Source: a virus (taxonomy: Duplodnaviria; Caudoviricetes). From it: a stretch of DNA of 36,070 nucleotides. Below the pieces are notes generated by a model that had not been told where the DNA came from, ran no database searches, and saw nothing but the letters and a program-made list of their open reading frames with translations. Positions 1-36,070 of this stretch are shown here, in pieces. A program made the position numbers and the translations under genes. How positions within the stretch are numbered: the stretch's first letter is position 1; each line of letters begins with the position of its first letter. The stretch lies in IMG/VR virus record IMGVR_UViG_3300033406_000369, positions 1-36,070 of that record; one strand, 5' to 3'.

Positions 1-294
1 TTAAGCCCGGCGACGGATAAGCCACTCGCGGAGGGCGCTGTTCATTTCACCCTGCCAACCAACACCGAGACCGCGCAGGCCGTCCAACACATCCGAATCG
101 AGACGGACAGAAACCTGTTGCTTGGGCGCATCCAGTTTTGGCCGGCCGCGACGGCGCGTCAAAGTGCCTTGTGCAGGCTTGATCACCTCACCGCCAACAG
201 CGATCTCGGCTCGGTCGAAGGCTTCGTCGGGCCAAGCGGGGGCGTCATCTGGATCAACCCAGGTGCTCTCGAACTTTTCGGGCTTCTTTGTCAT
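1..294 (-). CDS. brnA: BrnA-family antitoxin (RHH)
   Basis: DPDDAP motif and RGRPK...KQQVSVRLDSDVL...GWQGEMNSALREW C-terminus; overlaps the upstream brnT. Confidence 0.9.
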   Translation of the reverse strand: MTKKPEKFESTWVDPDDAPAWPDEAFDRAEIAVGGEVIKPAQGTLTRRRGRPKLDAPKQQVSVRLDSDVLDGLRGLGVGWQGEMNSALREWLIRRRA

Positions 295-526
295 GGCAGT
301 GCCTCATGGAAATGATGTGCCGTGCTTCACCTCGCGGCGTCCAAACGATCATGACAACGCGCTCACCAAGCAAACCGTAGCTCTGATAGCGCGTCTCGCC
401 ATAGTCAAAGCGGTCGTCTTCAAGGGTCTGGGTTCTCCCCATGAACACCGTGGCCGCATCGAAAAAATCAAGCTCACGCTCCTTAAGGGTCGTCTCTCGC
501 TTGACCGGATCGCAAGTGATTTTCAT
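254..526 (-). CDS. brnT: BrnT-family ribonuclease toxin
   Basis: DPVKRETTLKERELDF...EDDRFDYGETRY...VWTPRGEARHIISMR signature. Confidence 0.92.
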   Translation of the reverse strand: MKITCDPVKRETTLKERELDFFDAATVFMGRTQTLEDDRFDYGETRYQSYGLLGERVVMIVWTPRGEARHIISMRHCHDKEARKVREHLG

Positions 527-534
527 GGAAATAA

Positions 535-573
535 TGTATCACGAAAAAACGCGACCGCAATATCCGTGATACA
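535..573. promoter_or_regulatory. Putative BrnA operator in the brnTA promoter
   Basis: Perfect inverted repeat TGTATCACG-N21-CGTGATACA ending 8 nt before the brnT ATG. Confidence 0.7.
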
Positions 574-596
574 AAAATAGTTGGTGTTCCACCCCG

Positions 597-812
597 TCAT
601 TTGATCGCCATCACCCATCGGAACACCATCGGCATATACGTTGACACCGCTCCACCGGCAAACAGCAACAATCCCAAGGCCCATTTCGCTCCCCTCGCCT
701 GGTCGAGCAGGCTGTTGAGATGCTCGACAGCATCGGCAAGCCGCTTCATATCCAGTGCCATCTGCTCGACTCTCACTTCAAGCGCGATCACCTTGTCGCG
801 GGTATCGTCCAC
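597..812 (-). CDS. Small coiled-coil protein with C-terminal TM helix (XhlA/holin-like)
   Basis: N-terminal heptad pattern, hydrophobic WALGLLLFAGGAVSTYMPMVF; lies next to the lysis genes. Confidence 0.6.
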   Translation of the reverse strand: MDDTRDKVIALEVRVEQMALDMKRLADAVEHLNSLLDQARGAKWALGLLLFAGGAVSTYMPMVFRWVMAIK

Positions 813-872
813 GGAAGCCCCCTAATTCCAGAAATACGCGCGGCGGGACGCCCTGCCCCGCCGTATGCTCTG

Positions 873-1088
873 TTACCGAGCCCGCTTGATGGTCTCGTTG
901 TTGCCGGCAATCTTGCGCGCGGCGTCGATGTCGTTGGCTGATAGATAGACCGACGATTCCGGCTTCAGCGGCACGTAGACCACGCCATCGCAGACGGGCA
1001 CGGCACTAGCGCAGCCCGTCACAAAGAGAGCCACCACCAAGGCGACGGCAGATCTCAACGGGCGTTTCAGTGGCAAGCTTTTCATCAA
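873..1088 (-). CDS. Outer-membrane spanin (Rz1-like lipoprotein)
   Basis: Signal peptide with lipobox VTGC; overlaps the 3' end of the Rz-like gene in another frame. Confidence 0.75.
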   Translation of the reverse strand: MMKSLPLKRPLRSAVALVVALFVTGCASAVPVCDGVVYVPLKPESSVYLSANDIDAARKIAGNNETIKRAR

Positions 1089-1239
1089 GGATCACTCTTT
1101 CCCGTTGGGCCTTCAGCGCGGCGCGGTCCTGGTCGGTGCGGGCGTCTGACCAGCCCTTGGCGTAAAGCCGCCAGCCCGCAACGCCGAGGCCGACGGCCAA
1201 GGCGATCAGGAAGGCGAGGCGGACGTTAGCGGCGGTCAT
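1006..1239 (-). CDS. Inner-membrane spanin (Rz-like)
   Basis: ATG at 1239 forms an ATGA overlap with the endolysin stop; N-terminal TM helix, short coiled coil, C-terminal Cys pair. Confidence 0.75.
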   Translation of the reverse strand: MTAANVRLAFLIALAVGLGVAGWRLYAKGWSDARTDQDRAALKAQRERVILDEKLATETPVEICRRLGGGSLCDGLR

Positions 1240-2063
1240 GCCAGTGCCTCGGCTAGCTCGGCCCGGCGTCGACGCGCCCACCAGCCATAGACGGCGCCAC
1301 CGATCACCAGCGCGGCCGAGATGACGACGATGCCGGCGATGATGTTGGAGACGATCGGGCTTCCCGAGGCGAGCGGCGCGAGCTGCTCCTGGGCGCTTTG
1401 GAGCGTGCCGAGAATGGTCGTTCCGGTGATCAGGCCGCCACCGGTCGCCGCGTCGGCGATCGCCGCCGAGGGGGCCACCTTTGCGTCGGTCGACATTGCC
1501 TTGCGGGCGCCGTCCCCATCGTAGACCACTTCAGGGCCGACCGAACCGCGCGCCCAGGCCTGCCCCACGGCGAGCACCTGCTTGATGCGAGAAGCCCACC
1601 CCTTGCCGAACTTCTTCCAGCCCTTGAGGGCCTTTAGGAAGGCATCGCGAAGGGCGATGATCTTGGCAATCAGTGCGTCGTGATCCTCGACGGCGTTGAT
1701 AGCGGCGAGCGTTTCCGGGCCGACCAGGCCATCGACCTTTTTGAGGCCTAGCGCGCGCTGGAGCCATTTCACCGACTGCCCCGGCCCAGAGTTCACGCCA
1801 CCATCAAAGACGACATAGCCGACGCCTGGCGGCAGTTGGTCGCCCTTCACCAGATCCCAATAGCGGCTCTTGTAGATCGCCCGCACCTCGTCGTCGCTGA
1901 TGAGGTGCACGCTCTGCCGGCCGGCGCCGACGCTCTTTCGATAAGTGTCGTAGACGGCCTGAGTGACGCCCTTGTTCGTGGCGCCGCCCGTGTCGTCTGG
2001 GTCGTTCACAAAGCCCCCTTCCAACACCAGTACCTTGGCAAGAGAGCGCTCGAATTCAGTCAT
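1236..2063 (-). CDS. Endolysin, glycoside hydrolase family 108 with peptidoglycan-binding domain and C-terminal hydrophobic helices
   Basis: EGGFVNDPDDTGGATNKGVT catalytic motif; WLQRALG..VDGLVGPETL; KFGKGWASR. Confidence 0.92.
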   Translation of the reverse strand: MTEFERSLAKVLVLEGGFVNDPDDTGGATNKGVTQAVYDTYRKSVGAGRQSVHLISDDEVRAIYKSRYWDLVKGDQLPPGVGYVVFDGGVNSGPGQSVKWLQRALGLKKVDGLVGPETLAAINAVEDHDALIAKIIALRDAFLKALKGWKKFGKGWASRIKQVLAVGQAWARGSVGPEVVYDGDGARKAMSTDAKVAPSAAIADAATGGGLITGTTILGTLQSAQEQLAPLASGSPIVSNIIAGIVVISAALVIGGAVYGWWARRRRAELAEALA

Positions 2064-2117
2064 ATCAGGGCCTTTCGTTGGAACATGAGCGCGTCCCTCC
2101 CCGAAAGGCTTGTCGGC

Positions 2118-2675
2118 TTATCCAGGCCAGCCGGCGGCAATGTCGATCGCGTCGAGCGCGGCCGCGTCCTCGGCCGCGAGAGCGGCATCCTTCAGGTCGC
2201 GCCGGTGTTGGACGATGGCAGCGTAATAGTCGCCTGCTGAGGCCGCGAGCATCAGGCCGGCGCCCGGGGCGGCGAGTGGGATGCGGACGTTCTCGATTGC
2301 GATCCAGCCGCGCGAATAACTCTCCGGCCACGGAACGGCATTGGCCGAAGCCGCCGTCGCAGTCGCCGCCATAGCGGTAAGGTCGGCGCGGCTTCCATCA
2401 TCAAGGGCGACGTGCAGCCCACCAGTCACAGGCGCGCCGGCAGCAAGGAGCGCGTCGGCCGCCGCTGCGATATCCGCGATTTTGTCCGTCCGGAGACTGT
2501 CGAGCGATGGTTCCGGTTCAGCCGGAGCTGTCCAGTCCCCACCGTTATTGGTCCAACCAATGCCCACCCCGTCAGGGCCTGTTACTGCCCCGAAATCATT
2601 TGGGTCAGCTTCATCGGCAAGGATAATGATGTTTGTGACGGTGCCGGACGAATTGAGGGTATGAGCAATTTTCAT
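2118..2675 (-). CDS. Tail fibre assembly-type protein (DUF4376-like)
   Basis: Start MKIAHTL at 2675 is coupled (ATGA) to the fibre stop; typical C-terminus LKDAALAAEDAAALDAIDIAAGWP. Confidence 0.65.
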   Translation of the reverse strand: MKIAHTLNSSGTVTNIIILADEADPNDFGAVTGPDGVGIGWTNNGGDWTAPAEPEPSLDSLRTDKIADIAAAADALLAAGAPVTGGLHVALDDGSRADLTAMAATATAASANAVPWPESYSRGWIAIENVRIPLAAPGAGLMLAASAGDYYAAIVQHRRDLKDAALAAEDAAALDAIDIAAGWPG

Positions 2676-4105
2676 GTGCCGAACTCCATGAACATGGCGC
2701 GACCGCCGACCCCATTCGTTGCGCCAGTGCCATATCCATACACACCACCCGCGAGATACCAGCCGCCGGCAGCCCCCGCCTGACCGAATAGGCAAGTTCC
2801 GCTTGGCCCCCCGCCGTTACCGCCGCCCTCCTTGGCACCGCCGCCGCCGCTCGTGTAGTAGGTGACTCCGTCGATGACGATGCTCGTAGTGCCCCCGGTT
2901 CCACCGGTGCTGTTCTTGTTGGCAACCACTCCGCCGCCTCCGCCAACAGCGACCGGATAGGTCTGAGTGTCGCTCACGGCTGCAAAGAAGAAGCCGACAC
3001 CACCGGCGCCACCACCGGTGCCCCAGACAGAGTTCCCTCCGCCGGAACCGCCCACGAGAATGCCAAAAATGAACTTGGTCCCTGCGGTTGGGACGTAGTT
3101 TCCAGATGCGCCGAAATCGCGGATAGCCTTGGGAACGGCTCCACCGAGGTTGAGGGCGCCAAGCGCGGCCACGATCGCGGAATGAACGCCCGCCGAATGA
3201 ACCGGCAGTTCCTCGTCAGTGCCAGCGACCACAGTGGCTGCCGATGCCAGAACCAACTTAATCAGCCGGTCGGCCGAAAGATCAGTCTCAGCCGGCTCCG
3301 CGTCGCTGCCGGCAGCACCGTCAAGAGACAGGCCAGGGCCAACCTTCAGCTTGCGAACCGCTGGAACGAAACTTTCGAGCATGGCCGCGATTTGCTCGGT
3401 GGTCGAATAGGCGTCCAGGTCGAAGGCGTCGGAAAGCGTCTGCGCCACGGCCGCCCAATGCCGAGCCGAAAAGCCCGTGCCGACCGGCGTATTCGGCGCC
3501 GCGTTCGCGAGCTGATCGGCGAGCGCGGCGGCGGTGCCGGCGGCCGTAGCCGCGCCAGTGGCAGCTCCGGCAGCGACCGTGGCCGTTCCAGAAGCGCTGA
3601 CGGCAGTCGCGCGGGCCGTCTCGATCTCGGCGGCGGTTGGTCCAGCGACGGCCCCGCCCTCGCCGTTCGACACGTAAACGGCCCCCTCAGGCACGCTCGC
3701 GGCGTTGCCAGCGATAACGATTGACGACTCCTCGATGTCGTCGACCTTCTGCGACAGCTCGGCAACGCGCATAGCCGATCGATCCAGCGCCGCCGCATGC
3801 CCTGCCGCGTCATAGGTGTCGGTCGCGGTCGGGTCATAAACCTGCGTCATCGGCGTTTGCCGCACCATCGACACCGTGCCCGGTGTGGCAGGAAAGGCCG
3901 CAAGCGGAGCGATGGTCGCAACGCCTGCCGAGGAAAGCGTGACGGCGTAGTGCAGCCCGAGCGTCAGCGCCTGGCGCTCCCCCTCGTCAGGTACCAGGCT
4001 GACAATAAGCTGGGACCGCTCTTGCACCTGAATGCCGGTCGGGATTTCGGTCTCGACTCCTGTCCACGCTGCGGAGGCGCGGACAACGGTGGAAACAACG
4101 GTCAT
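2672..4105 (-). CDS. Tail fibre protein
   Basis: Start MTVVSTV at 4105 (ATGA coupling). N-terminal podovirus fibre attachment-like motif (RQTPMTQ...HAAALDRSAM), Ala/Thr-rich shaft, Gly-rich C-terminal domain. Confidence 0.75.
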   Translation of the reverse strand: MTVVSTVVRASAAWTGVETEIPTGIQVQERSQLIVSLVPDEGERQALTLGLHYAVTLSSAGVATIAPLAAFPATPGTVSMVRQTPMTQVYDPTATDTYDAAGHAAALDRSAMRVAELSQKVDDIEESSIVIAGNAASVPEGAVYVSNGEGGAVAGPTAAEIETARATAVSASGTATVAAGAATGAATAAGTAAALADQLANAAPNTPVGTGFSARHWAAVAQTLSDAFDLDAYSTTEQIAAMLESFVPAVRKLKVGPGLSLDGAAGSDAEPAETDLSADRLIKLVLASAATVVAGTDEELPVHSAGVHSAIVAALGALNLGGAVPKAIRDFGASGNYVPTAGTKFIFGILVGGSGGGNSVWGTGGGAGGVGFFFAAVSDTQTYPVAVGGGGGVVANKNSTGGTGGTTSIVIDGVTYYTSGGGGAKEGGGNGGGPSGTCLFGQAGAAGGWYLAGGVYGYGTGATNGVGGRAMFMEFGT

Positions 4106-6675
4106 CGAGCATCTCCGATCAGGGAAGGCATGCGGCGCGGTGTGGACTGGCCGGGCGCCCACCAGAAGCGCTGGCCGGCATCCTTGGCCGCCTGCTTCTC
4201 AAGGCGCTGAAAGCGCTCTGGCGCGCGCGGGTCGATCTGCAAAGCAAGCTGGTCGACGATCGCCCGCTGGAACGCGAGACGCGTCTGCCAGAGCGTCGAC
4301 CCTGGCATGTAGCGGGACAGCACATAAAGGCCGTCGCCTGCGAAATGTGTCTCTTGTCCCTTGGCCCAAAGCTGGCTGTTCTTGATCAGCCAATCGCCCA
4401 GCACGGTTTCGACGGCGCCAGCCTGTGGCCCAACGATGGTCGTCGCCCAGCTGTTGCCGTAACGGGTTTGGTCGGCAAACAAGAAGTCGCCGAAGATACC
4501 CAAGCCGCCACCTTGTAGGATGGCGGCGCCGATCGTCTTCGGGTCGTCGGCCCGCAACGGATCGCGGCCGTTGGCGATCTGCTTGAGCTGAAGGGCCATC
4601 AGCCCCATGGCCGACATCAGCGCGAAGCTGCCGGCGGCATGGCTGAGGCGCCGGCCGTCCCAACCGCGCGCAAAGGCCCGCATCATGTGCGAGGTGATGA
4701 AGGTCGCCGTGAACGACTTGTAGAGCGAGACCGCCCGGCGCGCCTCGCCGCCAAGCGTGCCCGGCCGGCTGTCGCCGAGCAACATGGCGCGGGTCAGTGT
4801 GTCACTCTCGATCACAGCGAAGGTCATTTCCGTGTCGACCATGCGGGCGATCGACGCGGCAACGCGGCGGGCGTTCTCGCTGCCGATCGCCGCCACATCC
4901 ATATGGCGGATGAACTTCGCACCTGGTCGCGGCTCGAACGGCTTAGCCTCGCCGATCAGCTTCCAGTCGGCCTCGCCGATGCCATAGCGCTGGAGCGTGT
5001 CACGGAAGGCCGGCGACAGATCGCCCCACGTCTTATCTGCGTCACTGGCGATCTTCGCCTGAAACTCCATGCCGAAGGCGTTGCGAAGCGTGGCGGTCCA
5101 GCGCCGAAGGCCGGAGGCGCGAATGACGGCGCTCGACGTCTTCGCAGCGATGCCGCTGCGGATTGCCTCGCCCATGAAGCGATCGCCTGCCCGAACATCG
5201 CCGGCAATGCTGTCGGCGATGAAGCCATGCTGCAGGGCGTCGATCTCGGCGCCAGGACGCGCCATGTCGGCGGCAGCGCGGCTGAGCACCTTCAGCGCCG
5301 GCACGTCGTTGAAGCGCGCCGTCATGGTCAGCAACGCCGGGTCGGAGATGGACGAGATGATGGCCGATCCGAGCTGCGAGGAGACCAGCCACGAGCGCAT
5401 ATCGCTCATGGCATTCGCCGCGCCTTCATGCACCGGCCGATTGGCATCGCCGGTCACCACCTGGCTCCACAAAGCGTCGATCTGGTTTTGCCCAGACTTC
5501 ACCGTGTCGCCGATCTTGAGGTTGCCTTTGACCGTCTTCACGAAGCCCTTGGCGTCAGCCATCGACCCTTCGGAAGCCAGCCGGCCGGGCTCTCGCTCAA
5601 ACAGGCCGTCGATGAACCGCTTGAGCGCTACCGGGTTCGGCCCCAGCACTTCCAGCTTGGCGATATCGGAAGCCATGCCCTCGATGTGATCGAGCATGGC
5701 CTGATAGACCGACTGGTGACCGCCGAACGCGTTGGCGTAAGTCATCCAGCTTTCGGCATCCTTGAACAGCAGCACGCGGGCGTCGGCGCGGCTGTTGGCC
5801 AGAGCCGGCCGGCCACGAACGGCGGCGCTCGGCCCGCCGTCGATCCCCTCGTTGACGATGCTGTCGAACACCTGGTCCAGCAGCTTGTCGAGCTTGCCGG
5901 GCGAAAGCGTTCGGCCCGTCGCGAAGCTGATCATGTTGTTCCGGTCGAGCAGCCTGTTGCGATAGAGAAATTCCTTCCACTGCTCACGGCCGGCCGTGCG
6001 CACCTTCATCGCGTCGTGGGTCGGGTTGGCAAGCCGCCAGTCCGCGCGGAAGGGGATGGCGCCACCAGCCTTGTTGAAGGCGATCCGAAGGTGCTCGGCC
6101 GTCTTTGTCCAGGCCTCGGCCACAGTGCGCGCCGTGGCATTGCCGGTCGCCAGGCCATAGAGTTCCCGCAGCACATCGCCCTCGAAGGCGGTTTCCGCCT
6201 TGAAGCCCAGCATCTTCGGCCGCATGGCCTCGATTGCCCCGGCAAACAGGGTGTGCGCCTCGGCCCGAATGCGATGGCTGGCCGCCACCACGTTCTCAAA
6301 GGTCATGCCGATCTCGAAGGGATCGCGGACCAGCATGGCGCGGATGGCGGCGGCGAGCGGCAGTTTCAGAAAGGTCGGCGCCTTTCCCTCGGCCTTCAGC
6401 GCGCCAACCGTTTCCGTATAAGTCGTCACCCGCCGCAACACGTCGGCTTGAGCCTTGGCGGTGCCGAAGGCGATCTGAGCCTTTCGCGCCGCCTCGGCCG
6501 CCGCTTCGTCGGCCGTCTCGATCGCCGCTTTGCGTATGGCATCGCGCGCCGTGTCGCCAGCGGCCTTGAAGTTGGCCTCGGCTTCGTCGAGCCAGTCGAG
6601 CAGCACCTTGCCCTTTTCAGGATCGACAGCGCCGGATGTGATTTTGGCAGTGAAGCAGAAACGCGGAGAGACCAT
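4102..6675 (-). CDS. Large internal virion (ejection) protein
   Basis: 857 aa from the ATG at 6675 (TGATG coupling); last gene of the ejection-protein cluster before the fibre; QGGGLGIFGDFL-type motif. Confidence 0.7.
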   Translation of the reverse strand: MVSPRFCFTAKITSGAVDPEKGKVLLDWLDEAEANFKAAGDTARDAIRKAAIETADEAAAEAARKAQIAFGTAKAQADVLRRVTTYTETVGALKAEGKAPTFLKLPLAAAIRAMLVRDPFEIGMTFENVVAASHRIRAEAHTLFAGAIEAMRPKMLGFKAETAFEGDVLRELYGLATGNATARTVAEAWTKTAEHLRIAFNKAGGAIPFRADWRLANPTHDAMKVRTAGREQWKEFLYRNRLLDRNNMISFATGRTLSPGKLDKLLDQVFDSIVNEGIDGGPSAAVRGRPALANSRADARVLLFKDAESWMTYANAFGGHQSVYQAMLDHIEGMASDIAKLEVLGPNPVALKRFIDGLFEREPGRLASEGSMADAKGFVKTVKGNLKIGDTVKSGQNQIDALWSQVVTGDANRPVHEGAANAMSDMRSWLVSSQLGSAIISSISDPALLTMTARFNDVPALKVLSRAAADMARPGAEIDALQHGFIADSIAGDVRAGDRFMGEAIRSGIAAKTSSAVIRASGLRRWTATLRNAFGMEFQAKIASDADKTWGDLSPAFRDTLQRYGIGEADWKLIGEAKPFEPRPGAKFIRHMDVAAIGSENARRVAASIARMVDTEMTFAVIESDTLTRAMLLGDSRPGTLGGEARRAVSLYKSFTATFITSHMMRAFARGWDGRRLSHAAGSFALMSAMGLMALQLKQIANGRDPLRADDPKTIGAAILQGGGLGIFGDFLFADQTRYGNSWATTIVGPQAGAVETVLGDWLIKNSQLWAKGQETHFAGDGLYVLSRYMPGSTLWQTRLAFQRAIVDQLALQIDPRAPERFQRLEKQAAKDAGQRFWWAPGQSTPRRMPSLIGDAR

Positions 6676-9600
6676 CAGCGCACCCCGTTCTTGATAAGGC
6701 AATCGGCGAATTCGGCCGCCACGGCCGCGTCGGCGTCGATCTCGTCGAGCAACTGACGGGCGGTCACCTTGCGCGTTGTGCCGTCTGGCGCGTCGAGTTC
6801 CAGTTCAAGGTCGCCAACCTCGTCGACCAGGCGCCGGAGATCTTCCTGCGCGGCGCGGCCGGCCTCGACCTGTTCGGTAAGGTGCGGAGAAACCTCGCGC
6901 CGGGCGAGCGCGGTTTCTTCTTGCGAAGGAGTTGACTTTCTGGACTTTTCTGGTCCAGTGCTTACATCAACCTCGTGAGAGGCATTCCCCATGTCATCAG
7001 TGACGTTCTGCAACTGGGACCGGCGGCCGGCAGTGCTGCTGAAACCGTCATATGAGGCCTTCGCCGTTCTTGCCCCCGGTAAGGATTGGTCAAAAGTCGA
7101 CGAGGCGGACGTGTTCCACACCGCTGGCGTTTTGCCGGAAGAGCGCTGGCGTGAGGTGTTCGAGCCGAAGTTCGGACCGCTCGACACGTCAAGGTTTGTC
7201 CAGTCAGAGCCTGCCTCGCGCGCCGCTGCCGAATAAAGCCTATCCATCTTGTCTTCGAGCGCGAGGCGCTCGACCGCGTCTTCGGACAGTCGCCAGCGTT
7301 CGTAGAGTTCATGGCCGCCGGCCTTTTTCGCCGAGAGCATGTGCGGCTCCCAAAGCTGGACTTCGCCCACAGTGCCATCCGGAAAACGCACCAGCACCTT
7401 GCGGTCAACATAGCCGCCGCTGGCAACTGCCCAACCTTCGTCCAGCACCTCAAAGCGTCGCGCGAGCTCCTCGACAACCAAGTCGGCTTTAGCGGGTGTG
7501 TCGACGACAAAGCCACCTCGCACGACATCGGTAAGCTCGGCCGTAGATTGATAGCCCTTGCGGGTCATCTTCTGCTCAGCCGTCGCGCGATCCTTGATCT
7601 TTGCGGCCTTGTATTCGACGCCCACCGCATTGGCGATTTCCTGACCGGCTGCGCTGAGCTCCTCCTGTCGCATCGGCGCGACAGCGTAGAGCGCATCCAT
7701 ATCCCGCTCCGGCACGCCCTCGAAGAAAGCGGCTTCGCCAGGGGCGCGGCCGGGAGACCGAACAGGAATAACGGCAATGTCTTCGATGTCGGCGCCTGCG
7801 ATCTTCGCTGCTGCGAAAGCCGCCCTCGGCGTCACCTCGAAGCCAAAGAGATCGGGACCATCGCCCGCCCGGAGCGATGCGCGGAACAGGCTCTGGAGCC
7901 GCTCGGCGACTTTCTCTCGGCCGGCCGCAACCGTCAGGCCATCGTCATGGAAGAACAGCCGGACTGCATCGGCGACGCTCTCGCGCACGTCCCCGTGCTC
8001 AATGTCGGCCTGGTCGAGAAGAGCGGCAACCGGCTCGCCGGTTTTCCGCGCGCGCTCGACCAGGCGATAGGCTTCCACCACGTCGCGGCCGGGATCGTCG
8101 AAGGAGAGGCGCCCATCGATGGCGGCCTGACGCACGCGGGCCGCAAGCGGCGCCGTGTCGCTCATGGCGCCAATGATTGCTTTCGACGTCGGGTCGATCG
8201 TCTCGTAAAGGCTCTTCACCACGTCGGGCGCATCGAAGCCGCGCTGCACCAGGGCGGCCGTCAGGCGATCGGCTCCCGCCTGCGACAGATAGCCATCGGC
8301 CGTCACCAGATCGCCCATCTCTTCCGGTGTCGCCATGCGCTGAAGCGCCTTGCGGGCAAAGGCGGCGTTGCGTGCCTGGCCGGCTTCGCCACCAGCGAAG
8401 GCGTCGAGCACCTCGGGCGACAACACCTTGGCGTCAACGGCCGCGCGCTCGGACGCTGAAAGCCGCGCCGTTGCCGTGCGGTTCGCCTCGACGGTGAAAG
8501 CCTGCCGCTCGGCAGGCGATAGCTCAGTCTCACGGACGCGCACTAGGACCGGCTGTTTCATGTCCTTGGCCTGGCCGAAGCCAGCGTCGATCAGTTCCTT
8601 TCGATAGGCCTCGGCCCGATCTGGCACCCGCGCGAACGCCTCACGGATGCCAAGCACCCGACCGTTACCGCTTTCGACAACGGCATCAGGGCCGACGACC
8701 GGCGCGCCCTCGCGCGCGGTCGGCGCGTCCATCAGAAGACGCGGATTGAGGTTGGCGGAGATCTCGGCGATCTGCGCCTGGCTCGCCGGCCGCGAGCGGT
8801 CGCGCGGTTGAAGCTCGGGCGGGAATAGTGGGTTGGCGGTGCCCGAAGTGTCGTGGCTGGTGATGAGCTTGTCCGCCTCGATCACCTGCCAGCGCGTCTT
8901 GAGGCTCTGGCCGTCACCCCAGACGATTTCGCCGCCCCGGAGATTCGGCAAGTCAGCGACCGACGAAAGCGGCTGGCCGCTGTCGATCGCCGCCCGTGCC
9001 ATCGCCTCGCCATCGAGGGCGGCGACCGCCGATCGCGCGTCGGGCATACCGGCCGCCGGTAGGTCGCGCGCTTCCTGGAAGCGAGCAACGGCGGCGACGT
9101 CTTGAGGCGACAGGTCTGGCTTCGGGGTGGCCGGCGCTTGCGGTGTTTCCGCGCGGGCTTCGAAGCGATGCCGAAGCCCGCCGGCCGCGCCACCGATCAG
9201 GCCGGCAAGACCGATCGAAAATGCGGCGTCGCCAAGCGAATATTCGCCGCCAAGCTCGGCGCGGTCATGCTGAAGGATGCCCTGCTCAAGGGCTTCCGTG
9301 CCGGCGTTGATCGCCGCTTCACGGCCGACACTGGCCACCAGGCCGACGCCCTTGACGGTCGGGATCGCCATGGATGCAACGTTGATCGGGTCGGCGACGT
9401 TGGCGGCAAGCCAACCAGACCAGGCCAACGCGTTGGCACTCAGGCCGTAAGTCCGCGAAGAGGCGTCGGACAGGCGACGCTCATGGTCTCTCCAGAGTTC
9501 GGATGCGCGGGCGCCGACATCGATGTGGGGTTCGATCGCCTTTCGCTGATCTTCCGGCAGTGTAGCAATGGCGCGGGCAAGTTTGGTCGTCGTAGCCACG

Positions 9601-9869
9601 TCCATCTCACCAGGACGCCAGAGACCGGATGCGTCGCTCCCCATTGTCTGCGCGGCCCAACCGAGCAACTCTCGGCCGGTTGCCTTGCGGAAGGCCGACG
9701 TCAGCTCGTTCGCGGCCGTATCCTTGAAGCCGGCGTAAGTGGTCGCCCAATCGACCGTGCTCCAGCCGGCGCCGACAAAAGCATCCCAGCCGGTCAGCGG
9801 GGCTTCGGCCGGCCGTACGGCGTCGCGGCGGGCGATGGTCTCGGACCAAGCTGCATCCCAGGAGGTCAT
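6675..9869 (-). CDS. Polyvalent internal virion protein with DdrB-like ParB domain and RelA/SpoT-type nucleotidyltransferase domain
   Basis: Lies between two ejection genes. ParB-like: ITSHD...ELQPRDR...GAPVVGPDAVVESGNGR (about 8480-8905). RelA/SpoT-like: KIKDRATAEQK, DVVRG, GYVD, EVQ, HELYERWR (about 7220-7705). Confidence 0.8.
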   Translation of the reverse strand: MTSWDAAWSETIARRDAVRPAEAPLTGWDAFVGAGWSTVDWATTYAGFKDTAANELTSAFRKATGRELLGWAAQTMGSDASGLWRPGEMDVATTTKLARAIATLPEDQRKAIEPHIDVGARASELWRDHERRLSDASSRTYGLSANALAWSGWLAANVADPINVASMAIPTVKGVGLVASVGREAAINAGTEALEQGILQHDRAELGGEYSLGDAAFSIGLAGLIGGAAGGLRHRFEARAETPQAPATPKPDLSPQDVAAVARFQEARDLPAAGMPDARSAVAALDGEAMARAAIDSGQPLSSVADLPNLRGGEIVWGDGQSLKTRWQVIEADKLITSHDTSGTANPLFPPELQPRDRSRPASQAQIAEISANLNPRLLMDAPTAREGAPVVGPDAVVESGNGRVLGIREAFARVPDRAEAYRKELIDAGFGQAKDMKQPVLVRVRETELSPAERQAFTVEANRTATARLSASERAAVDAKVLSPEVLDAFAGGEAGQARNAAFARKALQRMATPEEMGDLVTADGYLSQAGADRLTAALVQRGFDAPDVVKSLYETIDPTSKAIIGAMSDTAPLAARVRQAAIDGRLSFDDPGRDVVEAYRLVERARKTGEPVAALLDQADIEHGDVRESVADAVRLFFHDDGLTVAAGREKVAERLQSLFRASLRAGDGPDLFGFEVTPRAAFAAAKIAGADIEDIAVIPVRSPGRAPGEAAFFEGVPERDMDALYAVAPMRQEELSAAGQEIANAVGVEYKAAKIKDRATAEQKMTRKGYQSTAELTDVVRGGFVVDTPAKADLVVEELARRFEVLDEGWAVASGGYVDRKVLVRFPDGTVGEVQLWEPHMLSAKKAGGHELYERWRLSEDAVERLALEDKMDRLYSAAAREAGSDWTNLDVSSGPNFGSNTSRQRSSGKTPAVWNTSASSTFDQSLPGARTAKASYDGFSSTAGRRSQLQNVTDDMGNASHEVDVSTGPEKSRKSTPSQEETALARREVSPHLTEQVEAGRAAQEDLRRLVDEVGDLELELDAPDGTTRKVTARQLLDEIDADAAVAAEFADCLIKNGVR
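6991..7236 (+). CDS. Nested antisense gene, putative immunity protein for the RelA/SpoT-type domain
   Basis: GAGAGG RBS 8 nt before the ATG, GC3-biased codons and a globular aromatic/acidic 81-aa product. The overlapping part of the host ORF reads as low-complexity Ser/Thr/Gly sequence. Confidence 0.7.
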   Translation: MSSVTFCNWDRRPAVLLKPSYEAFAVLAPGKDWSKVDEADVFHTAGVLPEERWREVFEPKFGPLDTSRFVQSEPASRAAAE

Positions 9870-12598
9870 TGGCTGCCAAGCCCCCGTCGCTGGAGCGGAG
9901 GAAGATCGGAAGGCGTTACCGGCGGGGGCTGGTTGCCGAGACCACCCGGTGCGCTTCGAACGAAACGCCCCCGCAAATCATTGAGCGCGGAGAAATCCAG
10001 CACGAGTGACCCACCGCTCCGCAGCGCGGTCGTCACTGGCCTGAGTTCGCCGCCTTGCGGCAGATAGACGCCGTAGACCGCACCGCCGAGCGACGTCGGT
10101 CGCAACACGGCATGATGGCGAAGAAACGCTGCGTCGTGGCGGTAACCACCAACGGCGAAGGCACCGCCGGCCGCCTTCAGGTCATCGTCGGTCAGGCTGT
10201 CGAACAGACCGGAGAAGCGCGAAACCGTCATGCCCTGTGGCGCCGGCACGTCGGCGCCGTTGATCCGGGTGAAACTGCCCGTCACCTTCTCGACGGCGGC
10301 CTGATAGGCGTCGGCGTCATGCTCGCCGAACAACGTCTCGCCCACCGCGCGATCGGCGACATAAACAGCCGTCGCCGCGTCGGCGATCGTCGCCTGTACG
10401 GTCGGCGGATAGGTGTCCGGTGCAAGGCGGCCAAGCGTGTCGGCGAGACCCTCCTTGATCGTGTCGGCCTTGGCTTTGACGTCCGGTAGCGCCATCAGCT
10501 CCTGGCCGCGGAAAATCTGCTCGGCGATCGCCGGCCGATCTTTGCCGACCAGGCCGGCGACAATCATCATGTGCGCCTCGGCGCCATTCGCCATTTGCTC
10601 GACGGCGCCGGTGAAAGCGCGGTCATCCATCGCGCGGGCCATGCCGGTCACAAATTCGGCCTTGCCGCCATTGCCGAGCTTCGACCAGTGATCTTTCACG
10701 GCTCCAAGCTCGGCCGCCTGGAACGGCTTCACCGGTGCGCCAAGGTAGGACGCGGCGAGGCCCGCCTGTTCACCTCGACGGGCGAAGGCCGTCTGGAACT
10801 GTGGCGACGACGGCGCGGCATCATAGGCAAGCGGCGTGGTCGCGACGCGCCCGGCGCGCACGGCCACCGATACCGGATCACTGTCGCGCTTCTGGTTGAT
10901 CTCCGACGACACGGCCCGCATGGCATCGAGCCGCATCTGCTCAACCGGCATCACCACCGGTGCCGCCGCAAGTCGCCCCTCCTCGGCCGATAGCGCCTGT
11001 TCGAGATCGCTCGGCGGCATCCGCCAGGCGCCCGCCACGAAGGGCGCGATCTGCTCGGCGCGGGCAAGCTCGCGGAGCTTCAAGGCGCTTGAGCTATCAC
11101 CGGCTGCGGCGGCCGTCGCCAGTGTCTGCTTGGTGGAGGCGATCAACGCCGGGTCGGCGGCATAGCCAGAGCCAAAGAGCTTGGTGATATCGCCGGCGTC
11201 GTCGCGGGAAATGGCTGCGAGGTCGAGCAGCGCCTTCCGTTCATCGGCCTTGTCGGACTTCAGCTTGTCGAACCAAGCACTTTCAGCGCGGAAACGTCCC
11301 GTCGCCGATAGGGTCGAGCCCATGGGCTGCCCCAAGCGACCGAAGACGCTGCGGACATAATCCGCCGTCTCGCTGACCGGAATGACGGACGCGAATTCCT
11401 CGGCGGTGAACGCCGGCCCAAAGCGGCGCACCGCTTCGTCACGCCAGGCCGTCGCACGAGGGAGCTTGTCGTTGCCGGGCCCGGCGTTATAGGCCGCGAG
11501 CGCGACGGCCACGTTACCGTCGTAGCGATCGAGCAGCCCCTGAAAATAGGTGAGCCCGATCCGCCGATTAAGGTCGGGATCACTGAGAAGGCGCGCCTTC
11601 AGCCCTTGATCGTCGAGACCGGCGATATCATCGAGCCCCATCTGCCGGGCAACGCCGCGCGCCGTATCGGGCATGAGTTGAGCGACGCCAAGCGCACCCA
11701 TGGGGCTTTCAGCGCTTGCCTTACCGCCGCTTTCTTGTGGGATCACGCCACGGTCGAAAATCCAGGTCGCGGTGCCGCCATCGCGCACCCGGCCAATCGC
11801 GCCCAAACTCGACCGATCGTCGCCTGCACGAATGCCGGCGAGCGTCTGTTCCTCAAGCGCCGCATCGGCGCTCGAAAGGTAGCGCTGCCGGTCGAATGGA
11901 TCGAGCGCACCAAAGTTGGCCGGATCGGACAGGAGGGCCTTGGCTCTATTCGGATCGGTGCGGATCAACTCCAGCACCGCGCCCTGTTCGGTCGTGGCGC
12001 GGAAGGTGAGCTTGCGCTGTTGGGCCTGGACGGGCGTCAACAGGCCGGTGTTGGCGAGCCCATCAATGGCCTTGTCGCGATCGCCCATGATCGCCTGGCG
12101 TTCGGCATCGGAGCCTGCGGCGCCATAGCGGCGGAAATAGCTCTGGTCGGCAACGTCGAGGTTGGCGACCGCTGTCGAGGCTTCATTGCTGCGGGCAGAG
12201 CCATGCACCGCGCCACGGGCGGCGATCGACTGCCGCTCGAAATCAAAGCCCAGCGCTTCCCGCTCGCGCGGGTCGCTGACCATGTCGAGCGCTTCCTGTC
12301 GGAGCTGTGCCTCGGCGCTGGCAAATTCGCCGGGAGCGTTCTTGAAATCGGGGCTCTCGGTCCATTTGGTCTGAAGCTCGTCGAGCCCCTTCAGATAATG
12401 CGCCCGAGCGCCGATGCCTTCCGAGCCGTCGCGAAGCTGCTTGTTATAGTCGGCCACGCGGCCGACTGCCTCGCCCAAGCCGAAAACAGCCTGTCCCAAC
12501 GAACCAAGGCCCCGCCCGATAGCATCGGCCGGCTGAATGGTTGGCATCTGACCCGGGCCGGGCGGGGCGACTTGCGACTGGTAGACGGGTGCCGGCAT
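9866..12598 (-). CDS. Internal virion protein with lytic transglycosylase (SLT) domain
   Basis: QESGG...GALGVAQLMPDTA...ALAAYNAGPG...ETADYV SLT motifs in a 910-aa helical protein. Confidence 0.88.
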   Translation of the reverse strand: MPAPVYQSQVAPPGPGQMPTIQPADAIGRGLGSLGQAVFGLGEAVGRVADYNKQLRDGSEGIGARAHYLKGLDELQTKWTESPDFKNAPGEFASAEAQLRQEALDMVSDPREREALGFDFERQSIAARGAVHGSARSNEASTAVANLDVADQSYFRRYGAAGSDAERQAIMGDRDKAIDGLANTGLLTPVQAQQRKLTFRATTEQGAVLELIRTDPNRAKALLSDPANFGALDPFDRQRYLSSADAALEEQTLAGIRAGDDRSSLGAIGRVRDGGTATWIFDRGVIPQESGGKASAESPMGALGVAQLMPDTARGVARQMGLDDIAGLDDQGLKARLLSDPDLNRRIGLTYFQGLLDRYDGNVAVALAAYNAGPGNDKLPRATAWRDEAVRRFGPAFTAEEFASVIPVSETADYVRSVFGRLGQPMGSTLSATGRFRAESAWFDKLKSDKADERKALLDLAAISRDDAGDITKLFGSGYAADPALIASTKQTLATAAAAGDSSSALKLRELARAEQIAPFVAGAWRMPPSDLEQALSAEEGRLAAAPVVMPVEQMRLDAMRAVSSEINQKRDSDPVSVAVRAGRVATTPLAYDAAPSSPQFQTAFARRGEQAGLAASYLGAPVKPFQAAELGAVKDHWSKLGNGGKAEFVTGMARAMDDRAFTGAVEQMANGAEAHMMIVAGLVGKDRPAIAEQIFRGQELMALPDVKAKADTIKEGLADTLGRLAPDTYPPTVQATIADAATAVYVADRAVGETLFGEHDADAYQAAVEKVTGSFTRINGADVPAPQGMTVSRFSGLFDSLTDDDLKAAGGAFAVGGYRHDAAFLRHHAVLRPTSLGGAVYGVYLPQGGELRPVTTALRSGGSLVLDFSALNDLRGRFVRSAPGGLGNQPPPVTPSDLPPLQRRGLGSQ

Positions 12599-12599
12599 A

Positions 12600-13163
12600 T
12601 CACGTAATCCCGAAAGGACTGCTGGTGTCGAAATAGCCGTCGCCGTAAGCCGCGCCTGGCAGTCTCATCGCACCGCCGGTCGCCTTGCCGGCGGACGGCG
12701 TCGCATGCAGGGATTGCCACTGAAACGCCTGGGTGCCGGCGTTGAGCATGGTGGTCGCAGCGCCGAAGATGCCGGAAAACATCGCTTGCTTGGCTTGGCG
12801 TTTGTAGTTGGCCTCTTCGACGCGGTAACCGGTCGCATCGCGTACGGCGCCGTAGCGGGTCAAGAGCGCGTCGACCTCACCGGCGGCGGCAGAATTGGCG
12901 GCGAGCACCACCGGCGAGCCCACGGTGGGGTCAAGACCACTCGACGCGAAATAGCTCTGCTGTCCACCGAGTACGCCCGCAACGTCGCGGCGGATTTCCT
13001 GTTCCTTGTAAGCGCCCTGCGCCAACGCCAAGTCGGAGTTCTGCCGCGCCATTTGCGCCTGCACCTTGGCCGCCTTGGACTGCTCGACGCCGGTCATGAT
13101 CTGGCCGGCGCCGGAGAGAACACCGCCGCCGATCATCAGGGCGGTAACGGGATCGACGCACAT
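12600..13163 (-). CDS. Small internal virion protein (T7 gp14-like)
   Basis: MCVDPVT start, Gly/Ala-rich hydrophobic segments and coiled coil; follows tail tube B. Confidence 0.75.
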   Translation of the reverse strand: MCVDPVTALMIGGGVLSGAGQIMTGVEQSKAAKVQAQMARQNSDLALAQGAYKEQEIRRDVAGVLGGQQSYFASSGLDPTVGSPVVLAANSAAAGEVDALLTRYGAVRDATGYRVEEANYKRQAKQAMFSGIFGAATTMLNAGTQAFQWQSLHATPSAGKATGGAMRLPGAAYGDGYFDTSSPFGIT

Positions 13164-15358
13164 CAGCCGCCCTCCATGTGAACCGTGAGGTCAGGCGAAA
13201 GACCAATCAGGGTGAACGGCAGGCAGCCGTCGCAAGTCAGCTCGATCGCCAGTTCCTCGCCCTCGGGCGCCTCGGCGGTCACCCAGACGCCACCGGTCTT
13301 GAGCGCCACGGATTTGTTCGGCTCGCCTGCCCAAGGAACAGTGATCGGCTCGGCCGGCCCGCCGTTGATCGACACGGCGCCGCCTGCGCTCTCGTACATC
13401 TCGACGTAGACGTGGGCCGCCTGCTTGCTCTCGCCCTTGGTGCTGCCCCGCTGGGTCATCATCTCGAAAGGTAGCGTCTTCGCCCTTGCGACGATTGGCA
13501 GACCAACAACGACATGCGAGGCGGGCCGCGTCAGTGCGATCTTGCCGCCGGCCACGGTCGGCCGTTCCTTGCGTTCACCGCCGTCCGCGAACACAACAAC
13601 CGCCTGTCCTTCCAGGTGGTCGAGGCCGGAAAGCTCGGTCACCGGCGCGCCCTGATACTCCAGGCCGCTATCGACGAACCAGGCACCGGCGGCCCTGAGA
13701 TCGTCGGGGTCCTCGGCGTCGAAGAAGATTTGCAGGATTTCCAGATAGCGCCGCGTCGCGCCCGCGATCTGACGGCGGACGATGAACCACAGCTCATGCA
13801 CCGTCGTGTCGGCCGACCGGATGGCCGCCATATCCTCGACGAAGCCGCCCGCGAATATCTGCCGCTGCCAGCCAACCACCTTTTCGCTCGGCATCCAGGT
13901 CAAGGTGCCGAGCGTGCCATTGGCAAGCCGCACCCAGACGGTGCGATGCGGGTCGCGCTGATAGGCAAAGCCCTCGGCGCCGGGCTTGAGGATATGGCCG
14001 GCGTAGACGGAGGGCTCGACCGTGTTGAGCTTTTCCGTCAACCGGTCGAGTTCGGTGAAGTGTATCCGCCGCCGGCTCGATCCGATGAACAGCACGCCGC
14101 CGTCGACCATCAGCGGGACGTGCCAGGCCGAGCCCTCCGAACCATCAGGCAACGCGCGAATCTTGCTCTGGTCGCTCAAGGGATCGGTCGACGACGAGCC
14201 GCGTATCTGCCACTCGCCGTCCGCCGTTCCGGCCACGACGCCACCGGCCGGCACCGCCCACTGAATGTCGACGAGGGAGCCGTCGGGCGAGGCGAGCCGA
14301 CCGGACAGGGAAGACGCGGCCGTGTCGTCGATCTGGAACGAGAAATAGTCGCCGGCATAGGTCAGCCACCACTCATCGCCGCGCGACCAGAACAGCCGCT
14401 GATCGACCTTGCGGATGCTGTCGGGCCATCCACGCACATCCGACCAGGCCGCCTCGAACCAGCGATAGGTTGGCGAGGTGAAAAGACTGTCCGGAACAGG
14501 GGAATAGGCCGTCACCTTGGCAACGGTCTCCGAGACCACCTCGGTAATCCGGACGTGGCATTGACCGTTGTGGAGATATCTCCAGCGCGCCTTGCCATTG
14601 CCGGACGTCACCTCCCCCTCGGTGTGGGTCGGCGCATTGGCGCCAGAGTTCACCGGGCCATTGACGCACATGTAGACATAGCCACCGAAGCGACGTTGAG
14701 CACCGGTCGGCACGTTTTCTTCCAACGCCAACCAGGTCGGCACGCTATCGAGGGTCGGCTCGTCGATCCGCCAGAGCGAGCCGACGTGTCCAGCCTTGAA
14801 GGTCGCTTTGCTCGCCGTGACGGTGAAGGACGAGTCTGCCCGCGCGGAACAAGCGAGGGTCCATGCCTTGTCGATGTTCTGAAGCCGATAGGGGCCATAG
14901 CTCTGTTCGTAGCCCGCAAGGCTCCAGTCGGTGGGACCGTTGCGGACAATCTGCCGGGGCGACAATCCCTTGCAGCCAAGAAACACCACATCGACGCTTT
15001 GCGCGTAGCGGATGTTTGCAAGATCGGCCTCACCGTAGGGAAAGCCGGCCAGCGTGTACGGCGCGCCATCGGCAAGCAGATAGCCGGTCAACCTGGCAAC
15101 CCGCATCGTCCCGGCGTTGATGACAAGCACGGCCTGGTCGTCGTTGCCGGCCTTGAACGGGATGAGCAAGCCCTTCTGGCTCTGGTCGATCAGGGCCTCG
15201 GCGAAGCGCGTTCCCGGCCGGCGGGTGATGCCGCGTTGGGCGACGCCGACGAAGTTTTCGATGCGGGCAAGACCCGTCTGCGATTTGTCGAGATCGTAGG
15301 CGGCCCGTAGTAGCGGCGTGATCTCGCCACCGGCGAAAGAGATCTTGTCGACGATCAT
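13163..15358 (-). CDS. Tail tubular protein B / nozzle (T7 gp12-like)
   Basis: Start MIVDKISFAGGEITP at 15358 (ATGA coupling); RRPGTRF motif; beta-rich 731 aa; GLDHLEGQ.V.VFADG. Confidence 0.85.
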   Translation of the reverse strand: MIVDKISFAGGEITPLLRAAYDLDKSQTGLARIENFVGVAQRGITRRPGTRFAEALIDQSQKGLLIPFKAGNDDQAVLVINAGTMRVARLTGYLLADGAPYTLAGFPYGEADLANIRYAQSVDVVFLGCKGLSPRQIVRNGPTDWSLAGYEQSYGPYRLQNIDKAWTLACSARADSSFTVTASKATFKAGHVGSLWRIDEPTLDSVPTWLALEENVPTGAQRRFGGYVYMCVNGPVNSGANAPTHTEGEVTSGNGKARWRYLHNGQCHVRITEVVSETVAKVTAYSPVPDSLFTSPTYRWFEAAWSDVRGWPDSIRKVDQRLFWSRGDEWWLTYAGDYFSFQIDDTAASSLSGRLASPDGSLVDIQWAVPAGGVVAGTADGEWQIRGSSSTDPLSDQSKIRALPDGSEGSAWHVPLMVDGGVLFIGSSRRRIHFTELDRLTEKLNTVEPSVYAGHILKPGAEGFAYQRDPHRTVWVRLANGTLGTLTWMPSEKVVGWQRQIFAGGFVEDMAAIRSADTTVHELWFIVRRQIAGATRRYLEILQIFFDAEDPDDLRAAGAWFVDSGLEYQGAPVTELSGLDHLEGQAVVVFADGGERKERPTVAGGKIALTRPASHVVVGLPIVARAKTLPFEMMTQRGSTKGESKQAAHVYVEMYESAGGAVSINGGPAEPITVPWAGEPNKSVALKTGGVWVTAEAPEGEELAIELTCDGCLPFTLIGLSPDLTVHMEGG

Positions 15359-15963
15359 CGACGCCTCGCGGAAATCCAGGAGGTGGTGCGGCTGACCTGG
15401 GAGGTGGAGCGCTCGCGGGCGTCGTTGCGCTTGGCTTCCGGAAGCATTTCGCCGGCCACCTGGTGCGCGCGGTTGGCGGCCGTGCTCGACCGGGTGCATT
15501 GCGGTGCGCAGGCCTCGGCGAGTTGCTGCACAAAGATAAGTGTGAATTCAGCATTCCAGCGAATTGGCTCGGTCACCCGTCGCGTGAATAGAACGAGCGG
15601 CGCCTCGGCAACCGTGTCGAGGTAGCGGACGAGTGGAGCGTCGGCGGAGCCAGCCGCAGAGACTGCCCACTCGTCCGCTTCGAGCCCGAGAACCGAACGG
15701 ACGGCGAGGCAGTCTTCCGGCAGCAGATAGCGGCGGGTGAAAGGCTGTTCCGGCGCCTCTGGCGATGCCGCGAGCGTCGCTTGCGCCGAAGCGAAATTCC
15801 AATCGGTCTTCTTGAGCAAGGCATCCCGGAGCGTTCCGAAATGCCGCTTCACTACCCTCGCCGCCGTTCGCGCCTCGTCGAAGGAACTGAGCGCTGTCAC
15901 CCCGATCAGGGACAACGCCGCATTGGCTGCATCGAGCTCGGTCGCGATCGGCGGCAGGGCCAT
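15355..15963 (-). CDS. Tail tubular protein A / adaptor (T7 gp11-like)
   Basis: TELDAANAALSLIG...WNFA...YLLPEDCL motifs; position in the gene order. Confidence 0.85.
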   Translation of the reverse strand: MALPPIATELDAANAALSLIGVTALSSFDEARTAARVVKRHFGTLRDALLKKTDWNFASAQATLAASPEAPEQPFTRRYLLPEDCLAVRSVLGLEADEWAVSAAGSADAPLVRYLDTVAEAPLVLFTRRVTEPIRWNAEFTLIFVQQLAEACAPQCTRSSTAANRAHQVAGEMLPEAKRNDARERSTSQVSRTTSWISARRR

Positions 15964-15966
15964 GGC

Positions 15967-16170
15967 TTAGGCGTCCTTCGCGGTTGCCGCCTCAACGGCG
16001 GCCGCCAGTTCGGCAACGAGGCCGGCAAGGTCGCGGATGGTGTCGGAACCAGCCGCGAAGGGATTGGCGTCGAGTCGATCGAGGATCAGCGCGGCACGGC
16101 CGGAAACCGTTGTCGGGGCTTCCGGCTCGGCGGCGGGAGCGTCGGTTGCGGCTTGGGTCTTGTCTGTCAT
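15967..16170 (-). CDS. Small hypothetical virion-associated protein
   Basis: RBS (GAGGGG) and tight packing between neighbouring genes. Confidence 0.6.
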   Translation of the reverse strand: MTDKTQAATDAPAAEPEAPTTVSGRAALILDRLDANPFAAGSDTIRDLAGLVAELAAAVEAATAKDA

Positions 16171-16179
16171 GGTCGCCCC

Positions 16180-16659
16180 TCAACGCAGATCGACGAAGGG
16201 CAACGCGAAATGCACCGTGCCGGCGCCGGTCACTGCCGTGTTGCAGGTGAAAACGAGATCGAGTTCGCGCGCCGGGTCAGTGGCGTAGCCGGCGAGCTGC
16301 CAGACACGTTTGGCAAGATCGGCCGCCGCGACCGACATCAGCGGGTTTTTGGTGGCCGCCGCGTTGAACGCCTGCGCGTTGATCAGTGCGTTCGCTGCGT
16401 TGGCGCCGGGCGCCGAGTCGAAGCCGATCGAACCGCTTGTGAGACCGGCAAGCGCCTCATGGGTAACGAGGCCGATCGGCAGCAAGATCGCCGACGAAGC
16501 GATCTTGCCGAGAAACACCTTGCTCGCCGCGTCATCGCCGACGGCAAGCTGGAAAGAGCCGGTGATGATGCGCATGGGATTGCCGCGATAGATCGCCAGC
16601 GGCTGCTTGAAAGTGCTCGGGTCGGGATAGCCCTGAGCATACTTGACGTTGACGGACAT
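16180..16659 (-). CDS. Putative capsid decoration/cement protein
   Basis: AGGAGG RBS; 159-aa beta-rich protein immediately after the major capsid gene. Confidence 0.6.
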   Translation of the reverse strand: MSVNVKYAQGYPDPSTFKQPLAIYRGNPMRIITGSFQLAVGDDAASKVFLGKIASSAILLPIGLVTHEALAGLTSGSIGFDSAPGANAANALINAQAFNAAATKNPLMSVAAADLAKRVWQLAGYATDPARELDLVFTCNTAVTGAGTVHFALPFVDLR

Positions 16660-16726
16660 GGCCGCCTCCTGAAGTCACGAGGAAAAGGGGGAAAGGCCGC
16701 CGGCACCAAGACCGGCGAACGAAGCA

Positions 16727-17644
16727 TCAGGGCTCAAGGCAGTCGATGTAGATGACCTTGCCGTTCTCGCCGCGCGTCGCGCCGAACCACTCTTCCATGT
16801 AGGCCTGGACGCGGAATTTCTTCTGCGGGTTCCTGTCCATCTGGGTGGTCAGCGGGTCGAACTCGGCATAGTGCATGCCGCTCTTCACCCAGAGCGGGCA
16901 GCGCCGCTGCTTGGCTGTTCCATTGGTCGGCAGCTTCTGATCGCGAACAAAGGTAATCGGCCCGAAGCTCGCCACCCGCTGCCGCTCGGTATCCAGCACG
17001 GCCTTATCGCGATAGTCCTTCGACGTGTACTGAAGCAGGTTGTAGAGCTGGTTTTCCTGCTTGGCGCCGATCGCCATGGCGATGATATCGCGCTCCATAT
17101 CGACTTCGTTGGCAGCAAGAAGCGTGATGGCGTAATTCAGCTTCTCGATCGTGATGCCGGAATTCACCGCCGCTCCGTTTGCCACGTAGCCAACAGGCAC
17201 GAGGTTGAAATCGGCGGTCAGTGCCAGCGCTTCCGACGAAGTACCGTCCTGGCCGATCAAGCGTGGACCGAAGAACGACTGGCGAAGAATGGAATCCTCG
17301 CCGCGCGCGATGGCAGCGGCGCCGGTTTGAACATAGGTCGACGTATAGTCGGTCATGTTCTTGACCTGGTCTTCCTTCTCGACAAGCTTGCCCCATTCGA
17401 GCTGTCGGGGCTTCATCCACGTGTCTTCGAGGCTGCCCTCAATGGCCGGCGTGTCGCCGCCACGGGCACCGTCGATGATGGCCTCTTCGCTGCCGAAAAT
17501 TTCGATCGCCAGGGCAACACGCCCCTTAAGATTGGGCTGGAATGTGAAGTAGTCGCGATAGCGGGAACGCTTCTGCTGAAGCGCAAGAGTGACGTTTTCC
17601 TGGTAGCCGACGCGCTGTGCGTCGGTGATAGGACCAAAGGCCAT
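16727..17644 (-). CDS. Major capsid protein
   Basis: 305 aa; LALQQKRSR near the N-terminus and FGATRGENGKVIYIDC at the C-terminus, typical of HK97-fold podovirus capsids; GGAG RBS. Confidence 0.85.
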   Translation of the reverse strand: MAFGPITDAQRVGYQENVTLALQQKRSRYRDYFTFQPNLKGRVALAIEIFGSEEAIIDGARGGDTPAIEGSLEDTWMKPRQLEWGKLVEKEDQVKNMTDYTSTYVQTGAAAIARGEDSILRQSFFGPRLIGQDGTSSEALALTADFNLVPVGYVANGAAVNSGITIEKLNYAITLLAANEVDMERDIIAMAIGAKQENQLYNLLQYTSKDYRDKAVLDTERQRVASFGPITFVRDQKLPTNGTAKQRRCPLWVKSGMHYAEFDPLTTQMDRNPQKKFRVQAYMEEWFGATRGENGKVIYIDCLEP

Positions 17645-17858
17645 AGCCGTAGGCTCCGGACGAAAGGAACACTGATGAGGGGTTCGTTTCGGCGAAGGTG
17701 CGGCTGATCACCCTTTCGGGCTCTGGCGGGCAACGCCTGTCGTTTTACGCCTGCGGTCGGCGGTCGCGGTAACGGCGCGACACCCGGACGGGCAAGGGGC
17801 ACGGACCCAAGGTGCAGTCAATTATCGGCGCGAAGCAGCGCGCCGCCGTGCTAATAAA

Positions 17859-17887
17859 AAATTACAACAAGCCGAGTTGGCGTGCAA
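17859..17887 (-). promoter_or_regulatory. Sigma70-like promoter for the capsid/tail operon
   Basis: Minus strand TTGCAC-N17-TAATTT, about 210 nt upstream of the capsid ATG. Confidence 0.5.
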
Positions 17888-17956
17888 CAGGCGTTTGTTT
17901 TTGCCTTTCTGAAAATCGCATTACGCCCTGTCAACGATCAGAGTAATCAGAATAGA

Positions 17957-17978
17957 ATAGCTACTCTGTAGTAGCTAT
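17957..17978. promoter_or_regulatory. Palindromic operator-like site upstream of the AT-rich accessory gene
   Basis: ATAGCTACT-ctgt-AGTAGCTAT. Confidence 0.45.
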
Positions 17979-18002
17979 ATAGAATCCAAGGAAGGATAGA
18001 AA

Positions 18003-18683
18003 ATGAATACGCTTCAGCTTCCATCCCCGGCCTACAACGCACAGGCGATGACCGAAATATCCGCAGCAATAGTCAGCGATTTTCTAACCTGTATAATTCC
18101 AGGCGCCTCAACAGTAGCAAAGCTTATAGAACTGTATACAAAGAGCAGGCTAGAATCTGCGCAAAAAATACTAATAGAGCGCATCCGTCAAGGTGAAGTA
18201 AATATCGAATTCGATCCAGAATATGAAAATATAATTCCGAATTTTTTCAGTTATTTTCATGCCGCCCAGGAGGGAGAGACAAATAGAGTTCTATGTATAC
18301 TTTCTGATTTACTCATTGGGAACTCAAGCACAACTAACTCAGACTCCGGCTTTATCAAAAGATCATCTCGTCGACTCGCAGGTATGAATCAGGATGATAT
18401 AGCCTTTCTTGCCACGATAGAAAGCGTCTTTGAATGGAAATATCCTGGCAAGGAAAATAACACCTATCAGTTCATAGATGATAGCGACGTCACCAGCCAC
18501 AGATCTAGGACATACGTCGCGCCAGAGCAAAGTATTAATAGCAATCTGTCAGATTTGGCTTCAAGGGGGCTGCTATATCTCGGGGGAGATCCAGAGACTA
18601 TTGGCGGCATAAATTACTACAGATCAACCTATTTCTACGAAGTAATAGATTCCGCTACCAAATTTTCATCTATCAAGATTTAA
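18003..18683 (+). CDS. AT-rich accessory protein (possibly Abi-alpha-like)
   Basis: AAGGAAGGA RBS, much lower GC than the phage core, opposite strand to the late genes; helical N-terminal part and wHTH-like C-terminus (LSDLASRGLL). Family call is weak. Confidence 0.7.
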   Translation: MNTLQLPSPAYNAQAMTEISAAIVSDFLTCIIPGASTVAKLIELYTKSRLESAQKILIERIRQGEVNIEFDPEYENIIPNFFSYFHAAQEGETNRVLCILSDLLIGNSSTTNSDSGFIKRSSRRLAGMNQDDIAFLATIESVFEWKYPGKENNTYQFIDDSDVTSHRSRTYVAPEQSINSNLSDLASRGLLYLGGDPETIGGINYYRSTYFYEVIDSATKFSSIKI

Positions 18684-18688
18684 CTAAT

Positions 18689-18725
18689 ATCTAGACCGGC
18701 ATTTATTTAGAATGCCGGTCTAGAT
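18689..18725. terminator. Hairpin between convergent genes, probable bidirectional terminator
   Basis: Perfect 15-bp stem ATCTAGACCGGCATT / AATGCCGGTCTAGAT with a 7-nt loop. Confidence 0.75.
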
Positions 18726-18734
18726 GACTATTTT

Positions 18735-18962
18735 TCACGATATCATATCTGTACAGTAACGCGATGAACCCATGATAAAAATCACTAATTCGTTGAATTT
18801 CTTAATGTTTATAGATTCACCTTGGCGTGTGACAATATCGGCAAGTTCCCCGATCGCTCTTTGCTGGTCCCCGAGCTCCGCGCTGATGCTTTCGATGATA
18901 TCGAAGATCTCTACGAGATTCCTCGACATGAGCGGGCTGTCGATCTTGATCGCGGCCATCAT
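18735..18962 (-). CDS. Small hypothetical protein coupled to the antirepressor gene
   Basis: ATGA overlap with the Bro-N gene stop and GGAGG RBS; amphipathic helices. Confidence 0.55.
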   Translation of the reverse strand: MMAAIKIDSPLMSRNLVEIFDIIESISAELGDQQRAIGELADIVTRQGESINIKKFNELVIFIMGSSRYCTDMIS

Positions 18963-19897
18963 GCCACCTCCTCGGCTTCCGGCGCGCGGCCGGTGATGAC
19001 TTCGAGCGCTCTGGCGAGTTGGTCAGCAGGGACGACGGTTCCACGGCCGTTGAAGCCGATGGCCCCAATGCGGGCGTGGCCGGCGCTGGCGCCGGGGATA
19101 TCGCGAAGCCGCTGGGCAGCATCCGTCTCGCGGGAGGTGCCGGCGAACGCGCAGGCAATGGCTGGCGCGCCGTTGGCAACGAACAGGGCGCCATCGCGGC
19201 AGGGCCGGCCGGCGATGCGCCAGACGAGCTTCAGGCCAAGCGGTTCGATGAGATCGGAGCGCTTCAACTCGACGGCGCGAGCGACCTGATCGCCGATGAT
19301 CACGCCATCCCCGTCTGGCGCCGACAACAAGTCGACCAGGATGGAGAAGGCTTCATCTTCAAGAAGCGGCGGCACTGACGACAGCGGCACCCGCATGTCA
19401 TGCGCGGCCGGCATGTCGAGTTCCTGCCAGACGCGAGCTGCGAAAGCTCGGCCCATCAGAATGCGGGCCTCGCGAACAGCGGCCGTCTTGGCCGTCAGCT
19501 CGGCGATGTGGTCGCCAGAGGCCCGGCGAGGCTGAAGCTCGTCCGCCTGGGCGTCCTCTTCCCGGCCGGGCACCACATAGGCTCCGGTGCGCCGAAGGGA
19601 GGGAAGCACCTCATGCGCCAGCCAACGCTTAAACCGCTCGGCTTCAGGCTTGCGAGACGTGAAGATGAGGCGGAAGACGCCAGCCTCAGAGACGATGATC
19701 ATCTCCTGTCGGCCTTGAGGGGTGGGTACAGTATACCCACCCCTTTCGTCGTCATCGAGCCTGTCGAGGGCCTGATTGTGGTCCTTGATGCCCAAAACGG
19801 AGCAAACGTCCTTGCCAGTGAACCATGGTTCGCCATCGATCATGACGGATCGAACCATCTGCTCCTCGAAAACGAGAGGGGTAACGGTACCTTCCAT
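18959..19897 (-). CDS. ant: Bro-N domain antirepressor
   Basis: VRSVMIDGEPWFTGKDVCSVLG...TPQGRQEMIIVSEAGVFRLIFTSRKPEAERFKRWLAHEVLPSLRRTGAY; start at 19897 with GAAGGA RBS. Confidence 0.9.
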   Translation of the reverse strand: MEGTVTPLVFEEQMVRSVMIDGEPWFTGKDVCSVLGIKDHNQALDRLDDDERGGYTVPTPQGRQEMIIVSEAGVFRLIFTSRKPEAERFKRWLAHEVLPSLRRTGAYVVPGREEDAQADELQPRRASGDHIAELTAKTAAVREARILMGRAFAARVWQELDMPAAHDMRVPLSSVPPLLEDEAFSILVDLLSAPDGDGVIIGDQVARAVELKRSDLIEPLGLKLVWRIAGRPCRDGALFVANGAPAIACAFAGTSRETDAAQRLRDIPGASAGHARIGAIGFNGRGTVVPADQLARALEVITGRAPEAEEVA

Positions 19898-19927
19898 AAC
19901 AATGGTCCTTCGGTGGGAGCCCGAAGG

Positions 19928-20014
19928 CTCCGGGAGTTGAACCACATCGCCGAAGGTCGACGTGCAACACGCCTTTAGGCCGAAGCCCTGGACATGCGCG
20001 TGCTGCTCCCGGAG
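19928..20014 (-). ncRNA. C4-like antisense RNA (three-stem junction)
   Basis: Outer stem CTCCGGGAG/CTCCCGGAG, two inner UUCG-capped stems, unpaired GTTCAA; lies upstream of ant. Confidence 0.65.
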
Positions 20015-20196
20015 GCATCACAGATGATATCAGGATGCGCCGTTCGCGGAGGCGTTGCCGCCCTCGGTGATGTCATTCGGCCTCGGAGTTCAAGCCTTGG
20101 TCGAACAGCCAAACGGTGCATCGAAAGGAATCGCTTGTCAAGCGGGGCGAGGAAGTTACAACCTGCAACAAAAAGGTGAGTGGTTCGGAGGCTATC

Positions 20197-20523
20197 TTGA
20201 AGCACGCGGTTTTTGTTTTAACAGTTGGAGCCCTTCTTGTCGGCTGCCAAACAGCACAGCGTCCCTCCCCATTAAGTGACCCAACAGTTTCATATTGGGA
20301 ACTTCAATATCAAAAGTGCGTATTACATTATTCGAGAAAGATTTCATCTCAGTCCGGCTCCCCAATTGAGCTTGCATACGTTGTCCGCTCATTATGTCAT
20401 CTAGAAGAATTTGAGCTGGCTAGGGCCGTAGCGCCATTCGATAGTCCAGGAACGATGGAGGGCTACCGACAAGGAGCGTTAGAAGGTGCCGCAGGGATAA
20501 TTGCGAAAGCCAGGATGCGCTAA
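20197..20523 (+). CDS. Accessory lipoprotein
   Basis: TTG start at 20197 with GGAGG RBS gives MKHAVFVLTVGALLVG-C (lipobox LVGC); lower GC. Confidence 0.75.
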   Translation: MKHAVFVLTVGALLVGCQTAQRPSPLSDPTVSYWELQYQKCVLHYSRKISSQSGSPIELAYVVRSLCHLEEFELARAVAPFDSPGTMEGYRQGALEGAAGIIAKARMR

Positions 20524-20554
20524 CACCAGGCGAGTTTCTGCTGGATCGTCGCTG

Positions 20555-20579
20555 GCTTCCGCCCATGGGGGGCGGAAGC
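20555..20579. terminator. Hairpin between the convergent lipoprotein and scaffold genes
   Basis: GCTTCCGCCC-atggg-GGGCGGAAGC; no clear U-tract. Confidence 0.5.
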
Positions 20580-20618
20580 TTCGCGGGCTGACTGTTGGCG
20601 TTTGCCCACAAATGAAAT

Positions 20619-21509
20619 TCATCCCTTCGCGATAACGTCCATGAGCCGCTGCCGCGCCGCCTTCACAGCCTGGTGGTTCGGGTGTGTGGCGTCGCTAAGC
20701 GCCGCGACATGCCCCGCGTCGGCGTTGAGCCTCTGAAGCTCAGCCTTCGCGCCCGCAGCCGTCAGCCCACCGGCGCCGGGCGCCTTCGGATCAACGAGCT
20801 TGTCCTCGCCCATCATGGTTCCAATCTGGTGGAACATCTTGACCAGGCCGGCCGATCCCATGACCTTTTCGAGCGCTGCTGTGTCGTCGATCGGCACGCC
20901 GAGGGCGCGTGCCGCGCGCTGGCTTAGCTCCCGGTTCTTCGCCGCTTCTGCACCCCATTCCTTGTCGAGTGCTGCGCTGAGATCGGCCGTCGCCTTGGCG
21001 CCCTGAATGCCGGCCTGCTCATAGGTTCCCTTGATGTAGCCGAGCACGTCGGACAGGATGGCCTTGGCTTGGCCGGCCGGCACCTTGGCCTTGTGCGCCG
21101 CATCGACGAAGGCCTGCTCGAAGGCGTCGTTGTACTCCGGGAAATCCTTCCGGATATCCTCCGGCGCTGTCACTCCATAGGCCTTGCGGTCCTCGGTCCA
21201 GCCGAGATCCTTCCAGCCATCCCATTCGGTGAGCTTGTCGGCCGCCGGCCGCGACAGCACGTTGCGATCGCGGGCGACATGGTCGGCATGCATGCCCGAT
21301 TTCAGCGCCGTCGAGATGTTGGCGAATTTCTTGTCGGCAATCCACTTTTGGGTGTCCGCGTCCAGTCCCTCAATCGACGAATACCAGGGATCGCCAGCCG
21401 GCGGCGGATTGCCGGCGTTCGCCGGATCGATGGCCGGCGGATCACCGGCGCCGGGATTCGGATTGACCGGCGGGGTGTTGTCGTTCGGAAGGTCGTTCTC
21501 ACCGCTCAT
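20619..21509 (-). CDS. Capsid scaffolding protein
   Basis: Start MSGENDL at 21509; Pro-rich N-terminus, ALDKEWG, IGTMMGED, HPNHQA motifs; follows the portal. Confidence 0.8.
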   Translation of the reverse strand: MSGENDLPNDNTPPVNPNPGAGDPPAIDPANAGNPPPAGDPWYSSIEGLDADTQKWIADKKFANISTALKSGMHADHVARDRNVLSRPAADKLTEWDGWKDLGWTEDRKAYGVTAPEDIRKDFPEYNDAFEQAFVDAAHKAKVPAGQAKAILSDVLGYIKGTYEQAGIQGAKATADLSAALDKEWGAEAAKNRELSQRAARALGVPIDDTAALEKVMGSAGLVKMFHQIGTMMGEDKLVDPKAPGAGGLTAAGAKAELQRLNADAGHVAALSDATHPNHQAVKAARQRLMDVIAKG

Positions 21510-21510
21510 C

Positions 21511-21792
21511 TCATGCGTCCTTTTCGTTCCGCTCCAGCCAGTTCCACAGCGTGGCGGGGCTCTCGTTGGCGATCTTGATGACTTCGAGCGCGAGCTGTCG
21601 GCGTCCCTCCGCGACGGCCGACGAATAGGGGTCGCCCGGCACATGCGACGTGGTCCACACGCCGCCGCGCAAGGCGAGATCGGCCAGGAACAGCTTCTGT
21701 TCGCCAACCGTCATGTATTCCCGCAGAAGCAGGATGCGGTTTTCCCGCTGCCGCCAGACGGACTTCCACCACCGTATGGCGTTCGTGATCAT
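21511..21792 (-). CDS. Small conserved head-region protein (Bbp19-like)
   Basis: Start MITNAI is coupled to the portal stop; LADL...PGDPYSSAVAEGRRQLAL motif. Confidence 0.7.
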   Translation of the reverse strand: MITNAIRWWKSVWRQRENRILLLREYMTVGEQKLFLADLALRGGVWTTSHVPGDPYSSAVAEGRRQLALEVIKIANESPATLWNWLERNEKDA

Positions 21793-23408
21793 GGTTTTCC
21801 TCCTTTGCCGGTGCGCTCGCCGGAGAGTGTGGCCGCCTGGGCGGCGTGCGCCGCCTCGGCCGCGATGGTGACGGCCTGGCCGGTCTGGTCGAGGGCCTGC
21901 TGCTGGGCCATCTGCCCCTGACGCGCCTGGCGTAGTTCGGTGACGGTCTTGGCGTCCCGCAAAGCCTGGGGCGCGGCGCCATAGGCGTCGTGGAGCACGG
22001 CGGCGGAACCGTCGATGTCGACGTTGTCCATGGCGGTCGGGTCGATCTGGGCAAGCTGGCCGATCGCCTGGAGCCATTGCAGCGTCGCCCGGCCGAGCCC
22101 CGCCTTCATCGCCTTGGCGAGCGGCGAGACATACTCGATCGATAGCATTCGCCCCTGAAGCTCGGGCGGTAGCGGATCGATCTGACCGGCGCGGGCAAGG
22201 ATGCGATAGCGCCTGGCAATGAACGGGCTAAGGCCATAGGTCTGGATGCGGACGAGGTTCGGCCCCATCAGGCGCAGCTTTTCCTCCTGAAAGCCGAGGA
22301 ATTCGGTCGCCGTCATCTGCGGACGGTTCACGAGCTGCATCAGCCCGAAATAGAAGGCTTCGCGGATCGAATTGCGCCGCTGTTCGGATTGCTGCATCGA
22401 CAGGCGCACATCGTTGCCACGGCTAAGGTGCTCCATGAGCTTCTTGCCCTGGTCGTTCATCGTTCCGTAGAGCAAGGCATTCGGCGCGATGTCGGCGGCC
22501 GTCAGCACGCTCTCATCGTTGACCAGTACCGGCGGCTCGGCCGCGTATTGCGCGGCAACGATGTGGCTCCGCTCCATCTCCTGAAGCATGGCCGAATCTG
22601 CCTTGGCGAGATGGCCTGGCCCGGTTGGATAGGCGCGGCCAGGTCGCCGGTTCCACTGCGGCACGAAGAACGGAAACTCCTCGAAGCCGCCAACCTTCTG
22701 CCACCCCTTGATGTCGGGCGAGCAGTAGAGGGACAGATAGCGCTTGCCTTCAGGCCCCAGCCGGCGCGGCCGGAAATCCATGTTGCGCGTCACGCCGTGG
22801 ATGATCTGATACGACCGCTTGTCGTCGAGTTCGCCCGGCGCCGCATCACCGAACATCTGACGCACCTGCCGGCCCTTCAGCATGAACTTCCGGTGCATCG
22901 TGTCGGCCATGCCGAAGGCGTCGACATCGAGATAGCACTGACCGATCGGCAGCACGCGGTCGACGATTCTCTGGTTCCCAACGTCTTCCTCGGTGTGCAT
23001 CACCGAGAAGCCGAAGGCGCCAACGTCGCCGAACCAGGCCGGCGCTTCGGCATAGAAGCAGGAGACCGCCGGAGACAGCGACGCGGCGAGAACCGACGTC
23101 GTCGAGGACAGCCAGCGTTTGACCGATCCCCACTTGTCGAGGTCCTGGTCGCCTGTGCTAAGGCCAAACCATGCGTCCATCGGGTTGGTCGCCTGGGTGA
23201 ACATGCCGCCGGCAAAAGCGTCGAGAGCATAAAGCTGGGTGGCGTCGAAAAGGTCGTCGTAGGCTGGCTTGCGTTTGTTGTCGCCCGAGGAAATGCCGAC
23301 CTGGTCGGGTCGCATCAGGCGCGCGATCTCATCCCATTCCGATTCCTCAAGCCGGCGTTCGGCTTCGAGTTCTTCCTGGCGGGAGAGGACGGCGGAATAA
23401 TCGAGCAT
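21789..23408 (-). CDS. Portal / head-tail connector (T7 gp8-like)
   Basis: 539 aa; GFEEFPFFVPQW, MTATEF...EEKLRLMGP, IEYVSPLA motifs. Confidence 0.92.
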   Translation of the reverse strand: MLDYSAVLSRQEELEAERRLEESEWDEIARLMRPDQVGISSGDNKRKPAYDDLFDATQLYALDAFAGGMFTQATNPMDAWFGLSTGDQDLDKWGSVKRWLSSTTSVLAASLSPAVSCFYAEAPAWFGDVGAFGFSVMHTEEDVGNQRIVDRVLPIGQCYLDVDAFGMADTMHRKFMLKGRQVRQMFGDAAPGELDDKRSYQIIHGVTRNMDFRPRRLGPEGKRYLSLYCSPDIKGWQKVGGFEEFPFFVPQWNRRPGRAYPTGPGHLAKADSAMLQEMERSHIVAAQYAAEPPVLVNDESVLTAADIAPNALLYGTMNDQGKKLMEHLSRGNDVRLSMQQSEQRRNSIREAFYFGLMQLVNRPQMTATEFLGFQEEKLRLMGPNLVRIQTYGLSPFIARRYRILARAGQIDPLPPELQGRMLSIEYVSPLAKAMKAGLGRATLQWLQAIGQLAQIDPTAMDNVDIDGSAAVLHDAYGAAPQALRDAKTVTELRQARQGQMAQQQALDQTGQAVTIAAEAAHAAQAATLSGERTGKGGKP

Positions 23409-23414
23409 GTCGCC

Positions 23415-23651
23415 TCACTGACCGAGCAAAGCCTTCGATGCCGGCGTTGCCTGCGCGAAGGTCGAAGGGGAAAAGATCGTCGAGGCGAGGCCGCGCAAGC
23501 CGGCGAGCTTCTGTTGCTGGCGCTCGGAGGCGACGCGCGCTTGCTCGCCATCCTTGCCGGCCTGAAGCGTCGCTTCGAGCTGGGCATTAGCGTCCTGCTG
23601 GGCTTTCAGGGCGTCTTTCATGCCGCTGTCGCCGCCGAGTTTGAGACACAT
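23415..23651 (-). CDS. Small pre-portal protein
   Basis: Starts MCLK and ends KALLGQ, the pattern typical of the small gene before podovirus portals; GGAGG RBS. Confidence 0.7.
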   Translation of the reverse strand: MCLKLGGDSGMKDALKAQQDANAQLEATLQAGKDGEQARVASERQQQKLAGLRGLASTIFSPSTFAQATPASKALLGQ

Positions 23652-23655
23652 CTGG

Positions 23656-24165
23656 TCAACCTCCATCGTGGGGCAGGTCGGCGAACACCGGTTCGGGGTT
23701 GAGCCAGGCGTAGGTCACAAAGGCCTCGCCATGCTTCCCGACCAGTGGATGCCGGCCCTCAAGCTGGAACCCAAGGCGTTCCAGCCACCGACGAGCGACG
23801 GTGTGTCCCTCCCAGCAGCGACACTCTGCGCGATTGACGATTGTCCTCAGCACCCGTCCGATGCCGTCCCTTTTGGCCCACCTGGTCGCCGGAAGCGCGA
23901 TCTCAGGCCAGCGATCCGTCGCCACCATGTAGACGCTGGCGACGCGTGGCGAGGTCAGCCCGCCGCCGATCAGCGCCACTGCGTGCCCTTCCGGCGTGGC
24001 GAGGCAAAGATCGGCGACACGATTCGGCCGGCTGGCAATCATCGCCTCGGCGATCGATGTCGAGCTGCCCTCGAAACGCACGGCGTCGACCTCGACCAGG
24101 TCACGCGCCCGAAGGGCGTGGATGACCTCAAAAATATCGTCGTCATCGGCATAGCGGATGATCAT
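23656..24165 (-). CDS. GNAT-fold protein (T7 gp13-like)
   Basis: LRARDLVE...ARRWLERLGFQLEG motif; ATGA-coupled to terL. Confidence 0.75.
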   Translation of the reverse strand: MIIRYADDDDIFEVIHALRARDLVEVDAVRFEGSSTSIAEAMIASRPNRVADLCLATPEGHAVALIGGGLTSPRVASVYMVATDRWPEIALPATRWAKRDGIGRVLRTIVNRAECRCWEGHTVARRWLERLGFQLEGRHPLVGKHGEAFVTYAWLNPEPVFADLPHDGG

Positions 24166-25670
24166 CCATGCCTCCGGAGCGGGTTGTAGCGGCCGTTTTC
24201 ATTGCGCCCGGCCATGCGGCGGCGCTTCTTCTCGGCCGCGATCTCCGACCGCCTGCGCCTCGCCTCGGCCGAACCGAGCAGGAGGCAGGCGTATTGCAGA
24301 CCGTCGTGAATGTGGCTGTCGAAGCTCTTGCCAACCGACGACACGTCGTCGGAACCGGCGAGCTTGCGATACTGATAGGTCTGGTTGAAGCCGCGCCTGA
24401 GGCCCTTGCAGGAGGGATCGAGCAGGAAGCCTGGCCGACCGTTGTCGAGCGTGCGGGTGAGCGGATCACGCACCGCTTCCCAGCGCGCGTCCGGCTCGTT
24501 GGTGCTGGCGGCGACAACCGGAATACCCAACGCCGCTTGAAGGCGCGACCGGGCCGAACCGTCCTCGGTGTCATCGCCGGCACACATGGCCGGATCGCAG
24601 CGGATGACGAACTCGCAGCCGGGGAAGCGGCGCTCCATCAGCGACAGCATCTGCCGGGCGAGCGAGGTTTCCGAGGCGTGGGTGCAAGCGATCTCGGCGA
24701 GCACGGCCACCTGGCCGTCGGGACGTTCCTGGAGAAACACCGCGGCCGGCGTCAGACCGCCGTCAATGCCGACGATGATCGGCAGTTCGCGGAAGTGCTC
24801 CAGCGTCGCCGGTGCCATGTGCAGTTCGTCGTTGAACTCGGGGTAGACGACGGAGATTCCCCGCGTGAAGCCCGGCAGGCTCATGATGAACTTGCGGATC
24901 CACCAGGGCCGATGCGCGTTGAGCTTGGCCTGCTGGAGCCAGTAGCCGGCGCCCATGGCCGCGATGTTCTCGGCGTTGGGCGCGAAGCCGGACGGTTGCT
25001 TGTAGAGGTGATAGCCGGGCTTCAGATCCTCGAAGAAGTCCCGATAGACCCAATCCGTGACGCTGGGCGCGTTCATGTCGCCGAAGATACGACCGCCACG
25101 GCCGATCAGCTCGCGTGCCGGGTCGCGACCGACACGGCCGACCAGCATCGTGAACAGGTCCTCTGGCAACGTGTCCATCTCGTTCAGCCAGACGTCGGTG
25201 TATTCGAGGCCCTTGAGGTCGTCGGGGTTCGCTTCGTCGCCGAAGGCACGGAAGCGGGCAACCAGCTCGATCGGCCCCCAGCGGTCCTCGAAGCGGATGA
25301 CGTGCTGGGCGGCGCGCGGCTTGGCACCCGACCAACTGCCGAGGCTCTGCGGCAGCAACTTCCACCAGCTCGGAATCGTCGCGTCCCAGAGGTTGTCGTA
25401 TTTCTGGCGCCAGATACCGAGCACGTAGCGGCGCATCGCCCTGCCCTGCTCGTCTCTTGTCGTCGGCCGGATGCGCGTCGCCTCGACGATCGCCTTCTTG
25501 ACGCTGCCAGTGGTCTTGGCCGACCCCATGGGGCCGACAATGCCGATCACGTCTTCCGTCGCCATGATGTAGGCGTCCGACACCGGGCCGGCGGACGAGA
25601 AGATGTCCGGCATCTGGGCCTTGAGCACGTCACCCAGCGACCCGAAAGCGGTCTGGTCGATGGCGGTCAT
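24162..25670 (-). CDS. terL: Terminase large subunit
   Basis: Walker A GPMGSAKT, Walker B VWLNE, coupling motif DMN, nuclease GIDGG and SHIHDGLQY; ATG at 25670 with GAGG RBS. Confidence 0.92.
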   Translation of the reverse strand: MTAIDQTAFGSLGDVLKAQMPDIFSSAGPVSDAYIMATEDVIGIVGPMGSAKTTGSVKKAIVEATRIRPTTRDEQGRAMRRYVLGIWRQKYDNLWDATIPSWWKLLPQSLGSWSGAKPRAAQHVIRFEDRWGPIELVARFRAFGDEANPDDLKGLEYTDVWLNEMDTLPEDLFTMLVGRVGRDPARELIGRGGRIFGDMNAPSVTDWVYRDFFEDLKPGYHLYKQPSGFAPNAENIAAMGAGYWLQQAKLNAHRPWWIRKFIMSLPGFTRGISVVYPEFNDELHMAPATLEHFRELPIIVGIDGGLTPAAVFLQERPDGQVAVLAEIACTHASETSLARQMLSLMERRFPGCEFVIRCDPAMCAGDDTEDGSARSRLQAALGIPVVAASTNEPDARWEAVRDPLTRTLDNGRPGFLLDPSCKGLRRGFNQTYQYRKLAGSDDVSSVGKSFDSHIHDGLQYACLLLGSAEARRRRSEIAAEKKRRRMAGRNENGRYNPLRRHG

Positions 25671-25936
25671 ACCGCGCCTCCCCAAACCCCGGCGCCCCGG
25701 CACCCCGAACCCGACGCAGGATCAAACCCGGTTCGCGATCTGGATCGGCGGTTGGCGGGAGCCCGGACAATCCTTGCCGAGGGGTAGCAGGATTTTTTCA
25801 AATCTATTCTTGGGGGGTGGGGGTGGCAGGGCACCGGGGGGGTGGGTTCAGCCATTCCGAGCGGCGCGGCGCCAGCCTGGCGCGTCGCCTGCCCCACTGT
25901 CTCATTAGGGTATGCCAAGGCGGCAACCTGTCTCAT
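25667..25936 (-). other. Bridge ORF between terS and terL over a G-tract region
   Basis: ATGA overlaps at both ends; the product is low-complexity and not protein-like. Confidence 0.4.
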
Positions 25937-26568
25937 TTGCCGTCCTCCGACCCATTTGAGACGGGTTTCGCCGTCTCGTCATCCTGTTCCGCTGGCGTAT
26001 ACCCAATTGAGACGGCACCCGAGCCCGGCTCGCGAGCCGAACTGGTTACGCCGAGTTCGTCGCCGTCGAGGTATTCCCACGGTGGCCGATCAGGTGAGAC
26101 GCCAAGCGAGGCACCGCCACCGAACACCATGTTGATGGTCGGAACGGCGTTGCCAGCCTCGTCGGTGGCCGCGAGGTTTGGAATGACGATGCCCTGCAAG
26201 CTGTCGGCGATCGCCTTCTGACGGTCGAAGGCCTCGACCCTCTTGCATCCCAGATACTCGGCGAGCTGCTCGACGGTCATGGTGAGCCAGGAGATTTTCC
26301 AGATGACCGGGTTCTTGCCGTGCGACAGCACATACTCGCGAAGCTGCCGCGTATTGATGTTCTTGGCGCCCTTCGGTCGGCCGGCCTGGCGCTCCCGTAC
26401 CTCGGCCTCGGCGACGATCTGATTGCGCTTCGCCTCATCGGCGATCGGCGGCGCGAAGAAGCCGAGCTGCTCGCCCTCGGCGGCAGCCTTCTCGGCGTCG
26501 ACCTCGTCGGCCAGTCGCCGCGCAATCTCCTTCTGGAGACCCCTCTTGCCGCTGTTCTGGTCAGCCAT
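25933..26568 (-). CDS. Putative terminase small subunit
   Basis: GRPKGAKN motif, GGAGG RBS, position upstream of terL. Confidence 0.65.
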   Translation of the reverse strand: MADQNSGKRGLQKEIARRLADEVDAEKAAAEGEQLGFFAPPIADEAKRNQIVAEAEVRERQAGRPKGAKNINTRQLREYVLSHGKNPVIWKISWLTMTVEQLAEYLGCKRVEAFDRQKAIADSLQGIVIPNLAATDEAGNAVPTINMVFGGGASLGVSPDRPPWEYLDGDELGVTSSAREPGSGAVSIGYTPAEQDDETAKPVSNGSEDGK

Positions 26569-26619
26569 TGAGGCCTCCAGACAGGCAATAGCTTGATATT
26601 TCTGGATATTTTATTGTTC

Positions 26620-26925
26620 TGCAACGGCTGCAACGGTCGAGAAATCGACGATGTTGCAAATCAGAAATGCTAAGTATCTGATTTATATATCTCTTTATAG
26701 TTTTAGCAACAGTGCAACAGCTGCAACGCCCTACGCGCGCGTATAGCATCCTTGAAAGCCATGAACGCGAACACGCGAAGGAGGTTTCCATATGCGCGCG
26801 CGACCCCGTTGCAGGCGTTGCAGCGTTGCGGCTTTCCATTTTCCCCTTTCGCATCAGCATCTTAAAAATCGACCATCTGATTTTTAGTGTTGCAAAAAGT
26901 GTTGCAAGTCGCCGAAAGCGTTGCG
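26620..26925. repeat. Iteron cluster, putative replication origin
   Basis: Twelve (T)GCAAC/GTTGC(A) copies in both orientations, at 26620, 26629, 26653, 26705, 26713, 26722, 26808, 26817, 26825, 26889, 26901 and 26920, around an AT-rich tract, just downstream of the helicase gene. Confidence 0.75.
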
Positions 26926-27124
26926 AGACCTTGAATTCATCAACGATATGAATGGCTTGCCCGCACCCGCCCGCCGCAGCGTCCACCTTCGCGTTCATTC
27001 CTGCCTGATCAGCACCTTGCGATGCAGAACTGGGCGCGCGTCCTCTGTGTTCGTCTGCTGGGTTCAGGGGCGGAGCAGAAAGCCCGGAACTCCGCCATTC
27101 TCGTCTTTGCGTCATGGCTGTCGC

Positions 27125-29242
27125 CTACCGATCGAGCTGGAGGAAGGTTCGCGCCGACACCGACCAGCCACGACCGCCGAGCGATCGCGAGTTGACCGGC
27201 GCCGCGCCTAGTCGCTTCATGGCCTGCGCCCAGCCGCCGATCGTGCCCGGCATGCCGTACCAGGTGGTGCCGTCGAAGATCCGTCTCAGGCCCTCATTCT
27301 GGTTCGGCAGGGCAACCATGGTCGGCGGCTCGTTGGCGCTATGCCACTTCTGAGGCTGCGCGTTGTCCGCTCGGCCGGAGACATAGACGCCATGAGCCCT
27401 CAAGGCGTCTCGCGCCTGGGCTGGAGTGCATGGCGCCTCGCGCTCGTCCCAGCGGCCACCAACGGCGGCAAGCACAAGCTCCTCGATCGTCATCCTGGTT
27501 CCGCCTCGGAACACGTCCAGCGGCACGGACAGGATGTGATTGAGCATGGCCTGGGCGTTGCTCACCTCGGAAGGCCCTTCGCCGCCCCTTGCTGTGTGCA
27601 GAGCGTCGGCGAGCATCGAGCGCATATCAGAGGGGCAAATCTCATCCCCTCGCATAAGATCGAGAAGGGCAAGCACCGTTCCATAGACATCCTGGCCGCG
27701 CGCTGTATGTCCCCCTGTCGCCAGCGCCTGGCGATAGACGACCAGCGTTTCGGGCCATCGGGACCATTGGCCGATGATCCGCGCCTTGATCATGGCGCCC
27801 CACAATCGGAGCTGCTTGACGTCCATCACTAGCGCCGGCCGCTCGCCGAGCTTCTGAAGCTCCAGCACCACGAAGCGGTTCACGTCCTGGCCGAGCAGCG
27901 GCGGGATGATGATCGAGCCGAACAGGAAGACGGACTGCGCCAGAAACGCCGTCGCGGTGTGGTCTGATGATCCTCGGAGCACGAGGCCGCCCTTGGCGGC
28001 GACGCGGGCGAGCTTCACCAGCTTCTGCACCCTGTCGGATGTTGGGTCCGGCTCGCTCTCGTCGAGCAGAATCGGCCGCGTCGAGAAACCGAGCTCAGAC
28101 CAGATGCCGGCGGCGGTCGGGTCGGTTGAGGTCACAAGGGTTTCGGGGCCGTAAAGGTGTTCAAGCAGTTCGAGCAACGTCGACTTGCCGTCGCCGCTGT
28201 CGCCCGTGATCCAGCCATGCGGGCGCCACTTCAGCGCCCCGCCCATCAAGCCGGCCGCCCAAAGGCCAAGTGCCAGCATGGAGCCGAGCCGGTGGCCGCT
28301 GCCGTCGTGGTCGATCAGTGTTCCGGTCTCGTCCGCCTCGTTCGCCCAATTCCAGCTATCGAGCATGTTCAGCACCGGCTCGGTGCACTCCTTGGCGGGA
28401 ACAAAGGCGTCAGCCGGCCGGACGACCGGTTGCTGAGCCGAATAGACCTTGTCGCCATAGAGTCCCGGCTTCTGCCAAGCGCCATTGATCCACACAGCGT
28501 CGCCGACATGCAGCACCAGGCCGCCATCGTCGTCGAGCCAGGCGCCAAGGCCACGCACACGGCGCGTCTCGACAAACTTGCCGCGCGCAGCGGCAGCGGT
28601 CATCAGGCTTTCGCTCGCCTGGTCAACCTTCCAGCCTGTTTGCTGGCGCGTCGTCTCGTTGAACTTTGGGAAGGTCTGCCAGAAAAAGTCGATGCGATCC
28701 TCGGCCAAGGCGCGAAGGCCGTTGGCGTTGTGCTCGGCCGCCTTCAGCGACAGGATCTCGCCGGACGGCTTCAGATAGTAGTAGACCGCGCCAAGCTGGC
28801 CGACCGGCACAATGGGGCAGCCTTCAGGAAGCGGCTTGATCGGGTCTTTCCGGCGCTTCCAGCCATCGTCCTCGGATGCGTCATCCGCTGGCGGCGGCGA
28901 AGGCGGCAGATCGGGCTCGCCTTCCTCGGTCTTGCCGCGCCGCTTTGATTTGCCCTTGGTCTTGGGAAACAGAATGTCGGTCATCTCGTCGTGCGAGATG
29001 CCCTCGGCCTTGCCTATCTTCCGCGCGAAGTCCTCGCCCTTGTTACGGGCGAGGTTGCGGTAATACTCGTCGCGAACCCGCTTGTCCTTGCTGTCCGGCT
29101 CGCCTCGATCAGCCTTCGGCGGCTCGGCCGGCGCTGCCTGGTCGCCCTCTGCCGGCGCCGCCTGGTCGGCTCCCTCGGCGCTCGCCAGGAAGTCAGCGGA
29201 GGAAAAGGCGTCGCGAATGCCCGGAAGCGGCGGCGTGGTCAT
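27125..29242 (-). CDS. Replicative P-loop helicase (P4 alpha/SF3-like)
   Basis: Walker A GDSGDGKS, Walker B ILLDE, QDVNRF arginine finger; ATG at 29242 with AGGAG RBS. Confidence 0.85.
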   Translation of the reverse strand: MTTPPLPGIRDAFSSADFLASAEGADQAAPAEGDQAAPAEPPKADRGEPDSKDKRVRDEYYRNLARNKGEDFARKIGKAEGISHDEMTDILFPKTKGKSKRRGKTEEGEPDLPPSPPPADDASEDDGWKRRKDPIKPLPEGCPIVPVGQLGAVYYYLKPSGEILSLKAAEHNANGLRALAEDRIDFFWQTFPKFNETTRQQTGWKVDQASESLMTAAAARGKFVETRRVRGLGAWLDDDGGLVLHVGDAVWINGAWQKPGLYGDKVYSAQQPVVRPADAFVPAKECTEPVLNMLDSWNWANEADETGTLIDHDGSGHRLGSMLALGLWAAGLMGGALKWRPHGWITGDSGDGKSTLLELLEHLYGPETLVTSTDPTAAGIWSELGFSTRPILLDESEPDPTSDRVQKLVKLARVAAKGGLVLRGSSDHTATAFLAQSVFLFGSIIIPPLLGQDVNRFVVLELQKLGERPALVMDVKQLRLWGAMIKARIIGQWSRWPETLVVYRQALATGGHTARGQDVYGTVLALLDLMRGDEICPSDMRSMLADALHTARGGEGPSEVSNAQAMLNHILSVPLDVFRGGTRMTIEELVLAAVGGRWDEREAPCTPAQARDALRAHGVYVSGRADNAQPQKWHSANEPPTMVALPNQNEGLRRIFDGTTWYGMPGTIGGWAQAMKRLGAAPVNSRSLGGRGWSVSARTFLQLDR

Positions 29243-29264
29243 GCTGCGGCGCTCCTGCATTTAT

Positions 29265-29308
29265 TGTTACTACAGGAATGTTGCAGCAACCTGTTTTTTG
29301 TAGTAACA
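29265..29308. promoter_or_regulatory. Putative operator of the second brnTA
   Basis: TGTTACTACA-N24-TGTAGTAACA ending 8 nt before the brnT ATG; internal GTTGC-A-GCAAC palindrome. Confidence 0.7.
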
Positions 29309-29316
29309 GAAATTCC

Positions 29317-29586
29317 ATGCCGATCGAATTCGACCCGACCAAACGCGCCACCAATTTGGAAAAGCACCACATCGACCTCACAGAGGCCGAGCGTGTGTTC
29401 GAGGGTGACACGCTGACGGCCGAAGACGATCGCTTCGACTATGGAGAGCAGCGGTTCATCACCATCGGCCGACTTGATGGGCGCATGGTGGTGATGGTTT
29501 GGACCCCGCGCGGCGCGGCCCGCCGCATCATCTCTTTGAGGAAAGCCAATGACCGCGAACAGGCCACCTATGCCCCCCGGCTTTGA
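29317..29586 (+). CDS. brnT: BrnT-family toxin (second copy)
   Basis: MPIEFDPTKRATNLEKHHIDL...EDDRFDYGEQRF...VWTPRGAARRIISLRKAN; true start at 29317. Confidence 0.92.
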   Translation: MPIEFDPTKRATNLEKHHIDLTEAERVFEGDTLTAEDDRFDYGEQRFITIGRLDGRMVVMVWTPRGAARRIISLRKANDREQATYAPRL

Positions 29587-29803
29587 TCCCGACGAAGCGC
29601 CCGACCTCAGCACGCCGGAATGGCAGGAGAAGTTTGCCGCCGCCAAGGTGCAGCGCGGCCGACCGAAAGCCGATAGCCGGAAGGTGTCGACCACCATCCG
29701 CCTCGATGCCGACGTGATCGCGGAATTCCGCGCTGGCGGCGACGGCTGGCAGTCACGCATCAACACGGCACTGAAGGAATGGCTGGAGCGCAAGCGGGCG
29801 TGA
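29549..29803 (+). CDS. brnA: BrnA-family antitoxin (second copy)
   Basis: DPDEAPDL...RGRPK...KVSTTIRLDADVI...GDGWQSRINTALKEW. Confidence 0.92.
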   Translation: MTANRPPMPPGFDPDEAPDLSTPEWQEKFAAAKVQRGRPKADSRKVSTTIRLDADVIAEFRAGGDGWQSRINTALKEWLERKRA

Positions 29804-29807
29804 GGCG

Positions 29808-30944
29808 TCATGCCACATCCCCTTTCATCGCCTCTTGGGCGGCGGCGCATTCGGCGCGGTATTCCGCTTCGGCGTAAGCTGTGAAGTCTTTGAAGGTGCC
29901 AGGCGCCCAAACATCGCGAAGCGCAATGCCGCGCCGGTCGAGCTTTTCAGCGGCCTGCTCATAGGCAGCGACGGCCTCGGGCGGGTCGCCCCTGTGGCGA
30001 TGCCAGTAGATGCCGCCGATCTGTGGGGGCAGCACGATGTTGCCCAGATTGGAAAGGCTGATGGCTGCGAAGGTGCGCATTTCCGGCAGGGCGATCGCCA
30101 TGGCAACGCCGTCTTCAATGCCCTCGCTGCCGGCGATCCATTCCCCTTCCGGCGCGTCCTTGATCGGCTTGCCGCTGTCGCCGCGCCAAATGGGAATGAT
30201 GCCGCCCCGATATTCGGAATAGGCCTGCTTGGGCTTGCGAAGGTCTGTCGCCTTGCGCATGCCGCCGGCACCGTCCGGTTCAAGAAACGTCCGGTGAATG
30301 GTCAGGTGCCCAAAGCCGAAGCGGATGACCTGGCCGACCATCCCCGGCCGCTTCCGGCCCGTCGTCTGGTATGTCTCGGGGCAAGCGAGCGACGGATGAT
30401 AACGCAGCGCATTGAGCGCGCCCTTCCCGTCTAGCCTCGTCTTGAGTTGCCAGACCGGCAACCCGCGACCGATCAGATACCGCTCGGCCGGAGATCCAAA
30501 CAGCGGTTCGGCTTCGAGATAGCGGCGCTTCGAGGCGCGCAATAGATCGGCGGTTCGTTTGGCCGTTTCGGCCTGGCGCTTCTGCGTGGCCTGTCGTGCC
30601 TGCCGTTCGGCGTCCTGGCGCTGCTCGCGGTTCATGTGGGCGATGCCGAGCCAATCAATGGCCCACTTGATCGCCTCGCCGATGTCACCGCCGCACTCTG
30701 TCTTGGGCGCCCTGGCGATCAGCGTCAGGAGGTCGCCGCCCTCCCCTGACCGGAAGTCCTTGACCCACCCAGCCTTGTTGCCGCGATAGCAGATGCGGAG
30801 TGCCTGCCCCTCGCCGCCTTCCCAGCCATCGACAAGGTAGTTCGTCCCCTCGACGGAAGCCTCGGGAAAGAGATGCAGCACCAGGCTTTCGACGCGATCG
30901 AGCAGCCGTTCCTTGAGCGCGTCGATGGAAATGACGTAGCTCAT
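29808..30944 (-). CDS. Toprim-domain primase
   Basis: N-terminal DFRSGEGGDLL, AERYLIGRG, IHRTFL, toprim EGIEDG. Confidence 0.85.
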   Translation of the reverse strand: MSYVISIDALKERLLDRVESLVLHLFPEASVEGTNYLVDGWEGGEGQALRICYRGNKAGWVKDFRSGEGGDLLTLIARAPKTECGGDIGEAIKWAIDWLGIAHMNREQRQDAERQARQATQKRQAETAKRTADLLRASKRRYLEAEPLFGSPAERYLIGRGLPVWQLKTRLDGKGALNALRYHPSLACPETYQTTGRKRPGMVGQVIRFGFGHLTIHRTFLEPDGAGGMRKATDLRKPKQAYSEYRGGIIPIWRGDSGKPIKDAPEGEWIAGSEGIEDGVAMAIALPEMRTFAAISLSNLGNIVLPPQIGGIYWHRHRGDPPEAVAAYEQAAEKLDRRGIALRDVWAPGTFKDFTAYAEAEYRAECAAAQEAMKGDVA

Positions 30945-31228
30945 GCCGCCTCCGGCTCATCGGCGATGGCATCGCGGATCGCACGATAGGCTGAAAGCCA
31001 GGCGGCACGGGCTTCCGGCGTCCTGGCGTTGGCATGCAACACGGCAGTGTCGACGAGAACGACAAGATGGTGAGCTGACGCGCCAACGGCGAGCCGCCGA
31101 AGCCGCGCGAGCTGGTCGAAGGCCTGGAACCAAATCCGATTGTCGGCGCTCCCCGCCGGGGTGCGAAAGCCCATCACCTCGTCGGTGGTGTGCTCGGTGA
31201 TCGCGAGGATCTCGGCCAGCAGCGTCAC
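30941..31228 (-). CDS. Hypothetical early protein
   Basis: GTG start 1 nt after the cro stop with GGGGG RBS; ends EAA with ATGA coupling to the primase. Confidence 0.6.
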   Translation of the reverse strand: MTLLAEILAITEHTTDEVMGFRTPAGSADNRIWFQAFDQLARLRRLAVGASAHHLVVLVDTAVLHANARTPEARAAWLSAYRAIRDAIADEPEAA

Positions 31229-31229
31229 G

Positions 31230-31559
31230 TCATCCCCCTTGATGCCCGGCCGCACGGACGGCGCGGCCGGGCTGCGCTGGGGAGGGAACTCCGGCGGGAT
31301 GGTTCGCCGGCCAATCGCGGGCGCGCTCACCCCCGCGAAAGCTCGTGACGGGCGCCAAGGGGCGCGCCGCTTGTTGTTCCAGACGATCAAGGGCTTCGAG
31401 CAGCCGCTTCCATTTCGGCCAGGAGGGAATGCATTCTTCGTGCATCCACCGGCTCATGGTTGACTGCGCAACGCCTGCTTTCTGCGCAATTCGGCTAGGT
31501 GTGAGGCCTAAAGCCTTGCTGCGCGCGAGAACCGCTACCATGTCAAACGGGTTATCCAT
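31230..31559 (-). CDS. Cro-like HTH regulator
   Basis: LTPSRIAQKAGVAQSTMSRW helix-turn-helix; divergent from the repressor. Confidence 0.8.
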   Translation of the reverse strand: MDNPFDMVAVLARSKALGLTPSRIAQKAGVAQSTMSRWMHEECIPSWPKWKRLLEALDRLEQQAARPLAPVTSFRGGERARDWPANHPAGVPSPAQPGRAVRAAGHQGG

Positions 31560-31657
31560 GACTGGATCGGTATCTTGATTTTGTCGGAAAGGTCAATACG
31601 AATCTTGGATCAGCCGCGTTCCAATTGCGCTGGCATCGTGGTCGTACGATTGGATCG
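31552..31657. promoter_or_regulatory. Immunity-region operators
   Basis: (T/C)TGGATC half-sites at 31562, 31605 and 31650; the first forms TTATCCAT-GA-CTGGATCG, similar to the perfect site at 32301. Confidence 0.55.
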
Positions 31658-31667
31658 GAGCGACCTC

Positions 31668-32267
31668 ATGACTGATAGAACGCTTAATGACGCCTACCTA
31701 TCCGAACTGCGGCGGTGGATGAAGGGGCATATCGAGAGACGAAAGATCTCACTCAATGCCGTCGCCAAGGGAACAGACACGGGCATAGCCACCATTTCGC
31801 GCCTCATGTCCGACGATAACGCCACCCTCCCGTCGCTACCGACCATATTCGCGCTTGAACGCTTTTTCGGCGACAAGGCACCGATTTTCGGCGGCGACTT
31901 CGAGTACTTTAGCAAAGACGAAGCCATGCCGGTGCCCGAAAAAAGCGCGCCGCACTTCGACTTACATGACGGGCTTGCTCTTTGGAAAATCACCTCGGGG
32001 GCTCTAGACTCCCTGGGCATCCACAAAGGCGATTTCATGGTGGTCGACATGAACTCCCGGCCTACACACAATGATATCGTGCTCGCTGAGATAAAGGACT
32101 GGGATCGCCCGGAGCCCTACGCGATCTTCCGCCGCTACGTCGCAAGCCCGGTGCCGATGCTCATCGCGGCGGCAACAAAATCTGACTTCCCGGGCCAAAT
32201 GTTGATCGACGACCGAAGCATTTCCATAGCAGGAACAGTTGTCGGAACTTACAAAGCCCTCAGGTGA
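31668..32267 (+). CDS. CI-like repressor (HTH plus degenerate S24 domain)
   Basis: ATG at 31668 with GGAG RBS; SLNAVAKGTDTGIATISRL HTH; C-terminal LGIHKGDFMVVD...DIVLA...IAGTVVG S24 fold. Confidence 0.82.
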   Translation: MTDRTLNDAYLSELRRWMKGHIERRKISLNAVAKGTDTGIATISRLMSDDNATLPSLPTIFALERFFGDKAPIFGGDFEYFSKDEAMPVPEKSAPHFDLHDGLALWKITSGALDSLGIHKGDFMVVDMNSRPTHNDIVLAEIKDWDRPEPYAIFRRYVASPVPMLIAAATKSDFPGQMLIDDRSISIAGTVVGTYKALR

Positions 32268-32300
32268 CATAAGCCATCCTTTCTAATTGTGGGTTGAATC

Positions 32301-32318
32301 TGATCCAAGTTTGGATCA
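32301..32318. promoter_or_regulatory. Perfect palindromic operator before the rightward early operon
   Basis: TGATCCAA-GT-TTGGATCA. Confidence 0.65.
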
Positions 32319-32353
32319 ATATCCCACTCGCTCTTTGCGAGAGGGAACCCACA

Positions 32354-32713
32354 ATGGCACCTATGAAGAAACCTAATACCGATGACATCGCCCTAGGCGC
32401 CGCCATCCGGCAACGCCGTTTGCTGCTCGCTATCTCTCAGGAGAAGTTGGCCGATGGCCTAGGCATCACCTTCCAGCAGATCCAAAAATACGAAAAAGGC
32501 ACGAACAGGGTTTCCTGGTCGCGCCTGGTGCAAATCGCCAAAGCTCTGAACTGCTCGATCGCCGGCCTGATGACCCTCGCCGAGCCCAAGGAAAACGAGC
32601 TGGCGGGCGTCATCGACCCCGAAACGCTGTTCGTCGTCCGGACCATGCAAGGCACGTCGCCGGAGAAACGGGCACTCATCAGGCGCGTGATCCTTGCCCT
32701 GGTGGAGGGCTAG
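32354..32713 (+). CDS. XRE-family HTH regulator
   Basis: SQEKLADGLGITFQQIQKYEKGTNRVS; ATG at 32354 with GAGGG RBS. Confidence 0.88.
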   Translation: MAPMKKPNTDDIALGAAIRQRRLLLAISQEKLADGLGITFQQIQKYEKGTNRVSWSRLVQIAKALNCSIAGLMTLAEPKENELAGVIDPETLFVVRTMQGTSPEKRALIRRVILALVEG

Positions 32714-32716
32714 GGC

Positions 32717-32971
32717 ATGGTCACAAAGATCGAGATCACCTTTCCATTCGACGCCGACATGCGCGATCCGGACAGGATCGAGCTGTTCCAGATGGCCGAG
32801 CGCCTCTGCAACCGGCACATGGACAGCCATCCAGTGTCACGGGCCTTCGTCTGCCGCACCGAATACACCGACGGAGGAGCCACCTACACGGCGGCTTGCG
32901 CGGTCGCTGGCGTCTCCAGCACCGGCGCTGTACTGGCCGTGAAGCTACCCCTCCTAGGGGAAGGCGCATGA
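32717..32971 (+). CDS. Hypothetical protein
   Basis: GGAGG RBS and tight operon packing. Confidence 0.65.
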   Translation: MVTKIEITFPFDADMRDPDRIELFQMAERLCNRHMDSHPVSRAFVCRTEYTDGGATYTAACAVAGVSSTGAVLAVKLPLLGEGA

Positions 32972-33201
32972 CCATCGCCCTCATGTCCCCCGAAACGGCA
33001 TCGGCGCTTTCTCAGGTGTCGGTTGCCCTGCTCGGCGTCGCCGCAGTGGTTGCCGCCTTCGTCGTTACCGCCGTCGCGCTCTCGACAGCTCTCTACATCC
33101 ACCGTTCACGGGCGGCGATCGCCCGCCATCGGTTCAGAGAGATCGAGTTCGCTGGATCCCACAACTTCGAAACGCGACAGGAGGGCGCCAATGGCCGCTA
33201 G
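32968..33201 (+). CDS. Small membrane protein
   Basis: ATGA coupling at 32968; long hydrophobic helix. Confidence 0.6.
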
Positions 33202-33685
33202 CGTCAACAAGGTCATCCTCATCGGCCATCTCGGCCGCGATCCGGAGATCCGCAAGAGCGGCTCCGGGGAGTCCATTGCCAACTTCCGGATTGCAACGTC
33301 GGAGACCTGGCGCGACAGGGAAAGCGGCGAGCGCAAGGAGCGCACCGAGTGGCACTCGGTGGTCATCTTCAACGAGAACCTCGCCAAGATCGCGGAGCAG
33401 TACCTGAAGAAGGGCTCCAAGGTCTACGTCGAGGGCCAGCTTCAAACCCGCAAGTGGACTGACCAAGCCGGACAGGAGCGCTACAGCACCGAAGTTGTGC
33501 TCCAGCGTTTTCGCGGCGAGCTGGTCTTGCTCGACGGCGCCGATCGCCGGCCCGCACCAGATCCCGAGGACTACGGCACGACCAGGCCGAAGCCAGAAGG
33601 CGCGGGTAACAGCTACGCCGACCAGCGCAAGTCCGAAAAGCCCTATCGGCCACCGTCTGACCTCGACGATGACATTCCATTCTGA
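33191..33685 (+). CDS. ssb: Single-stranded DNA-binding protein
   Basis: [16 protein letters not shown]...[19 protein letters not shown]...DDDIPF; start at 33191. Confidence 0.97.
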
Positions 33686-33701
33686 GCCGGAGAGCTGAGC
33701 C

Positions 33702-33968
33702 ATGTCGGAGCTGCAACCCCGCGCCAAATCCATTCTTCCCTTGTCGCTGCCACCTCGCGGGCTTTCACGGCTAGAGGCGGCTGCCTACATCGGCATATCT
33801 ACCACCAAGTTTGACGAGCTCGTTGGCGACCGCCGTATGCCGAGCCCGAAAAAGATTGACGGCCGTTATGTCTGGGATATCCGCCGTCTTGACGCTGCTT
33901 TCGATCGGCTGCCGGATAGGGATGGAGGCGACAACATAGAGGACCGGTGGGGCGACCTCGCCGTCTGA
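33702..33968 (+). CDS. Excisionase-like HTH protein
   Basis: GLSRLEAAAYIGISTTKFDELV...MPSPK...WDIRRLD; directly before the integrase. Confidence 0.8.
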   Translation: MSELQPRAKSILPLSLPPRGLSRLEAAAYIGISTTKFDELVGDRRMPSPKKIDGRYVWDIRRLDAAFDRLPDRDGGDNIEDRWGDLAV

Positions 33969-35059
33969 CGATGGAAATCATCAAGCGCTATCGCTACGTC
34001 CACGAGAGCACGGACAGGCACGGCAACCCCCGAATCTACTTCTGGAGAGGCAAGGGGCACCGAAAGATTCGGATTCGCGCCCGACCGGGTAGTGATGAGT
34101 TCGACACAGCCTATGCCGCTGCTTTGGCTCAGGACACGTCGCCCGCTGGCGCCAGTGTCGAAAGGGGAACCATACAGCTCGGTACGCTCCGGTCGCTCTG
34201 TACCCGCTATTTCGTAGAATCTGCCGACTTCCTGCGCTGCACAGACGAAACCCGCCGGGTGCGCCGACGGGTGATTGAATCCATGCTCCTGGAGCCGCGC
34301 AAACCAGGCTCTGAAGATCTGTTCGCTGATTTTCCCGTCGACAGGATCACAGCCCAAGCCATCACCATTCTGCGTGACCGCAAGCGCACGGCGCCCGAGG
34401 CGGCCAACACGCGTTTGAAGGCGTTGCGCCAGTTGTTCGCCTGGGCATGCAGCATCCCCGACAGCGGCGTTGCCTTCAACCCGGCGCGCGACGTCAAGTT
34501 CTTCCGCACAGCCACCGAAGGCCACCACACATGGACACGGGATGAGGTGCTTCAGTTCATCGCGCGCCATCCGACCGGCACCCGCGCCCACCTCGCCCTG
34601 TCGATCATGCTCTATACCGGCGTGCGGATCTCCGACCTGGCTCAGATGGGGCCGCAGATGCTCCGCGACGGCTGGCTGTATTTCGTCGAGACGAAGGGGC
34701 GCAGCCAAGTGGTCAAGGCGCGCGAAATCAAGGTGCTGCCGGCTCTACAGGAGGCGATCGACGCCCACACCTTCACCCATCTGCATTTCATGACCACGGC
34801 CTTCGGCAAGCCCTTTTCGGTCAAAGGGCTTGGCCAGTGGTTCAAGGCTCGCTGCGTCGAGGCCGGCCTACCCCACTGCTCGGCCCACGGACTGCGCAAG
34901 GCTGGCGCTACAATCGCCGCCGAAAATGGCGCCACCGAGCAGGAGCTGATGGCGATTTTCGGTTGGGAAAACTCCGAACAGGCCGACGTCTACACGCGCA
35001 AAGCCAACAAGCGAAAGCTCGTCGCAGGCTCGATTCACAAGATCCGACTGGACGAATGA
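33947..35059 (+). CDS. int: Tyrosine integrase
   Basis: TGVRISD, HGLRK, FGW and DVYT catalytic motifs; N-terminal arm-binding region. Alternative start at ATG 33971. Confidence 0.95.
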   Translation: MGRPRRLTMEIIKRYRYVHESTDRHGNPRIYFWRGKGHRKIRIRARPGSDEFDTAYAAALAQDTSPAGASVERGTIQLGTLRSLCTRYFVESADFLRCTDETRRVRRRVIESMLLEPRKPGSEDLFADFPVDRITAQAITILRDRKRTAPEAANTRLKALRQLFAWACSIPDSGVAFNPARDVKFFRTATEGHHTWTRDEVLQFIARHPTGTRAHLALSIMLYTGVRISDLAQMGPQMLRDGWLYFVETKGRSQVVKAREIKVLPALQEAIDAHTFTHLHFMTTAFGKPFSVKGLGQWFKARCVEAGLPHCSAHGLRKAGATIAAENGATEQELMAIFGWENSEQADVYTRKANKRKLVAGSIHKIRLDE

Positions 35060-35067
35060 GGAACAGA

Positions 35068-35110
35068 TTCTTTCTCACCGAACCGGCGATTTTAAGCCGG
35101 TGAGAAAGAA
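35068..35110. repeat. 13-bp inverted repeat between int and tRNA (arm-type site or terminator)
   Basis: TTCTTTCTCACCG-N17-CGGTGAGAAAGAA. Confidence 0.6.
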
Positions 35111-35152
35111 AAGGGCAAAAAACCCAATAAAATCAATGCTGTTTTGATGACA

Positions 35153-35226
35153 TGGAGGCCACGGAGGGAATCGAACCCCCGTACACGGATTTGCAATCCG
35201 CTGCGTAACCACTCCGCCACGTGGCC
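35153..35226 (-). tRNA. tRNA-Cys(GCA), prophage attachment site
   Basis: GGCCACG acceptor stem, GCA anticodon, TTCGATT T-loop, encoded CCA, 74 nt. Confidence 0.97.
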
Positions 35227-35371
35227 CCATGGGGAAGGCTTCATAAGCGAGCGCGACGGCATAGACAAGAGGGCAGCAGGCGAAAATACACCCTCCCCAA
35301 GGCCTTCCGCCTTACCCTGCCCAATCTGAACCGGCATGCATTTGCAGTTTTCAACCCGATGGGAATCCTAG

Positions 35372-36070
<699 letters not shown>

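Follow-up and report, generated by a model that had tools for sequence, protein, structure and literature searches.

Tas1 and Apk2 are toxins that make (p)ppApp, and small cognate proteins block these enzymes by occluding the acceptor site (PMC10083569, PMC11782079, PMC12226406). In the Tas1/Apk1-Tis1 system of P. aeruginosa (PDB 6OX6), the synthetase is carried by a PAAR T6SS effector, and its partner has about 75–80 amino acids (PMC10083569, PMC11782079). In temperate phages, Apk2 is the C-terminal toxin of a protein with an N-terminal MuF domain, and the small genes linked to it (iapK, for IapK/BcTis1, and aph1) are separate genes downstream of apk2 (PMC10083569, PMC12226406). The role of toxin domains carried by phages is unknown, according to PMC10083569.

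RelA/SpoT domains are also found together with DdrB-ParB domains in polyvalent proteins (Iyer et al. 2017, PMC5512222), where they are proposed to trigger an alarmone-like shut-down. The section on these domains names phages of Spirochaetes and ε-proteobacteria and does not mention an immunity gene, and neither “overlap” nor “opposite” is used anywhere in its main text. The available text of a study of the carriers of exported synthetases (PMC12691689) mentions neither antisense genes nor virions. Finally, the T6SS effector gene tle3 of P. aeruginosa contains an antisense ORF, olg1, that is translated and under purifying selection. olg1 is young, nearly restricted to its species, and in the directly antisense frame, and it is not the immunity gene, which is the separate gene tli3 (PMC8850804).

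The prophage and its synthetase domain

The window that we analyzed (the whole stretch of DNA, 36,070 nucleotides) belongs to contig C141, in a 5.3-Mb genome with 63% GC. It has ordinary bacterial genes on its flanks and is an integrated podovirus-type prophage. Among named organisms, the closest locus is in Pleomorphomonas koreensis (78% identity over the synthetase domain). The terminase, portal, capsid, and tail genes of the prophage are followed by a T7 gp14-like gene, an SLT-domain gene, the large gene that contains the small alarmone synthetase (SAS) domain (the carrier gene), and a phrog_684 virion gene:

6675–9869, minus strand: carrier gene, 1064-aa polyvalent protein, predicted internal virion (ejection) protein (from the ORF and its gene neighbors)
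7230–7712, minus strand: Tas1-like SAS domain, carrier residues 720–880 (sequence profile and fold)
8532–8915, minus strand: ddrB-like ParB domain, carrier residues 319–446 (Pfam PF18763, E = 2.1e-31)
6678–6905, minus strand: C-terminal segment of the carrier, residues 989–1064, retained with or without the cassette described below
4102–6702: phrog_684 virion structural gene, neighbor of the carrier gene (Pfam/PHROG searches)
9866–12598: SLT-domain gene, neighbor of the carrier gene (Pfam/PHROG searches)
12600–13163: T7 gp14-like internal virion gene (Pfam/PHROG searches)

Gene order is an established basis for placing the internal virion proteins of podoviruses. Because the carrier gene belongs to a cluster of gp14, SLT, and large-protein genes after the tail genes, as is usual for podovirus ejection proteins, we predict that its product is an internal virion (ejection) protein. 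A homolog of the downstream virion-protein neighbor is present at 66 of the 80 SAS loci that we analyzed (the best 80 of 109 SAS matches).

As a large multidomain protein with DdrB-ParB and RelA/SpoT-type domains, the carrier fits the definition of a polyvalent protein (PMC5512222). Like Apk2, it is a predicted virion protein of a prophage with a synthetase domain and a small linked gene (PMC10083569, PMC12226406). Unlike Apk2, it has no MuF domain (ddrB-ParB was the only domain found in Pfam, PHROG, and NCBIfam searches), its SAS domain is internal, with 184 residues C-terminal of it, and its syn3 motif differs.

The Pfam model for RelA/SpoT did not match the full carrier protein. The SAS domain is similar to Tas1 in sequence (phmmer E = 1.4e-4; profile E = 5.5e-16), and its AF2 model (pLDDT 88.8) has the SYNTH fold, with Foldseek TM scores of 0.79 to SaEAS (8vx3) and 0.76 to Tas1 (6ox6_A). 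The key residues are K759, K767, D781, R784, G819-Y820, D822-R823-K824, E836, Q838, and H853, so the putative catalytic residues (K, DxxR, GY, and ExQ) are all intact. K759, K767, D781, R784, E836, and Q838 do not vary in any of 68 aligned SAS rows, although the GY and ExQ motifs doubled as search patterns, so that their conservation partly reflects how the rows were selected. Among 50,697 INPHARED records of isolated phages, neither the SAS domain nor the small protein had a match.

Motifs linked to base specificity are GxN in the Apk type and SxH in the RSH type (PMC12226406). Tas1 has GYSGVN, while the family in the window has GYxDRK, and the Apk syn3 signature (GxN after GY) is absent. Because the residues after GY are DRK, unlike either type, the product may differ from (p)ppApp, and GYxDRK may mark a new substrate.

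The small antisense gene and its linkage to the domain

The first-pass annotation, which was made from the letters of the window, described an 81-codon plus-strand ORF (6991–7236) behind the SAS domain and within the 1064-aa minus-strand ORF. We confirmed these coordinates:

6991–7236, plus strand: nested antisense gene, 81 aa, ATG start, predicted immunity protein (homologs, position, selection, and AF2 model)
6977–6982, plus strand: Shine-Dalgarno sequence GAGAGG, 8 nt before the ATG (sequence; most relatives have a run of 4–6)
6932–6968, plus strand: putative sigma70-type promoter, TGGACT-N16-TACATC, with a second −35-like hexamer (TTGACT) 9 nt upstream (family pattern)
6904–7772, no strand: whole cassette of SAS domain, small gene, and promoter (an in-frame block that is missing from the relative L127)

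The small ORF overlies carrier residues 879–960, and its stop codon lies at the final helix of that SAS domain. The carrier frame was said to stay open and to regain a C-terminus coupled to the next gene, and it does: residues 989–1064 are retained, and the likely ATG of the next gene directly abuts the carrier's stop codon.

To examine the linkage, we picked loci by alignment of the SAS domain alone, and kept the best 80 of 109 matches in IMG/VR. Each of these best 80 of 109 has an antisense small ORF at the domain (77 nested and 3 convergent), and the end of the ORF lies within −4 to +64 nt of the end of the domain. The register is identical in 79 of the best 80 of 109, with 74 ATG, 5 TTG, and 1 GTG starts. 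In the 77 nested loci, the carrier frame continues for another 118–1500 residues, while in the 3 convergent loci it stops. A profile of the small protein matched 60 of the best 80 of 109 with E ≤ 1e-3 and 9 more weakly, with no match in the other 11. Of the 20 loci below the threshold, 16 are from one supported SAS clade with diverged small ORFs. One of the divergent subgroups is linked to the core weakly (hhalign probability 68%), and the other is linked only via the first.

These 80 loci, together with the window and L111, give 82 rows that represent 71 distinct small genes. We defined a fixed ORF test (a start codon, a Shine-Dalgarno run of at least 4, 55–105 codons, and a stop near the end of the domain), which was passed by 67/71 distinct loci but by just 43/1429 control positions elsewhere in the same carrier genes. 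When we scanned all ORFs of at least 450 aa in 103 loci more strictly, for a promoter, a Shine-Dalgarno sequence, and an ATG, the only nested antisense genes were those at SAS domains.

We found 14 SAS loci in bacterial genomes, of which one (L114) is cut at the domain and was not counted as informative. The remaining 13 all have a member of the small family: 11 are nested, L116 is convergent, and L125 is co-oriented behind a frameshifted SAS gene. Whether homologs would sit next to or antisense to RelA/SpoT domains was a check that the first-pass annotation had proposed. An antisense small ORF does so at 80/80 viral loci (the best 80 of 109, of which 60 match the profile), and a member of the family sits next to the domain at 13/13 bacterial loci. 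When loci were picked by the small protein instead, the SAS domain was head to head with it in the first 12/12 viral loci. Among 36 metagenome loci picked in this way, the SAS domain was antisense in 19 and co-oriented in 1, and in 16 none was seen in the available DNA; 5 of these 16 contigs end at the small gene. Like the genes for the immunity proteins Tis1 and IapK, the small gene is tightly linked to a synthetase, and this linkage strongly implies an immunity role.

The small protein matches seven close called proteins, and the family has 194 clusters at 50% identity. There were no sequence matches in Pfam, PHROGs, NCBIfam, or PDB, and none to Tis1. The AF2 model (pLDDT 82.3) has a four-strand sheet and two helices, with a WDxRPA motif, and W, D, R, P, A, W, F, and F are invariant in the family. 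Foldseek found nothing in BFVD with E ≤ 0.001, and a search of the ESM Atlas gave no usable match. Among 350,542 chains, Tis1 (6ox6_B) ranked 7th, which is a weak match (E = 1.3, TM = 0.39); with VIA, the match to Tis1 was also weak (Z = 3.0, rmsd 3.6 Å over 59 residues) and was tied with PWWP and KorB chains. The small protein is similar to Tis1 in size, but the resemblance in fold is weak (PMC10083569, PMC11782079).

Some members of the family are longer. Among the 149 family representatives listed, 64 exceed 100 aa, some of them only because of long start calls. Tandem repeats (up to five) or hydrophobic fusions of the small domain are found in P0009, P0012, P0051, P0059, P0087, P0089, P0093, P0094, and P0141, while P0099 seems to be an unrelated repeat protein. 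Some loci (L117:6317–7915, minus strand; L155:308–1906; L152:2–724; proteins P0008 and P0021) have a second antisense gene beside the nested gene. Its product has membrane segments at the N-terminus, followed by the small domain in two or three tandem copies, and is possibly a membrane-anchored poly-immunity protein.

Constraint on both frames and signals for expression

In this antisense register, the small frame and the carrier frame have their third codon positions in common. The GC3 bias that had been cited for the small ORF is therefore uninformative, and we rejected it as evidence. GC1/GC2/GC3 are 0.64/0.49/0.72 in the small frame and 0.49/0.64/0.73 in the carrier frame over the same stretch, and this pattern in the carrier is unlike that of every other segment of it that we listed. 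That GC1 exceeds GC2 in the small frame favors it as the gene. Over the overlap in relatives, Ser and Thr make up 27% of the carrier frame and 16% of the small frame, and aromatic residues make up 3% and 10%, respectively.

We tested for selection with third-position transversions in 27 non-overlapping pairs. Relative to the neutral rate, changes that affect the small protein alone occur at 0.23 (14/367 vs. 75/448, p = 9e-10), or 0.26 once stop-adjacent classes are removed, and changes over the small gene that affect the carrier alone occur at 0.43 (p = 7e-5); the pairs share no sequences but are uneven over clades, so these p values are optimistic. Inside the SAS domain, the ratio is 0.20 for the coding frame and 1.04–1.10 for the control antisense register. 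(The pair of the window and L016 by itself has too few sites for this test.) Both frames are under constraint, and the small frame more strongly, which answers the earlier suggestion to compare selection in the two. Because the carrier frame is constrained at 0.43, it is not mere filler: of the earlier description as “Ser/Thr/Gly-rich filler,” the richness in Ser and Thr stands, but the filler does not.

Could the small ORF be a shadow of conservation in the carrier frame? Its register is the one where shadows arise, and the carrier frame is somewhat constrained. However, sites that are free in the carrier but change the small protein are depleted four-fold, with 1.10 for the null control; the Shine-Dalgarno sequence and the promoter are conserved; and the gene persists past the carrier's stop codon (L035, L047, L055, and L116) and where there is no carrier gene at all. 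The un-nested copies refute the shadow reading, to which we give almost no credence. By all of these sequence-based measures, the small ORF is a real, conserved gene. The linkage and the selection bear out the original proposal of a real nested antisense gene that is tied to a Tas1/Apk-like domain, within a predicted virion protein.

Long natural nested antisense genes whose function is clear are rare among prokaryotes. Unlike olg1, the small gene represents an old family that is tied to a toxin domain across many phages. In the mostly open-access literature that we searched, we found no report of a phage virion gene with an immunity gene nested antisense within it; the impression that the arrangement was undescribed has thus held up so far.

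The signals for expression that were noticed first are all in the window: the GAGAGG ribosome binding site 8 nt upstream of the start, and the promoter-like hexamers TTGACT (6932), TGGACT (6941), and TACATC (6963). The window's copy of the promoter is weak (7/12 matches to the consensus), and a generic promoter scan of positions 6700–7900 found no promoter. In most relatives, a GGAG(G) Shine-Dalgarno sequence is accompanied by a TTGAC-N17-TATATY promoter pattern. We scored promoters at 67 loci, after excluding four loci with mis-picked starts: 78% had a score of at least 8, as compared to 4.7% of 447 control windows. In 42 of the 65 loci with a promoter candidate, the end of the −10 box is 19 nt ahead of the start. 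The support for the putative promoter in the window comes from the family, and not from the window's copy. Across the family, these conserved signals would allow expression apart from the late operon. A terminator-like hairpin at 6895–6913 is at chance level, and we dismissed it.

Other arrangements, origin, and predicted role

The pair can be gained or lost as a unit. A close relative (L127; 82–84% DNA identity in the flanks) lacks window positions 6904–7772 as one block: the SAS domain, the small gene, and the promoter are missing together, and the carrier frame is intact. In L118, from Pseudovibrio, one protein contains two SAS domains, and a separate nested gene lies behind each of them.

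The proteins that carry the SAS domain vary. Besides ParB, relatives of the polyvalent type carry ART-PolyVal, InPase, LPD38, or lysozyme domains, and other carriers have a methyltransferase, are adjacent to the portal gene, or are bacterial genes adjacent to a kinase and a phosphatase. Of the convergent viral loci (L035, L047, and L055), L055 uses another register. In L035 (1057–2718), the SAS domain is fused behind a methyltransferase, and a P22-like portal is adjacent; the carrier stops 24 codons past the domain, and the small gene is convergent. In L116 (3376–5240; Ancylobacter crimeensis), the SAS domain and a convergent small gene lie behind PP2C and Ser/Thr kinase genes, outside of an ejection cluster. 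Genes for PP2C and Ser/Thr kinases are typical neighbors in T6SS clusters.

Other loci are co-oriented. In L147, the SAS gene is followed by four tandem copies of the small gene, and in L125 (4453–5192), a direct repeat of about 100 nt flanks the frameshifted SAS gene and its small gene, with a portal gene farther downstream. This is the usual layout of a toxin and its immunity gene. Also, in P0142, the SAS domain (profile E = 1.6e-21) and the small domain are fused in one chain.

This fusion resembles the fused toxSAS systems such as CapRel (PMC11782079). Together with the stand-alone, co-oriented pair at L125, beside the portal gene, it raises the possibility that the small protein is a regulator or sensor: a type II antitoxin with triggered release, which would make the cassette a CapRel-like abortive-infection or addiction module that rides in a virion gene. 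We consider this unlikely. There is a virion neighbor at 66 of 80 loci (the best 80 of 109), and at these the domain always belongs to a large protein of the virion type, which favors delivery over a switch in the cytoplasm. Also, the small gene occurs as orphan and tandem copies, a pattern that is typical of immunity genes.

Orphan small genes in bacterial genomes are found beside tRNA-like or IS sequences (L098, L171, and L172) or in a satellite-like region (L173). Those of L171 (1450–1941, minus strand) and L172 (528–812, plus strand) adjoin a tRNA-like sequence between housekeeping genes and are candidates for captured immunity genes. In all, 4 of 400 other genomes of the order have a match to the small family. 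These orphans without SAS domains (L098 and L171–L173), as well as the 16 metagenome loci where no SAS domain was seen, the fusions to membrane segments, and the tandem repeats, fit orphan immunity, but they also fit a wider role.

The orphans and the membrane-segment fusions could also mean that the small gene is unrelated to the enzyme and merely hitchhikes with it, for instance as a lysogen moron for superinfection exclusion. Alternatively, its transcript, which would lie within the late operon, could act at the RNA level and silence leaky late transcripts. But the pair has been kept together through joint duplication, joint loss, fusion, and four layouts, and the selection on amino acids and the invariant W, D, R, P, A, W, F, and F residues require a protein. 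We think it quite improbable that either of these is the explanation.

The un-nested, co-oriented, fused, and lone copies also bear on the origin of the overlap. Because they exist, we favor an origin by read-through: they suggest that a convergent pair entered the carrier gene in frame and was then read through, rather than that the small gene arose de novo by overprinting. The small gene is probably an independent family that the Ser/Thr-rich frame of the carrier reads through, and not a young overprinted ORF, so the term “overprinted” in the first-pass annotation, when set against this family of 194 clusters, probably has the relationship the wrong way around. In a tree of 89 SAS domains (a quick method, and unrooted), six un-nested rows require 5 changes and are not clustered (71/500 shuffles were as low). 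Without a root, the tree gives no order for the nested, convergent, and co-oriented states.

The small gene is likely to encode an immunity protein that is cognate to the SAS domain, so that the two would form a mobile toxin/immunity cassette in frame with the carrier. The cassette is about 870 bp, with the Tas1-like synthetase domain on the minus strand and the predicted 81-aa immunity protein on the plus strand. We infer the toxicity, the packaging and ejection, the expression in the lysogen, and the direct inhibition, as follows. The carrier protein would be a late product that is packaged in the head and enters the next cell by ejection. There, the SAS domain would pyrophosphorylate a nucleotide, most probably converting ATP to (p)ppApp, and growth would stall. 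The sigma70 polymerase of the bacterium would transcribe the small gene from its own antisense promoter, so that it could be on in the lysogen, despite the silence of the late operon there, as well as during assembly and shortly after entry of the phage DNA into a new cell. The small protein would occlude the active site of the SAS domain, as Tis1 and IapK do.

Why might the gene be nested? The SAS domain is internal and the C-terminus of the carrier is conserved with or without the cassette, so nesting would let the carrier frame continue to that C-terminus. If the antidote gene instead followed in the late operon, the lysogen would not express it, and domain shuffling could part it from the toxin. 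An antisense gene with its own promoter would avoid both problems. Toxin and antidote would form one domain-sized unit that could recombine into different polyvalent proteins without being separated. This differs from Tas1-Tis1 and from Apk2, with its separate downstream iapK and aph1, in that one partner gene is antisense and nested and has its own putative promoter (PMC10083569, PMC11782079, PMC12226406). We noticed no hydrolase gene beside the cassette in the window.

More tentatively, we speculate that a widespread group of temperate podophages inject an alarmone-type toxin along with their DNA and hide the antidote, with a promoter of its own, antisense within the same gene. Because the incoming genome must survive and be transcribed to provide the antidote, destroying the phage DNA would be fatal to the bacterium, and lysogens would be immune. 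The unit would be mobile, bacteria and satellites would capture orphan antidotes, and GYxDRK might mark a new substrate. This broader scenario is possible, but we would not bet on it as a whole.

The nested gene is an old one that is present in dozens of phages, and it would join an antidote to an internal toxin domain while the structural gene stays uninterrupted. The gene belongs to a new family of small proteins that has no Pfam, PHROG, or NCBIfam model and is easily overlooked by annotation, and the synthetases represent a new class of carrier and motif. The role of phage-carried toxin domains becomes testable, with L127 and the window as a natural pair without and with the cassette.

Other parts of the window may also be of interest. 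A tRNA-Cys gene near its right end (about 35153–35226, minus strand; contig positions 55977–56050) is a possible integration site. Between the capsid and antirepressor genes, a low-GC island (42–45% GC) contains an ORF of 226 amino acids (18003–18683, plus strand) that has no match in Pfam or PHROG and is likely a moron. There are more lower-GC stretches with unannotated ORFs at 20116–20523 (plus strand), 26500–27000, and 31500–32500.

What the first reader, a model, noticed from the sequence alone, without database searches (positions are those of the whole stretch)
20619..31559. An 11-kb operon kept continuously translatable by bridge ORFs laid over non-coding elements
Seen: from cro to scaffold, every minus-strand junction overlaps or has a gap of at most 9 nt, provided three non-protein-like ORFs are counted. 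These are 29239-29811 over the antisense brnTA cassette, 26561-27115 over the AT-rich iteron origin, and 25667-25936 over the G-tract region. Two have ATGA overlaps at both ends. The third starts 9 nt after the helicase stop and overlaps the terS start by 8 nt. I recognise no N- or Q-type antiterminator gene. Inference: the frames are kept open to maintain ribosome coverage and translational coupling and so avoid Rho polarity, not for their peptides. Caveat: spurious ORFs are common at high GC.
Basis: partly seen in the sequence, partly recalled or inferred. Interest (0 to 1): 0.7.

Follow-up and report, generated by a model that had tools for sequence, protein, structure and literature searches.

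The report
Filler reading frames bridge phage operon
Many members of a widespread, unstudied prophage family keep stop-free filler reading frames, with no conserved protein, across their likely replication origin, likely packaging site and backward-facing gene cassettes, which likely keeps ribosomes on one long message so the host's Rho factor would not cut it short.

Summary
Observation confirmed: all 13 minus-strand junctions from cro to scaffold lie between -8 and +9 nt. The origin bridge (26561-27115) is open in 5 of 5 close prophages with dN/dS 0.86. A sense frame crosses the origin in 29 of 45 family clusters, against 2 antisense and 2.6-3.6 expected, although the iterons differ and shared DNA motifs are read in all three frames. 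The terS-terL bridge is open only at chance level, but its end-coupling is enriched (48 of 63, nulls 12-24). Both have ribosome-binding sites as strong as terS. The brnTA bridge is a 569-nt insertion with a 7-nt duplication, absent from 4 of 4 close relatives and weak evidence alone; seven other relatives bridge other antisense cassettes in that interval. Cro's tail is a fourth bridge. Limits: only 32 of 64 clusters keep an unbroken primase-terL chain, a distant hold-out set mostly lacks origin bridges, and neither translation nor Rho involvement was tested. Rho avoidance is my best mechanism (0.55); reinitiation, mRNA stability and roadblock passage remain open.

The parts
31230..31559 (-). 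cro-like HTH gene; codons 1-62 protein-like, codons 63-109 (about 31230-31373) a non-protein tail over predicted RNA hairpins (fourth bridge)
   Evidence: PF13560; pN/pS 0.29 head vs 0.94 tail, tail pS 0.22 vs 0.59; hairpins with compensatory changes in L014, z -3.07
30941..31228 (-). orfX, 95 aa, unknown function
   Evidence: 48-62% identical in 4 relatives; no convincing family
29808..30944 (-). Toprim-type primase
   Evidence: PF13362, PF23639, phrog_510
29239..29811 (-). Bridge B1, 190 codons, antisense to the brnTA cassette, ATGA at both ends
   Evidence: absent from 4 of 4 close relatives; open in a second carrier, run X13
29317..29586 (+). brnT toxin gene (type II toxin-antitoxin), in register with B1
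   Evidence: PF04365, register
29549..29803 (+). brnA antitoxin gene, out of register with B1
   Evidence: PF14384
29256..29317 (.). Inverted repeat upstream of brnT, likely its operator
   Evidence: I5; role inferred
29238..29244 (-). Helicase-side copy of the 7-nt duplication flanking the 569-nt insertion (other copy 29807-29813)
   Evidence: an empty-site contig skips 569 nt with 7 letters fitting both sides
27125..29242 (-). P-loop NTPase, likely the replicative helicase
   Evidence: phrog_21086, phrog_35358; Walker A/B in alignment A1; dN/dS 0.08
26561..27115 (-). Bridge B2, 184 codons, over the likely origin
   Evidence: open and equal length in 5 of 5; dN/dS 0.86; family tests
26586..26915 (.). 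Likely origin: head-to-head TGCAAC iterons round an alternating purine-pyrimidine tract (26734-26800), AT-rich stretch, IHF-like sites at 26671-26683 and 26586-26598
   Evidence: IHF consensus recalled; function inferred
25933..26568 (-). Conserved gene in the small-terminase position ('terS', positional label)
   Evidence: family-wide HMM; dN/dS 0.33; no Pfam, PHROG or PDB match
25667..25936 (-). Bridge B3, 89 codons, over a C-rich tract and a G-rich arm; likely packaging-signal region
   Evidence: open 5 of 5, only indel +3; dN/dS 1.01; coupling tests; fixed-codon DNA motifs in relatives
24162..25670 (-). Terminase large subunit
   Evidence: PF04466 (below cut-off), phrog_10250
23656..24165 (-). 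phrog_308 gene (annotated internal virion protein)
23415..23651 (-). 78-aa conserved gene
   Evidence: 86-90% identical in relatives
21789..23408 (-). Portal (head-tail connector)
   Evidence: PF12236
21511..21792 (-). Bbp19-like gene
   Evidence: PF25181
20619..21509 (-). Likely scaffold or protease; last gene of the tight chain
   Evidence: phrog_3742, phrog_458; insertion hot spot follows

Best explanation
This prophage family keeps stop-free, end-coupled frames with no conserved peptide across its likely origin, likely packaging site and antisense cassettes, and these frames are likely translated so that ribosomes would shield one long transcript from Rho and pass on to the next gene. Steps: (1) one transcript runs from the cro promoter through replication genes into packaging and head genes (inferred from gene order and tight junctions). 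(2) It must cross DNA whose sequence is set by another job: iterons, IHF-like sites, C-rich tracts, antisense genes (shown). (3) Untranslated, these 260-1500 nt stretches would offer Rho a loading site (inferred; C>G bias shown for the two spacers). (4) Selection purges stops from one frame, keeps a ribosome-binding site and start at the upstream stop, and places the stop on the next start (shown comparatively). (5) Which frame is used does not matter and differs between lineages (shown). (6) A cassette inserted between primase and helicase likely survives mainly when such a frame spans it (inferred from 8 loci).
For: B2 open in 5 of 5 at 65-79% DNA identity, while the other five frames hold 12-20 stop positions; modelled drift leaves it open about 3% of the time per lineage. 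dN/dS 0.86 (B2) and 1.01 (B3) vs 0.08-0.33 for neighbours, with flat codon-position variation. Sense frame open over the origin in 29 of 45 clusters vs antisense 2, shuffle 2.6, random phase 3.6. Single coupled bridge in 28 of 45 (nulls 1.4, 0.7) and 48 of 63 (nulls 23.5, 12.5); non-gene-like bridges in 8 of 341 host spacers. 28 different top iteron 6-mers in 42 spanned loci. A shared G-rich motif is read in phases 9/9/10. Strong ribosome-binding sites before 66% of B2 and 71% of B3 starts vs 72% for terS and 21% background. Antisense cassettes between primase and helicase are spanned by one 190-516-codon ORF in 7 of 8 loci, with all 10 internal spacers multiples of 3. C>G bias above coding controls in 39 of 45 and 56 of 63 spacers. 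Host has rho. Ribosome shielding of C>G Rut sites: PMC12360218, passages read.
Against: No expression or ribosome data. Unbroken primase-terL chain in only 32 of 64 clusters; only 6 of 29 loci with large helicase-terS inserts are chained. Hold-out: 1 of 3 direct origins spanned, 0 of 7 with terS at 0.9-1.2 kb. No compensating antiterminator was found in unspanned lineages. Spanning is partly predicted by whether the iteron holds a stop triplet (27 of 40 without, 11 of 30 with; p 0.015). B3 openness is at chance level and its C-tract can pair with the G-rich arm, which might hide it from Rho. B1 had about 0.14 prior chance of being open, and is open over the coding body in 4 of 4 non-prophage copies. 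Clusters are related, so p-values overstate; five bridged cassettes share one HTH gene.
Confidence: 0.55

Rival explanations
1. The bridges are translated only to deliver ribosomes to the next start (reinitiation, or melting RNA that hides its ribosome-binding site). Transcription is not at risk.
For: Stops sit exactly on the next start: terS-terL spacing is 2 mod 3 in 40 of 63 clusters and both ends are NTGA in 28 of 63. This precision is more than Rho shielding needs. The B3 C-tract is predicted to pair with the G-rich arm next to the terL site. Precedent: Gifsy-1 orf45-anrP (PMC4825925, results part 1 and one discussion section read).
Against: terS and terL have strong sites of their own (-9.3 and -11.4 kcal/mol in the window). 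B3 folding is not stronger than shuffles (z -0.3). A short ORF just before the start would be enough, yet frames of 140-619 codons are kept open.
Confidence: 0.2
2. Ribosomes on the bridge protect the AU-rich origin RNA from endonucleases, or push RNA polymerase through protein-bound iterons and IHF sites.
For: The bridges cover about 12 iteron copies and IHF-like sites (about 4 per kb before terS vs 0-0.04 in helicase and terL). Ribosome help against backtracking and RNase E preference for AU-rich RNA are recalled, not read.
Against: It does not explain bridges over GC-rich antisense genes, nor the C>G bias at spacer 5' ends.
Confidence: 0.12
3. A cis-acting RNA antiterminator in the cro tail, or orfX, protects the transcript; the bridges are a secondary back-up.
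For: The cro tail is constrained at nucleotide level and folds into hairpins at the position of lambda nutR or HK022 put (position recalled). orfX has no known family.
Against: A model of the tail found no match below E 0.03 in 75 more distant loci; no Rfam match. The bridges are far more widespread than the tail.
Confidence: 0.06
4. The bridges encode functional small basic or disordered proteins (overprinted genes).
For: They have ribosome-binding sites. Some B2 and B3 peptides match between clusters (33 and 32 pairs at E<1e-3) and share LIENQ-like and PLxVTP-like words. dN/dS is 0.52-0.57 in three divergent comparisons.
Against: dN/dS near 1 in the best-aligned set; shared motifs fall in all three frames; the shared words use fixed codons (AAT in 23 of 24 vs AAT:AAC 245:823 in terL); no family or fold.
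Confidence: 0.04
5. Chance: long ORFs are common at 65% GC, especially antisense in register with real genes.
For: The window has shadow ORFs of 539, 598 and 705 codons. B3 openness equals its antisense control. B1's frame pre-exists.
Against: B2 lies in 51% GC DNA with about 12 stop triplets per strand; the antisense control gives 2 of 45 vs 29 of 45. Coupling and ribosome-binding sites exceed their nulls.
Confidence: 0.03

Closest known systems
Ribosome shielding of Rut sites by leader ORFs (tnaC, mgtL, corL, cruR; PMC12360218, passages read)
   Same: Translation of an ORF decides whether Rho can load on the nascent RNA upstream of real genes.
   Different: Those are short conditional sensors, some acting through their peptide. 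These are 89-619-codon internal fillers with no conserved peptide or frame, laid over DNA elements and antisense genes.
Phage antitermination: lambda N/nut, Q/qut, HK022 put, P4 Psu, RfaH/ops (PMC12360218, passages read)
   Same: Likely solves the same problem: carrying transcription through a long phage operon despite Rho.
   Different: No such protein or RNA was found here; the proposed solution is in the layout of reading frames.
Coupling ORF orf45 upstream of anrP in prophage Gifsy-1 (PMC4825925, abstract, first part of results and one discussion section read)
   Same: A prophage ORF whose translation is needed for the next gene; a stop in it lowers downstream translation.
   Different: 45 codons, sRNA-controlled, one locus, not over an origin; no family-wide frame turnover described in what I read.
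Lambda ori inside gene O (recalled, not read)
   Same: A phage origin lies inside a translated frame of the early operon.
   Different: O is an essential conserved protein; here the frame over the likely origin has dN/dS near 1 and changes phase between lineages.
Translated antisense overlapping genes in Pseudomonas and E. coli (PMC8850804, PMC9927249; search listing and abstract start only)
   Same: Long ORFs antisense to real genes.
   Different: The Pseudomonas ones are titled as under purifying selection; B1 differences are mostly synonymous in brnTA, and the bridges are defined by coupling at both ends.

Membership tests
Protein-coding gene (B2, B3) | Purifying selection on amino acids | tested here: not met
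   dN/dS 0.86 and 1.01 vs 0.08-0.33; flat codon positions
Protein-coding gene (B2, B3) | Same reading frame over homologous DNA | tested here: not met
   shared motifs in phases 9/9/10 and 7/8/4
Protein-coding gene (B2, B3) | Start codon with ribosome-binding site and open frame | tested here: met
Protein-coding gene (B2, B3) | Translated in vivo | not testable with these tools
   only assembled contigs were available
Rho-shielding leader ORF | C>G-biased Rut-like RNA under the ORF | tested here: met
   39 of 45 and 56 of 63 spacers above coding controls; a proxy only
Rho-shielding leader ORF | Rho-dependent termination when untranslated | not testable with these tools
   needs bicyclomycin or Term-seq; host rho present
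Rho-shielding leader ORF | Short 5' ORF with conserved sensing codons | tested here: not met
   internal, long, no conserved peptide
Translational-coupling ORF | Stop overlaps or abuts the next start | tested here: met
Translational-coupling ORF | Downstream translation depends on it | not testable with these tools
   needs reporter fusions
N/Q/NusG-type antitermination | Antiterminator gene in the prophage | tested here: inconclusive
   no hit among the window ORFs scanned or for PF02357 (the host's own nusG is also missing from this 89.85% complete assembly); N-type proteins can escape profiles (recalled)
put-type RNA antiterminator | Structured RNA after the early promoter | tested here: inconclusive
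   cro-tail hairpins; no Rfam hit; not found beyond the five close prophages
Iteron origin | Repeats beside the helicase gene, AT-rich stretch, IHF-like sites | tested here: met
Iteron origin | Supports replication | not testable with these tools
   needs a minireplicon assay
BrnT-BrnA type II toxin-antitoxin | Adjacent PF04365 and PF14384 genes | tested here: met
   both above cut-off
Terminase small subunit | Profile or structure match | tested here: inconclusive
   no Pfam hit in 34 of 34 members, no PDB match below E 0.05; position and conservation only; no fold was predicted

The most novel reading that the evidence does not exclude
These phages replace a dedicated antiterminator with genome layout. 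Peptide-less bridge ORFs, rebuilt in any frame as iterons turn over, keep the early-to-late transcript ribosome-covered across the origin, the packaging signal and antisense anti-defence or toxin-antitoxin cassettes, and this need filters which cassettes can enter the operon and forces their genes into one register. Many 'hypothetical proteins' beside phage origins would then be such fillers.
Probability: 0.4. Interest if true: 0.87.

Novelty: new variant of a known kind. Interest (0 to 1): 0.74.

Why it matters
It is a clean comparative case of reading frames conserved for being translated, not for their product: open, with a ribosome-binding site, coupled at both ends, dN/dS near 1, in any phase. 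It offers a testable answer to how temperate phages with no recognisable N or Q carry transcription across their own origin. It predicts a rule for moron insertion (length a multiple of three, antisense genes in one register). It warns that some phage 'hypothetical proteins' are fillers, and it supplies ready-open frames from which new genes could arise.

Tried and rejected
B3 openness as evidence: equal to antisense and shuffle controls, and drift leaves it open 33-45% of the time; only coupling counts. B1 as an adaptation of its coding body: the frame is open there in 4 of 4 same-genus copies that have no primase or helicase nearby, and over the full length in 4 of 14 distant viral brnTA copies. 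Absence of TTA/CTA/TCA codons in bridged genes is circular and was not counted. ML omega could not be parsed from IQ-TREE, so pairwise Nei-Gojobori values are used. Indel-length test in divergent pairs: alignments at 56-69% identity were unreliable and showed many gaps not divisible by 3. Promoter and terminator scan: at or below chance. A compensating regulator in unspanned lineages: none identified. Cro-tail RNA beyond close relatives: not found. Cultured members: none among 50,697 phage records; the two best hits are unannotated. Expression: run X13 is an RNA library but only contigs are held, so it shows presence only. Metagenome scan returned one 100%-identical contig. Ten literature searches found no description of such bridges; the library lacks most subscription and older phage papers, and no supplements were read. 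Four look-ups of earlier findings gave no same-family report.
Full report
What the window is. It holds most of a temperate prophage with short-tailed-phage-like head genes: integrase, SSB and repressor on the plus strand; cro, primase, helicase, terminase, portal, capsid, tail, internal virion and lysis genes on the minus strand. The host assembly is 5.3 Mb, 89.85% complete, and has rho. No cultured, annotated member was found among 50,697 phage records.

Observation. All 13 junctions from cro to scaffold fall between -8 and +9 nt once B1 (29239-29811), B2 (26561-27115) and B3 (25667-25936) are counted. None of the three has a family match. 'terS' is a positional label. 'Origin' is inferred from head-to-head iterons, an alternating purine-pyrimidine centre, an AT-rich stretch and IHF-like sites (IHF consensus recalled). 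On the mRNA strand the 'G-tract' is a C-tract followed by a G-rich arm.

Close relatives. Four distinct prophages with helicases about 90% identical were recovered (L009, L010, L014, L015). B2 is 552 nt and open in 5 of 5, with the same start and the same 8-nt overlap. B3 is open in 5 of 5 with ATGA at both ends; its only indel is 3 nt. Amino-acid identity is 50-62% against 86-92% for helicase and terL. dN/dS is 0.86 and 1.01 against 0.08, 0.33 and 0.09 for helicase, terS and terL, and variation is flat over codon positions. In the B2 alignment the other five frames hold 12-20 stop positions each. A drift model with invariant columns frozen leaves B2 open about 3% of the time per lineage; a more conservative column-mixing model gives 29%. 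B3 stays open 33-45% of the time, so its openness is uninformative.

Whole family. A helicase alignment fetched about 100 loci, reduced to 92 non-redundant loci in 80 clusters at 70% identity. In the 45 clusters where terS follows the helicase within 250-720 nt, a sense frame is open across the spacer in 29, an antisense frame in 2; shuffles predict 2.6 and random phasing of the observed stop triplets 3.6. One ORF coupled at both ends spans it in 28 of 45 (nulls 1.4 and 0.7). For terS-terL, openness is at chance (49 of 63 sense, 48 antisense), but spacing is 2 mod 3 in 40 of 63, both ends are NTGA in 28 of 63, and a coupled bridge exists in 48 of 63 (nulls 23.5 and 12.5). In the host genome, a rough gene call gives non-gene-like bridges in 8 of 341 co-directional spacers, 29 of 341 if gene-like ones are included. 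Predicted ribosome-binding sites before B2 and B3 starts match terS (66%, 71%, 72% at or below -5 kcal/mol; background 21%). Clusters are related; spanned loci form 18 maximal clades with 16 state changes among 82 tips, so p-values overstate but the pattern is not one event.

Not for the peptide. The 42 spanned loci carry 28 different top iteron 6-mers. A G-rich motif shared by the spacers is read in phases 9/9/10 and the central tract in 7/8/4, while an IHF-like motif that contains TGA avoids the one phase that would stop (20/3/0). Peptide words shared between B3 of some clusters use fixed, otherwise rare codons (AAT in 23 of 24), the mark of a DNA site. Against this, three divergent comparisons give dN/dS 0.52-0.57, where protein-guided alignment likely biases the value down.

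B1 and antisense cassettes. The brnTA cassette is absent from 4 of 4 close relatives, where primase overlaps helicase directly. An empty-site contig skips 569 nt with 7 letters fitting both sides, so the two ATGA overlaps come from a junction duplication. Same-genus copies at 85-90% identity, with no primase or helicase nearby, already have the frame open over brnT-brnA in 4 of 4; two stop at the promoter end. A synonymous null gives 0.14. A second carrier (run X13) has 41 differences and no indel; none of the 40 listed makes a stop. B1 alone is thus weak. The kind recurs, however. Seven other loci have antisense cassettes between primase and helicase, encoding ArdC, LPD29, HTH and unknown proteins. 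Six are spanned by one ORF of 248-516 codons and L110 by two chained ORFs. All genes lie in the bridge's register and all 10 internal spacers are multiples of 3. Unbridged multi-gene cassettes downstream of the helicase have mixed registers in 5 of 6. Caveats: genes were picked by a codon score, small genes may have been missed, and five bridged cassettes share one HTH gene. Single frames of 410, 619 and 371 codons cross insert and origin together in L028, L096 and L134.

A fourth bridge. Cro codons 63-109 have pN/pS 0.94 and reduced synonymous change, and fold into hairpins with compensatory changes. The element was not found in 75 more distant loci.

Evidence against generality. 16 of 45 direct-origin clusters are unspanned. 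Only 6 of 29 loci with inserts over 720 nt are chained (my notebook says 7, the recount is 6). A chain runs from primase to helicase end in 55 of 64 clusters but to terL end in only 32. A hold-out of 21 new, distant genome loci plus 2 GenBank records gave 1 of 3 direct origins spanned (its antisense also open), 0 of 7 with terS at 0.9-1.2 kb, and L134 spanned; the other 12 could not be scored. Iterons holding a stop triplet are spanned less often (11 of 30 vs 27 of 40). No compensating regulator was found in unspanned lineages.

Mechanism. Shown: selection for open, initiation-competent, end-coupled frames without peptide or frame conservation in much of the family. Inferred: that they are translated, that one transcript runs through, and that Rho is the threat. 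Support for Rho is indirect: both spacers begin with C>G-biased RNA (39 of 45, 56 of 63), the recognised feature of Rut sites, and ribosomes are known to block them (PMC12360218, passages); no N, Q or NusG-like gene was found. Exact NTGA overlaps point to reinitiation as well, and the two need not exclude each other. I give Rho shielding with hand-on 0.55, coupling only 0.2, stability or roadblock 0.12, cro-tail or orfX antitermination 0.06, functional peptide 0.04, chance 0.03.

Comparison and novelty. It works like leader-ORF shielding of Rut sites and like coupling ORFs (PMC12360218, passages; PMC4825925, abstract, first part of results and one discussion section), but fails membership in the first (not short, not 5', no sensing codons) and is untested for function in the second. 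Lambda's ori within gene O is recalled. Ten searches found no description of peptide-less bridges over origins or antisense cassettes; the library lacks most older and subscription papers. Verdict: real, selected, new variant of a known kind; interest 0.74.

Noticed in passing
window 31230-31373 (-): Cro's C-terminal 47 codons behave as non-coding structured RNA read through by the ribosome, at the position where lambda has nutR/tR1 (recalled); a candidate regulatory RNA.
   Followed up: partly
helicase-terS spacers, e.g. L017, L018, L062, L105; window 26586-26915: A conserved origin-like layout: lineage-specific 7-9-nt iterons head to head round an alternating purine-pyrimidine tract, with IHF-like sites; at least 28 iteron types, so initiator specificity likely turns over fast.
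   Followed up: partly
5' part of the origin spacer (window about 26960-27075) and terS-terL spacer (25687-25839): Both spacers carry a C-rich arm and a complementary G-rich arm about 100 nt apart; DNA site or RNA hairpin unknown.
   Followed up: no
terS-terL spacer of L045, L050, L060, L061, L070, L095, L105, L113 and others: Two fixed-codon DNA motifs, one palindrome-like and AT-rich, one C-rich; candidates for terminase binding and cut sites. The AT-rich motif also occurs in the 3' end of terS.
   Followed up: partly
L061:6308-7687, L070, L095, L096, L035, L056, L068, L083: Antisense cassettes with ArdC or LPD29 plus a small HTH gene sit beside the helicase or origin; Tad2-like and Acb2/Tad1-like anti-defence genes occur in L068 and L083.
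   Followed up: partly
window 17644-20619: Scaffold-capsid interval is an insertion hot spot: 3 kb here (Bro-N antirepressor and a 42% GC plus-strand gene of no known family) vs 261 nt in L009, about 2 kb in L014 and L015; the plus-strand gene is not bridged. A conserved 200-nt leader precedes the capsid gene.
   Followed up: partly
window 18688-18726: Perfect 17-bp inverted repeat between two convergent genes, likely a two-way terminator.
   Followed up: no
L020, L048, L072, L042: Permuted gene order: terS or terS-terL upstream of the replication genes; in L042 and L072 the helicase overlaps terL directly.
   Followed up: partly
window 6675-9869 (-): 1064-aa virion-region protein with a ddrB-like ParB domain (PF18763).
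   Followed up: no
L116-L119: The prophage brnTA cassette is 85-90% identical to copies in four same-genus genomes with no primase or helicase nearby; likely captured from a host locus.
   Followed up: yes
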